DNA from: Acidobacteriota bacterium
GTDB lineage: Bacteria; Acidobacteriota; Thermoanaerobaculia; Multivoradales; UBA5704
Length of the DNA stretch: 64,000 nucleotides
NCBI GenBank assembly: GCA_040005235.1
Contig: JBDTZG010000024.1
Coordinates: forward strand, 13,583 to 77,582
Reading direction: 5' to 3'
In this document: positions 1 to 64,000 of the stretch, piece by piece
Position numbering within the stretch: position 1 is the stretch's first letter
Layout: each line of letters opens with the position of its first letter
Made by a program: the position numbers and the translations under genes
Notes under the pieces: model-generated
Database searches by the model: none
What the model saw: only the letters and a program-made list of their open reading frames with translations
Told to the model about the DNA's origin: nothing

Positions 1-2494
1 CGCCTTTGTTCTCGAGCAGGCGGTAGAAGTTGTCGACCCCCTGGGTCGAGACTCCGTCGACGCTCAGGATCAGCTCGCCCTCTTCGGCGTGGACGCCCGG
101 CTCGGTGAGCGGCGAGCGGAAGTCCTCGTGCCAGTTTTCACCCGGGAAGATCTGGGCGATGCGGAAATAGCCGGACGGATCGGCGGTGACCTCAGCTCCG
201 ATCAGGCCGCCATCCTTCCGCTCGACCGGCGACCAATCGGGCCGCCGTTCGACGTAGGCGTGACCCGAGCCGATTTCGGCCATGATCTCGTTCAACATCC
301 AGTCGAGGTCGTTGCGGCTCGAAACGTAGGGCAGCAGCTCGCCGTAGCGCTTGATGATGGCGGGCCAATCGCGGCCGTGAAGGTTCGGGTCGTAGAACCA
401 GTCGCGGACCAACCTTGCGGCATCGCGGTAGATCTGCGCCCACTCCTCGCGCGGGGAGCTGCGGACCTGCAGATGCGAGAGATCGAGCTTGGCGTCCGGC
501 TTTTGGTCCGACGCGGCGTCGACGATTCCGAAATCGCCGCTCTGGGCGAACAGGATCTTCTTGCCGTCGGCCGACAGGGTGTAGTCGTTCACCAGGGCCA
601 GGACGCTCTTTTCTCCGCGGGCTTCGAGCGAGTAGCGGAACAGCTGGGTGGTCCCCGGGTTGATCTGCTTCAAGTAGTAGAGGGCGTCGCTCGACGCCGA
701 GAGCGAGCGGTAGGCGCCCGGATCGCCGGGGATCGCCCGAACCCGGCCGTCGAAACCGTCGAAATCGACCTGCACCTTGACCGGTTTCCCCGCTTCGGCC
801 GCCTTCGCGGCACCGGTCGGCTCCTCATCGCTCTGCGGCGGGAACAGCGCGGGCTCGTCCTTGTCCAGGGCGCCGACGTAGACGCGGGTCGGATCGATGT
901 AGAGGTACTGGGTCTCAAAGCCGCTGAAGGTGAGCGTGAAGTCGCGGTTCGACAGGAAGTAGAGATAGTGACCGCGCGGGTCCCAGACCGGTTCGAAGTC
1001 GTTGGCGCCGCTGTCGGTCAGCTGCCGGGCTTTGCCATCTTCGAGCGAGTAAACCCAGAGGGAGCTTAGGTGATTCGCGCCGAGCTTCGGGTAGGCGAGG
1101 AACCGGCTGTCGGGCGACCAGCGATAGATTTCGAGCGTGCCGTAGCGGCTTGAATCGGCGTCGCGCACCTTGCCCGTTTCGACGTCGGCGATCCGCAGCC
1201 GGGCCTTCTTGTCGCCGAACGCGAGCTTTTTCGAGTCAGGCGACCAGACCGGCGCGAAGCGCCAGACGTCGCCGTCGGTCGTCACCCGCCGCTCGGGGCC
1301 GTTGCCGTCGCCCGGACGGACCCAAATTTCGTACTCGCCGGTACGGTCAGAGAGATAGGAGACCCACTTGCCGTCCGGCGACCAACTGGCCGACATTTCG
1401 CGGATTCCGGGGGTGGCGGTCAGGTTGCGGATCTCGCCTTTCTCGGCCGGCACGGTGAATAGATCGCCATGCGCGGTGAGCAAGGCGCGCTTGCCCGAAG
1501 GGGAAGGCACGGCGGCCTCCACGCTCTTCGATAGATCGACGATCGACGGCATCGCCTCGGGGAAATCGCCCGAGACGTGGATCGGCACCTTCGCCGTCTC
1601 GCCCCGCTGCGGATCGAACAGCCAGATCCAGCCTCCCGCCTCGTAGACGACCGCGTCGGGGCCGCCGCTCGGCCATTCCACGTCCCAGTCGCCGTTCGTC
1701 ACTTTGGCGGTCGCTTTGGAGCGCGTGTCGTAGGAGAACAGGTTGAGCGTGTGGTCTTTGTCGGAGGCGTAGAAGATTTGATCGCCGATCCAAACCGGCC
1801 ACATCTCGTTTTCCGGCGTCTTGGTGATCTGCTCGGCGCTGTCCTTGGCGAAGTCGTAGATCCAGACATCCGGCGTCCGGCCGCCCCGATGGCGCTTCCA
1901 GTTGCGGAACTCGCGGCCGATCGGGGTGTAAGCGAAACGCGTTCCATCGGGTGACATCGACCCCGCGCCCCCTTCCGGCATGCGCATCGGCTCTTCCATG
2001 CCGCCCGCGGCGGGCACCGTGTAGGGCCGGCCGACCCGTTCGTCGTAGCCCGTCCGGTTGGCGCGGAAGACGATCTTCTTGCCGTCCGGGGTCCAATCGA
2101 GGATCACGTTGTCGTATCCGCCGCGCGCCGGAAGCTCCCCGATGTCGTTTCGGAACGTCAGCTGCTTGGGCTCGCCGCCGTCGGCCGAGACCACGTAGAC
2201 CTGGCGGGTGCCGCTGTATTCACCCGAAAATGCCACCCATTTGCCGTCGGGCGAGAGCTTGGGGAACAGCTCCTGGCCGGGGTGCGAGGTCAACCGCCGC
2301 GCTTCGCCGCCCGCGCGGGGGACGATCCAAACGTCGCCGGCATAGACGAAGACGATCCGGTCGCGCGAGACGTCCGGCGTATGGAGCATGCGGGTGCCGC
2401 CGTCGAGTTGAGCGAACGCGGAGGGCGGGGCGACGAAGGCAAACGCGGCGAGCAATGCGAACAGGCCGAGGAGCGGCGACGGGCGTTTCTTCAC
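1..2494 (-). CDS. Tricorn-type protease (S41 peptidase with PD40/beta-propeller repeats and PDZ), runs off the window edge
   Basis: Absent from the ORF track because there is no stop in the window. Manual translation from GTG at 2494 (RBS GGAAAGGAA): signal peptide, then ..PDVSRDRIVFVYAGDVW..ARRLTSHPGQELFPKLSPDGKWVAFSGEY..FRNWKRHRGG.., the typical tricorn N-terminus; PDZ-like segment near position 1. Confidence 0.9.
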   Translation of the reverse strand, partial: MKKRPSPLLGLFALLAAFAFVAPPSAFAQLDGGTRMLHTPDVSRDRIVFVYAGDVWIVPRAGGEARRLTSHPGQELFPKLSPDGKWVAFSGEYSGTRQVYVVSADGGEPKQLTFRNDIGELPARGGYDNVILDWTPDGKKIVFRANRTGYDERVGRPYTVPAAGGMEEPMRMPEGGAGSMSPDGTRFAYTPIGREFRNWKRHRGGRTPDVWIYDFAKDSAEQITKTPENEMWPVWIGDQIFYASDKDHTLNLFSYDTRSKATAKVTNGDWDVEWPSGGPDAVVYEAGGWIWLFDPQRGETAKVPIHVSGDFPEAMPSIVDLSKSVEAAVPSPSGKRALLTAHGDLFTVPAEKGEIRNLTATPGIREMSASWSPDGKWVSYLSDRTGEYEIWVRPGDGNGPERRVTTDGDVWRFAPVWSPDSKKLAFGDKKARLRIADVETGKVRDADSSRYGTLEIYRWSPDSRFLAYPKLGANHLSSLWVYSLEDGKARQLTDSGANDFEPVWDPRGHYLYFLSNRDFTLTFSGFETQYLYIDPTRVYVGALDKDEPALFPPQSDEEPTGAAKAAEAGKPVKVQVDFDGFDGRVRAIPGDPGAYRSLSASSDALYYLKQINPGTTQLFRYSLEARGEKSVLALVNDYTLSADGKKILFAQSGDFGIVDAASDQKPDAKLDLSHLQVRSSPREEWAQIYRDAARLVRDWFYDPNLHGRDWPAIIKRYGELLPYVSSRNDLDWMLNEIMAEIGSGHAYVERRPDWSPVERKDGGLIGAEVTADPSGYFRIAQIFPGENWHEDFRSPLTEPGVHAEEGELILSVDGVSTQGVDNFYRLLENKG

Positions 2495-2590
2495 AAGGCG
2501 TTCCTTTCCGGAGGGGTGACGCGAACCGGCTGATCCTGTCTTTACGGGGCGGCGGAGCGCAAGTTGCCATCCCCAGGTAGGATGGCCCTC

Positions 2591-3169
2591 ATGCAGACCC
2601 CTCAGATCGTGCGGCTCCAGGACGTGACCCCCAACCCCTGGAAGAATGGCGGGGGACAGACCCGCGAGCTTCTGGCTTGGCCTGAGGTCGACCGGTGGCG
2701 CTTGCGGGTGAGCGTCGCCGAGATCGGAAGCGACGGGCCGTTCTCTTCGTTTTCCGGCGTCACCCGCTGGTTTGCCGTGGTGGCCGGGAAAGGCGTGGTG
2801 CTCCGGTTCGGTTCCGAGGAGCGTCGGCTCTCGATGGGCAGCGATCCTCTGCGGTTCGACGGGGCCTGGTCTCCCGGCTGTCAGCTGGTCGACGGGCCGA
2901 CTCTCGATTTGAACCTGATGATCTGCGACGGACGAGGCACTATGACCACGGCGTATTCGGGCAAGCCCTGGGGGGAGAATTTCGCCCAACGCGGCCTGTT
3001 CGCCCGAGCGGCCGGTCGCTGGGTCCCCGATCAGGGCGAGCCGCTGGCGCTTTCGCCGAACACTCTCCTCTGGCAACCTGAGGCGAACCCCGGCCTCTGG
3101 CGCTTCGAACCCGACTCGGTCGCCCCCGAAAACACCGCCGTCGGCTGGTGGCTGGGCTTCACCCCTTAG
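2591..3169 (+). CDS. HutD/Ves family protein
   Basis: PWKNGGGQTRE..W..RVSVAEIGSDGPFSSFSG motif and DLNLM. Confidence 0.88.
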   Translation: MQTPQIVRLQDVTPNPWKNGGGQTRELLAWPEVDRWRLRVSVAEIGSDGPFSSFSGVTRWFAVVAGKGVVLRFGSEERRLSMGSDPLRFDGAWSPGCQLVDGPTLDLNLMICDGRGTMTTAYSGKPWGENFAQRGLFARAAGRWVPDQGEPLALSPNTLLWQPEANPGLWRFEPDSVAPENTAVGWWLGFTP

Positions 3170-3198
3170 AGAGGGCTTGCGCCCTCCCCGCCGATGGT

Positions 3199-4272
3199 TC
3201 AGACGCCGTGCGAGCCGGGGGCCTGATCGGGCGACTCGGGCGGCTCGGGCCGAACCACGGGCGGCGCCGGCAGGGCGATGCCGTGCGCCGCGAAATCTTC
3301 GAGCACGGCGAGCAGCACGGCCTGCTGGCGATCCATGTACAGGTTCATGTTCGAGCCGATGACGAAGTAAACCAGCTCGATCTCGATCCCGATCCGGCCG
3401 ATCGCCGTGACGTGCGCGCGATCGAAACGCAGATCGCTCTGGCCCGCGACGATCGCCTGGAACCGAGCGGGAATCGCCCCCAACTCGGCCGGAGGAGTAT
3501 CGAGCGCCACGGATAACGTAAGCGCCACCCGCCGCTCGGCCATCCGCCCGAAATTGTGCAGCCGGCTCTTGAGCAGATCGCCGTTCGAAAAGATCAGCTG
3601 CTCGCCTGAGGTGCTGCGGATGCGGGTGGTCTTCAAACCGATCGATTCGACCGAGCCCGACAGGTCGTCGACTTGAATCAAATCGCCGAGAACGAACGGT
3701 TTGTCGATCAGGATGGTGAGCGAGGCGAACAGGTCGGCGAGGATGTTCTGGGTTGCGAGAGCGAGCGCCAGGCCGCCGACCCCGAGCCCGGCGATCAGGG
3801 CCGTCACCTGAACGCCCAGCGCATCGAGCGCCGCCAAGGCCAACACTGCGCCGAGGATCAGCTTGCCGAGAAACTTGAGCGCCGAAAGGGTCGTCGCGGA
3901 GGCCGGATCGAATCCCGTCCGCTTCTGCCGCCGGTCGATCCAGAAATCGATCGCCGCCGAAACCCAGAGGGCCGCCTGAAGGAAGATCGCGATCACCGCG
4001 ACGGTGCCGAGCACCCGCTCCAAACGGAGCGGCAAATGTACGGCGAGCGCGCCGAGGCGGAGCGTGACGGCGAGCAGCAGGATGCGGCGGGTGCGACGGG
4101 CGAGCACGACCGCGAAATCGTCGAACGGCGTCTCGGTCCTCTCGGCGCGCGGCGCCAGACGAACCACGATCAGGCGGCGAATCAACAGGGCCAGCCCAAA
4201 GACGCCGAGCGCCAACCCAAGCGCCGCGGACCAGCTCTGCCAGGAATTGCCGAACGGCTCGAAGGGGATCAC
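3199..4272 (-). CDS. Small-conductance mechanosensitive channel (MscS family)
   Basis: TM helices, then LIAGLGVGGLALALATQ..DKPFVLGDLI..GSVESIGLKTTRIRS. Confidence 0.92.
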   Translation of the reverse strand: MIPFEPFGNSWQSWSAALGLALGVFGLALLIRRLIVVRLAPRAERTETPFDDFAVVLARRTRRILLLAVTLRLGALAVHLPLRLERVLGTVAVIAIFLQAALWVSAAIDFWIDRRQKRTGFDPASATTLSALKFLGKLILGAVLALAALDALGVQVTALIAGLGVGGLALALATQNILADLFASLTILIDKPFVLGDLIQVDDLSGSVESIGLKTTRIRSTSGEQLIFSNGDLLKSRLHNFGRMAERRVALTLSVALDTPPAELGAIPARFQAIVAGQSDLRFDRAHVTAIGRIGIEIELVYFVIGSNMNLYMDRQQAVLLAVLEDFAAHGIALPAPPVVRPEPPESPDQAPGSHGV

Positions 4273-4452
4273 GGGAAGCTCGAAAAGGTCAAGTTAAGAA
4301 AAAGTCCGAAAAAGCTGCCGGGCACATTGGGTCGTCTTCCGACGGTCGGCCTGAGAATGCTATCAGTTCCCGGATCGCACCCAGGGCGGGGGTAACGAAA
4401 GGCGGGCGGGTGCGCCCATTATCTGGATTGCTTACCCTTAAGGGAGCTTCCG

Positions 4453-5640
4453 ATGAACTCTTCGCACCTGCCGTCCGCCCTGGTTCTCTTCTCGCTCCTG
4501 CTCGGCACCTTGCCGGCCGAAGCGAACAACTGCACCGCGGATCTCGTCCCCGCCGCGACCCTGTTGTTGCCCTATTTCCAAGTCGACCTCGGAAACGCCG
4601 CGGGCGCCAACACGACGTTTTCGATCCAGAACGTCGGCCCGAACGGCGTTTTGACGAAAGTCGAGCTGTGGAGCGACCTCGCCGTGCCGGCCGGCGGGTT
4701 CATGATGTATTTGAGGCCGCGGGAGCGCCGGACCGTCGATCTGCGGAGGGTTCTCAACTGCGCACTGCCCGCGACGGTGAATCCGGCCGGCACCTTCCCG
4801 AGTTGCACCGGCGCACTCCCTCCGAGCGCCGCTTTCTGCGCCATGTACGACTGGAAGAAGACGTTGACCGGCAAGCCCTCGACGTTCCTCGGGGGAAACT
4901 GCGGCGGACGGAACTTCAACGACTCGATCGCCCGGGGCTACCTAACGATCGACACGATGAACACGTGTACGACGCGATTTCAGGGCGACCCCGGTTTCTG
5001 GTCCTCGGGCGGCACCGGCGACGCCTCGAACCAGAACGTCCTGGCCGGCGATTTCGCGATCGCCGATACCTCGACTGGACCCGCGTTCAGCGCCCCGCTG
5101 GTCTCGATCGAAGCCCGCGTCGCCGATCCGGAGACGGCGACCGCGGGCAATGCCACGTTCTACGGCACTCAGGACGGCTGGATCGCGGCGGACAACCGCG
5201 AGCCGCTCGCGGGGATCTACGGACCTCGCTTTAGCACGGCGCCCCGCGTCGGTTCGACCGACCTGATCGTCTGGCGCGATCCGAAAGTGGATCAGAACCC
5301 CTTCACCTGCGGCACGGTTCCGGCCTGGTTTCCACTGTCGCAGACTTCAATCATCCGATACACCGACGCGGGCGCGGCGACACTCCTTGGCGGCACGCCT
5401 TTTCCCGCCGCCGCGCAACGGGTCTCGGCCCTCCCCCTGACCGGCGCCTTGGGTGGCAGCGGCTGGCTCCGCCTCGATCTGAACTTCAGCTCTGCGGCGG
5501 CCGGCAACAATCCCCCCGAAGCCCCGAATCGCGCCCAGGCGTGGGTCGGCACCTTGATCAAACAGATCGGCAAATATCCGGTGAGCTTCGAGTCCGTGGC
5601 GTTGAACAACGGCTGCACCGGGACGCTCGGCTACCCGTAG
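4453..5640 (+). CDS. Secreted Cys-containing hypothetical protein (PAATLLLPYF family)
   Basis: Signal peptide, CTADLVPAATLLLPYFQVDL motif, several Cys; function unknown. Confidence 0.7.
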   Translation: MNSSHLPSALVLFSLLLGTLPAEANNCTADLVPAATLLLPYFQVDLGNAAGANTTFSIQNVGPNGVLTKVELWSDLAVPAGGFMMYLRPRERRTVDLRRVLNCALPATVNPAGTFPSCTGALPPSAAFCAMYDWKKTLTGKPSTFLGGNCGGRNFNDSIARGYLTIDTMNTCTTRFQGDPGFWSSGGTGDASNQNVLAGDFAIADTSTGPAFSAPLVSIEARVADPETATAGNATFYGTQDGWIAADNREPLAGIYGPRFSTAPRVGSTDLIVWRDPKVDQNPFTCGTVPAWFPLSQTSIIRYTDAGAATLLGGTPFPAAAQRVSALPLTGALGGSGWLRLDLNFSSAAAGNNPPEAPNRAQAWVGTLIKQIGKYPVSFESVALNNGCTGTLGYP

Positions 5641-5643
5641 AAC

Positions 5644-7476
5644 CTAAGGGACGACCGGAGGGGTCGTCGCCAGCGCCGAAAGCTCGGCAATCGAGCGAAC
5701 GACCCCTCCGCGGACGACGTAACGCACCTGACGCAAATTGCGGATCGCGGCGGTCGGGTCGGCGCCGACGATCAGCAGGTCGGCGAGCTTGCCCTTTTCG
5801 ACCGTGCCGATTTCGGCGGAGCGCCCCAAGGCGCGGGCTCCCCCTCTTGTCGCGCTTATCAAAATGTCGCTTGGTGACATTCCCGCCGCCTGCATCGCTT
5901 CCATCTCTGCGTAAATCGACGGACCGTGGAGGGTGAGAGGGTTGCCCGCATCGGTGCCCATCGCGATCGTGATTCCGGCGGCGACCACTTTTTTCAAATT
6001 CTCCGCGCCGATCTTTTCCCGCGCGGCATTGCGCTCGCCGCGGACTTGGATCTGCTCGGCGGTGCGGCCCGCGGCGACCTTCGCCGTCTCCGCAACCCGG
6101 GCTCGGGTGACCGGATCGACACAGCCGTTCGGATCGTCGATCTCGGGTGCCTTGCCGCCAAGCGCCCCTTCGAACATCCGCTGGTAGCCGGCGCCCACGG
6201 TAAGCGTCGGGACGTAGACCACGTTCTTCTCCTTCGCGAGGAGAAGGAACTCGTCATCCACGGGCAGATCGGTCACGCTGTGGACGAGAACCGCCACTCC
6301 GAGGCGGAGCGACTCCTTTGCTTCTTTGAGACCGGTCGCATGAGCGATCAGGGGGAGCTTTTTCGCGGCGGCCTCTTCGGCCGCGGCACGGACCACCGCC
6401 GCCAGCTCTTCGAACGGGCGGCTGTCGTCGACGATGAACCAAACCTTCACCGCGTGGCTCCCGCGCGCGGCGAGATAGCGCACCCCCTCGCGCGCGGCAT
6501 CGGCGTCCTTCAAATAGATCATCTGCCGCTCGCCCGGCAGATTTAGCCAGTGGTCGATCGTGGTGAGCAGCGGTCCCGCGGCCCTCACCCGGGGGGCGAG
6601 CGTGTCGTCTTCCGTTTTGGCCGGCAGGCCGAGCGTCCAGGCGAAGCCGCCGACATCGAACACGGATGTCACGCCGGCGCAGAGCTGCGAGCGATAAAAG
6701 CGCTCCGGGTGGGCCGCGAGATCGGCGATCGTCTCGGCATAGGTATGGCGATCGCGCACGTCGAGCGCATCGGGCCGGGCGTCCGCCCAGCCGGTCTGGG
6801 AAAAATGGACGTGGGCGTCGATCAATCCCGGCGTGAGCCACTGGCCTTTGAGGTCGAGCACGTCGACTCCAGAAGGCACCGGGCAGGCCGCGCGGGTCCC
6901 GGCGCAATCGATCTTCCCTTCGCGCAGGACGACCACCGAATCGGGAATCGGAGCCGCCCCGGTGCCGTCGATCAACGTCGCCCCGACCAGCGCCTTGGGG
7001 GCCGGCGGTACCCCGGGAAGTGCCTCGAACGCGGTCGAGACGCCGATCTTCCAGCCTTTCGGGGTCGCCAGGAAGAAGCGTTCGGAAATCCCCGACTGCT
7101 CGACCGCGCCATATCGCACTCTGTAGCGGTAGGTGCCGTAGACGAGGCCAGGCCGCACCGGAGTCAGGTGCATGTCCTCGGCTTCGATATGGTCGGGCCA
7201 TCCGGTGCCCACGCCCTTGGCGAACTCAGCGAAACCGACCGACATGCCGTCCGGCCCGGTGCGCGCGAAGCTCTCTTCCGGCAGATAGCAGGCCAGATAG
7301 GCGTCTTTGTCCTTCTTGCGGATCGCTTCGAGGTTCGCCTCGAACACCTTCTTTGCGCCCGCGAGATCGGCCGAAGAGCCGGCGGATGACTTTGCGGCGT
7401 TTGCAGGAATCGCGGGAAGCGCGAGGACTAAGCCCAAGACGGCGAGCGAGACGCGACGACCTGCGGTGCGGTTCAT
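5644..7476 (-). CDS. Secreted amidohydrolase with an N-terminal SnoaL/NTF2-like domain
   Basis: PGLIDAHVH, MGTDAGN, IGTVEKGKLADLLIV; the ~130-aa N-terminal domain looks NTF2-like. Confidence 0.85.
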   Translation of the reverse strand: MNRTAGRRVSLAVLGLVLALPAIPANAAKSSAGSSADLAGAKKVFEANLEAIRKKDKDAYLACYLPEESFARTGPDGMSVGFAEFAKGVGTGWPDHIEAEDMHLTPVRPGLVYGTYRYRVRYGAVEQSGISERFFLATPKGWKIGVSTAFEALPGVPPAPKALVGATLIDGTGAAPIPDSVVVLREGKIDCAGTRAACPVPSGVDVLDLKGQWLTPGLIDAHVHFSQTGWADARPDALDVRDRHTYAETIADLAAHPERFYRSQLCAGVTSVFDVGGFAWTLGLPAKTEDDTLAPRVRAAGPLLTTIDHWLNLPGERQMIYLKDADAAREGVRYLAARGSHAVKVWFIVDDSRPFEELAAVVRAAAEEAAAKKLPLIAHATGLKEAKESLRLGVAVLVHSVTDLPVDDEFLLLAKEKNVVYVPTLTVGAGYQRMFEGALGGKAPEIDDPNGCVDPVTRARVAETAKVAAGRTAEQIQVRGERNAAREKIGAENLKKVVAAGITIAMGTDAGNPLTLHGPSIYAEMEAMQAAGMSPSDILISATRGGARALGRSAEIGTVEKGKLADLLIVGADPTAAIRNLRQVRYVVRGGVVRSIAELSALATTPPVVP

Positions 7477-7552
7477 GAGGCTCTCCCCAAAGTTTTGGGG
7501 GACTCTATCAACCGGCGGGGGTACCAGCGGGAGCGGCGACCTTCGGAGGGGG

Positions 7553-7627
7553 TGGCTCCTCGGGAGGGATTTGAACCCCCAACATTTCGGTTAACAGCCG
7601 AACGCTCTACCATTGAGCTACCGAGGA
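7553..7627 (-). tRNA. tRNA-Asn (GTT)
   Basis: Reverse complement TCCTCGGTAGCTCAATGGTAGAGCGTTCGGCTGTTAACCGAAATGTTGGGGGTTCAAATCCCTCCCGAGGAGCCA folds into a cloverleaf with GTT anticodon and CCA end. Confidence 0.97.
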
Positions 7628-7720
7628 ATATCGAAGCAACTACGCGGTGCACCTGGGCGCGCCGGAGGGCGGATTCTAGGGGCGGTCGGAAGGGTTGTCA
7701 ATTCTGGGGCGGACGAAACC

Positions 7721-8539
7721 CTACTCGATCAGCCCTTCGAGCGGAGAGGAGGCGTTCGCGTAGAGCTTCTTGGGGATTCGGCCGGCGTTGGCGGCGAGCC
7801 AGCCGGCTTCGACGCCGAGTTTCATCGCGAGCGCCATCCGGACCGGGTCTTGCGCTTCGGCGACCGCCGTGTTCATCAGGACGCCGTCCGCCCCCAACTC
7901 CATCGCTAGTGCCGCGTCGCTTGCGGTCCCCACTCCCGCATCGACGATCACCGGAACGTTCGCCTGCTCGACGATGATCTTCAGGTTCGCCCGGTTACGG
8001 ATGCCCATCCCGGAGCCGATCGGCGCGCCGAGTGGCATAACGGCCGCGGCGCCCAGCTCTTCCAGACGACGGCAGACGACCGGATCGTCGTTGGTGTAGG
8101 GCAAAACGATGAACCCTTCCGCGACCAGAATCTCGGTCGCCTTGAGCAGCTCGACGGTGTCCGGAAAGAGCGTCTTCTTGTCGCCGATTACTTCGAGCTT
8201 CACCCAGTTCCAGCCACCTAGCTCGCGCGCCAGGCGCGCCGTGCGCACCGCCTCATCGGCCGTGTAGCAGCCGGCGGTGTTGGGCAGCAAGAGATAGCGC
8301 TCCGGATCGATGTAGTCGATCAGCGAGCCTTTGCCCAGGGCATCCAAGTTCACGCGGCGAAGCGCCACGGTGACCACCTCGGTGCCCGAGGCGTCGAGCG
8401 CTGCCACCATCGAAGGGAAGCTCGGGTATTTCCCGGTGCCGAGGATCAGGCGGGAGCGGAAGGTCCGGTCGGCGATCGTGAGCGGCGCGACTTCCGAGGT
8501 TGAGGCAGGGGGCGAGATCATCGTTTCCGTGGCTTCCAT
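7721..8539 (-). CDS. thiG: Thiazole synthase
   Basis: [43 protein letters not shown]. Confidence 0.97.
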
Positions 8540-8574
8540 AGAGCGATTCTAGTCGGAGAGGGAGCAGGCAAAAC

Positions 8575-9063
8575 TTAGTGGGGCCCGCATGCGCGCGGCT
8601 CGACCGTAGACACGAATCTCACCGGCTTGTCGGAGCGCGCCAGGGCGACTACGTGGTGCGGCCGTTCAGCGACGATGCAGGTGCATTGGCCGCTCGCCGG
8701 CTGTTCGAGCAGATCGACCACCAGCTCGGCCGCGCGCTCTTCGACCCCGCGCACCGTGATGCCCGAAACGCAGCTTTGAGTGGGAAGTGCCACGGCGATC
8801 ACCATCTTCCGGGCGAAATCGATCTGCGGCAGTTCTTCGCCCGGGCCGCTCCCCTTTTTCAGGCTGTCCCAGCCGGCGCGGAAGGCTGTCGCGTCGCGAT
8901 AGACCTCTCGCATCTGCTCGCCGGCTTGGCCCGGCATCGAGCGCTGGTCGAGCGTTTCGAGGGCGATCGGGTCGGTGGCCGGGGCGGCTGAGCCAGGTTG
9001 CGGCCCGGCCGCGCAGGCTAGCGCGGCGAGGCCGAGAGCCAGGAGTCCGGTAGCTTTAGACAT
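8575..9063 (-). CDS. Lipoprotein, PrcB C-terminal-like domain
   Basis: Lipobox LAALAC; P-IDF..MVIAV..C..PHHVV pattern. Confidence 0.6.
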   Translation of the reverse strand: MSKATGLLALGLAALACAAGPQPGSAAPATDPIALETLDQRSMPGQAGEQMREVYRDATAFRAGWDSLKKGSGPGEELPQIDFARKMVIAVALPTQSCVSGITVRGVEERAAELVVDLLEQPASGQCTCIVAERPHHVVALARSDKPVRFVSTVEPRACGPH

Positions 9064-9074
9064 CGCAGACCTCC

Positions 9075-9476
9075 TCAAAACGCCGCCGCCAACACCTCGA
9101 CCGGCTCGGCGGTTTCGATTCCCAACGCCGCGACGTTGCGGTTCTTCTCGTCGACGAAAACGAGCTTGGGATGATGATCGCGCAGCTCCTCGGCCTCGTA
9201 CTCGGCAAACGTCGCGAGAATCACCAGATCTCCCGCCTTCGCCTTGTGCGCCGCCGCTCCATTCAGACAGATCTCCCCCCGGCCCCGTTTGCCGGGGATC
9301 GCGTAGGTCGCAAGGCGCTCGCCGTTGGTGACGTTGTAGATCTCGATCCGCTCATGCTCCAGGATGTCGGCCGCTTCGAGCAACAGCGGGTCGATCGTCA
9401 CCGAACCCTGGTAATGGAGATTCGCTTCGGTCACCGTCGCCCGGTGGATCTTCGATTTGAGCATCGTGCGCTTCAT
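9075..9476 (-). CDS. panD: Aspartate 1-decarboxylase
   Basis: [24 protein letters not shown] (G-S autocleavage site), ICLNGAAAH; true start is the ATG at 9476 inside the longer track ORF. Confidence 0.96.
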
Positions 9477-9490
9477 GGTCCTAAAGCCCC

Positions 9491-10342
9491 CTAGCTCTCG
9501 ATGGAGAGATGGAAGTTGTCGATCAATCGGGTGCCGCCCACGCGAACCGCGAGCGGCAGCACAATTTCTCCCGAGAGGGTCGCCGCCGGACGAAACGTCT
9601 CGGCATCGACCGCCTCGGCATACTCCAAAATCACGAGCGGTTCGCTCGCGAGCCCTGCGCGAAGAATCCTCCGCACCTCGTCCCCGCTCCGCTCCCCCGC
9701 TTCGATCGCTTCCCGCGCCGCGACCAGCGAGCGATGGAGCACGGTCGCCGCGCTCCGCTCTTCGCCGTTGAGGAACACGTTGCGCGACGACATGGCGAGC
9801 CCGTCCGGCTCGCGCATCGTCTCGCCCGGAACGATCTCGACCGGAAAATGCAGGTCGCGGACCAGCTTGCAGATCACCGCCAGCTGTTGCGCGTCCTTCC
9901 GGCCGAACACCGCGAGATCGGGCCGCACCAGGTTGAACAGCGCGGCCACGACTGTCGCGACGCCACGAAAATGGCCGGGCCGAAATTCCCCTTCGAGCCC
10001 TTCGGCCGGACCGCCGGGCTCGATGAAGACCGTGTGCCCTTCCGGGTAGATCGTCTGGACGTCGGGAAGGAACAACAGGTCGCAGCCTGCGGCCTCCAAC
10101 ATCTCGGCGTCGCGCTCGGGCTGGCGCGGATAGCTCGACAGATCCTCGGCCCGGTTGAACTGGGTCGGATTGACGAACACCGAAGCGACCACCCGGTCCG
10201 AGCGTTCGCGCGCCGCGCGGACGAGCGACAGGTGTCCCTCGTGGAGCGCGCCCATGGTCGGCACGAACCCCACCGTCCGGCCCCGAACGGCCCAGAGCGC
10301 CAGCTCTTGGCGGAGCCCCGCCTTGTCGCGAATCTGCAGCAT
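9491..10342 (-). CDS. panC: Pantoate-beta-alanine ligase
   Basis: [37 protein letters not shown]. Confidence 0.97.
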
Positions 10343-10351
10343 CGGTTCCCT

Positions 10352-11191
10352 TTAGCCGTAGATCTTGCGCAGCTCGGGTTTCGGTTCGAGCGCGCCGTAG
10401 GTCTCTTCCGCCGAGGGAAAGCTCCCCTCGCGCACGTCTTTGGCAAAGCGCTCGATCGCCTCGCGCGAAGCCACTCCCAACTCCGCGTAGCGCCGCACGA
10501 AACGGGGGGCGATCCGCTCTTCCAGGCCCAGCAGGTCGTGGTAGACCAGCACCTGACCGTCGCACGCGGCGCCCGCGCCGATGCCGATCGTCGGGATCGC
10601 CAGGCGTTCGGAGATCTCTTCCCCGAGATCGCTCGGCACGCATTCGAGAACGAGGGAGAACGCGCCCGCCTCTTCCAATTCCAGCGCGGCATCGACCATT
10701 TCCCGCGCCGCGTCATGGCTGCGGCCTTGGACTTTGTATCCGCCGAGGCGATGGACCGACTGAGGGGTGAGCCCGAGGTGCGCCATCACCGGCACCTCGG
10801 CGGAAACGAGCGCGCGGACCACTTCGGGCCGGCCGCCTTCGATCTTCACCGCCTGCGCGCCCGCTTCTTTGACGAACCGGATCGCCGAGGCGACCGCCTG
10901 GTCGGGACCCAGATGGAACGAGCCGTAGGGCATGTCGGCGACCAGCAGGGCGCGCTCGACCCCCCGGCGCACGGCGCGGGTGTGATGGATCATTTCGTCC
11001 AGGGTGACCGACAGCGTGTCCGGATGGCCGAGCACGACCATCGCGAGCGAGTCGCCGACCAGGACGATGTCGGCCCCCGCGGCATCCGCCGTCTTGCCCT
11101 GGGGGAAGTCGTAAGCGGTGACCATGACCAGACGTTCGCCGCGGTTTGGGGCTTCGACGATCGAGGGAACCGTGATGCGCTTCGCAGCCAT
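10352..11191 (-). CDS. panB: 3-methyl-2-oxobutanoate hydroxymethyltransferase
   Basis: [40 protein letters not shown]. Confidence 0.97.
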
Positions 11192-11241
11192 TCGTTCGCG
11201 CTCCGATTTCTCGCCCGGGGTCTACCTCAAGAGGAGCCCCG

Positions 11242-11280
11242 AAAAGCGAAAAGCCCTTCACGCCAGGGAGGCGGAAGGGC
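11242..11280 (-). terminator. Intrinsic terminator/attenuator in the panB leader
   Basis: Minus strand GCCCTTC-CGCC-TCCCT-GGCG-T-GAAGGGC followed by TTTTCGCTTTTC. Confidence 0.75.
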
Positions 11281-11435
11281 CGGTAAGCGCACGTTACCCG
11301 TTGAATCGAGGGTTTGCGCGTCGATCGTCGGTTGGATCGAGGTGTCGTCCTCCGGCTTGATCCTGATCCGGAACTTCTCGGTACGACCCTCTCGCCGCGA
11401 CCGTCACACCCTCGTCGGGGCGCTTTCGGTTCTTT

Positions 11436-11505
11436 CCGTCTCGGTCCCGGCGGCCGGCCCTCTCACAATTGGGGGGCTCAAGGCCGCTCGCAGGATCCCA
11501 GCGGT
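11436..11505 (-). ncRNA. pan-motif-like cis-regulatory RNA
   Basis: Minus strand ACCGCTGGGATCC...GGACCGAGACGG bulged stem directly upstream of panBCD, resembling the pan RNA motif as recalled. Confidence 0.65.
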
Positions 11506-11659
11506 TTGTCGGACCCCTTGCGGGCTCCGACGGCGCGGATGATATGCGCCTTGGTCGTCCAGATCAAATCGCCCTGGCCTGAGTCTCATTTTGTCCCGCA
11601 GCGACTGGCCGCTGCCGAAGGCGCCCGAAGGAGCGAGGAGGCAAAATGAGACTCAGGCC

Positions 11660-12310
11660 CTAGCGCGAGCCCATCGGCACGAAGTACTCCGTCCCCTTGA
11701 TCGGCCGGGAGAGGCGGTTGAGCAGCTCGCCGAAGTCCTCCGGCCGGTCGGGGAAGTTCAGGTGCCGCGTGTCGACCACCAGGAGCGGAGAGGCCTCGTA
11801 GTAGTGGTAGTAGTGGTTATAGGCGTCAATCAGCTCGGCTTCGTAATCGCGCGCCAGAGTCTTCTCGACCGCTCGTGCCCGCTTCTTGATCCGATCCATG
11901 CAGGTGTCAACGTCGGCCACCAGGTAGAGGATCAGATCGGGCTTCGGGATCTGCGGTTCGAGCAGGGCGTAGAGCTTGTCGAACAGCATCAGCTCGTCGT
12001 CCGAAAGGTTCAGGTAGGCGAAGATCCGGTTCTTCTGGAAGGTGTAGTCCGAAACCACCATCCGTTCGAACAGCTCGCGCTGGGCGATCCCCTGCTGCTG
12101 CTTGAACCGCGAGAGCAGGAAGTAAAGCTCGGTCTGAAACGCCGCGCCCGGTCGATCCTGGTAAAAATCGCCGAGGAAGGGATTGTTCACGTCTTCGAGG
12201 ACTTTGACCCCCTCGAAGTGGCGCGTGAGCAACTCGACCAGAGTGGTTTTCCCCACCCCGATCGGTCCGTCGACCGCGATGTAGTGGTACGGAAGGCTCG
12301 GTCCGCTCAA
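11660..12310 (-). CDS. Deoxynucleoside kinase
   Basis: IAVDGPIGVGKTT, NPFLGDFY, FLLSRF..Q, PKPDLILYL; usual neighbour of panB. Confidence 0.92.
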   Translation of the reverse strand: MSGPSLPYHYIAVDGPIGVGKTTLVELLTRHFEGVKVLEDVNNPFLGDFYQDRPGAAFQTELYFLLSRFKQQQGIAQRELFERMVVSDYTFQKNRIFAYLNLSDDELMLFDKLYALLEPQIPKPDLILYLVADVDTCMDRIKKRARAVEKTLARDYEAELIDAYNHYYHYYEASPLLVVDTRHLNFPDRPEDFGELLNRLSRPIKGTEYFVPMGSR

Positions 12311-12317
12311 GGCTTTT

Positions 12318-13517
12318 TTAGGCGCCGCTCGCGAGCGCCGCGGAAGCCGCCAACTCAGCGGCGTTTGGGGCCGGCGGAATCGGCGGCAGAGGGGCCGAAG
12401 TAGCCGAAGCGGCGATCGGGTTGTACAGCGTGTCGCGCTCGATCGGCTCGAATCCCGCCAGGCGGACGATCCGTTCGAGCTCGGCGCGGGTCATCTGCTG
12501 CGGAGTGCCGGCCCCGGCCATGTGGTAGATCGTTTCCTCGACCACCGTGCCGTCGAGGTCGTCGGCCCCAAAGCGCAGCGCCACCTGGGCGAGCTTCGGC
12601 GAGATCATGATCCAGTAGGCCTTGATGTGCGGGATGTTGTCGAGCACCAGGCGCGACGTCGCGATGTGGCGCAGGTCGTCGGTTCCGGTCGTGTGGTACT
12701 TCAACCCCATGTAGTTGTTCTCGGGGTGATAGGCGAGCGGGATGAACGCGTTGAAGCCGCCCGACTCGTCCTGCAGCGCGCGCAGACGCATCAGGTGGTC
12801 GACTTTGTGGATCGGCTTTTCGACGTGGCCGTAGAGCATGGTGCAGTTGCTCTTGATCCCCATCCGGTGGGCGATGCGGTGAACCTCGATCCACTCGTCC
12901 GCGTCGAGCTTGCCGTCGCAGATGATCTCGCGCACTTCGGAATGGAAGATCTCTGCACCGCCGCCCGGCAGCGATCCGAGCCCCGCGTCGCGCATTTGGC
13001 GCAAGACCTCCTCGATCGACAGCTTCTCGCGCTTGGCGAACCAGCCGATCTCGATCGCGGTGAATGCCTTCAAGTGCGCATTCGGGAAACGCTCGCGCAG
13101 GCCCCGGAGCATTTCGAGATACCACTCGAGCGACAGGTCAGGGTGCAGACCGCCGACGATATGGAACTCGGTCGCCCGCTGCCCGCCCTGCTCCGCGGCA
13201 TGTTTGTAGACGTCCTCGTGCGACATCTCCCAAGCGTGGGCCTCGCCCTTGAGCGCCGCGAAGCTGCAAAACTTACAGTTGTAGGTATAGACGCAGACGT
13301 TCGTCGGGTTGATGTGCCGATTGACGTTGAAGTAGGTGACGTTGCCGTGCATCCGCCGCCGCACCGAGTCGGCCAGACGGCCGAGCGCCACGACGTGGGG
13401 GGTGGAAAAACAGAGCAGGGCGTCTTCGTCGTCCAGCCGCACACCATCGCGCACCTTCTCGGCGAGCGGGCGGAGACTCGAAGGAAAACGTTCCGGCTGG
13501 ATCTCGGGGTTCTGCAT
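12318..13517 (-). CDS. mqnE: Aminofutalosine synthase (radical SAM, futalosine menaquinone pathway)
   Basis: NRHINPTNVC....CKFC, HIVGGLHP, SLPGGGAEIF, TMLYGHVE, HIKAYW, FGADDLDGTVVEE. Confidence 0.9.
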   Translation of the reverse strand: MQNPEIQPERFPSSLRPLAEKVRDGVRLDDEDALLCFSTPHVVALGRLADSVRRRMHGNVTYFNVNRHINPTNVCVYTYNCKFCSFAALKGEAHAWEMSHEDVYKHAAEQGGQRATEFHIVGGLHPDLSLEWYLEMLRGLRERFPNAHLKAFTAIEIGWFAKREKLSIEEVLRQMRDAGLGSLPGGGAEIFHSEVREIICDGKLDADEWIEVHRIAHRMGIKSNCTMLYGHVEKPIHKVDHLMRLRALQDESGGFNAFIPLAYHPENNYMGLKYHTTGTDDLRHIATSRLVLDNIPHIKAYWIMISPKLAQVALRFGADDLDGTVVEETIYHMAGAGTPQQMTRAELERIVRLAGFEPIERDTLYNPIAASATSAPLPPIPPAPNAAELAASAALASGA

Positions 13518-14033
13518 TTTTGACTTCCTTGGGGCTTCCTAGGGGTTCCCGGGGCGGCCCTCACGGGTTGTACCCGGCTGATAGCCGGGCAGTATAGCAG
13601 GGGGCCGCGACCCTTCGAGAGTGAAAACACCGCCGGGTTTACGCCACATTCCCGGCAGGGGTGCCTCCTCTCATCGGCACCTCTCATCCGAATTCCGAAA
13701 CCCGCCGTAGAGACCCTCTGAACCCGACAGCTTCTCCCCTACTTGGAGGATTGAGAACATGATTCGACTTCGTCGTGTCTCTGGCCGAGACGGGGCCGAC
13801 CTGGCGACTGCCTGAGCCGCCAACGTCAAAACCGGAGGTGCCGAATGGCAGGCGCTGATGGTCCGGACCGTGGGGGTTGAGCCCGGTTCCAATCGAAGGT
13901 GGGGGCTTGGCGGGGGATTTGGCGGTTTGGTAGGAAAGTGATTTGTAGCGCTCTTGGTTGCGAGGCTCTGTGTACACCCATTTCGGGCGCTCGGGGCCTC
14001 GCCTAAAAGCCGGCCCCTCTCGCTCATCGTGCC

Positions 14034-14050
14034 GTAAGATGCTATCTTAC
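14034..14050. promoter_or_regulatory. Palindromic operator/promoter of vapBC
   Basis: Perfect inverted repeat GTAAGAT-GCT-ATCTTAC 4 nt before the antitoxin ATG. Confidence 0.6.
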
Positions 14051-14054
14051 CCTC

Positions 14055-14282
14055 ATGAAGACCGCAGTCTCCACCAAGGGACAGATCGTCCTACCTGCAG
14101 AGATCCGTCGGCTGGACCGCATCGAGGCCGGGGACGAGTTTGAAGTCGAGCGGATCGACCGGGGGGAGTACCGGCTTCGGCTGGTTCCCTCTCGGAATGA
14201 GGGTCTCTTAGACTGGCTGCTCGCCTGTCCGGAAAAGGGGTTCTTCGTACCCATTGAGTCCGAGTCCACGGACACGTTGTGA
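14055..14282 (+). CDS. AbrB/MazE-family antitoxin (VapB)
   Basis: MKTAVSTKGQIVLPAEIRR swapped-hairpin motif; overlaps the PIN toxin. Confidence 0.88.
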   Translation: MKTAVSTKGQIVLPAEIRRLDRIEAGDEFEVERIDRGEYRLRLVPSRNEGLLDWLLACPEKGFFVPIESESTDTL

Positions 14283-14692
14283 CCATCCTGGTCGACGCCA
14301 ATGTCCTGAGCGAAGCCACCCGACCGGAACCTGACCCGTCGGTCCTGGAGTGGCTGGCCGAGCATGAACGGGAGATCGTCGTCGATCCGGTCATCCTCGG
14401 CGAGATCCATTTTGGGATCCTCGTGCTCCCCAGCGGCAAGCGACGCCAGCGCCTGGAGCGTTGGTTCGAAGAAGGGATCCGGCGAATCCACTGCGTCGCC
14501 TGGGAGTCGAGCACAGGTCTTCGCTGGGCTCAGCTGCTCGCCGATTTGCGGCGGCGAGGCAGATCCATGCCGATCAAAGACAGTTTGATCGCGGCGACGG
14601 CTTTCGCTCACAACCTTCCGCTGGCGACACGCAACCGAAGTGACTTCGAGCAAACCGGGATCCAGATCATCAATCCCTTCGCCCTCGCCTAA
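14279..14692 (+). CDS. PIN-domain toxin (VapC)
   Basis: ILVDANVLSE, DSLIAATA, LATRN..DF. Confidence 0.92.
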   Translation: MTILVDANVLSEATRPEPDPSVLEWLAEHEREIVVDPVILGEIHFGILVLPSGKRRQRLERWFEEGIRRIHCVAWESSTGLRWAQLLADLRRRGRSMPIKDSLIAATAFAHNLPLATRNRSDFEQTGIQIINPFALA

Positions 14693-15603
14693 TCCTCCTC
14701 GTACTTAATCTCCATACCCCGCGCCCGCCAAGCCGAGAGCGCGACCAGCAGGCCGGCGAAGATCAGCAGGCCGATTACGGCGACCGGTTTGCTTGGGGCG
14801 TCGGAGAGCAAGGCCAATGGACCGTCCGAGACGGGGACGGGCATCAGCGATTGCAGGTAGTGGATCACGCTCGCTTTTTTGAGCAGGGGCGGGAGGAGGA
14901 AGTGGATTCCTTCCCAGCCGAAAATCAGGAGGGCGGGGATGGCAGGACTGCGGAAGAAGAAGCCTAACGTGAGGAAGATGGCTCCGTAGCCGACGCAGGC
15001 GAGCAGGGTGGTCGCGACGTAGGCGAACAGGTGGCTTAAGCCGGGGCCTTGGAGGAGGAAGCGCGAGCTGCCGGGAATGGGTACGAAGGTCAGGAGGAAC
15101 GACGCGGCGGTCGAGAGGCCGAAGAGGAAGCCGGCGACGATGAGGCCGGTCAGGTATTTGCCGAGCACCAGAACCTCGCGGCGGATCGGTGCGAGGAAGT
15201 AGTAGTGCAGCGTGCGGTCGAGGACCTCACGGCGGATCAAGTTGCCGAAGATTCCGACGCAGCCGAGGAAAACGATGACGCGGAGCAGGAACGCCTGATA
15301 GATGCCGCCCGCAAAAATCGCCTGGGCTTGGGCAAGGTCGAACAGCTCGCGGATCGAGTCGCCGTGGGTGAAGAAGAGGCGGAGCGAGAGGACCGCGGGG
15401 GGAGCGAGCGCGAGCAGCCAGAGGCCGATGGCGCGCTTGCCGAAGAAGCCCTTTTTCAGCTCCATGCGAATGATCGCTGCGAGCTGCCGGCGGCGTAGGG
15501 CCGCGCTGCCCGGGGCGGGTTCACCGACCGCAATAGGGGTCGCCGGGGACGCCTGGCTCGCCGGGGTAGTCGCCGGGTTTGGGTTCGAAATCGCGGCGCT
15601 CAT
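14689..15603 (-). CDS. ABC transporter permease
   Basis: Multiple TM helices; RREVLDRTLHYYFLAPIRRE..LGKY motif. Confidence 0.8.
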   Translation of the reverse strand: MSAAISNPNPATTPASQASPATPIAVGEPAPGSAALRRRQLAAIIRMELKKGFFGKRAIGLWLLALAPPAVLSLRLFFTHGDSIRELFDLAQAQAIFAGGIYQAFLLRVIVFLGCVGIFGNLIRREVLDRTLHYYFLAPIRREVLVLGKYLTGLIVAGFLFGLSTAASFLLTFVPIPGSSRFLLQGPGLSHLFAYVATTLLACVGYGAIFLTLGFFFRSPAIPALLIFGWEGIHFLLPPLLKKASVIHYLQSLMPVPVSDGPLALLSDAPSKPVAVIGLLIFAGLLVALSAWRARGMEIKYEED

Positions 15604-16562
15604 TACCGGCCCCCTTGTTCGATCAGATATTGGTAAACCGCATGGACGTCGGCGTCGGCCGGCACGATCGATTCGACCGCGAGGTTGTTTTCGAGCACGA
15701 TGCGATTGAGCAGCAGGTGGAATCCGTCCGCGTCTTTGGTGCTGACCAACAGGCCGCGGCGGTCGTTGGTGATTCGTGCTTCCACCACATGGTCATATTC
15801 GAACAGCCGCGAGGCGAGCAGCGACGGTTTGTCGCAGCGGATCATCACCTGGACCGGATGCTCCTCTTCCATCTCGTCGCGCACTCCGCCGATCTCGCCT
15901 TCGGCGACCACGTAGCCGCCGTTCAGCAGCACCACCTGGTCCGAGATGAGATCCACCTCGTGCAGGATGTGGCTGGAGACCAACACATGCTTGCCGGCAA
16001 TCGAAAGCTCGCGGAACAGGGCGATCACCTCGGCGCGGGCCATCGGGTCGAGACCATTCAACGGCTCGTCGAGAATCAGGACGGACGGATCGTGCGCCAT
16101 CGCCTGGGCGAGCTTGACCCGCTGGCGCATGCCTTTGCTGTAGCCCGCGACTTTTCGGCCGCCGGCTTCCGTAAGGCCCACCCTGTCGAGCGCCTTGACC
16201 GCTCGGTCTTTGGCGTCCGATGCCGAGAAGCCGTAGACGCGGAGTAGTAGCTCGACGAACTCGAAGCCGGTGACCCCCGTGGGGAAGGCGTCCACCTGGG
16301 TGGCGAAGCCGATCTCGCGGAACATGGTCTCCGGCCGGTCGGGCGACAGGCCGCGAACGCTGACCGTGCCCGCGCTCGGCCGCAGCAGGCCAACCAGGAG
16401 GTTCATCAGCGTCGTCTTGCCCGAACCGTTCGGACCGACCAAGCCGGTGATGCCGGGCGGGATCGTCAAGTCGATCCGGTTGACGCCGAGCACCTCGCCA
16501 TAAAACTTCGAGACGTTGTCGAGAACGATCTGATCGTTCGTGCCTTTCGTCGTCGCGCTCAT
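15603..16562 (-). CDS. ABC transporter ATP-binding protein
   Basis: GPNGSGKTT, YSKGMRQR, LILDEP; start MSATTKG at 16562. Confidence 0.92.
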   Translation of the reverse strand: MSATTKGTNDQIVLDNVSKFYGEVLGVNRIDLTIPPGITGLVGPNGSGKTTLMNLLVGLLRPSAGTVSVRGLSPDRPETMFREIGFATQVDAFPTGVTGFEFVELLLRVYGFSASDAKDRAVKALDRVGLTEAGGRKVAGYSKGMRQRVKLAQAMAHDPSVLILDEPLNGLDPMARAEVIALFRELSIAGKHVLVSSHILHEVDLISDQVVLLNGGYVVAEGEIGGVRDEMEEEHPVQVMIRCDKPSLLASRLFEYDHVVEARITNDRRGLLVSTKDADGFHLLLNRIVLENNLAVESIVPADADVHAVYQYLIEQGGR

Positions 16563-17425
16563 CGCACCACCTCGTAGGCGCGCAGGCGCGTTTTGAGCAG
16601 CCAGAGGAAGATCAGGCAGCCGCCGATCATGGTGATCCAGGCGAGGAAGAGCGGATGGTCGTCGGGCGGCCGGACGCCGAACAGCGATGCCCAGACCGTG
16701 GCGCTCGCGCCAGAGGCGTCGAACAGCTTTCCAAACGACAGGCCGAGAATCCCGCGGACCGCTTGACCGAACGCCGTGCCGATGAAGAACAGCATGAACA
16801 GGGCGATGCGTGCGACCGGCTTCCACTTTACCCAGGCGGAGATCGCGAGAGCGAAGAGCGAGAGGAAGAGAATCCAGATCCAGCTGCCGATGAACAGGGC
16901 AGAGGCGATCTGTAGATTCTGCCCCGCCCAGTGGGGCTCGAGGTACGCCTGAAATCCCCAGAGCAGCAGGCCGGGCACCCAGGTGACCAGCGACATCAGG
17001 ATCGCCAACACGCAGAGCTTGCCGAGCACGTATTCGGCGCGCGAAAACGGCCGCGCGAGATAGAGCGGCAGCCCATTGTTGCGCAAGTCGGGCGCCACGA
17101 GGGCAGGGCCGACGAACAGCGTGATGATGAAGCAGAGACCACTTTGAAGCGTCATCCCGCGCCAGAAGAACTGGGCATCGATCGGCAGAATCTCGTTCAG
17201 CTTCTCGGCCGTGAGGCCGACGAACTTGAGCGCCGACAGGTTGTGATGCAGGTAGATGATCAGCAGCCCGGCAAACGGCACGGCGAAGCAGAGCGCGAAG
17301 AAGATTGCGAACAGCCGGCTTTTGAACACGTCCGAGTAGGCATAGCGCGGCAGGATCAAAAACCGGCGCTTCTCGGGCGTGAGCGTGCCGGAATATGGGC
17401 GATAACTACGTTCGAAGACGGCCAT
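16559..17425 (-). CDS. ABC transporter permease
   Basis: TM helices; DLRNNGLPLYLARPFSRAEYVLGK motif. Confidence 0.8.
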   Translation of the reverse strand: MAVFERSYRPYSGTLTPEKRRFLILPRYAYSDVFKSRLFAIFFALCFAVPFAGLLIIYLHHNLSALKFVGLTAEKLNEILPIDAQFFWRGMTLQSGLCFIITLFVGPALVAPDLRNNGLPLYLARPFSRAEYVLGKLCVLAILMSLVTWVPGLLLWGFQAYLEPHWAGQNLQIASALFIGSWIWILFLSLFALAISAWVKWKPVARIALFMLFFIGTAFGQAVRGILGLSFGKLFDASGASATVWASLFGVRPPDDHPLFLAWITMIGGCLIFLWLLKTRLRAYEVVR

Positions 17426-17429
17426 CGGG

Positions 17430-18371
17430 CTACCCCTCCATCGCCTTCAAGAAAATGTCTTCCAGCGAATCACGGCGATAGTCGAGATGACGAATTTGGA
17501 CCGAATGATCGGCCGCCGCCTGGTAGAGAGCGCGGACCTCGACACCCGGGGGGAGGACGAGCTTGATCCGCCGCCGGCTGCCTTCGGCAACCTCGCAGCC
17601 GAGGCCGTCGAGCGCCGTGCGGAATTTCTGCTCGTTGTCGTTGTCGGCGCGCAGCTCCAACTCCAGAAAACTGCGGTTCGCACTACGTTCCGCCTCCAGG
17701 TTGCAGTAGGTGGCGATCTGGCCGTTTTTAAGCACCAGGACCTCTTCGCAGCACTCTTCCACGTCGCGCAGCAGGTGGGACGAAAGGATTACTCTGACCT
17801 GCCCCGCGTCGCGAATGTCGCGGATCAAATGAAGCATGCGGGAGCGGGCTGGCGGATCGAGCCCGTTGGTCGGCTCGTCCAGAAACAAAACCTTGGGTCC
17901 GTGGACGAGAGCCTGGGCGAGCTTCGCGAGCTGTTTCATGCCGAGCGAGTAGCTGTCGACCGGGCGATATCGCGCCTCGCCGAGGCCGACGTAGAACAGC
18001 GACTCGTGCGCCCGTTCGAGCGCCTGCTCGGGCGGCAGGCCCGACAGCTCGGCCATCAATCGGACGAACCGGACGCCCGAGAGTCCGGCGACGAACGCGT
18101 CGTTTTCCGGCATGTAGCCCATCAACGCGCGAATATCGCGCCCTTTGCTCCGGATGTCGTGGCCGAGCAGCCGGGCGGTGCCGGCGGACGGCGCGTAGAA
18201 ACCGAGCAGGGTGTGCAGCAGAGTGGTTTTGCCGGCACCGTTCGGCCCAAGCAGGCCGATCGAGCGACCGGTCAATTTCGCGGTAAGCCCGTGGAGGATT
18301 CGGCGTTTGCCGAGCGTGACCTCCAGACCTTCGAGGTCGATTACGGGTGTGGTTTCGGTCATGGGAAGCAT
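17430..18371 (-). CDS. ABC transporter ATP-binding protein
   Basis: [28 protein letters not shown]. Confidence 0.92.
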
Positions 18372-18495
18372 CTCCTCGACAGACGAACAAGGCGAACGAA
18401 AAATCAGCCCCGAGAAACAGGTAGAGGCGCAAGCTACTGCGCCTCTACCTACGGTATTTACGTTGGGGTGTTTCTGATCTTACCCGACTCGGGAT

Positions 18496-21201
18496 TTAGG
18501 AGTCGCCTCCGTCGTGGCCGCCCATCGAACGAAGGATGCTCGAGAACCCGGTGAGCAGCTTCAGGTTGTCGCCCAGCGGACCGTTCACCGCGTTGCTGCC
18601 GAACAGAATGCGATTCTCTTCGGCGTAAGCGTAAATCGCGCTCGGACCCTGGCCGAGGAACGACCGGAGCGGATTGGCCTCATTGCTGTCGAGCGCCTTC
18701 TGCGGAATGAACTTCGCACCCTGCTTGGCGAGCGCTCCTAGATCCTGGAACACCAGGGCCGAAACGTTCACCTGTCCGTCCGTGCCCAGCAGGTTGCGCA
18801 GACGCTCGGAGCGGCCGAGCGTGGCGCCCGAGTCGCGGCCGGCGAAGGCCCGTTCGATCAACGTCCGGGAGGGCGCGGCGACCAGGAAGCCCCCTTCGAA
18901 CGCGTAGTGAATCGACATTCCCAGGTCATCCGAGTTGATCGCGTGCCAGGTGCGGCCGCCGCTCGTCTCGGTCGTCAGGGTCACTCCTCCCTTACCGTTC
19001 TTCGTCAGCTCCCGGTTCAGCCGTTCGACCGTCAGCTCGATCGTGTGCTCTAGAGTGTTCGGGTCGTAAACCTCGGCCACGAACTTCCAGGACGGTTTCG
19101 GCAGCACCGGTCCGTCGAGCGCCAGGGCGAACTCGCCGCCGAGCGGAGCGACCACGTCGTCGCGCAGCCGGAATCCCTCTTTCGCTTCGGCCGCACTCAG
19201 CTCCGCGGCGAATTTCGGGTTGGCGGCGAGCAGCTCGTCGAGCAGCATCGCCGGGTTCTTGACTACGAAGGCCGCGGCGGCATTCGCGTCCGGCGAGACG
19301 AAGTCGAGCGCCCGCATGGGAGCCGGCTCCGCGAGCCAGGCCGCGACGCCGCGACGCGCTTGTTTGAAGGTCAGGACGGCCCGGGTTTCGGTCCGCCCTT
19401 CGACGTCGCGACGTTCGACGATGAACTGGTCGAGGTCGAGAATGCCGAGAGTCTCGGCGATGTGGTGGTCATCGGTGTTTTCGCCGTTCGTGACCGTGGC
19501 ACTCTGGCCGATCAAAGAGGCGAGGTCGGCCGAGAAGAGCCAGCCTGCGCCGTCCTGATAGGAGGCTGCGACGCGATTGCGGAAGGCCGAGGCGACGAAC
19601 GGATTTCCGCCCGCGGCATTGGTCGTCACCTGGTTGATCAGCGCGGCGCTCGGGCTTGCGACGAACAGATCAGAGCCGATCCAGAGCAGCAGCTCCTTGT
19701 CTTCGCCGGGGGCCGTCACGGCCGGCAGGCTCTCGACGATCCGGATCTTGTGGGAATGCTCTCCGCCTTCACCGTTCAGCCGTTCGATCTCGGCGGCGAG
19801 CGCCGCGCGGAAGGCCGCTTGATTCTCGATCTCTGCGGTCAACACGGGCTCGGCGTCGGAGCTCGCTCCGGTGCTGTTCTTCCCCACTGCGATCGCGATC
19901 TCCGGTCCGAGGTGGCTACCCAGCTCGGAGATCCGGTCGATCAGGTCGTGGACCTTCTGGCGCTCGGCGTCGGAGGAGAAGTTGTCCTGCCACCACTGAC
20001 GCAAGGTCTCGCTCTCCGCGAGCTTCTGGTCGAGCAACGTTTGAGTCTCGCCCAGGTTCTTGGCGAGGTTCGGTAGCGCGATGAACACCTTCGTGTCCGC
20101 GGGAGACAGATCGAGCAGGCGGGTCGAATAGCGCAGGCCCGGACGCTCGATCTGAGAGTCGATGTCGGCGCTCGCCGCGGTCAGCTCGGCGAGGAGCTGG
20201 TCGTACTGCTTGGCGTTCTTGCTCCAGGCGATCTCTTGGGTCACCGGAACGGTCGAGAGGCTGGCCGCCGTCACCACCTGGCCGCCCGGGTGCAGGATGT
20301 TCTCGCGACCGGACTGGTTGACGTGGACCTCCCCCTCGACCACCGCGACGCGCGATCCCTTGGTGCCATGGTTGACCGAGAAAATCGTGCCGGTGACGGC
20401 GACCAGGCAATCTTCGGTCTCGACGTACAGGTGATGCGGGCGCTGCTTGGCGGCTTGGACGATGATCTTGCCGCGCTCCAGCTCGATCGTGTTCCCCTTG
20501 CGGCCGGCGTCGAGCGACAGACCGGCGCGCTCGCTCATTTCAATCACCGAACCGTCGGTCATCCGGACGAAAGCGCGCGAGCCTTTTGCGGTGCGGATCT
20601 CGTCACCTTCTTTGATCGCGGCTCCCGCGCCGAGCTGGGCGGTCTGCTCGCCGTCGATCCGATACAGGCTCCCTTCGATCGCCTCGACGCGCGCCATCTG
20701 GCCGCCCGAGATGAAGAAGTCCTGCATCAGGAAGATGCCCGTGCCGAGCGCGGCGACCAGCACCGCGGCCAGGGCGTACAGGGTCCGGCGGTCCCGTCGC
20801 TGCGGGATCTGGACGACAACCGGAGCGTTGTTGGTTCCCGATAGCGGTTTGCCCTCGCGGGCGGTGCGCAGGGCGCGACGGCAGGGAACGCAGCTGCGCG
20901 TGTGGTCTTCGACCAACAGGGCGCGGGCGGCGGGCAGCTCTCCTGCGAGGTACGCCGGGATCTCCGCCTGGAAATCCTCGCAGCCGCGCAGCGGCGAGTG
21001 GACCGCATGGATCGTCGGTGTCGGAGCCTGGGGAGTAAAAGTCTCCTCGGGGGCGACGCCGGTCGCGGCGAATTGCGCCAACTTGCTTCGCACGCGGGAG
21101 GCGGCGGCAGCCATTTCATGCTCATCGACTGGAGTGGATGCGATCTCGGAGATCGCCTCGTCGAGGCGGGCTTCATCGATGCGGTTCATAAACAGGCTCA
21201 T
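18496..21201 (-). CDS. Anti-sigma factor: zinc-finger (HxxxCxxC), TM helix, FecR domain, large periplasmic domain
   Basis: [19 protein letters not shown] helix; FecR-like [20 protein letters not shown]; overlaps the sigma gene. Confidence 0.8.
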
Positions 21202-21830
21202 GACTGACCTCCTTGATGCGACGAAAGCTCTTTCTGCAGCCGATGGCGAGCACGATGCAGGATGACGGCTACAGCGGTCTGGGAGCAGGAGAGCATCCGG
21301 GCGATGTCCAGATTGCTCTGCCCTTCAAAGTAGCGAAGCGTGAAGATTTCGGCCTGGCGCGGTGACAGTTGGCCGACCGCGGCGCGTAGTGCCAGGGCCA
21401 GCTCGCGGTTGCCGCGGCGGCGTTCGGGACTCTTGCCGGGCTCGTCGGCAAGGCTTTCGGCCACGTCGTCGAGCGCCACGGCCTTGGCGCGTTTCCGGCT
21501 GCGCGCCAGATCGAGCGCCGCGTTCACCGCCGCCCGATGAAGATAGCTCCCCACCTGCTCAGTGAGGTCCAGCTCCTCCCGGCGGGCGAGGCGAAAGAAC
21601 ACGGTCTGCATCACGTCCTCGGCGTCCGAAGCATTGCCGGTGATGCGATAAGCGGCCCGGTAGACTCCCTGGTGGTGCAGCTCGAACAGTCGTTCAAGCG
21701 TCGCTGGAACGGGCTGGCCGATGGGTTGGCTGCCGGCCCGGGCGATCGGGGCTCCCCCCGGGGGGGCGGTGGATACGGCGATTGGAGCGGTTGCCTGCAC
21801 GGTGTCGTCCCTCCTGATGTCTCCACTCAT
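21198..21830 (-). CDS. ECF RNA polymerase sigma factor
   Basis: DAEDVMQTVF, YLHRAAVNAALD, LSPRQAEIFTLRYFEG..DIA..LHRAR. Confidence 0.92.
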   Translation of the reverse strand: MSGDIRRDDTVQATAPIAVSTAPPGGAPIARAGSQPIGQPVPATLERLFELHHQGVYRAAYRITGNASDAEDVMQTVFFRLARREELDLTEQVGSYLHRAAVNAALDLARSRKRAKAVALDDVAESLADEPGKSPERRRGNRELALALRAAVGQLSPRQAEIFTLRYFEGQSNLDIARMLSCSQTAVAVILHRARHRLQKELSSHQGGQS

Positions 21831-21991
21831 GGAACGCACCTCCCGGGAGAATGTTACGCCCGGCTCCGAAACAACGCCTCAAGGGAGAGGAAAGAGGGAT
21901 CAAAGGGGGATCAAAAGGCGCAGAATGGAGCCCTCGCGTCCGTCCAAAGCCCGGGTACCCCGTTTTTCGCTCGAACTGGAGGAAGAGCCCC

Positions 21992-22864
21992 ATGCTCCTC
22001 AACTACCTCGATTCGGCCATCGGCTTCATCGTCGTCATCCTGATGTTTTCCCTGGTGATCACGATCCTGGTCCAGATGGTGGGCGTTCTGCTCCAGCTGC
22101 GCGGCAAGAGCCTGCTGCGGGGGGTGGAGCTGCTCTTCCATGAGATCGACCCGGACCTCAAGAGCCAGGCCAAGGCTCTGGCGGATCAGGTGCTACGCCA
22201 CCCGGCGATCGCCGAAGACACGAAGCGGCTGGCTTCGGCGCTCCAGTCCCATGAGCTCAAACTGGTGCTTCAATCGCTCGCCGAGGCCGCCGATGCGAAT
22301 CCTCAGCTCAAGAAGGCGCTCGACGAACGCCGCGCGACGGTCTTCGGCAGGATCGACGACTGGTTCGAGTTGGTGATGGACCGCGCGGGCGAGCGGTTCA
22401 AGATGAACACCCGCTGGGCGACCACGGTTTTCGCGGTCATCCTGGCCTTCGCCCTCCAGCTCGACTCGATCAGCCTGTTCCGCCAGATTGCGACCAACGC
22501 CGACCTTCGCGCCCGGCTGGTCTCGATGAGCGATTCCGTATCCGAGACGAGCAAGAAGGTGCTGGAATCGCCAGCCGTCCCCAACACGGAACAGGGTCTA
22601 AAGGAGCTCACGGACCGAGCCGCCGAGGTCAAGGCCGAAATCGAAAAATCCCAGCTCCAGCTGGTGCCGAACCCCTGGCGCCTCTCGGCTTTCGACAACA
22701 TACGGAGCTTCCTCGGCCTGATCCTCACGATTTTCCTGCTCGGCCTGGGCGCCCCCTTCTGGTTCAAGGCCCTGCAAAACTTGGTGGGCCTGCGCCACGC
22801 GGTCGACCAGAAGAAGGACCAGGACGAAGAGGCCGAACGGGCGGCTTTGGCGGCGAAGAAGTAG
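21992..22864 (+). CDS. Hypothetical membrane protein
   Basis: RBS GGAGG; three TM segments; LGLGAPFWF motif. Confidence 0.7.
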   Translation: MLLNYLDSAIGFIVVILMFSLVITILVQMVGVLLQLRGKSLLRGVELLFHEIDPDLKSQAKALADQVLRHPAIAEDTKRLASALQSHELKLVLQSLAEAADANPQLKKALDERRATVFGRIDDWFELVMDRAGERFKMNTRWATTVFAVILAFALQLDSISLFRQIATNADLRARLVSMSDSVSETSKKVLESPAVPNTEQGLKELTDRAAEVKAEIEKSQLQLVPNPWRLSAFDNIRSFLGLILTIFLLGLGAPFWFKALQNLVGLRHAVDQKKDQDEEAERAALAAKK

Positions 22865-22952
22865 AGGGGCTGCGAAGGAGTCTGCCGATCCGGCCACAAT
22901 TTCCAACAGGGGGTGGAGCAAACTCCGCTCCCTGTGCCTGCCCTTCGTCTGC

Positions 22953-23291
22953 TCAGCGCGTCAGCACTGCTCCCGGTAAATCCAAGGAAGATCCCGCCAG
23001 CGATCCCGCCGTCGTCAGAAGCTCGACAACTCGCTTCTGAGCATCGCCTTCCGAAGCGAGAAACTCGCCCGTTGCGACGAAGGCGTCCGCCAGGGGATTC
23101 TCCGAGGCTTCAGGGAGAAGGGTGACACCAATCTTTCCGTCCCTGCGATACTCCACGACGATGTGACGCACGCCGTCGCGGAAATCGAGCCACGCCGAGG
23201 CGGCGCCGCCATTGACCGGAACTTCGAGGTGACACTGCGAGCTAGGGAATTCGCGATGGAGGGAGGATGCTAGATTCTCGATTGGATGCAT
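22953..23291 (-). CDS. Small hypothetical protein, putative immunity/antitoxin
   Basis: Overlaps the upstream small ORF; WLD....VVEYR..GV pattern. Confidence 0.5.
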   Translation of the reverse strand: MHPIENLASSLHREFPSSQCHLEVPVNGGAASAWLDFRDGVRHIVVEYRRDGKIGVTLLPEASENPLADAFVATGEFLASEGDAQKRVVELLTTAGSLAGSSLDLPGAVLTR

Positions 23292-23649
23292 CTTTCCAAA
23301 CCTCCTGGCCATCCGCCCCTCGCTTCAGGAGCTGGACTCTACCTATTTTTACGGTCACCAGCTCAAACGCGCCGTTGGGCGCAATGAACGTCAGGTGGCC
23401 AGTGTGTCGATATCGAAGGACTCGAGAGTCCCCGGCAGACGGCCGGAACCCGTCTCGCAGGGGCGGGCACATACGCTCTCCGCACTCGCGATAACCGGGA
23501 TCGAAGGGAACGCCCGAGAACTCGTTCTCGACGGCATTGAGGACGTTCGCGATCAGATCGAGCGCTTCTTCGAACGAAGAGGCGGCAGGAGCTTCGTCCA
23601 ACCTTCGGCAGAATTCCGTAAGCCGCCAGACCTTGTCGCGGATCGAAAT
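23242..23649 (-). CDS. Small hypothetical protein, putative toxin (Rhs C-terminal-like); start uncertain
   Basis: RL.EF.RRL..APAASSFEEA..L..VE...SG....ERMCPP..H.TFI.PNGA..KRGADG; frame open from ATT 23649 behind GGAGGA (track start TTG 23601). Confidence 0.5.
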   Translation of the reverse strand: MSIRDKVWRLTEFCRRLDEAPAASSFEEALDLIANVLNAVENEFSGVPFDPGYRECGERMCPPLRDGFRPSAGDSRVLRYRHTGHLTFIAPNGAFELVTVKIGRVQLLKRGADGQEVWKDASNRESSILPPSRIP

Positions 23650-23939
23650 TTTCCAGTCCTCCGAACGAGAAAGCAGAATTCTCCGCTAGGCCATAAGCGC
23701 ACCGATCCGCGATTACCCGGCTTGCCTCAAAGGACCGGTTGCAGCGGCTTTTCACGGTTCTATGCTCCCCACCCGGAGGGCGGAAGATCAACCATCATAC
23801 GACGGAAAGTGCTCCTGTTCTGCTGAATTTTTCGCCCGTCGGCCTGGAGTACTCCCAAAGAGCGCCTCTAGGAGGCAGTATAGAGCTCGCCCGACTGGCG
23901 CGTGGGAGGCCGGGCGAGTACGATTCCGGTGAGGATACT

Positions 23940-24626
23940 ATGAGCTTACCGGCCGTCATCTTCGAAGAGCGCCTGCGTATTCCGAGCGAAGTTCATCGCC
24001 TCGCGCCGTTCCGCCTTTGGTGCGCCGGGACCGAGTTTCCCGAAGAGGGTCGAATAGATTTTCTGGCCGGCAACGTGGAGGTGGACATGAGCCCGGAGGA
24101 CCTCCACACCCACGGCACGGCGAAGACCGAGGTCGCGACACGCCTTCAACTTCTGCTCGCCGATCCGGGCCGCGGCGAGGTGTTCATCGATCGGGCTCGC
24201 GTGGTCTCCTCAAGAGCCGATCTTTCGGTTGAGCCGGACATCGTGGTCGTCCTCGGCGAATCGCTCGCCGCCGGCCGGGTTCGCTTCGTGCCCGCGGCCA
24301 AAGATCCAACCCGCTCCTCAGAGATCGAAGGCGCGCCGGATTTGATCGTTGAGATCGTCAGCGACTCTTCCGAAAAGAAGGATACCGCCCGCCTGCCGCG
24401 CCTCTACGCCAAGGCGGGAGTGCCGGAGTTCTGGACGATCGACGCCCGCGGGCCGAAAGTACGGTTCTCAATCGACCTGCTCGCCGGAGCCCTCTACCGG
24501 CGACAGGAGCCCGACACCGACGGCTGGATTGATTCGCCGCTCCTTAGGCTGCGCTGCCGCCTTTCGCGCGAACGAACCGCGTGGGGAAGTTGGCGCTATC
24601 GGTTCGAAACGGTCGCGCGCGGTTGA
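23940..24626 (+). CDS. Uma2 family (DUF820) endonuclease-like protein
   Basis: EPDIVVV, GAPDLIVEIVSDS..KD..LYAKAGVPEFW. Confidence 0.88.
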   Translation: MSLPAVIFEERLRIPSEVHRLAPFRLWCAGTEFPEEGRIDFLAGNVEVDMSPEDLHTHGTAKTEVATRLQLLLADPGRGEVFIDRARVVSSRADLSVEPDIVVVLGESLAAGRVRFVPAAKDPTRSSEIEGAPDLIVEIVSDSSEKKDTARLPRLYAKAGVPEFWTIDARGPKVRFSIDLLAGALYRRQEPDTDGWIDSPLLRLRCRLSRERTAWGSWRYRFETVARG

Positions 24627-24843
24627 GGCCGGGTACCCGGGCTTTGGAAGACCCGCGAAGGCGCAGTTTCTCCTCGCAGGATGGCCCCTCCTTCCCTCAC
24701 GCTCTCGAGCAGTTCCTCGAAAAGGTCTGGTCTCATAGATATTCTGCCTCGACGGTTTTTCTCAGCGTGGCACTACGCGCTCGTCAGATCGGCTCGTTCG
24801 TTCTTCGCATCGGCGAAGAGTAGGAGCATCTTTTCACGCCCCC

Positions 24844-25848
24844 TTACCCCCGCCGCATCTCTTCCAAATACCGCCGGAAGAACGGCAACCCCGCGAGCGC
24901 GGGCACTAGGTAGCGCGAGGTGAACAGCAGGCCGAGCGCCGCAGCGGTTTGGGCGTTCAAGTAGGGGGCATACAGCGCAACTAGGGCCGCGTCTCGGGTG
25001 CCCAGGCCGGCGAAGGTGAAGGGGGTCAGGCCGGCGAGGATGGCGAGTGCTGCGAGTCCTATGTGGGCGAGGAAAGGTACGTAGGCCCGCAGGGCGAGGA
25101 TGAAGATCCAGAGCTGGACGAAGTGGAGCAGCCAGAGGCCGATTGAAATGGTCACCACCTGCGCGTGGCGGGCTGGCTCGCGGCGAAAGGTGCTCCGCGT
25201 TTCGGCCCAGGCGTCGCGGAGTTTCTCGATCTTGCCCTTCAGCTTGCCCGGCGCGATTCGCAACGCGAGCCCAAAGACGAAGCGGGCGAAGACTTCGGAA
25301 TTGAGGGTGAGGAAGCCGACCACGGTCGCGACCGAGATCCCCGCCGCGGCGAGCCAGAGGATCGCTCCTTTGCCCGGCAGGAAGAGGAGGCCGATGGCGC
25401 ACCAGAGGAAGAGCGCCAGGACGTCGTAGGCCTTCTCGAACACGGTGAGCGACAGCGCGAGCGAGCCGGGGAGGTGGCCGCGCGATTTCAAGAAGAACGA
25501 TTTGGCGATGTCTCCCATTTTGGACGGCAGCACCATGTTCATCACGTCGGCGACCAGGATGAGGCGCACTGATTCCGCCACGCCGAGCGTCGTTCCGGCG
25601 GGCATCAAGCGGCGCAGACGCCATCCTTGGACCGCTTTGATCAAAACGAGGGCGAGCTGACCTACGAGCATCCAGCCCCAGTTCGACCGGGCGAGCACGC
25701 CGCCGATCGCGCGGAGATCGATCTTCCGATAGATCAGGGCGAGCAGCGCGAGGCTGACCGCGATCGAGATCCAGCGATTGCGCCGCGCGGCGGCGGAAGG
25801 GCGCGCGAGAGCTTGCGGCGTTTCGGCCGAGACCGGCGGTTGGTCCAC
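24844..25848 (-). CDS. Flippase-like protein (lysylphosphatidylglycerol synthase TM / UPF0104)
   Basis: NMVLPSKMGDIAK, FEKAYD, P.T.AGLGTRD. Confidence 0.85.
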   Translation of the reverse strand: MDQPPVSAETPQALARPSAAARRNRWISIAVSLALLALIYRKIDLRAIGGVLARSNWGWMLVGQLALVLIKAVQGWRLRRLMPAGTTLGVAESVRLILVADVMNMVLPSKMGDIAKSFFLKSRGHLPGSLALSLTVFEKAYDVLALFLWCAIGLLFLPGKGAILWLAAAGISVATVVGFLTLNSEVFARFVFGLALRIAPGKLKGKIEKLRDAWAETRSTFRREPARHAQVVTISIGLWLLHFVQLWIFILALRAYVPFLAHIGLAALAILAGLTPFTFAGLGTRDAALVALYAPYLNAQTAAALGLLFTSRYLVPALAGLPFFRRYLEEMRRG

Positions 25849-25856
25849 CGCGGCCC

Positions 25857-26897
25857 TTAGCCCTTGTACGGGAACTGCGGGCCGTACCAGCTCTCGCGGA
25901 TCAGCTTCTGCGCTTTCGGCCGGGCGACGAACGGGTACCAAAGGAGCGAGTTGTAGACCAAGGCCCCCTTGGCGAGCACCTGCACGAGGGGGGTGTCGAA
26001 CAACAGCGGCTTCAAGAACGAAGCCCGCAGCCGCTTGTGGATGCCGCCGAGCAGGTTCGATTTCGGCGTCGCGAACTGCTCGGAGCCGACGTCGTCGCCC
26101 ACCATACGCCCTTCGATGGATCCCAATCCCCGCGCCTCGGCGTTGGTGAGAAAGCCGATCGCCCGCGGATCGAACCCCATATACCGGGCCGCCGCCGCAT
26201 CGGCCGCCACCAAATCGGGCGAGGCGATGACGAGATCGGCGATCCGTACGTCCCCAGTGCGGGGACCCTTGCCCTCCTGGCAGACCGTGCCGTCGATCAC
26301 CGTGAACCGCGGCGCGAGCGCCTGGTTGATGTCGACGATCACTTGGTGGAGGACCGGGTGGAAGTTGTGCCGGAAAGTGGGCAGACACCCCCACTGATTC
26401 TTGAGCGAGGCGGTGATCGTCGAGAGGTGGTGGCACTTCATGACCGGCAGGGTCACCAGGCAATCCGCTTCGAGCAGCGTCCGGGGAAAAACCAACTTGC
26501 GGACGTGCATGCCGTCCACCGCAATCTCCTCCAGCGGATCGCGCGAAAGATCGACGTACTCAACCCCGTATTTCGCCGCCAGCCGGTCGTACCCCCAGAT
26601 CTTCTCCGCCCGCCGAACGTTGTCGGCCCCGACGATCTGCGAATCCCCCATCTGCAACCGGACGTCCGGCAGCGCTTCGCGGATCGTCTGCAGCACTCCC
26701 TCCAGCACCCAAGGGGAGGTGTTCGTCCCGGGCACCAGAGGGAACGACAAAGTGTTGATCTTGAGGAAGATCCGCGAGCCCTGGATGTGGTCGCGCCAAG
26801 AAGCTAGCTCCATCGCCCGCTTGACTGCGGCCTGCACCCCTTCGGCTTGGGTGACGCGGACCCGGGCTACGGGTGCGGGGGTGGCAGATTTAGGCAT
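25857..26897 (-). CDS. DUF362 domain protein
   Basis: LK(I)N..PG.NT.P, LPVMKCH..ITASLKNQWG, VIDG..EG.GP..G, DLVAAD. Confidence 0.85.
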   Translation of the reverse strand: MPKSATPAPVARVRVTQAEGVQAAVKRAMELASWRDHIQGSRIFLKINTLSFPLVPGTNTSPWVLEGVLQTIREALPDVRLQMGDSQIVGADNVRRAEKIWGYDRLAAKYGVEYVDLSRDPLEEIAVDGMHVRKLVFPRTLLEADCLVTLPVMKCHHLSTITASLKNQWGCLPTFRHNFHPVLHQVIVDINQALAPRFTVIDGTVCQEGKGPRTGDVRIADLVIASPDLVAADAAAARYMGFDPRAIGFLTNAEARGLGSIEGRMVGDDVGSEQFATPKSNLLGGIHKRLRASFLKPLLFDTPLVQVLAKGALVYNSLLWYPFVARPKAQKLIRESWYGPQFPYKG

Positions 26898-26965
26898 TTG
26901 AGGATCCAGAGCGAACAGACGGCGACTTTTTAAGATGGTAGCAGACGGGTCGAGCCGAAGGCTCG

Positions 26966-27037
26966 TTACTCGGGCCGGCGCCCCCCACCCATACGGGTCT
27001 CTCTCAGCGCTTCCCAATGGAAGAAGACCGGCTTCAC
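26966..27037 (-). pseudogene. Truncated RelE/ParE toxin stub
   Basis: GTGA overlap with the antitoxin stop; MKPVFFHWEALRE resembles ParE N-termini, then stops after 23 aa. Confidence 0.5.
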
Positions 27038-27261
27038 GGGTACTCTTGGCGCAACTGAGCAAAAACCTCTTCCGCCGACGTACCGGACGCTCGGCCGCCT
27101 CGAATCTCGTCGACGCGCCTAGCAACCTCCACGTCCCAGGCGGCAGCCACCCCCTCCTCCTCAGGCTCCAAAGAGCCGAGCAGAAAGCAAGCCAACTCGG
27201 CCTTGGCCTGGGCGGAAAGATGCTCGAGCTCCGATTTGAGTTGTTTCATCGGCTGGGCCAT
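27034..27261 (-). CDS. Putative addiction-module antitoxin (TIGR02574-like)
   Basis: LS...KAELA..LL.SL....AAW..EV.RR..EI..G....AEEVF. Confidence 0.85.
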   Translation of the reverse strand: MAQPMKQLKSELEHLSAQAKAELACFLLGSLEPEEEGVAAAWDVEVARRVDEIRGGRASGTSAEEVFAQLRQEYP

Positions 27262-27327
27262 GAGGTGCCTCCAGGGGTCGATTGTGCCACGCAGGCCGCC
27301 TATAGGACCAACCCGTTCGTTGGCCGG

Positions 27328-27752
27328 TCAGCTCGCATCCCGCACCAGCCGAAACCCCAAGCTGAATCCGAGATCCTGGGGTCGATGGGTGTAGCGAAGG
27401 GCGCAGCGGGCGCTGTCCGCGCCGAAGTACCAGCTGCCGCCTCGACACGCTCCACCGGACAATCGGGACCACACTTCTGAAACCAACTGGGATTCGAGCC
27501 CATCACCTTCCGCCATTGGCTTTGGGTGACTTCGTAGCGGCCGACGTAGAGCGGGCGGGAGATGCGGACCGGGTGTTGGACCTCTTGAGGCTCGCGGGTC
27601 GGTTCGGAGGCAGGGCTTCCCATTACGAAGCTTCCGGCCGGAAGCAGGACGAACTGCATTTCGGTCGTCGGCTCGGTCCAACTCTTCTCCGGTGCGCGGC
27701 ATCCGAAGATCAAAAGTAGGCCTAAGAAACCGGCGGGGAGGGCGGCGCGCAT
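27328..27752 (-). pseudogene. Formylglycine-generating-enzyme (SUMF1) family gene with internal deletion and frameshift
   Basis: Frame 1: FVMGS..H.V.I..YVGRYEVTQ.QW..VMG.NPS..PVERV; frame 2 continues directly with RGGSW..SARCALR..LGFRLVR; the central RLPTEAEWEY segment is missing. Confidence 0.8.
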
Positions 27753-28112
27753 TCATGCGCAGTCTATTCGCGCTCCCGGTGGCTTTTCCGAGCACGAGAA
27801 GCGCTTCATGAGACGCAAGACCCTCTCTTGCAACGCAGAAGAGGAGTATGCAGACGCTGGGAAGGGGTGCGGAGACGCTACGCACCGGTCCGTCGAGCAC
27901 AAGACCCACCGCGGCGAACGCCAGACCTGCCGCGCCGAGTGCCGGAACCGGTGCGGCGAGCGCAAGAACCGCTGCGCGGCCCCCGGGAACCGCTTCGCGG
28001 GATGCCGGAGGCAATGGCTGGTGTGCGCGGAGCGCTCCGTGGCCTTCGCTACACGGGTCGGTGTGCTCGAAGTCCTCGGTTTTCTGTCTACGCGGCGGTG
28101 CGTAGCGTTGGG

Positions 28113-28238
28113 CAGGCGGGTCGGTGCGGTCGGCAGGCGGGTCGGTGCGGTCGCCAGGCGGGTCGGTGCGTTCGCCAGGCGGGTCGGTGCGGTCGCCAGG
28201 CGGGTCGGTGTGGTCGCCAGGCGGGTCGGCGCTTTCGC
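28113..28238. repeat. 21-bp tandem repeat, 6 copies, within a larger 21-nt periodic region
   Basis: CAGGCGGGTCGGTGCGGTCG(G/C) starting at 28113, 28134, 28155, 28176, 28197 and 28218. Confidence 0.92.
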
Positions 28239-28373
28239 GAGCCGGGTTTTTGCATCCGCGAGGTGCGTCGGTGCGTCGCCTCGCCGGTCGCGGGCGTCCG
28301 CGGAGCGATCCGGCGTGCTCGAAGAGCGGTCCGGGGAATCGACGGCTCCGTCCTCCATTTCGATCCGGAGGCT

Positions 28374-29270
28374 TCACCCAGCCTCGCGACGGCTCCGGAT
28401 GCGCCAGAGCAGGAACGCAGAGGCTCCGAGGAAAAAGACGCTGCACAGGTAGCTCCCCTCCGGTCCTTGCGCGCCGCCCGTCAGATAAACCGGGCCTCGG
28501 ACGATCATCCGGACGAGCAGCGCGGGCTGCTTCGCATCGATGCCCGTGACAGGTAGCTCGAAGCCCGTCGCCAAGAGCCAGTTCCACCCCGTATGCCAGC
28601 CCATCACTCCCCAGATGTTTCGGCTCTTGAGCGCCCAGCAGCAGGTGAACGCGCCGAAGAGGAGAGTGCCCACGGTGACCAGAACGCGTTGATGTGGGCT
28701 GTAGTGCAGAAAGGCGAAGACCAGCGAATTGAGCACGACGGCGATCGGTACGTTGAATTTGACGGCGACCGCCGAGAGCAGCCAACCGCGGAAGATGATT
28801 TCCTCGACGCTCGATTGGACGGCGAAACAAATCAACAGAAGTCCGATGTTCAACAGCGCGCCCGACGAGCTGAGCGCCGGGCCGAATCCCTTTGCTTCGA
28901 GGCCGCCCGCCATCCAGATTGCAGCGACGACCGCAGATATGGTGGCCATGCCGATCGACAAGCCCTTCAGGAACTTCAGCGGCTTGCCGGGTCCCGCCAA
29001 GCCGAGAGTGGCGAGGGAGCGCCGCTCGATCCCAAGGACCCAGGCGAACAGGACGAGGCCCATCGCGACAAAGTGAACGATCAGCAGCGCGAACAGACCC
29101 GACAGACCCAAAGGGTCACCCTTCGCGTTCTCCAGATGAAAATGCTCGAGAACAAGGGACACCAAGAGGGAGGGCACCGCGACGAGCAAGATGCAAAGGA
29201 AGGGCGCGAAGGCGCCCCAGGGCAGCCAGCCTCTTGCGGGCTCGGGCGAGTAGATGGCGGTCGATTTCAT
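28374..29270 (-). CDS. CPBP (CAAX/Abi) intramembrane metalloprotease
   Basis: EEIIFRG, FAFLH, H.GWN motifs. Confidence 0.92.
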   Translation of the reverse strand: MKSTAIYSPEPARGWLPWGAFAPFLCILLVAVPSLLVSLVLEHFHLENAKGDPLGLSGLFALLIVHFVAMGLVLFAWVLGIERRSLATLGLAGPGKPLKFLKGLSIGMATISAVVAAIWMAGGLEAKGFGPALSSSGALLNIGLLLICFAVQSSVEEIIFRGWLLSAVAVKFNVPIAVVLNSLVFAFLHYSPHQRVLVTVGTLLFGAFTCCWALKSRNIWGVMGWHTGWNWLLATGFELPVTGIDAKQPALLVRMIVRGPVYLTGGAQGPEGSYLCSVFFLGASAFLLWRIRSRREAG

Positions 29271-29364
29271 GGGTGCTCCTGCTGGGGTGATTTCAGGATC
29301 ATGGGCAAAGCCCTGCCCTACCGGGGCGCGCCCACGGCGAAAACGGGAGGCTTGAACGGGTTGT

Positions 29365-29736
29365 TTAGACCGGCCGCAGCTGCTCTTCGAGCGACCGGGT
29401 TTTCTCGGTTCTCACGTCGCCCGTGTGCTGCGTGCTCTTTCTCTCGATGAGCAGGAGGTGGCACTCCTCGTCCGCGACCGGGTTGTGGCGTACACCCTTG
29501 GGAACCACGAACATGTCGCCCTCGTCCAGCTCTACGGCCCCGTCCTCCATCTCGATACGAAGGTGCCCCTTGAGGATCAAGAACAACTCGTCTTCGTTCT
29601 CGTGGCTATGCCACGCCAAGGTGCCCTGGACCGCCGCGACCTTGACGTACACGTCATCGACCTCGCCGATGATCCTCGGCGACCAGTGCTCGGTGAGGGC
29701 GAGAGCAATCTCCTTCGGCGAAACGGCTTTCAGCAT
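29365..29736 (-). CDS. Cupin domain protein
   Basis: WHSHENEDELF..VPKGVRHNP. Confidence 0.9.
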   Translation of the reverse strand: MLKAVSPKEIALALTEHWSPRIIGEVDDVYVKVAAVQGTLAWHSHENEDELFLILKGHLRIEMEDGAVELDEGDMFVVPKGVRHNPVADEECHLLLIERKSTQHTGDVRTEKTRSLEEQLRPV

Positions 29737-29820
29737 AGTTGGCTCCGGAGTCCTTAGGCAGGCAAAGAGGGTAGGTCCCGCGGGTAATACGCCCGGAGGG
29801 TGAAGCGAGTTTCGATCCCT

Positions 29821-30621
29821 TCAGACCGCCGATCCCCGCACGGCCCAGGCGCGCGCCTTGAGTCGAATGCGCCCGTCGGCTCCTGGTTCCAGGCGACGCT
29901 TGAGGCGGTCCCTCAACCGCTCACGGCTTGGCGGATCGAGATTGGTCACGAAGCTTGGACCCGTGCCGGTGCCGCGGAGAAAGGGCTCCCAATAGTCGTC
30001 GAAATCGGCGAAGTCGGTCGGGATCTCGAGCGAACCTACTTGCGCCTGGGCAAACCCTGCGGTTTCGAGAAGCGAGACGAGCGCGGGCGGCCGACAAATA
30101 GGGAAACCGAGGTGTTCCGCGCGGGCCGCGGCCTGAGGATCCGCGGCGATCGCCTCTTCCCAGAAAGCCCTCAAGAATTCCATGCCTTCCGAGTAGTCCC
30201 AAACGTAGGCGGCAAAGGTTCCGCCGGTGCGGAGGCGCTGCCGGATCGATGTCACGACCTGGGCGGGATCCGGCAGGAAGTTCAGGACCAGCCCCGAGAC
30301 CACGGCGTCGAATCCGCCCTCCCTTCGGGGAAGGTTCTCGGCGCCCGCGACAACAAACGAAGCGCGATCGTCCGAAACTTGGCTTCGAGCGTGCTCCAGG
30401 AACTGGGCAGAGGGATCGCAGGCAACGACCGACGCCGGCTCGCAACGGTCGAAGATCGCGGAGGTGAGCGCTCCGGTGCCGCACCCGACTTCGAGCCAAT
30501 GGGCCGATCGCGGCGGTTGGAGCCATTCGAGGAACTTTCGGGCCAAGGGACGGCTCCAGCGGCCCATGAAGGCCTCGTAGGCGTCGGCGCCTTCCCATGT
30601 TCGATCTGGCGGATAGGTCAT
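29821..30621 (-). CDS. Class I SAM-dependent methyltransferase
   Basis: YE.FMGRWS, LEVGCGTG, FDAVVSGLVLNF. Confidence 0.9.
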   Translation of the reverse strand: MTYPPDRTWEGADAYEAFMGRWSRPLARKFLEWLQPPRSAHWLEVGCGTGALTSAIFDRCEPASVVACDPSAQFLEHARSQVSDDRASFVVAGAENLPRREGGFDAVVSGLVLNFLPDPAQVVTSIRQRLRTGGTFAAYVWDYSEGMEFLRAFWEEAIAADPQAAARAEHLGFPICRPPALVSLLETAGFAQAQVGSLEIPTDFADFDDYWEPFLRGTGTGPSFVTNLDPPSRERLRDRLKRRLEPGADGRIRLKARAWAVRGSAV

Positions 30622-30720
30622 CTTGCTCCTCTGCGGTCTGCCGCGGGAGATTGTATGCCCTCTCCCGGTCGGGTCTCTTTCAGGCTACATCTCGGAATGG
30701 AAGCCTGGCTCCGAGAAGCC

Positions 30721-30752
30721 TTGACATGCAGGCCGCCGTGGCTACATTGTAG
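30721..30752 (+). promoter_or_regulatory. Sigma70-type promoter of mazEF with overlapping palindromic operator
   Basis: TTGACA (30721)-16 nt-TACATT (30743); palindrome CTACA-T-TGTAG over the -10; ATG 11 nt after the -10. Confidence 0.6.
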
Positions 30753-30759
30753 GTCCGCC

Positions 30760-31008
30760 ATGAAAACACGCCTCGTCCCTATGGGCAACTCTCGCGGGGT
30801 TCGACTTCCGAAGCCCTTGATCCAGCAGGCGGGCTTGACCGACGAGGTCGAACTCGAGGTGCGGGGAAATACCATTCTCATCGTTGCCCAAAAGGGCCTG
30901 CGGGCCGGCTGGGCGGAAGCGGCTCAGAGGCTGCGCGAGGAAGACGGTGACCGGCTTCTCGATCCTCCTACGCCCACCCGGTTCGACGACGAAGAGTGGC
31001 AGTGGTAG
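30760..31008 (+). CDS. AbrB/MazE antitoxin
   Basis: MKTRLVPMGNSRGVRLPK..RAGWAEA..FDDEEWQW. Confidence 0.9.
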   Translation: MKTRLVPMGNSRGVRLPKPLIQQAGLTDEVELEVRGNTILIVAQKGLRAGWAEAAQRLREEDGDRLLDPPTPTRFDDEEWQW

Positions 31009-31337
31009 GAGCGAGACCGGTTCGGCGCGGAGAGGTTTTCCTCGTTGACCTCGACCCCACGCGCGGCAGCGAGATCCGAAAGACTCGGCCTTGCGTCATC
31101 GTCTCGCCAGACGAGCTGAACCATCACCTTCGAACCGTGATCGTTGCGCCGCTCACCTCGGCTGGCCGACCGTACCCGTTCCGCATCGCCTGCGGTTTCA
31201 TGGCCAAGCGCGGCCAGGTCGTCTTGGATCAGCTTCGAACCGTAGACCAGGAACGCCTCGTACGCCATCTTGGGCGCATGTCGGCGCCAACCCTGGCTCA
31301 GATCCTGGCGGCGCTCCAGGAGATGTTCGAGACTTGA
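30996..31337 (+). CDS. PemK/MazF toxin
   Basis: RGEVFLVDLDPTRGSEIRKTRPCVIVS, APLT, DQLRTVD. Confidence 0.93.
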   Translation: MAVVGARPVRRGEVFLVDLDPTRGSEIRKTRPCVIVSPDELNHHLRTVIVAPLTSAGRPYPFRIACGFMAKRGQVVLDQLRTVDQERLVRHLGRMSAPTLAQILAALQEMFET

Positions 31338-31606
31338 GGCAGCAAGCCCATGATGCGGCCGTCTCGGACATCTGACGGACGGCGGGCTACGCCGCCTCTG
31401 CGTGCAGCTTGACCCCAAGCCCGTCGCGTCATCTGGACAGAGCGTATGTCCTCCCAGACCGGTAGGCGAAACGGTCTCCCCAACTCTCGTAATTGCCGCA
31501 GCGCAGCACCGCGCGTTGACTCGGCCCGGCGCCTCATCTATCGTTCAAGCTAATCATCTGTGGGAGGGAGCCCGGAGCGCAGGTCACGGCTCGGACCGGG
31601 AAAGGC

Positions 31607-32110
31607 ATGTCGGCTATTATCGAGCGCGAGGACGAGCTTCCTCTCTCTGAGAGGCTGGGTACCTTGGGCGTGGTGCATCTCCGGGCGATCGCTGCGGTTG
31701 CCGGCTATACGGTGTCCGTACCCGAGTCTGACTACGACAGCGTCGACCTGATCGTGAAATCCAGGAGGGGCAGGAGGTCTCAGTTGGAATTCCAGGTGAA
31801 ATGCACTACGCAGATCATTCCCTCCGGCGAGAGCATCAGCTTCGAGCTGCCCAGGAAAAACTATGACGACCTGCGAGCCGACACGATTGCGCCCCGAGTG
31901 CTCTTCGTGGTTCTCGTTCCAAAAGATACCGGAGCATGGCTACAGCAAAACGAACGTCGAATGCATCTGCGCCACTGTGGGTATTGGTTCTCGCTTCGTG
32001 GTTTCGCTCAACGACCTAACTCGACTTCCGTGACCGTGCAGATTCCTCGCGGCAACCTGTTGACGCCCGCAGCGCTTCAAGCACTGATGGCGTGGGGGGC
32101 CATTCAATGA
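31607..32110 (+). CDS. DUF4365 family protein (PD-(D/E)xK-like)
   Basis: D.DSVD..EFQVKCT, NYDDLR, CGYW.SL.G, VTVQIP..N. Confidence 0.82.
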   Translation: MSAIIEREDELPLSERLGTLGVVHLRAIAAVAGYTVSVPESDYDSVDLIVKSRRGRRSQLEFQVKCTTQIIPSGESISFELPRKNYDDLRADTIAPRVLFVVLVPKDTGAWLQQNERRMHLRHCGYWFSLRGFAQRPNSTSVTVQIPRGNLLTPAALQALMAWGAIQ

Positions 32111-33303
32111 TCGTCTCCATCCGGGACAAAGCAACGCTCGCGGCGATTCGGCCCGCCAGAGTGGCGGCCTACTTGCAAGCCACGAACTGGAAACGGGTGG
32201 CGCTGGAGTCGGGGCGCTATTCGATCTGGGTGAATCCTTCGGCCCGTGAGCCCATCGAGCTACTCCTGCCGCTCGATTCAAAGTTCGACGATTTTCCGGA
32301 GAGGATGGCGGAACTGCTGCACGACCTTCAGAAGGAAGAGGAGCGGTCGCAGCTCGACATTCTCCGCGACATTGAGCTCAGCAGCTGTGACGTTTTTCGA
32401 TTCAGGAAGGATCCGCGCTCCGGTTTCTTGGGCGCCATCCAGCTCGAAGATGGCGTTCGGTTCGTCTCCTATGCTCGCGACCTGCTGCTTCTCGCCGCGT
32501 CCGCCGAGCACGATCCAGAGCGGGCCGGCATTGCGGGGCGAAGGTCGGATGACGTCACGTCGTTCATGTCTCAGGCGTTGCTGGGCCAGACCGAAATCTC
32601 GAGTTTTGTCGTCACGGCGCAAGTGCCCATTCCCGCGCGGTTGAACGAAGAGCTGTTCCCTGACGAGATCCCTTCGACTCCGGAGCCTTTCGAGCGGCGC
32701 GCCGGCGTTCGGTTGATGAATCTTCTTAGCCTCACCCGAGACGCAGCGCTCGAGGTCTCTCAAACCAACGATATCCAACCCTTCGTCGATGCTCTCGGCC
32801 AGGGCGCAACGGTCAACCTCTACAATACGCTGGTCGATGCGCAGTCGATCGTTCCCGGGCAACCCTTGGAAGTCAACTGCACCTGGGCGCCGAGCCGACC
32901 GCTGTTTGGGAGCAGCCCGCCGAAGTCGGTCCTCTTCGAACCCGAGATCATTCTTCCCATCAGGGCCGCGGTGGAGGGTCTCCGGACGCGCGCCCCCAAA
33001 GAGGGAGAACGGATCTTTGGCTTCGTCGAGGTGCTACAGCAATCCGCCCAAGAGGTCCTGGTGGGAGAGTTGGCGGTAGCCACCGTGATCGAGGGAAAGC
33101 CGCGGAAAATCTATCTATTCCTTCAGCAGCCGGACTACGGCAAGGCGATCGTCGCGTTCACAGAAAAACGACCGATCGAGATCACCGGAGATCTGCTCAA
33201 GGGCGGGAAGCGTTGGACTCTGCAGAACCCTCGGGACATGGCTCTCTACCCCGCTGGAGGTGCTTCGTTGGAAGAAGAGGATAAGGAGAGCGGTCAGCAA
33301 TAG
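32107..33303 (+). CDS. Hypothetical protein, DUF4365 partner
   Basis: ATGA overlap; AYL...W N-terminus, LGQTE.SSFV core, beta-rich C-terminus. Confidence 0.7.
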   Translation: MIVSIRDKATLAAIRPARVAAYLQATNWKRVALESGRYSIWVNPSAREPIELLLPLDSKFDDFPERMAELLHDLQKEEERSQLDILRDIELSSCDVFRFRKDPRSGFLGAIQLEDGVRFVSYARDLLLLAASAEHDPERAGIAGRRSDDVTSFMSQALLGQTEISSFVVTAQVPIPARLNEELFPDEIPSTPEPFERRAGVRLMNLLSLTRDAALEVSQTNDIQPFVDALGQGATVNLYNTLVDAQSIVPGQPLEVNCTWAPSRPLFGSSPPKSVLFEPEIILPIRAAVEGLRTRAPKEGERIFGFVEVLQQSAQEVLVGELAVATVIEGKPRKIYLFLQQPDYGKAIVAFTEKRPIEITGDLLKGGKRWTLQNPRDMALYPAGGASLEEEDKESGQQ

Positions 33304-33343
33304 CTGGTTAACTGCCGGACTTCGCTCGCCTGAGATCAGCGTC

Positions 33344-34708
33344 ATGAGCATTAATCCTCCCTCTCGCGAAGCTTTACTTGGTAACTTGGCTGATGCGGCA
33401 CTGTTCGGCTCCTTTGGATTATTTGTAGGTACTGGGCTTTCACGTGCCCTCACCAAAGGCACGGCTCTTTCCTTCAAAGACTTACTGGTTTCTGTCTCCC
33501 GTCAGCTCGGCGTCGACTTGGACTTCGAGGACGTCGATATTGTTTGCGGAAAATCCTACCCACAGCTGGCGGAGGAGATCGCCCAGCTTCTCTCGCAGAG
33601 TAAGAACTGCTCATATTCTGAGGCGACTCTTGGTCTTAAGCGCGCAATCTGCCGCGCTTGCGACCTACAGGCGGACGCCAGTCTAACGACGCGTTACCGA
33701 GAAGCAATGGAGCTGATTCGGGTACAGTGGGTAATTACCACCAATTATGATTTTATCTTAGAGGACTTGATTCCTAATTCCGTGTCGCTGCTGCCTAATG
33801 AACTACTAATTCCCAGGGTGGATTTCGTACCCATCTACCATTTTCATGGTCACGTTCGTTCTGCCGCAAGTATTGTCGTCACGGATTCAGACTACATCCG
33901 CCTTCTCGCACCGACAGAGTACCGCCAGCTAAAGCTGAATCTCTTAATGGCAGAGTCGAGCACTCTTATGCTGGGATACAGCCTTGGCGATATCAATGTT
34001 AAGACCGCCTTGGAGTGGTCCCGTGCCTTTGGAGCTGAGTGGGGACTGCGGGCGGAGGCGCATCAGTCACTTGTTGTACAGGCACTATATAAACCAGGAG
34101 CAACTCGTGAAACCGAGCCCTATTTTGGCCTGAATGGAGAGGTCATTATTGAAGTCGGAGACCTTTCGGTGATTTTGGGTGAAGTTTCAAAGGCCATCGA
34201 GACACGAAGGCTTGAATACACGGATCAAAAAGGGATGCTTGCTGATTGGATTAACGTGATTCCGGCCGGAAACCTGGCAGATGACGACGACCTTAGGATT
34301 GCTTTTCTGGATCTTCTTAGCCGGCTTCCGAGGCTTTACGACTTGCCAGCGGTAATCCGGTACCTCGGCGCTGTATTGGATCCAATCTGGGAAAGGGCGC
34401 GCGCTGACTGCGGCTGGAGTCACTATGATCGATTCCTCTGTGTTCTGCTTGATGTTTTTAGAACCCTCCCGACGCGCCAGATTCACCCATCTCTGCTTTC
34501 TTACCTTGGAGATCAGCTCGATTATTTGTCCTGGTACATAGACTCGGAAGGTAGAACGACACTTGGGACGTCTTTCGCTGCCTCACGTACTTGGCTGGGC
34601 AGAAAAGAAGAGATCCCCAAAGAGACTTGGAAAGCCTTAGTGGACTTTGCGACATATCGATCGCGCTACAGGCTGCTCAATCTTCTATCAGATCCAAGGG
34701 AGAGTTAG
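33344..34708 (+). CDS. SIR2-like (SIR2_2) protein
   Basis: LFVGTGLS, ITTNYD, YHFHG, LMLGYSLGDIN; AT-richer codon usage. Confidence 0.85.
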   Translation: MSINPPSREALLGNLADAALFGSFGLFVGTGLSRALTKGTALSFKDLLVSVSRQLGVDLDFEDVDIVCGKSYPQLAEEIAQLLSQSKNCSYSEATLGLKRAICRACDLQADASLTTRYREAMELIRVQWVITTNYDFILEDLIPNSVSLLPNELLIPRVDFVPIYHFHGHVRSAASIVVTDSDYIRLLAPTEYRQLKLNLLMAESSTLMLGYSLGDINVKTALEWSRAFGAEWGLRAEAHQSLVVQALYKPGATRETEPYFGLNGEVIIEVGDLSVILGEVSKAIETRRLEYTDQKGMLADWINVIPAGNLADDDDLRIAFLDLLSRLPRLYDLPAVIRYLGAVLDPIWERARADCGWSHYDRFLCVLLDVFRTLPTRQIHPSLLSYLGDQLDYLSWYIDSEGRTTLGTSFAASRTWLGRKEEIPKETWKALVDFATYRSRYRLLNLLSDPRES

Positions 34709-34901
34709 CGTCTTTCGGCAATGCGCGCGCACGCATCAGCCGCTCACCGGGCGTCATCTTGCTGGGTGGCAACACCGTTTCCAGGCAGACGATCGCCTCG
34801 CTATTTAGGCTGTAGGGATTCGTCAAGCAGTAGGATCTCCGGTCTCGCGCTGTTCATCGTCGATTGACCAGGCGCGTTCAGCATCAAGGAGGAGACCGCT
34901 G

Positions 34902-35594
34902 TTGAAAACCATCGGCCTGATCGGCGGCATGAGCTGGGAATCGACGGTCCCTTACTACCGCCAAATCAACGAGACGGTGAAGGAGCGTTTGGGCGGGCTT
35001 CACTCGGCGAAGGTGGTGCTCTACAGCGTGGACTTTCACGAGGTGGAGCGGTTGCAGCATTCGGGCGACTGGGAGGCCGCGGGGGCGTTGTTGGCCGGGG
35101 CGGCTCGGGCGGTGGAGGCGGCTGGGGCGGATTTTCTGGTGCTTTGTACGAACACGATGCACAAAGTCGCGGGAGCGATCGAAGGCGCGGTGGGTATCCC
35201 TCTTTTCCATATCGCCGATCCCACGGCCGAGGAGATCAAGGCGGCGGGGTTTAGGACGGTGGGTTTGATCGGCACCCGGTTCACGATGGAGCAGGAGTTC
35301 TACAAGGATCGGCTTAGCGATCGACATGGCCTGGCGGTTCTGGTTCCTCCGGTGGAGGACCGCGAGATCGTGCATCGGGTGATCTACGAGGAGCTTTGTC
35401 TCGGCAAGATCGTCGACGGCTCCCGGGTGGAGTTCCGGCGGATCATGGCGGACCTGGTGAGTGAGGGGGCGGAGGCGATCATTCTCGGCTGCACGGAGAT
35501 TTCGCTTCTGGTGGGAGCGGAGGACTCTACCGTTCCGCTGTTCGATACGACGAGCATCCACGCGCGGAAGGCGGCGGAGTGGGCCTTGGCGTAG
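34902..35594 (+). CDS. Aspartate/glutamate racemase family
   Basis: IGLIGGMSWEST, LCTNTMH, ILGCTEI. Confidence 0.95.
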   Translation: MKTIGLIGGMSWESTVPYYRQINETVKERLGGLHSAKVVLYSVDFHEVERLQHSGDWEAAGALLAGAARAVEAAGADFLVLCTNTMHKVAGAIEGAVGIPLFHIADPTAEEIKAAGFRTVGLIGTRFTMEQEFYKDRLSDRHGLAVLVPPVEDREIVHRVIYEELCLGKIVDGSRVEFRRIMADLVSEGAEAIILGCTEISLLVGAEDSTVPLFDTTSIHARKAAEWALA

Positions 35595-35749
35595 GGATGA
35601 GGCGGGCGACCTTGACGAGCTTGAAATCCGTCCTTGAAAAGGCTTGACCGGCAGTGTCGCCCCGCGCCGGGGGTGGAGTGGTTCTGCCCCCGGCGTTTTC
35701 TGACCGCCCCGCGATAGGCTAGGTCGCCGATCGCAATCCCCGGACACTC

Positions 35750-36727
35750 ATGAAGCTGATCATCCAGATTCCGTGCCTCAACGAGGAGGCCTCTCTGCCG
35801 ACCACGCTCGCGGCCTTGCCGCGCTCGTTGCCGGGAATCGATTGCGTCGAGTGGCTGATCATCGACGACGGCTCGACCGATCGGACGGTCGAGGTGGCCC
35901 GGGCGCATGGGGTGGACCACGTGGTCCGTTTCGGCACCAACCAGGGGCTCGCCCGGGCGTTCATGGCGGGGTTGGAGGGGGCGATCCGGGCGGGGGCGGA
36001 CATTATCGTCAATACGGACGCCGACAATCAGTACGACGCGGCGGACATCCCGAAGCTGATCGAGCCGATCCTCGCCGGACGGGCCGAGATGGTGATCGGC
36101 GCGCGGCCGATCGACGAGATCACCCACTTCTCGCCGTTCAAGAAGCTGCTCCAGAAGATCGGCAGCTGGGTCGTGCGGAAAGCCTCGGGGACGACGATTC
36201 CGGACAGCCCGAGCGGATTCCGGGCGTTTTCGAGGAACGCCGCGCTGCAACTGAATGTCTTCTCGCGCTACACCTACACGCTGGAGACGATCATCCAGGC
36301 GGGGCAAAAGGGGATTCCGATCACCTGGGTGCCGATCCGCACCAACGAGGATCTGCGCCCGTCACGCTTGGTGAAGGGGATCGCGGACTACGTGCGGCGG
36401 TCGGTGTTCACGATCCTGCGGATCTTCCTGCTCTATCGGCCGCTGCGGTCGTTCTTCTGGGTTGGGACGGTGTTCATCACGCCGGGGTTCTTTCTAATGG
36501 TGCGCTGGCTGGTGTTCTTCCTTCAGGGCTCCACCCGGGTTCGCGCGCCGTCGTTGATCCTCGCCGCGGTGTTGATCATCATCGGCTTCCAGACCTGGAT
36601 TCTCGGCTTCGTGGCCGATCTGCTCGCGGCCAACCGCCGGTTGCTCGAAGAGAACCAGCTCCGCCTGCGGCGACTGGAGCTTGGGACGCCCGCTCCTGTG
36701 CCGCCGGGCGAGGATCGCCGGCCTTGA
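35750..36727 (+). CDS. GT2 glycosyltransferase (DPM1-like, C-terminal TMs)
   Basis: [28 protein letters not shown]. Confidence 0.93.
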
Positions 36728-38235
36728 GCGGTCCGCCGCTCTGGAATCGGTTCGAGCGGGAGGTGATCGAGCCGGGCAACTGCCTGCACTGCGGCGCGTG
36801 CGTGGGCTTGGCACCCGAGCTGTTGCGGTTCGAGGAGACGCCGCGCGGGCCGTTGCCGCGATGGATCGGCAAATCAGGGCAACCGGACGTAGGGGCGGAG
36901 CTCGCCTCCGCCCGGGATGTCCGAGGCCTGCCAAATCGGGCGGAGACAAGCTCCGCCCCTACGGAGGATTCCGAAAACCTCGCGCTCGCCTGGGCCGTTT
37001 GCCCCGGCCGCGGCATTCCTTACCCGGAGCTGTTCGCCCATCTCGGCCGGCCGCCGGAGTCTTGGCTGATCGGGCCGTTCGAGCAGATCTACGTCGGCCA
37101 TTCGGCGGATGAGGCCGTGCGGCGGCGGGGCGCTTCGGGAGGTGTGATTTCCCAGGTGCTCATTCACCTGTTGGAAACGGGCCGGATCGACGGGGCGGTC
37201 GTCTGCCGGCAGGGGGTGCCCGTTCCCGACACCGCGAGCCCGGTGATCGCCAGGACGCGCGACGAGGTGCTCGCCGCGGCACAGAGCGTCTATGCGGTGA
37301 CGCCGATGCTTTCTATCCTCCCCGAGATGGCGAAGTTCGAGGGGCGGCTCGCATTCGTCGGCCTGCCCGAGCAGGTGGCAGCCTTGAGAATGTTGCAGGC
37401 GGCGGGTGATCCCGCGGCTTTGAAGGTCGTGTTCGTCGCCGGGCCGTACGTCGGCACCAACATGTATCGCGGCGCGGTCCGGGCGTTTCTGCGCGGCCAT
37501 GGGGTGGCGGACGATGTGGCGATCGCCAAGCTCGAATGGCGGGCGGGCGAATGGCCGGGGTACCTGCGGGTCGAGACCGCTGAGGGCCAAGTGTTTTCGG
37601 CCCACAAGTTCTATTACAACTACCTGATTCCGTTTTTCATCTCGCGCAATTGCCAGATCATTCCGGACTTCACGAACGAGGCGACCGACCTGTCGGTGGG
37701 CGATGCGTGGAGCCCGGAGCTGGAGACCGCCGGCGGCGGCCATTCGGTCGTGGTGGCGCGGAGCGCCGCGACGGTCGAGCTGCTGACCGAGATGAAGAAC
37801 GCCGGCCGGCTCGCTCTCGATCCGATCGACTGGCAGCGGGCCGCGACGATGCACGGCCACATGATCGATTTCAAGAAGCGCGGGGCGTTTCTGCGGCTCG
37901 ACGCGCAGGCACGGCGCGGGCTGCCGGTTCCCGACTACGGCTACCGCCCGGCATCGATCGCGCGGGAGCGCCGGGTGGTCGAAGCCGTGATCAGCGGCTC
38001 GTTCCGCTTCGGAAGGCAACGTTGGGCGCGCTGGGTCGTTTCGCGCCTGCCGCTCGGGCTCGTCGGTCCGGCGTTCAACGCGCTGCGCAAGGGGTGGAAG
38101 TCGATCTCCAAGCCGACCAAGCGGAAGGGGCTGGCCGCGGTCGATTTCTCGTTTCGGCCGAATCCGGCACGCTGGGCGGAGATCGCCGATTTCGCGGGCC
38201 GGCAAGGCGAACCCTGCGAGCACTGCGAGCGATGA
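36724..38235 (+). CDS. F420 hydrogenase/dehydrogenase beta-subunit (FrhB)-like Fe-S protein
   Basis: [38 protein letters not shown] start overlapping the GT2 stop. Confidence 0.85.
36889..36962. repeat. GTAG-type REP doublet (REPIN-like) within the CDS
   Basis: GTAGGGGCGGAGCTCGCCTCCGCCC ... GGGCGGAGACAAGCTCCGCCCCTAC inverted pair. Confidence 0.8.
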
Positions 38236-39845
38236 GCTATCTATCGCGCGCGCTCCGGGCGTACGCCGACCGGCAACTGCCGCGGGTGCTCACCCAGATG
38301 GATCGCGATCCGGATTCGCCCCGGTTCGGCAATTTCGACCGCAACCACTGGCACTACAAGATCCGCGATTTCTCCTCGGCGATTTTGCAGCAGGGGGCGT
38401 TCACGCTCGACGCTCTCCTCTGCGGCGACCTGGAAATGCCGGGCGATCCGGAGAAGATCGAGTCTTGGGCGGTTGGTGCGGTGAACGCGCTCGCGGCCCA
38501 GGTGCGGCGGGACGGCGGGGTCGACGAGTATTTTCCCTACGAGCGAAGCTACCCGGCCGCGGCCTTCGGGCTCTACGCGGCGGCGCGGTTGGCGCTCGAT
38601 TGGCAGACTTCGCGGCCGGCGCTTGCGTCCGGGATCGAATGGCGCGGGCTGTCGCGGCTCGCGGCGCATCTGGATCGCCGGCAGGAGACGGAAGCCTCGA
38701 ACCAGCAGGCGGCGGGGCTTGCGGCGCTTGCGCTCGCGGCGCGGCTGCCGGAGATCTCTCCCCGGGCCGCGCGCATAGCGGAGCACGCCGAGCGGTTGTT
38801 CGCGAGTCAACATGCTGAAGGATGGTTTCCCGAGTATGGCGGCCCGGACTTCGGCTATCTGACCGTGACGATCGACGCGCTGGTCGATTACCACGATGCG
38901 ACGGACGATCCACGCGCTCCCGCCGCGATCGATCGGGCGGTCGAGTTTCTCGCTTCTCTGGTCGGCGCGGACGGGCGGCTTCCTTCGACTCTCAACAGCC
39001 GGAACACCGACTACGTGGTCCCCTATGGTTTGGCCCGAACGGGAGCGCGCAACCGCCGTGCGGCCTGGCTGGTCGAGACGCTGTTTCGGGATGCCGACGA
39101 TCCCGGACACTTTCTTTGGGCGACCGACGATCGGTACCACAGCCACTATGTCTACGCGAGCGTCGTGCGGGCGCTGCCTCATCTCGATCGCATGCTCGCG
39201 GGCGAGCCGCCACCCGAGCGGGGCGGCGTGACGTTTGAGGGCGCCGGTTACCGCGTCGTCTGGAGCGAGGATCGGACCTGGAGCGCGGCGATCGGCCTAC
39301 GGAAGGGCGGGCTGGTGCGCATTCATCGCCGCAACGCGCCGCCGCTGCTCGATCATGGTTGGCGGGTTCGGAACGGCTCCGCGCTCTGGACCAGCAACTG
39401 GTGGCAAGGGTCGGAGGCGCGCATCGAGGCCGCGGGAGCGGGAGACGATCACCTGCGGATCGCGGGCACTTGTAGGAAGGCGAGCTTTCTGGTGCCGACC
39501 CCTTGGAAGCACGCCGCCCTGCGGATCGCTTCGAAAGTGCTCGGCGCACGGCTGCTCAAGCCCTTGCGGCGCCTGTTGATCTTCAAGCCGCAGAGCGAAA
39601 ATCCAAACGCCCCACGCTTCGAGCGGGAGATCGAGGTCAACGAGCGCGGCATCGCGGTGCGCGATCGCCTGACCTTTCCATCGGGAGCGGTAGCGGAGCG
39701 GAGCCCGCGGCAGAACCTGCGCCATGTGGCGAGCGCGGAGAGCTTTCATTCGGAAGATCTGCTGCTGCCGATCCCCGCGCGAATCGAGCGGTCGGCCACG
39801 GGACTCACCGCCGAATGGCGGTTCCCGGAGGGGCCAGGCTCTTGA
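38232..39845 (+). CDS. Hypothetical alpha/alpha-toroid (heparinase-like) protein
   Basis: ATGA overlap; [27 protein letters not shown]. Confidence 0.65.
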
Positions 39846-41515
39846 GTGTGGCTGAAGGCTTGGCGCCCACCGAGCCGGGAACCGCAGAAAGTCCGCGATT
39901 CGGGCTCATCCCTTGGCTCGCTCTTCTCGCCGGGGCCGCCGTGCTCTTCCTGCTCGGGATCACCTGGGGCTTGCCGAGCTGGCGCGGCTGGGCGGGGGAC
40001 GAGATCCGGCCGAACCAGGTGGCGTTCGCGGTCCATCGCGCGTTTTCCGGCGGCTGGCACACGAAATATCCGCCTTTTCATTACTACGTCTTGGCGCTGG
40101 TTCAAGCACCCATACGGGCGCTCGCCGGAGTCGGACCCGTTCCGGGAAAAGGGCTCGATCTCAACAGTTGGCTGTTCGTTCTGTCGCGGCTGGTGAGCGT
40201 CGCCATGGCGCTCGGCGCGGTGGCCGCGATCGCCGAGGTGGGCCGGTCGGTTTCGAATCGGCGCGCCGGGCTGTTCGCCGGTGTGCTGGTAGCGACCGGC
40301 GCGCCGTTCGTCTACTTCGCGAAGACGGCGAACGTGGAGATGCCTTTCTTCTTCTGGTTCGCGCTGTCGCTGGTTTTCTTCGTCCGCCTGTTGGACGGCC
40401 ACCGGATGCGCGATTACCTGCTCTTCGGGGCATGCGCGGTGTTTGCGATCACCAGCAAAGACCAGGCGTACGGGCTGTACGCCCTCGTGCCGCTGGCCGT
40501 AGTTCCTTCGTTGATGCGGGCACGGACCCAAGAGGGGAGATCCGGGGGATTCTTCGGCGCGCTGTTCGATCGGCGCATCCTCGCGGTGCTCGGCCTCGGC
40601 CTCGGGCTGGCCGCGGTGATCTACAACTGGGCCTTCAACTTCGGCGGGTTTCTCGCCCACGTTCACACCCTGCTCGGGCCGCAATCGGAAGAGGCCAAGG
40701 CGTTCGCCAACACCCCTGCGGGCCACTTCGGCAACCTGATCGAAAATCTGTCGCACCTGCGGTTCTGCATGGGCTGGCCGGCCTTCGTGGTGGCCGGGCT
40801 GGGTGTAGTGCATGTGCTGGTGAGGTCTTGCGGCCGGGAAAGGAAGATGTACGGCGCGCTCGCGGTTTTGGGCGGCTCCTATTACCTGACCTTCTTGCTG
40901 CCGATCCTGTTCAGTCGCGACCGCTACGTGCTGCCGCTCGCCTTGCTTCTAGCGCTACCGGCCGGCCGTTTTCTGGCGGCGATCACGCTGCTCGGCCGGC
41001 CAGCGCTTCGGGCTTTCGGCATCCTGGCCGCTACTTCCGTACTCGCCTACGGCGTTCTCTACGCCCTGTCGGTTGATCGGCGGATGATGCATGACGCGCG
41101 CTACGACGCCGAGGCCTTCGCCCGGGACAACGGCGGCTTGGCGGATTCTTTGGCGCTCGGCCGAGCGAAACACGCGCCGCGCCTGCCGCATGCCGGCTGG
41201 GGGAGCTTTCCGGCGGTGCTCGCGCGTCGCGCGCCGGGGATCGTCGCGGTCAACGTCATCGATCTGCGGACCCCAGCGGAGCGCGCGTCCTACGACCGGC
41301 TAATGTCGGGGGAGGTCGGTTATTTTCTCGCCAAGCGCTTCGAGTGGAGCTCGCGCTGGGATGTTCTGGATACTCGCGGCACCTATTCGAGCCTGGTGTT
41401 CGTGAATCCGGAGATGGCGTTGTTCCGTCGCGACCCCTCCCTGCCGCGAGGCGGGCGGAGCGGCCGGCGAAACGACGTTTTCGAAGAGAAAGAGCCCGCC
41501 CTCGACGAAGAGTGA
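39842..41515 (+). CDS. GT39/ArnT-like membrane glycosyltransferase
   Basis: W.GDE, KYPPFHYY, many TM helices, RY.LP. Confidence 0.8.
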   Translation: MSVAEGLAPTEPGTAESPRFGLIPWLALLAGAAVLFLLGITWGLPSWRGWAGDEIRPNQVAFAVHRAFSGGWHTKYPPFHYYVLALVQAPIRALAGVGPVPGKGLDLNSWLFVLSRLVSVAMALGAVAAIAEVGRSVSNRRAGLFAGVLVATGAPFVYFAKTANVEMPFFFWFALSLVFFVRLLDGHRMRDYLLFGACAVFAITSKDQAYGLYALVPLAVVPSLMRARTQEGRSGGFFGALFDRRILAVLGLGLGLAAVIYNWAFNFGGFLAHVHTLLGPQSEEAKAFANTPAGHFGNLIENLSHLRFCMGWPAFVVAGLGVVHVLVRSCGRERKMYGALAVLGGSYYLTFLLPILFSRDRYVLPLALLLALPAGRFLAAITLLGRPALRAFGILAATSVLAYGVLYALSVDRRMMHDARYDAEAFARDNGGLADSLALGRAKHAPRLPHAGWGSFPAVLARRAPGIVAVNVIDLRTPAERASYDRLMSGEVGYFLAKRFEWSSRWDVLDTRGTYSSLVFVNPEMALFRRDPSLPRGGRSGRRNDVFEEKEPALDEE

Positions 41516-41761
41516 ACGGAAGAGCCTCATGAGGCGTGCCCGAAGGAATCCTCGAACGCCCGCGAGCGTCCTGGTCGGCATTCTGATGATGGGGGCCGTG
41601 CGCGAGATCGACGGTCAAGGCGGCCGCGGGCAAAGGGCGCGAGGTCCACCCGGTGCTCTGGGGGCTCGCCCTGTTGCTCGTGCTGCGCTATGCGTTCCTA
41701 CCGCTCTCGAGCGGTAGGACGCAGCCGGACGTCTTGACGACGGGACCCAGCCCCTCGGCGC

Positions 41762-42250
41762 TCAGCCCGAGAAGACGTCGACGCGTTCGTCGTCCGCGGT
41801 TTCGGCGAGCGAGCCGGCGCGGTGGAGGAAGCGCAGCAGGCGATGAAAGCCGGCGAGCATCTCGCCGAGCGCCTGTTCCTCTTCTTCCGGTAGCGGACGG
41901 TCGATCCCGAGCGTGCGATAGACGTCGACTTTCGGTCCCGGCTCGCCACCGGCCGCCAACCCGCCGCGCCAGACCGAGGCCCAACCGCTCGGGTTCTGCG
42001 GTTCCGGGCGACGCCCGGTGAGAGGGCGCTCGTTGACGATCTGGAGCGCGCTGTGAAGATCGGACAAGTCGCTACCGAGCGAATCGAGGATCTTTTCGAG
42101 CGTGTCCAGGGACGGCTTCTGTTTGCCGGTTTCGTACGCCGAAAGCATCGCCTTGGTGATGCCGGCCGTATCGGCCACCTGGTACTGCCTCTTACCCTGG
42201 CGGTCGCGAAGCCAGCGCAAGGATCTCCCCAAACCATGAAAGATTGGCAT
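41762..42250 (-). CDS. XRE-family HTH regulator
   Basis: LRWLR..QYQVADTAGITKAMLSAYETGKQKPSLDTL. Confidence 0.9.
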   Translation of the reverse strand: MPIFHGLGRSLRWLRDRQGKRQYQVADTAGITKAMLSAYETGKQKPSLDTLEKILDSLGSDLSDLHSALQIVNERPLTGRRPEPQNPSGWASVWRGGLAAGGEPGPKVDVYRTLGIDRPLPEEEEQALGEMLAGFHRLLRFLHRAGSLAETADDERVDVFSG

Positions 42251-42499
42251 GGCGACAACGATAGCGCGACCGATCTTCCTTGGCAACCGTAAGCTCAGTT
42301 CTTTCAATAACTTACATCCTGGCCTGTAGTAGCTTGCGACCGCAACTTGTTGCTTGACAAAGACAAGATGCAGGGCCTAGAGTTGCTGGCAACGAGAAAA
42401 TTTTTTGCCGCAATGCTGCCGACGACCTGCTTTTTTATCTTTCCGGGGCGTCGAGTTTCCTTCCTGGAGAGAGGCCGGCCCGGCAGAGGAGGTCCGAAA

Positions 42500-43918
42500 G
42501 TGACGGCGAGCCATCCTGATCCATCCCTTCTGGAGCGCTTTCTGCGGGGCGAGTTGGACGCTGAAGAGCGGAAAGGTGTCGTTCGCCACCTGATCGGAGG
42601 GTGCGCAGCCTGCCGCAGGTTGGCCGGCGATCTCTGGCAGGCACCTCCTCATCTCCCGGCCGCGCCGACCTCCGGCAGCGTCTCGTCCGAGCAAGGCCCC
42701 ACCGAATACCTAGCCGGATACTCAAGCGAATACCGCGAGGGCATGGACCGCGCGGTTCGCATCGCGCGGGAGCGACGGCCGGTGCTGGCGGCCGCTCGGC
42801 AGAAAGCGCCTCATTTGCTCGCCGAGTTGCTCGCGGCGCCCCCCTCGGAGCGTCTCGCTCTGGCTCACAAGGAGCCCCGGTTCGCGATTCCGCCGCTGTG
42901 CGAAGAGATCCTCCGTCGGCGCGCCGAGGTGGGACGGACCGCTCCCGGCCCCACCCGAGGGTATGAAAAAGCCGGAGAGCCTCCGATCGAGCAACGCCAG
43001 CTGGTGGACCTTGCGCTCGCGCTCGCCGAGCGTCTCGATGCCTCCGAGTGGGGATTGTCGATCGTACGTGACCTCGAAGCCAGAGCCTGGGCGCATCGCG
43101 GGGACGTCGCCCGCGAAGCGGGGCTTCGCGAGGAGGCGCAGCTGGCGTTCCGCATGGCGCACTCGCTCTACGCCTTGAGCTCCCAGGACCCCTGGGAATG
43201 GGCCGAGATTTCCCGGTACGAGGCACGCTTCGAGTTTTTTCGCGGTCAGGCGGAGGCGGCCACCGCCCTGGGTCTCGAATCCGCGGCGCTCTACAGAAAG
43301 CTCGGCGAGCGCGATCTACTGGCCGCGACCCTCACCGAAGTCGGGCCGATGGCGGTGCGGGCGAAACGGCCGGACCTCGCGATCGAGGCGCTTGCCGAGG
43401 CGATCGGGCTGTTCGATTCCGCGCGCGAACCGCGGCGGCTCGCCTGCAGTCTCAAGGGACTCGGTGCATTGCTCCTGGAAACCGATCGGGCGCGCGAGTC
43501 GCTGGGACATCTTTGGCGCGCCCGCTCGCTCTTCGAGCGGCTCGGCGAGGAAGACGAAGTTCTCCGCGTCCGCTGGCTCGAAGGGCGCGCGGCGCTCGCG
43601 GTCGGCAGCGTGGCGGAGGGAGAGGCCGCGCTTCTCTCGGTGCGGGGCCATCTCCTTGCGGCCGGGCTCAGCCAGGACGCCGCGGGCGTCCTGCTCGACC
43701 TGGTCCAGCTTTATTGGAGCCAAGGACGCCACGGAGAGATGCTCGACCTGTTCGGGGAGATCTTCTTGCCCTATCGCACGCGCGACCTCGAACGGGGGAC
43801 GATCGGGGCGGTCCTGATGCTGCGCCGCGCGGTCGAGACGGGGAGCGCCACGATCGAGATGGTCCGCGAAGTCGCAAGGTACCTGGCCGCAAGCCGGCCG
43901 AGCTGTCGATTGGGATAA
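42500..43918 (+). CDS. Helical-repeat (TPR-like) protein with N-terminal zinc-finger-like segment
   Basis: HP...LERFLRGEL..VVRHL..C..C, ARAWA..G, RVRWLEGR; divergent from the XRE gene. Confidence 0.7.
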   Translation: MTASHPDPSLLERFLRGELDAEERKGVVRHLIGGCAACRRLAGDLWQAPPHLPAAPTSGSVSSEQGPTEYLAGYSSEYREGMDRAVRIARERRPVLAAARQKAPHLLAELLAAPPSERLALAHKEPRFAIPPLCEEILRRRAEVGRTAPGPTRGYEKAGEPPIEQRQLVDLALALAERLDASEWGLSIVRDLEARAWAHRGDVAREAGLREEAQLAFRMAHSLYALSSQDPWEWAEISRYEARFEFFRGQAEAATALGLESAALYRKLGERDLLAATLTEVGPMAVRAKRPDLAIEALAEAIGLFDSAREPRRLACSLKGLGALLLETDRARESLGHLWRARSLFERLGEEDEVLRVRWLEGRAALAVGSVAEGEAALLSVRGHLLAAGLSQDAAGVLLDLVQLYWSQGRHGEMLDLFGEIFLPYRTRDLERGTIGAVLMLRRAVETGSATIEMVREVARYLAASRPSCRLG

Positions 43919-43988
43919 GAAGGCAAAGGCCGGAAAGCCCTCAGGGCCGGGAGACCCTGAGGGGCGCAGAGACCTGATCGGCCTGCCT

Positions 43989-47117
<3,129 letters not shown>

Positions 47118-47195
47118 GGGGTCTCCCTTTTAGGGCGATGGGACTTGAAATTCATGCGCCGCTCGGAGCGGGCGGCGCGAGCGCAATGGAGCGCA

Positions 47196-47229
47196 ATAAG
47201 GCCCGCGCCGAGATTTAAGCGGCGCGGGC
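47196..47229 (-). terminator. Hairpin/terminator between 47249-48013 and the VPS10 gene
   Basis: GCCCGCGCCG-9 nt loop-CGGCGCGGGC followed by CTTATT on the minus strand. Confidence 0.5.
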
Positions 47230-47248
47230 TCGAAGCTCGTCGAATCGG

Positions 47249-48013
47249 TTACTTCGGTTTCGGCGCCGCAGCTGCCGCGAGGCTCGCCGGTTTGCCGAAC
47301 CGGTCGGCCGCTAGGGTCGGATTGACCTCGATCTTTTCGATCGTCATCGAAAATCCGCCCGGACCCGGAGCGCCTTTCTGCTTGCTCTCCGAGGAGAAAG
47401 CGTAGAGACCGCCGTCGACTTCCTTGTAGTCGCCGAAAGTGGTGATCGTCTCGACCTCCTGTCCACGCACGGTGGACTTGCCCTCGCTCTGGACCAGCAG
47501 GGAAGAGTCCGCGTCGAAATACAGGGTCTCGACGTCGCCGCTCTTCTTGGTCACCTTGAGTTTGTAGGCGGGCGCGCCTTCGAGGTCAACCTTGCCGAGC
47601 ATTTCCACCGTGTGTCCCTTGTCCTTGTAGTCGACGAACGAGCCGTCGATGTCGGCTTCGTCCTTCATCGACTTGAGTTCGTCGTCCGACATCGGCTCGG
47701 CGTCTTTCTTGCCGAGGAACGGCATCAACTGCCAGCCAGCGGTGCCGTCGGACGTGATTACGGCGGTCATTCCCTGGATCACGAACTCCAGGTGCATTTT
47801 GTTCGGGCGTGCGATTTCGACCACGAACGGCGCCTCGATTCCGGGACCGAACGTGCGTTTGCCGGTCATGCGGAGCGCCTGGACGGATTTGACCTTTTCA
47901 CGCCCACCGCGGGCCTGAATGTTCTTCTCGATCACCTCGTCGGCGGTCTGGGCGAAGGCCGAAGCGGCAAAGACCGCGGCAACGGCGAAAGTCATCAGCG
48001 ATTTGCGAAGCAT
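47249..48013 (-). CDS. Secreted LolA-like/outer-membrane lipoprotein-sorting-type protein
   Basis: AQTADEVIEK.I.ARGG, RPNK, FGDYKEV.G, IE.NP.L. Confidence 0.7.
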   Translation of the reverse strand: MLRKSLMTFAVAAVFAASAFAQTADEVIEKNIQARGGREKVKSVQALRMTGKRTFGPGIEAPFVVEIARPNKMHLEFVIQGMTAVITSDGTAGWQLMPFLGKKDAEPMSDDELKSMKDEADIDGSFVDYKDKGHTVEMLGKVDLEGAPAYKLKVTKKSGDVETLYFDADSSLLVQSEGKSTVRGQEVETITTFGDYKEVDGGLYAFSSESKQKGAPGPGGFSMTIEKIEVNPTLAADRFGKPASLAAAAAPKPK

Positions 48014-48225
48014 GCTCGTTCTCTCCTCTAAAGCGGCTCGGTAGGCAGGCGAGCTTACCGGTCCCGGCCGGAGGTCTACCTTTCGGCTCTGGTGGCCGCT
48101 TTTTGAGGATACGCCGGTTTGGGGGGAAAAGTTGCGGCCGGCACGTTGCGAACGTCGCGCTCAACACCTTGCCCCTGGCCGCCTCCCCCGCTACGCTTGG
48201 CTCGCAAATCTTCTCGGGAGGATCC

Positions 48226-51200
48226 ATGCGCCGCACGATCGTCTGTTTTTTCGCGCTCGCCACTCTGCTCTCGCTCCCATCGCTCGGCGCAAGTGCCGGA
48301 ATCGATCCCGCCTTGCTCGCGGGACTCAAGGCGCGATCGATCGGTCCGGCGGCGATGAGCGGCCGGATCGCCGCGATCGATTCGGACCCACGCAATCCCT
48401 CGGTGATCTGGATCGGTTCCGCCACCGGCGGCGTCTGGAAATCCGAAAGCGCCGGCCTCACCTGGGAGCCGGTTTTCGACGATCAGCCGGTCGCCTCGAT
48501 TGGCGCGGTGGCGATCGATCCGACGAACTCCGCGGTGGTCTGGGTGGGTACCGGCGAGGGCAACCCACGCAACAGCGTCTCGATCGGCGAAGGGCTGTTC
48601 AAAACCCTCGACAGCGGCAAGACCTGGAAGCGGATGGGGCTTGAGAAGACGGAGCACATCCATCGGATCGCGATCGACCCGCGCAACCCCCAAACCGCCT
48701 ACGTGGCGGCCCTCGGCAAGATTTGGGGCGAGAACCCCGAGCGTGGCGTCTACAAGACGACCGACGGCGGCGCCACATGGCGGCGCGTGCTCTACGTCGA
48801 CGAGCGCACCGGCGCCGCGGACCTGGTGATGGACCCGAGCAACCCGAACAAGCTGTACGCGGCGATGTGGGACTACCGGCGCTGGCCGTACAAATTTCGC
48901 TCCGGCGGCCCGGGCTCGGGGCTCTACGTGAGCAACGACGGCGGCGAAAACTGGAAGCGGCTGACCGAGGACGACGGCCTGCCGAAAGGCGAGCTGGGCC
49001 GGATCGGTCTTGCGATCGCGCCCTCGAACCCGAAAATCGTCTACGCGCTGGTCGAGGCGAAGAAGCCGGCCCTGCTCCGATCGGACGACGGGGGCCTGAC
49101 CTGGGATGCGGTCAACAGCGATCCGGACATCAACGAGCGGCCCTTCTATTTCGCCGACATCCGCGTCGATTCGGCCGATCCGAACCGCCTCTATCGGCTG
49201 GAGGTGTCGCTCGACGTCTCGACCGACGCGGGCAAGACCTGGAAGACCTTGGCGAGCTCAAGCGCGGCGCATCCCGATCATCATGCGCTCTGGGTCGATC
49301 CGCTCGATCCGAACCACCTGATCGACGGCAACGACGGAGGCGTGTTCACCACTCGCGACCATGGGGACACCTGGTCGTTCGCGGGGGGCCTGCCGCTCTC
49401 TCAGCTCTACCACATAAGGTACGACAACGACCTGCCGTACCACGTCTACGGCGGCTTGCAGGACAACGGCTCGTGGCGCGGCCCCTCCTCCGTCTGGGAG
49501 GGTGGCGATATCCGCAACCTGCATTGGCAGGAGGTCTGCTTCGGCGACGGTTTCGATACCGCCCCGGATCCGCGCGATTCCTCAAAAGGGTACGCGATGA
49601 GCCAAGGGGGCGCGCTGATTCGCTGGGATCTGAACACCGGCGAGCGCAAATCGATCCAACCGGTGCGCGAAAAGGATGGCCCTGAGCTGCGCTTCAACTG
49701 GAACTCCGCCCTCGGCCTCGATCCGTTCGACCCTGACACGATCTATTACGGCAGCCAGTTCGTCCACAAATCGGTCGACCGAGGCGAGACCTGGACGGTG
49801 ATCAGCCCCGATCTCACCACCAACCGCGCCGAGTGGCAGCCGAAGGAAACCGGCGGCGTGACCCAGGACGTGACGGGCGCCGAGAATTACACGACGCTGC
49901 TCGCCATCGAACCGAGCCCCAAGGCGAAGGACCTGCTCTGGGTGGGTTCGGACGACGGTCGCTTGCAGATCACGCGGAACGGCGGCAAGGATTGGACGAG
50001 TGTCGAAGGCCACGTCCCCGGCGTCCCGGCGAACACGTGGATTCCGCACATCCACGTTTCGACCTACGACCCGGCGACGGCGTTCGTGGTGTTCGACGAC
50101 CACCGGCGCGCGAATTACGCCACTTACGTCTACCGGACCGACGACTACGGCAAGACCTGGAAGAGCCTCGCGACGCCGGACCTTCGCGGCTACGCCCTCG
50201 CGATCACCCAAGATCCTGTCACCCCGAATCTGCTGTTCCTGGGCACCGAATTCGGCCTCTGGTTCTCGCTCGATGGCGGCGGCAAGTGGTATCCCTTCCG
50301 GCATGGCCTGCCTACCGTCTCGGTGATGGACCTCGCGATCCAGCCCCGCGATCGCGACCTGCTGATCGCCACCCATGGCCGCGGCATCTACATCGTGGAC
50401 GACATCGAATCGCTGCGAGAGCTGACCGCGGCGACGCTCGCCGAGCCGCTCCATCTGTTTCCGATCGCCGACGCGCAGCAGTTTTGGGCCTCTCGCTCGA
50501 CCGGACCGCGGTTCCCGGGGGGCAATGACTACAAGGGAAAGAACAGGCCCTACGGCGCTGCGCTGACGTTCGTGGTCAACAGTCCCGACCTGCCTCATCC
50601 CGACGCGGCGATCGAGCGCGAGCGAAAGGAGGCCAAGAGAAAGGCCGATGTCGCAACTCCTGAGGCGCAGAAGCCGGGCGGCGGGAACACCCCGGGCACC
50701 GAGGGCGACAAGAAGACGAAGGTGCAGATTCAGGTCAGCAACGCCGCGGGAGAGCGGGTTCGCTCGTTCGAGCAGAGAGTCACGCAGGGGGTCAACCGGG
50801 TCGCCTGGGATCTCCGCGGCGACCCCTTCAAAGAGCCGCCGACCAAGAAACCGCCCTCACCCTTCCGCTCCGGCGGGCCGCAGGTCGTCCCAGGCACCTA
50901 CACGGTCAAGATCACCTATGGCGACAAGTCCGCAGAAGGCCCCGTTCGCGTGGTGGGCGATCCGCGATTCCACCTGTCGGAGGCCGATCGGGCGGCAAAC
51001 GACGCCGCGATGCACCGCGCCGGAGCGCTCAAAGAGCGCGTCTCCCTCGCCGTCGAACGGATCGTCCGGACGAAATCCGACCTCAAAACGATCCTCGATC
51101 GGGTCAACCGGCGCGACGACGAGCGCCGAAGGACCGACGGAACGACCGAAAAATCGTCGGAGGTCAAGGCCCTGGAGAAGGCGGCAAAAGATCTCCGCCA

Positions 51201-51477
51201 AAAGTTGGAAGGCGTCGAGCGGAAGCTCTGGAAGTCCGACGAGATCGTCGGCCGCCCCAAAGGCGACGACCTGGCCTCGGAGCTTGACGATCTACTCTCC
51301 CGACTCGGCAGCTCCTGGGACGCCCCGAACGCCACGCTGCTCATGGGGATCGAAGAGGAGGAGGAAAAAGCCGGCCCGATCTTCGCGGAACTGGACGACC
51401 TGCTCACGAAGGACGTCGCGGCCTTCCGCTCGATGGTTCCGGCGGGGGAACTGGAGTTGTTGGGTGGAGGGCGGTAA
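48226..51477 (+). CDS. VPS10/sortilin-like BNR-repeat glycosyl hydrolase (second paralogue)
   Basis: RSIGPAAMSGRI, Asp-boxes, GGLQDNGSW, RFNWN. Confidence 0.88.
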   Translation: MRRTIVCFFALATLLSLPSLGASAGIDPALLAGLKARSIGPAAMSGRIAAIDSDPRNPSVIWIGSATGGVWKSESAGLTWEPVFDDQPVASIGAVAIDPTNSAVVWVGTGEGNPRNSVSIGEGLFKTLDSGKTWKRMGLEKTEHIHRIAIDPRNPQTAYVAALGKIWGENPERGVYKTTDGGATWRRVLYVDERTGAADLVMDPSNPNKLYAAMWDYRRWPYKFRSGGPGSGLYVSNDGGENWKRLTEDDGLPKGELGRIGLAIAPSNPKIVYALVEAKKPALLRSDDGGLTWDAVNSDPDINERPFYFADIRVDSADPNRLYRLEVSLDVSTDAGKTWKTLASSSAAHPDHHALWVDPLDPNHLIDGNDGGVFTTRDHGDTWSFAGGLPLSQLYHIRYDNDLPYHVYGGLQDNGSWRGPSSVWEGGDIRNLHWQEVCFGDGFDTAPDPRDSSKGYAMSQGGALIRWDLNTGERKSIQPVREKDGPELRFNWNSALGLDPFDPDTIYYGSQFVHKSVDRGETWTVISPDLTTNRAEWQPKETGGVTQDVTGAENYTTLLAIEPSPKAKDLLWVGSDDGRLQITRNGGKDWTSVEGHVPGVPANTWIPHIHVSTYDPATAFVVFDDHRRANYATYVYRTDDYGKTWKSLATPDLRGYALAITQDPVTPNLLFLGTEFGLWFSLDGGGKWYPFRHGLPTVSVMDLAIQPRDRDLLIATHGRGIYIVDDIESLRELTAATLAEPLHLFPIADAQQFWASRSTGPRFPGGNDYKGKNRPYGAALTFVVNSPDLPHPDAAIERERKEAKRKADVATPEAQKPGGGNTPGTEGDKKTKVQIQVSNAAGERVRSFEQRVTQGVNRVAWDLRGDPFKEPPTKKPPSPFRSGGPQVVPGTYTVKITYGDKSAEGPVRVVGDPRFHLSEADRAANDAAMHRAGALKERVSLAVERIVRTKSDLKTILDRVNRRDDERRRTDGTTEKSSEVKALEKAAKDLRQKLEGVERKLWKSDEIVGRPKGDDLASELDDLLSRLGSSWDAPNATLLMGIEEEEEKAGPIFAELDDLLTKDVAAFRSMVPAGELELLGGGR

Positions 51478-51629
51478 CGGCAGGGGAAGCTCACCGAACT
51501 CGTTCGGGAGGCCCCTTTCAGCCCACCACGGGGTACTTTTCCCTCCCCCAGGATCCGCCCGCCCGACAAGGAATAGCCGTACCTGAGCCCGCATAGCCGC
51601 CGCAGCCGATGAAAAGCGAGGAGGTGCGG

Positions 51630-52301
51630 TTATTTGCGAGTGGTACCGCGATTCTCCTCGCGGGTTGAATCGATAATCTGCATTGCGGCAGTGGTCAAGG
51701 CACCTCGGCTGAGTGTTCCGTCAAGTCTCTTGACGTTGGAGGCTATCGACGCCAGTGCCTCATAACGACTCCGAACCTCTCCAAAAAACTCGGACCCTTT
51801 TAATTCAATTACATCTCGGGCTCGCTGCCTTAATCGCTCCTCGCAGACACCTACCGGGGTATCAATCCACAAGATCAGGTCAGCAATCTCAACCGGCGTC
51901 GTCACAAAGTCAAAAACAAGCGCCAGGCGGTGGTCCAGCGCCGGTCCATAGGCTAGATTACCAAGATAAGATCGATCAACTAGAATCAGATCAAATTTCT
52001 TAAGCCTCGGTGAGATAACAATCCTGTTCGACCGCCTGCTTGCGACAGCCCACAGAAGCTCTCTCTCAATATCGTCAAGGTCGCAATTTGGACACTTACA
52101 TACCCTGTCCAGGATCTCTGAAACAGTTAGTGTTCCGCCAGATAGCGTACTCGCGTAGTTATCCAAATCGCTACAAAACTCCTTTGTCGCCAAGACATTC
52201 AAATCAACTCTATAGGCAGAGTTTAGCGAATCGACCAACGTCGTTTTTCCGCACCCATCTATTCCGTCTATCTTAACGACAACAGCCCTTGAGTTATCCA
52301 T
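51630..52301 (-). CDS. Thymidylate-kinase-like (d)NMP kinase
   Basis: IDGIDGCGKTT P-loop, LVDRS..G.LAYG, DLILWIDTP..C.ERL. Confidence 0.82.
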   Translation of the reverse strand: MDNSRAVVVKIDGIDGCGKTTLVDSLNSAYRVDLNVLATKEFCSDLDNYASTLSGGTLTVSEILDRVCKCPNCDLDDIERELLWAVASRRSNRIVISPRLKKFDLILVDRSYLGNLAYGPALDHRLALVFDFVTTPVEIADLILWIDTPVGVCEERLRQRARDVIELKGSEFFGEVRSRYEALASIASNVKRLDGTLSRGALTTAAMQIIDSTREENRGTTRK

Positions 52302-52317
52302 CCTCGTGGTTACCCGC

Positions 52318-52995
52318 TTAGCTTTCAGGCACCGGGGGAGTGAAGTCGAGCTCGTACTGTCCGATCTCCGGAATTTCTTGCAGCTCCCTTGGTATCATAT
52401 GGCGAAACTTTTTAGCTTTTGTCGCGTAAAGTTGCCGAATATTAGGATTACTGGTATCTATAACAAGCGGCTCGGTGTTCACAACTATTCCGGCGCCAGA
52501 TACACCACTGATCTTATCCGGATTATTAGTCATCAGGCGAACCGCTTCAACGCCCTTCTTCTTCAGGAAATCTCCGATTCGAGAGAAATCTCGCCCCTCG
52601 GGGGCAACACCAATCTGCATGCGGGAGTCATAGGTATCAATGCCTTGTGTTTCTAGGTCTGTAGCTTTGACTTTAGCTGAAAGGCCCGCTCCCCGACCAT
52701 CAATTCTGAGATATAGTAGTATACCATGTTTCTCAGCTTTAAGCCTACCCAGAGCCATCTCTAATTGTTGAGCGCAATCGCACAACTCACTGCCAAATAT
52801 TTCTCCAAATACGCATTCGGAGTGGATCCGCACCAACGGCTCCAATTGACTGAACGGTGCTCCAAAATATACCGCTAGATCGCCATCTACAGCTTCAGTT
52901 AGCGACACTGATTCGACGGTAATATTCCCCCACTTTTTCGTCTTGAACGAAGCCTGCGAATGCAGAAAAGTCCTCAGGTCCATGACCGTTTCCAT
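52318..52995 (-). CDS. GTP cyclohydrolase II (RibA)-like protein, divergent
   Basis: VRIHSEC-x10-CDC Zn motif, YLR.DGRG.GL..K, RDF, RLMTNNPDK, Y..K..K..H. Confidence 0.88.
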   Translation of the reverse strand: METVMDLRTFLHSQASFKTKKWGNITVESVSLTEAVDGDLAVYFGAPFSQLEPLVRIHSECVFGEIFGSELCDCAQQLEMALGRLKAEKHGILLYLRIDGRGAGLSAKVKATDLETQGIDTYDSRMQIGVAPEGRDFSRIGDFLKKKGVEAVRLMTNNPDKISGVSGAGIVVNTEPLVIDTSNPNIRQLYATKAKKFRHMIPRELQEIPEIGQYELDFTPPVPES

Positions 52996-52997
52996 CC

Positions 52998-54356
52998 TTA
53001 ATCATCAGGTCCAGCTTGCCTGGGAACAAACTCCTCGATAATCTGTTCTAGTAGAGAATCTCTGTTGATTTCAGTGACACTTATCAGTCGGCTGCGAATA
53101 TGATGGTGGATGTATCCAAGAAACGAGTGGCCCTTCGCTGCAACGATCCCGAGAATTGAGAGGGAGGTATCTTCCATTGCAATTCGCATAAGGCGCTGAA
53201 ACTCAGGGTTCTGTAATTGTATCGGGCCAATCTCATCCACGATGAGTAAAGCTCGGCGATGAGCGAGTCCCTTGTCAATTGCCGGCAGTACCAATTCTTT
53301 CATGGTCGCGCTGTTAAGCTCATACGTGCCACTCTCTGTTTTGAGAGCTAGCTGGCCTATATGCTGACCATCGACAGTAACTGTTTCAAAACCGATGCGC
53401 TCGCTGCCGTTTCGAATCTCACGCGTAAAGAACCCAACGACCTCGAACCACGACGATCTATTTCGGATTTCGCAAACAGCTTTCTCAAGTAGGGTGCTTT
53501 TGCCTACACCAGGCTCGCCCGTTAAAAACAGGCACTTTGAGCTTAAGCGCCAAATATTTTCGACCTGTTTAAGGTAAAGGTCGTAAACGGTGCGCGAATC
53601 GTAGGCGTTTAGAGCGAAATCTAGTTTGTCGTCAAATGTTACTTGGAAACCTTGGAGACGTACCAGCGCCTCGCGATCCTTGAGACTAATGTGCCGAGGA
53701 TCTCTTATGACGACTGTAATATCCACCGGGTACGGAAAGAACCGGACCTCGATGTTTGAAGCGAAGTCTCCTGCTTCGTTAGCAAGAATCTCAATCATTC
53801 TGAGCCCACTTTGCATTCGGTCGATCATTAGATCGGGCGTGATGAGATTTGCATTTCGGAATGCCATGAAGCCCGCAATATAATTGCTGTCGGCAACGGC
53901 AACCCACCGAAGGCGACCTCCCCTTCGCACAAAGGCCAGGAGTTCCTGTCGGCAAGTTTCCGCAATTAGCCGTCCAGTTTCTTGAACCAGAACGAGTTCT
54001 TTGTCAGCCTTGATGATCAAGTCGCGCTCGCTGGACTTTCTGGAAAAGAAATCGTCAGCCACCGTCTTATCTAGAAGACGCCTTACCACTGCTTCCACGT
54101 CACGCAGTTGAGTAAAAATCTGGTCACGAGCCGCTCGGTCTTTCAAAGTACCAAATGCAACGATTCCTAACGCAGTAGCGGTAGCTCCAACGGCGTATTC
54201 GGGCTTCCCACCAAAAGTTGCGAACCACGCAGCCAGGACTGAAAGGCCGATGCTAAGGATCGTGTCGAAATTTGTCCAGATTAACAGTAGAAATCGCACT
54301 ATTCCTCGATGAGGCGCCTTGTTTTTCGGAGAATCAGGGTTCATGGACCGGAACAC
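52998..54356 (-). CDS. Two TM helices + unknown alpha/beta domain + C-terminal NTPase (THEP1/NTPase_1-like)
   Basis: Two hydrophobic helices at aa ~20-70; FLTGEPGVGKST, GFFTREIR...RIGF, IVDEIG. Confidence 0.78.
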   Translation of the reverse strand: MFRSMNPDSPKNKAPHRGIVRFLLLIWTNFDTILSIGLSVLAAWFATFGGKPEYAVGATATALGIVAFGTLKDRAARDQIFTQLRDVEAVVRRLLDKTVADDFFSRKSSERDLIIKADKELVLVQETGRLIAETCRQELLAFVRRGGRLRWVAVADSNYIAGFMAFRNANLITPDLMIDRMQSGLRMIEILANEAGDFASNIEVRFFPYPVDITVVIRDPRHISLKDREALVRLQGFQVTFDDKLDFALNAYDSRTVYDLYLKQVENIWRLSSKCLFLTGEPGVGKSTLLEKAVCEIRNRSSWFEVVGFFTREIRNGSERIGFETVTVDGQHIGQLALKTESGTYELNSATMKELVLPAIDKGLAHRRALLIVDEIGPIQLQNPEFQRLMRIAMEDTSLSILGIVAAKGHSFLGYIHHHIRSRLISVTEINRDSLLEQIIEEFVPRQAGPDD

Positions 54357-54603
54357 CTCTTGCGGTTGCTACCAAGGCTCAGTCCGAAGCTTGGTCTTCG
54401 TAGATAGTGTACGCTATCTCTTCCGGAGAGCTCCCATCGCGCGTGGAGGTTCCTGAAGACGAACAGGCAGTCGATATCTTCCCTGTCGTTGTAGACCTGA
54501 GCGGCAATCCAGAGGTCGCTTCCATGGGTGAAGGGATCGATTGTGATGAGTTTTCACAGAGAAGAGCGGCGCGCAAAGTGCCGGCTTCGGCGGCCGCCAA
54601 CGG

Positions 54604-54950
54604 GATCGGTCTTCCTTCTGGAGGGCGTGACGATTCTCCGGCAAGATCTGCTGTCCTTCTGGAAGGATCGCCTCTCTCAAGGGGTCACCGGTTTTAGGCC
54701 AATTTCACTGGTCCCTCCCAGGGGATCACTGATTTTCGGCCAAAATCACCGTTCCTTCCCGAGGGATCGCTCTTCCTTCCCAAGGGATCACTGATTTTGA
54801 GCCAAAATCACCGTTCCTTCCCGAGGGAGCACCCTTCCCTCGGTCGGGATCACTGATTTTCGGCCAAAATCGCTCTTCCCTCCCGCGGGATCGGTGATTT
54901 TGGCGCAGGATCGCCATTCCCTCAGGAAGGAACGGTGATTTTGGGGGCAA
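54604..54950. repeat. Array of ~16 imperfect 20/21-nt hairpin units
   Basis: Interspersed units ATCACTGATTTTCGGCCAAA (20 nt) and ATCACCGTTCCTTCCCGAGGG (21 nt); unit starts at 54725, 54745, 54766, 54787, 54807. Confidence 0.85.
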
Positions 54951-54951
54951 C

Positions 54952-55668
54952 CTAGCGAACGCGGCCCCCGCGCAGGCGTTCAATCAGCGCGCCCAGCGCG
55001 GCACCGATCACAACCATGGCGACGATCGGCCCGGTGTGGGACGGCAGGACGTGGCTTGGGAAGGTGAAGGGGCAGATCAGGCGCCAGGAGGAGTCGGCGA
55101 GCAGTCCAGCGGCGAGGCCGGCGAGGGCTCCGGCGGTGGCCGGTCGGAACGAGAGGCCGCGGCTCAGCAGCCAAAGGCCGATCAACAGGAGCGGCGAGGC
55201 GATCAGGAATTCGTAGTACAGGCAGGCGTTTAGCTCGACGGGCGCCAGTCCGGGCGGGGCGGGAAAGGGGCTTTGGCGGAAGGCGAGCGCCAGGCCGGCG
55301 AGGTGAAATCCGAAGGCGCCGAGGGCGCAGGCCCAGAGGGTGGTGCGCGGTAGGCTGCTCCCGGGAGTCGATTCGCGTAGCGCGCTGACCGCGACCATCA
55401 AAGCCAGAGACAACTGGGCGAACGAAAGTCCCCAGGCGAGGACCGCCCCCAGCTGCGGCAAGTCGGGCCGGAAGCCGTACTTGCTCCAGAACGTCGCGAG
55501 GGCCAGGAGCGTCCAAGGCACCAGCAGAATCGAGCGCTGAAACGGCGGCGCGAGCGGCTTGACGGGTTTCAGGTCGGCGTAGATCGCTCGGCGCAAGGCT
55601 TCAGGCAGAGCGGCGTCGTTTTCGTTGGTCATTTTTGGATCGCTCATGGTGATCATCGGGGCGGTCAC
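54952..55668 (-). CDS. NrsF/DUF1109-like membrane anti-sigma factor
   Basis: DLKPVKPL.PP, ALRE..PG, AG..AGL, L.CP....H...H; GTGA overlap with the sigma gene. Confidence 0.78.
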   Translation of the reverse strand: MTAPMITMSDPKMTNENDAALPEALRRAIYADLKPVKPLAPPFQRSILLVPWTLLALATFWSKYGFRPDLPQLGAVLAWGLSFAQLSLALMVAVSALRESTPGSSLPRTTLWACALGAFGFHLAGLALAFRQSPFPAPPGLAPVELNACLYYEFLIASPLLLIGLWLLSRGLSFRPATAGALAGLAAGLLADSSWRLICPFTFPSHVLPSHTGPIVAMVVIGAALGALIERLRGGRVR

Positions 55669-56234
55669 CCCGCCTCGCCGGCCCTCCCCGGGCCGAGCAG
55701 AATTTCTCGCAACATCACCATTCCACGATGCGCCCGGAGCTTGGCGGCCCCGCCGCGAATTCCGAGCGTCGCTCCGATCTCTTGGAACGACAGGCCCACC
55801 ACGTGGTGCAGAACCAGCGCCTCGCGGCGGTCTTCCGGCACGCCCCGCAACGCCTTCGAGAGTGCCTGGCGATCGGCCAACCCCTCGACCTCCGGCGGCA
55901 CCGGCAGCTCGGGGGCCTCCCCTTCGGGGAAGAGATCGAACCCCTTGCGCGACCTCGTGCGGCGGTCCATCAGGAACGCGTGGCGCGCGATCGCGAAAGC
56001 CCACGGCCGAACCGGCCGATCCCGCTGGTAGGTGTGACGCGCTCGGTGCAGCTGGAGGAACGTCTCCTGCAACAGGTCGTCCGCGACGTTGGTGCTCCGG
56101 GTCAGTGAAATGAGGTACCTCCGCAGGGGTGGCGAGAGGGCTTGATAAAGATCTTCGAACGCTCGCCCGTCGCCCTGCTGGTACCGGACCATGAGGGCGG
56201 AGAGCTCGTCGGCCGAACCTTCGGCTGGTTCCAC
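55665..56234 (-). CDS. ECF RNA polymerase sigma factor
   Basis: LMVRYQQGD..AF..LY, ADDLLQETFL, W.FAIAR, SFQEI..AAKLRAHRG. Confidence 0.92.
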   Translation of the reverse strand: MEPAEGSADELSALMVRYQQGDGRAFEDLYQALSPPLRRYLISLTRSTNVADDLLQETFLQLHRARHTYQRDRPVRPWAFAIARHAFLMDRRTRSRKGFDLFPEGEAPELPVPPEVEGLADRQALSKALRGVPEDRREALVLHHVVGLSFQEIGATLGIRGGAAKLRAHRGMVMLREILLGPGRAGEAG

Positions 56235-56433
56235 TCCACTCCCTCCTATGCCGCGGTCGGGGCGGCGGTTACAACGCTTCGTGGGGCGCGGCGGTCGGAA
56301 AGGCAGGCGCCGGGTGCGGCGTTCCGAAACAGATGGTGTTCGAGTGCGCAATCTATCGCAGGGAGAGCAGGATGGCGAGCAGGGGCCGGCCGGTTCCCTG
56401 TACACTTGGAGCCTGCCGAGGAGGTCCTTTTTG

Positions 56434-56724
56434 ATGTTAGAAAACGTGACGATCGATACGTTCGCCGGCCACAAAGGCTCCGCTTTTCGGATGGTCGCGG
56501 CCGAGAACCTCGCCTTGGAGGTCACGCTCGCGCAAGTGACGGCGCTCGGCGATTCGGGGGGGCGCCAGGCCTTTTCACTGGAATTCCTGGCGCCGCTCGG
56601 CGGCCCGATCTTCCCCCAAAGTATTTATCGCTTCGAGCATGAGGCGCTCGGCGCGCTCGACCTTTTCGCGGTGCCGCTCGGCCCGAAGGGTGGAGGTTTT
56701 CGCTACGAGGTGATCTTCACTTGA
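56434..56724 (+). CDS. DUF6916-like small protein
   Basis: FSLEF......PQ.IY.FEH..LG.L.LF.VPLGP....YE.IF; RBS GAGGAGG. Confidence 0.75.
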   Translation: MLENVTIDTFAGHKGSAFRMVAAENLALEVTLAQVTALGDSGGRQAFSLEFLAPLGGPIFPQSIYRFEHEALGALDLFAVPLGPKGGGFRYEVIFT

Positions 56725-57241
56725 TCTCGGCGTAAGCGGGCAAAGACGCCGCCGGGCCGGGCGTGGCGCCGGGCGGTAGGTATTCCATCAGGAAGTAGAC
56801 GCTGTTCTCGCCGACCTTCTTGAACCCCAAACGCTCATAAAGGCGAAGCGCGGGATTCAGCTGCTCGACGTGGATCGTTAGCGGCAGGCAGGCCGCCGTG
56901 GCCTCTCCGATCAGGCGATTGAGGTATGCCGTTCCAATCCCCCGGTTTCGATGGGCGGCGGCGATCGCGATGTCCATCAAGCGGATTTCCTTCAGGCGGC
57001 GATGGATGTAGAGGCGGCCCGCCCGGTCGCCATTGGCCAGGATCAGCGACAGCTCGGCCCCGGGATAATTCTCGCGGTAGAAGACGTCTTGCGCGTGGAA
57101 CTGCATCGCGCAGAACCCGAACTTCTGCTCGGGGGTCCAGTCGGTCACCGAAAGCTCTTGCTCCCGCGTGCCGGCATAGAGCTCAAGCAGGAACGGTCGA
57201 TCCTCTTCAGTGACCGGCCGCAACGAGAGATCGGAGGCCAT
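56717..57241 (-). CDS. GNAT N-acetyltransferase
   Basis: LRP....D.PFL.ELYA.TR, MQF.AQ, RNRGIG, NPALRLYERLGF. Confidence 0.9.
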   Translation of the reverse strand: MASDLSLRPVTEEDRPFLLELYAGTREQELSVTDWTPEQKFGFCAMQFHAQDVFYRENYPGAELSLILANGDRAGRLYIHRRLKEIRLMDIAIAAAHRNRGIGTAYLNRLIGEATAACLPLTIHVEQLNPALRLYERLGFKKVGENSVYFLMEYLPPGATPGPAASLPAYAEIK

Positions 57242-57263
57242 GCTCCCTTTCCGCTCGCGGGCG

Positions 57264-58022
57264 TTACAACGCTTCGGGCGCGAGCTCGACCGCCATCAAG
57301 ATCGAGGCATAGCGTACCGCAGCGCGCGGGCCGGCGATCGCGGAAAGCCCGACGTCCCGCGCCCACGTTCCCGGTGTCAGGCCGAGGAGGTACAGGCCGC
57401 GGCGGAGCCGCGGCATGCCGGACTCTCGATCGATCGTGAATCGCGTGGTGAAACGGGAAACCAGCCCTGCGGTATCTCTGACTGCCAGACTGAGCTCCAG
57501 TGGCGACTCCTGGGCGTGCTCGAATTCGAAGCGGACCGGCGGGCTGGGGTTCCATCCGCCGCGACGGCGGAGGCTCCAGGCCGCGAAGCGGTTCGGCCGG
57601 TCGTCGATCGGATCGAACGAAGGAAAGATCACGTCCAGGTCCGCGGCGAGAGGCAGCAGCTCGCGCTGCTTCGCTTCAAACGCCGTCGGCGGGTAGAGAC
57701 CCCGGATTGCAATGCGGAGCGGCCGGCCATAAAGCTCGCCGTCGCCCGCCCACAGAGAATCGGCCGGTACGACCCGAAGGCCGGTTTCGGCGTCGGCCTC
57801 AAGGCCGGGGCGGCGCACAGCTCGCGGCAGACGCTTCAGGCTGCGGAGAGTTTCGCTGCCGTCGACGTAGCCGACGGAGAGCGGCGCGGTTTTACCCTCC
57901 TGCGCCCACGCGAACGTAGGCAGCGACGCGCCGAGAATTCCAACCGAAGAGAGCGTTAAAAACTCGCGACGGCTCCACTCCTGCACCGACAAGGAACGAA
58001 CGACAGAGATCGAAGAAGACAT
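57264..58022 (-). CDS. Tat-exported hypothetical protein
   Basis: SRREFL twin-arginine signal followed by a hydrophobic core and AWA. Confidence 0.65.
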   Translation of the reverse strand: MSSSISVVRSLSVQEWSRREFLTLSSVGILGASLPTFAWAQEGKTAPLSVGYVDGSETLRSLKRLPRAVRRPGLEADAETGLRVVPADSLWAGDGELYGRPLRIAIRGLYPPTAFEAKQRELLPLAADLDVIFPSFDPIDDRPNRFAAWSLRRRGGWNPSPPVRFEFEHAQESPLELSLAVRDTAGLVSRFTTRFTIDRESGMPRLRRGLYLLGLTPGTWARDVGLSAIAGPRAAVRYASILMAVELAPEAL

Positions 58023-58239
58023 GAGATGCCTCGCAGAGGTTCAGGAGCGAGAAGAGCCGTCCCTGAGCCGGAAGTTGCGCCGGACAATGCGGGCACGCTA
58101 GCACACCCCGGGCGCGGAAGGCGCACGGAATCAACACTTTAGACAGCCGGTACATGTGCGATCGAGCGAAGTAGAGAGCGGGCGAACGGCTCCCCTCGCG
58201 GGAGGAGCACGCTCTACTGCAGAAGCCTCTAAAGAGGCT

Positions 58240-58761
58240 TCAAGTGCGCGGGGGGTAGACGCCCTGAAGGGCGATGTTGAAGTAGAACGTCAGGTACGGC
58301 TGCAGGTTGTTGTGCGGCTGGTCGCCGCCTGCGGGTGGAAGTCCCTGATCCGACATCGGGACCAGCGGTGCACCTGCGGGAGGCACATAACCGTTGCCGG
58401 CTGCCGGCCTCGCGAAAGAGTTGCTGGCGGCGCTGGTTCGGTTGCCAGGGGCTCCCAGTGACATCAGGGGATGACTATGTGAAGGGATTTCACTTTCTAG
58501 CAGGCTGACAGTTTCGCTGCCGCCAGTCTCGCCGAGGTCATGCAGCGAAAGGCCAGGACCTTGCCCCGGGTGCATCGGCGCTCTTCCTTGAAGGTCGGGC
58601 AAGGCGAAGTTGGACTTTCCATCACCCCCGTACGTCGTTCCCAGGAGCGAGAAGAGGGCGGTGTTCTGAGACAATGGCAACAGCTGTCCGTCGCACCACG
58701 CCCAACCCTTCGGCGCGAAGTTGAACGGGAAAATGCGGATTTCTGCCACAAACGGGTCCAT
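58240..58761 (-). CDS. Phage tail-collar domain / microcystin-dependent-like protein (3)
   Basis: EIRIF.FNFAPKGWA.CDGQLL, LFSLLGTTYGGDG..NFALPDL, HNNLQPYL. Confidence 0.92.
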   Translation of the reverse strand: MDPFVAEIRIFPFNFAPKGWAWCDGQLLPLSQNTALFSLLGTTYGGDGKSNFALPDLQGRAPMHPGQGPGLSLHDLGETGGSETVSLLESEIPSHSHPLMSLGAPGNRTSAASNSFARPAAGNGYVPPAGAPLVPMSDQGLPPAGGDQPHNNLQPYLTFYFNIALQGVYPPRT

Positions 58762-58769
58762 GTCTCCTC

Positions 58770-59273
58770 CTAGGTCGGGCTCGGGAAGATCCCGAACAAG
58801 GAAATGATGAAGTCAACGCAAAGATAAGGCTGGAAGTTCGTATGAGGCTGACTTCCACCTGTCGATCCGATCGACTGCGGTGCCATCGCCGCGGCAGGGG
58901 CTCCTGACTGATAGAGGGTGGCTGCCGACGATTCAGCAGGAAGGTTGTTGTTCGCATTCGGATCGTTTCCCACCGAGTTCGAGCACAGAAGAGGATGGCT
59001 GTGGGCTGTGATCTGGTTTACCGTGAGAGTGATCTCTTCCGCGCCTCCGGTCTCCGCCAGGATAAAGCCGCTGCCCTGGTGAGCTGGGATCCGGCCCCGC
59101 AGGTCGGGTAGCGCGAAGGTGCTCTGACCGTCGCCGCCGTAGGTCGTTCCGATCAGTTGGAACAAGGTCTCGTTCTCGGAGATCGGCAGAAGCTGCCCTT
59201 CACAAAACATCCATCCGGCCGGGGCAAAGTTCCCGGCGAACATTCGAATCTCTCCGACGTATGGTTGGGCCAT
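58770..59273 (-). CDS. Phage tail-collar domain / microcystin-dependent-like protein (2)
   Basis: GEIRMFAGNFAPAGW.FCEGQLL..TYGGDG..FALPDLRGR. Confidence 0.92.
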   Translation of the reverse strand: MAQPYVGEIRMFAGNFAPAGWMFCEGQLLPISENETLFQLIGTTYGGDGQSTFALPDLRGRIPAHQGSGFILAETGGAEEITLTVNQITAHSHPLLCSNSVGNDPNANNNLPAESSAATLYQSGAPAAAMAPQSIGSTGGSQPHTNFQPYLCVDFIISLFGIFPSPT

Positions 59274-59282
59274 GCCGGTCTC

Positions 59283-59786
59283 CTAATTCGGACTCGGGAA
59301 GATGCCCTGGAGGGCAATCGAAAAGTTCAGGATCAAGAAAGGCTGCATGTTCAGGTGCGCTTGGGACCCGCCGACATTCGCGACGGTTCCACCGATCATG
59401 GCCGCCAAGTTCGTGGGCGCGAGGTATGGATTCGCCGGTGCCTGGCGACTCAAGAGATTCGCCGTTGGGATGGGCTGTGACGCGTCCGTTGACGTGGCGT
59501 TGAGCGTGTGCGTATGCGTCGGAAGCTCGGCGATGCTGAGCGTATGGGCCTGTTCGCCGCCCCGCTCGCCGAGGGTATGCCCGCTGCCTACGTGAATCGG
59601 AGTGCGACCGCGAAGGTCGGGCAGCCCGAAGTTGACACGACCGTCTCCCCCGAAAGTCGTCCCCAGGAGCGAGAAGAGCCCCTGGTTCTGGTTGATCGGG
59701 AGCAGCTGCCCATCACACAGCGCCCAGCCTTTGGGTGGAAAAACGAAGCTCATGATCCTTATTTCGCTCAAAAACGGTTCTGCCAT
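59283..59786 (-). CDS. Phage tail-collar domain / microcystin-dependent-like protein (1)
   Basis: EIRIMSF.FPPKGWALCDGQLL..GTTFGGDG..PDLRGR. Confidence 0.92.
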   Translation of the reverse strand: MAEPFLSEIRIMSFVFPPKGWALCDGQLLPINQNQGLFSLLGTTFGGDGRVNFGLPDLRGRTPIHVGSGHTLGERGGEQAHTLSIAELPTHTHTLNATSTDASQPIPTANLLSRQAPANPYLAPTNLAAMIGGTVANVGGSQAHLNMQPFLILNFSIALQGIFPSPN

Positions 59787-59854
59787 TTCTACCTCCCCTG
59801 GTTAGCATGTCCAGTCCGCCACAGTTCATTCATCTCTCCATTGAGGGCGATGCA

Positions 59855-62800
59855 CTACGGCGGCGTAGTGATCGGCCCGGCAATCAACGCCACCCCCGGA
59901 TCAGCGAACATCGTGCCGGTGTTGTGGCTCTGCATCTCAGCTGTGGCTGTACCGCTGGCGGGCGCGTTATCGATCAGTTCGGCCGTTGCTCCGCCGAGCT
60001 CTTCGTAGACGAACCACGCCGCGTTGCCATCGAAGGTCGGGTAGTCGTACGAGCCGTTTGGACCGACCGTCGAGGGCACTGTATTGGTTCGGATGTCCGC
60101 GCGGACCCTGGCCGGACTGCCTTGATTGTCCGCGGCGAGGAAAATTGCAGCAAGCGGGAAAGACGCTGCCGGCGCATTGTTTTGCGCGTCATTGTTGGAG
60201 ACCGTCACGTCGTTCGTCGAGACGATTCCCAAGCCCGTCGTCGTAGAGCCGAGGAATTGCATGTCAACAGCTCGGCCACCTGGGGTCTGCCGGATCACGT
60301 TGCCATCGATCAGGAGAGTGGCCGTGGTTCTGCCTTGGATCACCACCCGAACGCCGTTGCCGGTAGACGATCCCGAGCCGGCAACGCCGATGTTGCCGAT
60401 CGTGTTGCCCTGAATCCTGCCCTTGATCGTGCCGCCTGTCGAGGTAGAGGAGGAGAACACGTTGATGGCGTGAAGGGGAGTAGCCGTCATCATGTTCAAG
60501 TTGTTGAGCATCTTGAAGGTCAGGTTCGCGCTGGTGTCCTGGGTGAAGCTCGCGTGAATGCCGTTGTCGGTGAAGGTGCAGCCGGAGACCGTGAAGTCGG
60601 TGACGGTTGCCGTGTCGTGAGCTTGCACCTCGAGACCACGTTGCGGCGAGTTGGTGCTAAAGGTGGCGCCGCTGATCGTTGCGGCGGTCGTGGTTGACGT
60701 CCCCGAGGCCTCGAAAAGGAACGAGTTGGCACCGGTGGTGTCGCTGATGTTGTTGTAAGCACCGCCACTGACGTTCATCGTCAGCGTGCCCAGGGTATTC
60801 CGGATGTGGACGTTGTTATGCGCCGACGAGCTGACCGTGGTGTTGGTGAGGTTCAGCGTGCCCGTAATGCCGGTCGTCGCGCCGCTCTCCAATCCCAACT
60901 GGATCCCGTCATCGGTCGTCGCGTTGCCGTTGCCGGTGACGCTGCACCCGATTAGATTTAAATTGGTCACGCTCTCGCCGTGGATCCCGTCGTCGGTGCC
61001 GTTTTGTACGTTCATCGAGCTGAGGCTCGCGTTCTGCGTGGACATGAGCAGTACGCCTGGCCCCGATGCTTTTTGGATCGTCCCGCCAGTGCCGGCGCCG
61101 CCGGTACCGCTGACCGTCAACCCGCCGAGCACGCCCGTAGTGTTGAGGACGATGCCGTTCGTCGGACCGCTCGCGGCGGTACCCGCCGTGATGCTTCGGA
61201 ACTTGAGCCCGCCAGCACCTATGGTGGTGTTGGCTACGTTGAGCGCGGTCGCGGTGGTGGTGGTGAGAGTGCTCGTCGTATCGGTCGCCGTGACGGTTCC
61301 ACCTCCCGTCGCCGCGAACGCCGGGCTCGTGCCGGTGGTTGCCGCGATGCCGCCCGAGAAGTTGATCGTTGCCCCGGTGTTCGTGGTCAGCGAGATGCCG
61401 CTGCCCGACTCGGTGATCGCTCCGCTGATCGACACCGTGTCGCTGGTTCGGCTCGTGACCACGACGGCGTTGCCCGAGGTATTGATGATCGGGATACCGA
61501 GGGTGATGTTGCCGTTGCCGCCGCTGATGTTGACCGCGGTGCCGGAAGCGCCGACCGGGTCGGCGATCTGGCCGGTGCCCGCGGAGAGCGCGGTCGATCC
61601 GACGCCACCGAACGCGCTGACCAGGGACAGTCCCGTGGTCGTCGAGTTCGTCGAGCGCAGGAAGTTGAGAGGCAGGCTGATCGAGGCGTTGTTGATGCTG
61701 ACCGCCGGGCCGCCGTTCGAGTCGATGGTCGAGACTCCCGCGCCGACGGCGATTCTGAAGCCGGTTCCGGCCCCGGCGTTGAGCGCGCCGGTGCTGGATG
61801 CAAACAGGCCCGCGCCGGCATCGTTGAAGATGTCGAGGTCGGTGAACGAGAGATCACCGGTCACGCTGGTGAGCAGCATGCCGTTCGTGCTCGTGCCGTT
61901 GCCCGAAGCGCCAATGACCGTAGTGCCGCCGGACACCGTATCGAAGCTGGTGGTGGCGGCGTTCGAGTCGAAGATCGCACCCAGGATCTCGATGCCCGAA
62001 CCGCCCGTGTTGCCCGAGATCGCGTTGTTCTGGAACGCGGTGATCCGGCAGGTACCGGTGGTCCGAAGTAGGTCGATACCGCGGACTCCGGCGGTGATCG
62101 TGTTGTCGTGAATCGACAGGTTGACGGTTGAGGCGGCTCCACCGGCCGCATTGATGTCGATGCCCTCAATGCCCGAGGAACGGATCGTGTTGTTGCGGAT
62201 CTCCGTCGAGCCGGTTCCTGCGAACGCGGCCGTGAGGGTCAGGTCAATCGCGTTGGTGGCACCGGCCAGGTTCAAGCCGGCGATCTCCAGCGGTAGGGCA
62301 TCCGTGGCGCCCGCGCCGTTGCCGCCGGCATCCGTGTCGTCGATCATCGGGGTGGTTCCCGCCGCGCGCAGAAGGGTCGGGTTCGGCCCGCCGTTGACGG
62401 CGACCGCGAGAGTCAGCTGAACTCCCTCGCCGATCAGGCGCTGCGTGTTCTTGAGTACGATGCCGTTGGCCTGGCCCGTGGTGGTCCCGTTGCCGTTGTA
62501 GACGTAGATCGTGTCTCCGGCAACCGAGAAAGTCTCGGCTTCGACGAGGGTGTCGAACGGATCGAAGGAGCGGCCGAACCCGCCGGCCGCTTGGTCGTTC
62601 TTTACGTACCAGACGCGGCCAAAGCGGGTGAGCGTCACGGTTCCCGTAGCGCTCGCGGGAGCCGGGATGCCGTTGTCGGAAACCACGTAGGTGAAGGTCT
62701 CCGTGGCGCTCCCGTCGCCCTGCGCCGGCTCGAAGCTGTAGCGGCCATTGGCCTGCATGTGGACCGTGCCTACCGCAGGGTCCGAGCAATCGAACGGCGC

Positions 62801-64000
62801 GGAGCTGTCGGTGCAGGCTCCAACGGTGATCGAGGTGACCATCACCGTATCGCCCTCGACCGGATCGCTGTCGTTGTCGAGAACGCCGAACGTTGTGCCC
62901 GTGGTCTTGAGCACGTGCGGCGTCGCGACCGCCCCCGTGTCCACTCGAAGCTCCGTGTTGCCGATGAAATCGGCGACGTCGTTGCCGGCGACCGGCGGAT
63001 CGTTCACGCAGGTCACGAGAACCGAGACCGTCGTCGAAGAGCCGCCGGGAGTGAGGGTGTAGGTGAAGGTGGAGGGCGTCGTGCCCGGTGGGTTGTTGCA
63101 GTAGTTCGCGTTCGGGGCGTAGGTGAGACCCGTGCCGCCGCCCGTGATCACCACTGCGCCATTCGCCGGCTGCGTCACCGAGGCGATGCTCTTCGGACCG
63201 GCGTCGATGTCGGTGTCGTTGGCCAGCACGTTGATCGCGTTGGCCCCCGAGTCTTCCACCACCGTTGCCGCGTCGGCCACCGCAACCGGCGGATCGTCGA
63301 CACAGGTGACCGTCATCGTCACCGACGTCGAAGAGCTGCCCGGCGTCAAGGTGTAAGTGAAGGTGTCGAGCGTCGTTCCCGGCGGTTGGTTGCAGTAGTT
63401 CGCGTTCGGCGCATAGGTCAACCCCGTGCCGCCGCCCGTGATCACCACAACGCCGTTCGCCGGCTGCGTCACCGAGGCGACGCTCTTCGGACCGGCGTCG
63501 ACGTCGGTGTCGTTAGCCAGGACGTTGACCGCGTTGGCGCCCGAATCTTCGACCACGGTCGCCGCATCGGCCACCGCTACGGGATTGTCGTCCACGCAGG
63601 TGACCGTCATCGTCACCGTCGTCGAGGAGCTGCCCGGCGTCAAGGTGTAGGTGAAGGTGCTGAGCGTCGTGCCCGGCGGTTGGTTGCAGTAGTTCGCGTT
63701 CGGCGCATAGGTCAGACCCGTGCCGCCGCCCGTGATCACCACGACGCCGTTCGCCGGCTGCGTCACCGAGGCGATACTGATCGGGCCGGCGTCGACATCG
63801 GTGTCGTTGGCCAGCACGTTGACCGCGGTAGCGCCCGAGTCCTCGAGCACCGTCGCCGCGTCGGCCACCGCTACGGGATTGTCGTCGACACAGGTGACCG
63901 TCATCGTCACCGTCGTCGAGGAGCTGCCCGGCGTCAAGGTGTAGGTGAAGGTGCTGAGCGTCGTGCCCGGCGGTTGGTTGCAGTAGTTCGCGTTCGGCGC
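59855..64000 (-). CDS. Large surface adhesin: tandem Ig-like (Big_9/tandem-95-like) repeats plus beta-helix C-terminus; 5' end outside the window
   Basis: Repeats PVAVADAATV.EDS...NVLANDTD.D; G/T/N-rich beta-helical C-terminal half. Confidence 0.85.
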   Translation of the reverse strand, partial: APNANYCNQPPGTTLSTFTYTLTPGSSSTTVTMTVTCVDDNPVAVADAATVLEDSGATAVNVLANDTDVDAGPISIASVTQPANGVVVITGGGTGLTYAPNANYCNQPPGTTLSTFTYTLTPGSSSTTVTMTVTCVDDNPVAVADAATVVEDSGANAVNVLANDTDVDAGPKSVASVTQPANGVVVITGGGTGLTYAPNANYCNQPPGTTLDTFTYTLTPGSSSTSVTMTVTCVDDPPVAVADAATVVEDSGANAINVLANDTDIDAGPKSIASVTQPANGAVVITGGGTGLTYAPNANYCNNPPGTTPSTFTYTLTPGGSSTTVSVLVTCVNDPPVAGNDVADFIGNTELRVDTGAVATPHVLKTTGTTFGVLDNDSDPVEGDTVMVTSITVGACTDSSAPFDCSDPAVGTVHMQANGRYSFEPAQGDGSATETFTYVVSDNGIPAPASATGTVTLTRFGRVWYVKNDQAAGGFGRSFDPFDTLVEAETFSVAGDTIYVYNGNGTTTGQANGIVLKNTQRLIGEGVQLTLAVAVNGGPNPTLLRAAGTTPMIDDTDAGGNGAGATDALPLEIAGLNLAGATNAIDLTLTAAFAGTGSTEIRNNTIRSSGIEGIDINAAGGAASTVNLSIHDNTITAGVRGIDLLRTTGTCRITAFQNNAISGNTGGSGIEILGAIFDSNAATTSFDTVSGGTTVIGASGNGTSTNGMLLTSVTGDLSFTDLDIFNDAGAGLFASSTGALNAGAGTGFRIAVGAGVSTIDSNGGPAVSINNASISLPLNFLRSTNSTTTGLSLVSAFGGVGSTALSAGTGQIADPVGASGTAVNISGGNGNITLGIPIINTSGNAVVVTSRTSDTVSISGAITESGSGISLTTNTGATINFSGGIAATTGTSPAFAATGGGTVTATDTTSTLTTTTATALNVANTTIGAGGLKFRSITAGTAASGPTNGIVLNTTGVLGGLTVSGTGGAGTGGTIQKASGPGVLLMSTQNASLSSMNVQNGTDDGIHGESVTNLNLIGCSVTGNGNATTDDGIQLGLESGATTGITGTLNLTNTTVSSSAHNNVHIRNTLGTLTMNVSGGAYNNISDTTGANSFLFEASGTSTTTAATISGATFSTNSPQRGLEVQAHDTATVTDFTVSGCTFTDNGIHASFTQDTSANLTFKMLNNLNMMTATPLHAINVFSSSTSTGGTIKGRIQGNTIGNIGVAGSGSSTGNGVRVVIQGRTTATLLIDGNVIRQTPGGRAVDMQFLGSTTTGLGIVSTNDVTVSNNDAQNNAPAASFPLAAIFLAADNQGSPARVRADIRTNTVPSTVGPNGSYDYPTFDGNAAWFVYEELGGATAELIDNAPASGTATAEMQSHNTGTMFADPGVALIAGPITTPP
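63013..64000 (-). repeat. 294-bp (98-aa) near-identical tandem repeats in the adhesin
   Basis: TGACCGTCATCGTCACC recurs at 63307, 63601 and 63895 (period 294). Confidence 0.92.

Follow-up and report, generated by a model that had tools for sequence, protein, structure and literature searches.

Three genes on the minus strand of the window, the 64,000-nucleotide stretch of an Acidobacteriota genome analysed here (assembly GCA_040005235.1, contig JBDTZG010000024.1), form a compact low-GC cassette. The upstream gene (52998..54356) encodes a 452-aa protein with N-terminal helices (two predicted TM segments), a domain of the PLD fold and, at its C-terminus, an NTPase of the THEP1 type; its stop precedes by 2 nt the start of a gene (52318..52995) for a RibA-like GTP cyclohydrolase II (GCH II) paralogue of 225 aa, or 221 aa if translation starts at Met5 (form P0001), which belongs to a group referred to below as the Thr clade. 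The third gene (51630..52301) encodes a 223-aa P-loop nucleotide monophosphate (NMP) kinase of a distant thymidylate-kinase type, with the P-loop GIDGCGKTT.

GC windows and repeats delimit the foreign cassette, including a repeat array at its upstream edge, to 51600..54950. The three genes have a GC content of 0.48 (0.484 in 52001-54000) versus 0.62-0.65 in the adjoining windows, and the repeat families occupy 54604-54931. No tRNA was found within 44000-62000, no convincing att-like direct repeats bracket the cassette, and promoter and terminator scans of the region returned results at chance level.

The RibA-like protein and its active site

The RibA-like protein carries the GCH II domain and fold (PF00925, 128.2 bits against a Pfam cut-off of 23.3), and in both sequence and structure it comes closest to GTP cyclohydrolases II, at 36-38% identity. 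It passes the looser subfamily model NF001591 (158.8 versus 148) and scores below the cut-off of the ribA equivalog model TIGR00505 (150.6 versus 205.85). Two alignments with E. coli RibA, which had been set as the check on the active site, gave the same register. In phmmer, residues 21-123 (counted from Met1) align with residues 14-116 of PDB 2bz0_A (196 aa) without gaps, placing C61, C72 and C74 at Cys54, Cys65 and Cys67, R135 at Arg128 and T112 at Tyr105, while MAFFT with the annotated E. coli ribA product (L036:113-703) set AKVKAT opposite NKIRAY.

All three cysteine Zn ligands are thus present, in the segment C61-x10-C72-x-C74 (52774..52815, minus strand), as is the equivalent of the arginine at the alpha-phosphate (R135, codon at 52591..52593, minus strand), whereas the catalytic tyrosine is replaced by Thr112 (codon ACA at 52660..52662, minus strand). 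The preliminary description of this DNA had read the motifs HSEC-x10-CDC, R(DF) and TNNP.K as intact, and the ORF translation confirms them (H58-S-E-C61, x10, C72-D-C74; R135-D-F; T156-N-N-P-D-K161). Its two further observations were also borne out: both alignments put threonine at the Tyr105 position, in the segment I98-DGRGAGLSAKVKA-T112, and the change of QE to ID corresponds to an aspartate for E92 across the clade and a hydrophobic residue for Q91. On sequence grounds, the ORF is therefore predicted to encode a true enzyme of the GCH II fold, with the Zn site, the arginine and the other phosphate- and metal-binding motifs intact. Tyr105 of E. coli RibA is reportedly needed for formate release. 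For Arg128, the available text of PMC10366380 proposes a role in pyrophosphate release.

Conservation and phylogeny of the Thr clade

Conservation was assessed in 121 sequences, namely the query and its 120 best matches, down to approximately 50% identity. Threonine occupies the Tyr105 position in every one of them (121/121), and the equivalent of Arg135 is likewise invariant (121/121), while the Zn cysteines are kept in 120/121 sequences, the sole gap being one truncated member. All four threonine codons are in use across 31 loci (ACA 9, ACG 8, ACC 8, ACT 6). By contrast with the 140 tyrosines at this position among the best 150 representatives (at 50% identity) of the wider family, threonine occurs there in 4, arginine in 3, lysine in 2 and methionine in 1. 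The alignments therefore confirm that the threonine is more than a chance occurrence in one protein.

The Thr clade is monophyletic (33/33 leaves, support 1.0) on a stem approximately 1.0 long. Nine conserved positions split it from canonical RibA (T56F, D58E, E92D, Y105T, Q108E, A117S, N118R, D126E and a C-terminal Y replaced by L, in E. coli numbering), and 33 conserved positions are common to both, including, in the numbering of the RibA-like protein, R56, H58, C61, C72, C74, R101, K108, D120, T121, R135, N157 and K161. The only methionine-type representative seen, P0237 from Saccharomonospora, lies outside the clade and keeps the canonical HEGRGIGL and DTVEAN, and a sister clade from Nocardia has lysine or arginine near the Tyr105 position. 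If the reading favoured below is right, the family would offer a natural experiment on the role of the catalytic GCH II tyrosine, with threonine here, methionine in one actinomycete type and lysine or arginine in the Nocardia clade.

The predicted membrane-anchored partner

The most constant neighbour of the RibA-like gene, absent from the preliminary description, is that encoding the 2TM/PLD-like/THEP1 protein, a homologue of which lies directly upstream in 27/31 loci; 8 further pairs of RibA-like and partner proteins, in which the longest contigs of each were equally long, were counted for linkage. Stop and start codons overlap by 4 nt in 8/15 of the gene pairs. The RibA-like gene is thus almost always translationally coupled to a predicted membrane-anchored protein with PLD-like and THEP1-NTPase domains. 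Among the 8000 candidates sharing most words, a search for partner homologues gave 24 matches, all of the same architecture.

In an AF2 model of the partner (pLDDT 84.8), helices span residues 16-28, 30-47 and 52-95, and the hydrophobic stretch at residues ~16-75 (54132..54311, minus strand), defined by the model and the homologue alignment, is predicted to serve as a membrane anchor; a hydrophobic N-terminus is kept in 18/19 aligned homologues. The middle domain (residues ~100-273; 53538..54059, minus strand) has the fold of the PLD superfamily and resembles DUF5919 models (TM 0.83). The HKD motif, HxK(x)4D, is absent from it, and no histidine is invariant or nearly so among the 19 homologues; in this it is like the TrmB sugar-binding domain and the DUF1669 domain of FAM83, which are non-catalytic PLD folds. 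The C-terminal domain (residues ~274-445; 53022..53537, minus strand) is a P-loop NTPase of the THEP1/NTPCR type by domain match (PF03266, 108.3 bits, residues 276-440) and by fold, with invariant Walker A (G280-x4-G285-K286) and Walker B (D374-E375) motifs. It is similar to THEP1 of Aquifex (1ye8) and human NTPCR (2i3b), but the partner fuses it to a membrane anchor. In the literature searched, DUF5919 is unmentioned, and neither the fusion of anchor, PLD-like and THEP1 domains nor its pairing with a gene of the GCH II type was found described. If this reading is right, the cassette would offer a first context for two poorly understood groups, the bacterial THEP1-type NTPases and the DUF5919-like PLD-fold domains.

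Distribution and mobility of the cassette

A search of 40 related genomes did not recover the cassette, and among the 41 genomes searched a full-length partner occurs only in that of the window. Representatives of 185,579 species yielded only 11 loci, scattered over at least six phyla. The GC content of the cassette is below that of its flanks in 11/12 long loci, and integrases adjoin the loci L004 and L008, while transposases adjoin L017. The RibA-like gene has been horizontally acquired, and the cassette is mobile. No Thr-clade member was found on plasmids (72,556 records, of which 233 matched, all at <42% identity and representing canonical ribA), on phages (50,697 records, with 5 matches, all at <38% identity) or among the viral contigs of IMG/VR (68 pattern matches, all unrelated).

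Kinases, other neighbours and the riboflavin pathway

The kinase of the window meets the Pfam thymidylate kinase model PF02223 (51.8 bits, cut-off 27), scores 26.2 with PF01712 and remains below the cut-off of TIGR00041 (53.6 versus 83.25). The Tmk structure 5xbh is its best PDB match (E 1.4e-7), and L014 and L016 each carry an orthologue (41-42% identity) at the corresponding place. The protein is therefore regarded as a divergent, putative Tmk-like kinase. In 10/24 assessable cases the RibA-like gene is followed by one for a kinase-like protein, which belongs to one of three interchangeable families (Tmk-like, AAA_17/18 and guanylate-kinase-like), and in the other 14/24 no kinase is found beside it. 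A thymidylate-synthase-like gene is present in L004.

With respect to riboflavin synthesis, the source genome encodes a canonical, Tyr-bearing RibBA on another contig, and no rib genes were seen in the neighbourhoods of the examined Thr-clade loci. The preliminary description had proposed both that the adjacent NMP kinase is functionally linked to the RibA-like protein and that the latter is not a riboflavin enzyme. The former proposal is supported by the context, with kinases of three families in 10/24 assessable cases. The non-riboflavin role is well supported, since RibBA lies elsewhere, the low-GC cassette is foreign, the partners are unrelated to riboflavin and the TIGR00505 score is below the cut-off. 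In public records these proteins are named 'GTP cyclohydrolase II RibA', which would mislead metabolic reconstructions.

Defence context

No family in PADLOC-DB 2.0.0 matches the RibA-like protein. The partner has only weak P-loop matches in this database (E >= 0.0047), and the window kinase matches the candidate family PDC-M51B (8.2e-7). Strong known-defence neighbours lie within ~5 kb in 4/21 scanned loci, as a raw count: L029, with AbiEi (4.3e-66), a TIR effector (9.4e-50) and a TOTE primase; L005, with PDC-S15 (1.3e-57); L024, with a type IIG fragment; and L017, with a GajB-like fragment. Literature searches linking GCH II to anti-phage or other defence, or pairing THEP1 with cyclohydrolase II, returned nothing relevant among the papers listed, and the main texts of DefensePredictor and of a domain-centric screen mention neither cyclohydrolase nor THEP1.

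Proposed function and alternative explanations

We favour, tentatively and at a little under an even chance, the view that the RibA-like gene is the signature enzyme of a small, mobile, nucleotide-centred cassette, with an anti-phage or anti-mobile-element conflict system as the leading option. The enzyme probably produces or breaks down an unusual guanine nucleotide, perhaps in defence against phage, and the cassette is a candidate new nucleotide-based conflict system of which no published description was found. Several observations count against this view: no PADLOC family matches the RibA-like protein, strong defence neighbours occur in just 4/21 scanned loci, 14/24 assessable cases have no adjacent kinase, and no Thr-clade member was found in the plasmid, phage and IMG/VR collections. 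If the view is right, an enzyme from a vitamin pathway, bearing a fixed change in its active site, would have been drawn into a mobile nucleotide system of three parts, and the opening of purine rings would be added to deamination and triphosphate hydrolysis among the means of attacking or re-coding the nucleotide pool during conflict.

The RibA-like enzyme would take GTP or dGTP, free pyrophosphate and hydrate C8, upon which the imidazole ring would open. In the absence of the tyrosine, the second hydrolysis may be left undone or completed differently, and a ring-opened, formamidopyrimidine (FAPy)-type nucleoside 5'-monophosphate would therefore be released. The cassette kinase, or a host or phage kinase where it is absent, may rephosphorylate this product. 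The PLD-like domain of the partner, which lacks the catalytic histidine of a fold that binds phosphate esters, could act as a ligand sensor and link this chemistry with both NTPase and membrane. The net effect would be the removal of guanine nucleotides and the creation of an abnormal nucleotide during invasion, although the slowness of RibA-type enzymes is hard to square with depletion of GTP in bulk.

The FAPy-type product and its hand-off to the kinase, which we infer, are plausible. The hydroxyl of threonine could, however, still allow deformylation, which counts against such a product. In addition, the chemistry or substrate may differ beyond formate release, because nine positions differ in the clade while the methionine-type P0237 keeps the canonical motifs. 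An unlikely elaboration is that the ring-opened (d)GTP product, raised by kinases to the di- or triphosphate, serves as a second messenger or polymerase poison. The PLD-like domain of the membrane THEP1 protein, devoid of the histidine, would recognize it, and NTP hydrolysis or membrane disturbance would follow. Were this the case, it would be the second base-modified nucleotide messenger after dITP and the first made via purine ring opening.

The alternative that survives best, although we consider it improbable, is that the enzyme simply destroys GTP or dGTP as an effector, the product being irrelevant, while kinases funnel (d)GMP or (d)GDP to the triphosphate and the PLD-like/THEP1 protein acts as a sensor of infection or as a switch. 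Enzymes of the RibA type are slow, so bulk GTP depletion fits poorly; moreover, the threonine is fixed in 121/121 sequences together with eight more positions, whereas the tyrosine position should drift if the product were irrelevant. Known depletion effectors are also single genes, unlike the RibA-like enzyme with its near-obligatory partner. On the other hand, such an activity would be comparable to that of defensive dGTPases and dCTP deaminases, and dCTP-deaminase-like genes occur in the operon of L017, L020 and L032, while the kinases of L012, L019 and L021 match the PADLOC dCTPase model (5e-8 to 1.7e-6). According to the part of the paper available, depletion by the dCTP-deaminase defence depends on the kinase domain as well as the deaminase domain (10.1101/2021.04.26.441389). 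Pyrophosphate release and ring opening in the GCH II reaction, as set out in PMC10366380 and PMC9478397, are irreversible.

It is also conceivable, but to our judgement rather doubtful, that the substrate or the chemistry has changed, with the enzyme acting on a different NTP, on a nucleotide that is damaged or modified or on a signal resembling a nucleotide, and the threonine representing one of several pocket changes instead of a formate-release switch. The nine clade-specific substitutions, which lie about the Zn loop and near the helix of the tyrosine, point in this direction, as do the replacement of the glycine of the CX2G motif by alanine or serine in 93/120 Thr-clade sequences and the occurrence of the Nocardia sister clade, with lysine or arginine near the tyrosine position, in a different neighbourhood (a PfkB kinase and an AMP-binding enzyme). 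However, all the residues for Zn, phosphate and the arginine nucleophile that are common to canonical GTP enzymes have been kept, and the closest matches are the GTP cyclohydrolases II noted above.

A role outside defence, either as a stress-induced module for the nucleotide pool or salvage or in the first steps of a membrane-made nucleoside-derived metabolite, appears distinctly unlikely. It would be in keeping with the mostly ordinary neighbours (17/21 scanned loci lack strong defence matches), with the MerR-type regulators with ligand-binding domains beside L006, L010 and L028, and with the biosynthetic appearance of the two Nocardia neighbours. Against it stand the sporadic occurrence over phyla and absence from close relatives, the low-GC signature of the cassette, its links to integrases, transposases and toxin-antitoxin or defence genes, and the lack of further conserved biosynthetic genes in the examined neighbourhoods of the Thr clade.

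An alternative entry into riboflavin or deazaflavin synthesis, in which a bacterial 'GTP cyclohydrolase III-like' enzyme feeds a formylated intermediate to a separate formamidase, has a precedent in the bacterial formylated-intermediate route of Sinorhizobium, whose proposed cyclohydrolase is unidentified in the available text of PMC9478397, but is disfavoured to the point of being hardly credible here, as no formamidase of the creatininase/ArfB/BrbF family was found in the source genome (rated 100% complete), which does encode a complete RibBA, members of the clade are mobile and very rare, with 0/11 genome loci from Rhizobiales, and the examined neighbourhoods lack rib genes.

Comparison with known systems

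The proposed conflict cassette shares features with several characterized systems. With canonical GCH II (E. coli RibA, 2bz0/2bz1; RibBA fusions), the RibA-like protein has in common the cysteine Zn ligands, Arg128 and the HSEC, GRG, K, DT and TNNPxK elements, but it differs in the threonine at Tyr105, the eight further changes and the sub-equivalog score, and in being a second, foreign copy outside a rib context.

SCO6655, a Streptomyces coelicolor GCH II paralogue with methionine in place of the tyrosine, reportedly stops at the formamidopyrimidine nucleotide, in work said to be that of Spoonamore et al. 2006. Like the RibA-like protein, it is a paralogue that reportedly coexists with a normal riboflavin enzyme and has a residue other than tyrosine at this position, but that residue is methionine and not threonine, and the genomic context is different. 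A review, in its available portion, states that the third S. coelicolor GCH II copy 'exhibited a completely new function'.

The kinase-fused dCTP deaminases and the dGTPases, as presented in the accessible part of 10.1101/2021.04.26.441389, likewise associate a nucleotide-destroying enzyme with a P-loop kinase. In contrast to them, the RibA-like enzyme has another catalytic fold and a proposed purine ring opening with loss of PPi, the kinase of the cassette is a separate and optional gene, and a membrane PLD-like/THEP1 protein is present as an extra, constant partner.

In Kongming, according to the available text of 10.1101/2024.12.20.629578, a deaminase and nucleotide kinases make dITP, an immune messenger that activates an effector. 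The cassette may follow a common logic, in which a base is modified at the monophosphate level, kinases raise the product to the triphosphate and a separate effector senses the ligand, a parallel that is entirely inferential. Unlike in Kongming as described there, the modification would be a ring opening and not a deamination, and the effector would be the TM/PLD-like/NTPase protein instead of an NAD-degrading complex. Finally, the UTP cyclohydrolase (7eev/7ej3) also has the GCH II fold, but it shares 19% identity with the RibA-like protein, is approximately 400 aa long and keeps the tyrosine at the aligned position.

A GTP cyclohydrolase II homologue with an altered catalytic position

The RibA-like gene (52318-52995, minus strand) encodes a 225-residue protein that is clearly homologous to GTP cyclohydrolase II (GCH II), scoring 128.2 bits against Pfam PF00925 (cut-off 23.3). 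It passes the NCBIfam RibA subfamily model (158.8 vs 148) and does not reach the ribA equivalog model (150.6 vs 205.85). In a phmmer search of the PDB, residues 21-123 were aligned without gaps to residues 14-116 of E. coli RibA (2bz0_A); the search placed C61, C72 and C74 on the Zn ligands C54, C65 and C67, R135 on Arg128 and T112 on Tyr105. MAFFT alignment with the annotated E. coli ribA product gave an identical register, so that the substitution of the catalytic Tyr105 claimed in the preliminary description is found by both methods, and all the motifs quoted there are present. Thr112 is encoded by ACA at 52660-52662 (minus strand); with a start at Met5, which the database form P0001 uses, residue numbers fall by four.

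The claim that this is not a riboflavin enzyme is also well supported. The genome, which is rated 100% complete, carries a canonical copy on another contig, a Tyr-bearing RibBA fusion in a 472-aa frame (PF00925, 254.3 bits), while the RibA-like gene belongs to a cassette of three minus-strand genes (51630-54356) with a GC content of 0.484, compared with 0.62-0.65 in neighbouring windows. Among 41 genomes searched, the full-length protein encoded upstream of the RibA-like gene (the partner) was found in the window's own genome only, and was missing in each of the seven further genomes from the genus and the 24 from the family; the sole other match was a stand-alone NTPase domain. A creatininase-family formamidase, which could pass a formylated product into riboflavin synthesis, was not found in the genome.

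Conservation and phylogeny of the Thr clade

Thr occupies the Tyr105 position in all 120 best relatives from a 5.8-billion-protein collection, at identities down to ~50%, within the near-invariant stretch Y-L-R-x-D-G-R-G-A-G-L-[AS]-A-K-V-x-A-T-x-L-E. All four Thr codons are in use across the 31 fetched genome and metagenome loci (ACA 9, ACG 8, ACC 8 and ACT 6), and therefore the residue at this switch position is maintained by selection and does not reflect recent common descent. HMMER, run exhaustively against 1.84 billion representatives, recovered 7301 relatives, the best 150 of which have Tyr (140), Thr (4), Arg (3), Lys (2) or Met (1) at this position. A FastTree phylogeny with 176 rows covered the query, one in four of the relatives P0002-P0120, the 150 representatives and the RibBA of this genome; five rows were discarded because they aligned over fewer than 130 residues. 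The 33 Thr sequences all fell into one clade (support 1.0), whose stem measures about one substitution per site, with a small Nocardia group as its sister (support 0.83), while the lone Met-type sequence (P0237, Saccharomonospora) retains the canonical motifs and lies outside it.

When the 33 Thr-clade sequences were compared with 139 canonical sequences, the four sister sequences being excluded, 33 conserved positions were common to both sets and cover the motifs for Zn, phosphate and the Arg nucleophile. Nine conserved positions separate the two, namely (E. coli to window) T56 to F63, D58 to E65, E92 to D99, Y105 to T112, Q108 to E115, A117 to S124, N118 to R125, D126 to E133 and a C-terminal Tyr to L189. 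The Thr clade is classed here as a new GCH II subfamily.

The Nocardia sister proteins (P0148, P0195 and P0220) carry Lys or Arg instead of Tyr near the switch position. In the Nocardia locus L038 (3126-7958), the sister-clade gene has on one side a PfkB-family kinase that is extended at its N-terminus and on the other an AMP-binding enzyme, a context different from that of the Thr clade and possibly biosynthetic. Proteins of 600-990 aa with two or three tandem GCH II domains, some of these domains having a non-Tyr switch residue, also occur (P0121, P0123 and P0130).

The cassette in other genomes

When one genome from each of 185,579 species was scanned with a pattern, only 11 loci were returned, assigned by record titles to Planctomycetota, Chloroflexota, Armatimonadota (Chthonomonas), Bacillota, Actinomycetota and several Pseudomonadota; a metagenome scan added 20 more. 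L018 duplicates L017 (99.98%). In 27 of the 31 loci, the RibA-like gene is immediately preceded by a partner homologue. Of the remainder, L025 and L031 have less than 340 nt upstream, L033 has nothing recognisable there, and a dCTP-deaminase/dUTPase-like gene occupies the partner's place in L032. The two genes share a 4-nt stop/start overlap in 8 of 15 pairs in the ORF lists; the gap in the window is 2 nt. In eight more pairs of partner-family and RibA-like-family proteins, the longest contigs are equal in length. The 452-aa partner (52998-54356, minus strand), modelled from 19 homologues (pLDDT 84.8), has three parts, the N-terminal one of which consists of long hydrophobic helices and is read as a predicted membrane anchor.

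The downstream gene is variable. Among the window and the 23 non-duplicate loci whose downstream sequence reaches at least 500 nt, it is P-loop nucleotide kinase-like in 10 of 24 cases, being thymidylate-kinase-like in the window, L014, L016 and, as a truncated copy, L006, of AAA_17/AAA_18 type in L007, L008, L012, L019 and L021, and guanylate-kinase-like in L004; in the other 14 it is unrelated or unrecognised. dCTP-deaminase-like genes belong to the cassette operon in L017, L020 and L032, the last of which additionally has a weak dCMP-deaminase-like gene, and L004 carries a thymidylate-synthase-like gene. The GC content of the cassette is lower than that of its flanks in 11 of 12 long loci, and integrases (L004 and L008) or transposases (L017) are found beside it.

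The L032 operon (830-2681), which lacks the THEP1 partner, encodes the dCTP-deaminase/dUTPase-like protein (285 aa), the Thr-clade cyclohydrolase and the dCMP-deaminase-like protein (128 aa), with 4-nt overlaps between consecutive genes.

PADLOC detected strong defence neighbours in 4 of 21 scanned loci: PDC-S15 (L005), a type IIG fragment (L024), a GajB-like fragment (L017), and AbiEi, a TIR effector and a TOTE primase-helicase (L029). In L012, L019 and L021, the AAA_17-type kinase matched the PADLOC dCTPase model over positions 151-325 (5e-8 to 1.7e-6), and the RibA-like protein matched no PADLOC family. The L029 genes form a dense defence island around the cassette (608-9479), with a TIR effector of Pycsar/CAP12 type and a TOTE-type primase-helicase accompanied by a DUF559 protein; a cytidylate kinase gene abuts the partner gene from the other strand.

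Possible function of the cassette

Two reviews (PMC9478397 and PMC10366380) describe how, in GCH II, Zn serves guanine ring opening, Arg128 assists PPi release and a 5-formylamino intermediate precedes formate loss; a single review sentence credits an S. coelicolor copy with a 'completely new function'. The Thr-clade enzyme would still bind a guanine nucleoside triphosphate, free PPi and open the ring, and its output would be a ring-opened monophosphate. This favoured reading rests on the reviewed chemistry and on precedent: the second hydrolysis depends on Tyr105, and SCO6655, an S. coelicolor paralogue carrying Met at this position, reportedly halts at the formyl intermediate. The recurrent, non-orthologous kinases suggest that the monophosphate must be phosphorylated, and the accessory genes lean towards deoxynucleotides (kinases resembling Tmk and dNK, dCTP deaminase and a ThyA-like gene), which hints that dGTP, not GTP, is the substrate. 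The partner's His-less PLD-like domain, joined to a membrane NTPase, would be a natural candidate sensor of a phosphate-bearing ligand.

A role in immunity is plausible by analogy with two described systems: a defensive dCTP deaminase that requires its own kinase domain (10.1101/2021.04.26.441389), and Kongming, in which a base-modifying enzyme and kinases make a dITP messenger (10.1101/2024.12.20.629578). Against it stand the few known-defence neighbours, the failure to find copies on plasmids, phages or viral contigs in the collections searched, and the lack of a kinase in over half of the loci that could be assessed. A changed substrate is possible, because the GCH II fold also houses UTP cyclohydrolase. 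Two further readings are both plausible: the co-occurrence with dCTP deaminases points to pure depletion, in which the nucleotide pool would be destroyed and the product would be irrelevant, and the invariance of Thr and of eight other positions points to a product or substrate that is defined.

In the literature searched, no text connects a cassette of this kind with GCH II, THEP1 or DUF5919. The main texts of two recent defence-discovery papers, on DefensePredictor and a domain-centric screen, leave the cyclohydrolase and THEP1 unmentioned. The proteins are labelled 'GTP cyclohydrolase II (RibA)' or 'nucleoside-triphosphatase THEP1' in public records. The cassette is proposed as a candidate new nucleotide-targeting conflict cassette.

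Surroundings of the cassette

Directly upstream of the cassette, alternating repeat units of ~41 and ~62 nt (families D1 and D2) with internal palindromes span 54604-54931, and a weak single copy of a related 20-mer lies just past the other end (51536-51555). Immediately beyond the array (54952-56525, minus strand), an ECF-type sigma factor-like ORF (55665-56525) overlaps a membrane protein ORF (54952-56004), both assigned from ORF translations only. Just downstream of the cassette, a small lipoprotein-like ORF is flanked by two large paralogous ORFs in opposite orientation (43989-47117 and 48103-51477; 1042 and 1124 aa), whose repeated S/T-x-D-G-G-x-T-W motifs look, by eye, like BNR/sortilin-type repeats. 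Three tandem paralogous ORFs of 167-173 aa with a common N-terminal motif (58240-59786, minus strand) adjoin a 1360-aa repeat-rich ORF (59855-63937) and presumably resemble phage-tail-collar/microcystin-dependent-protein domains.
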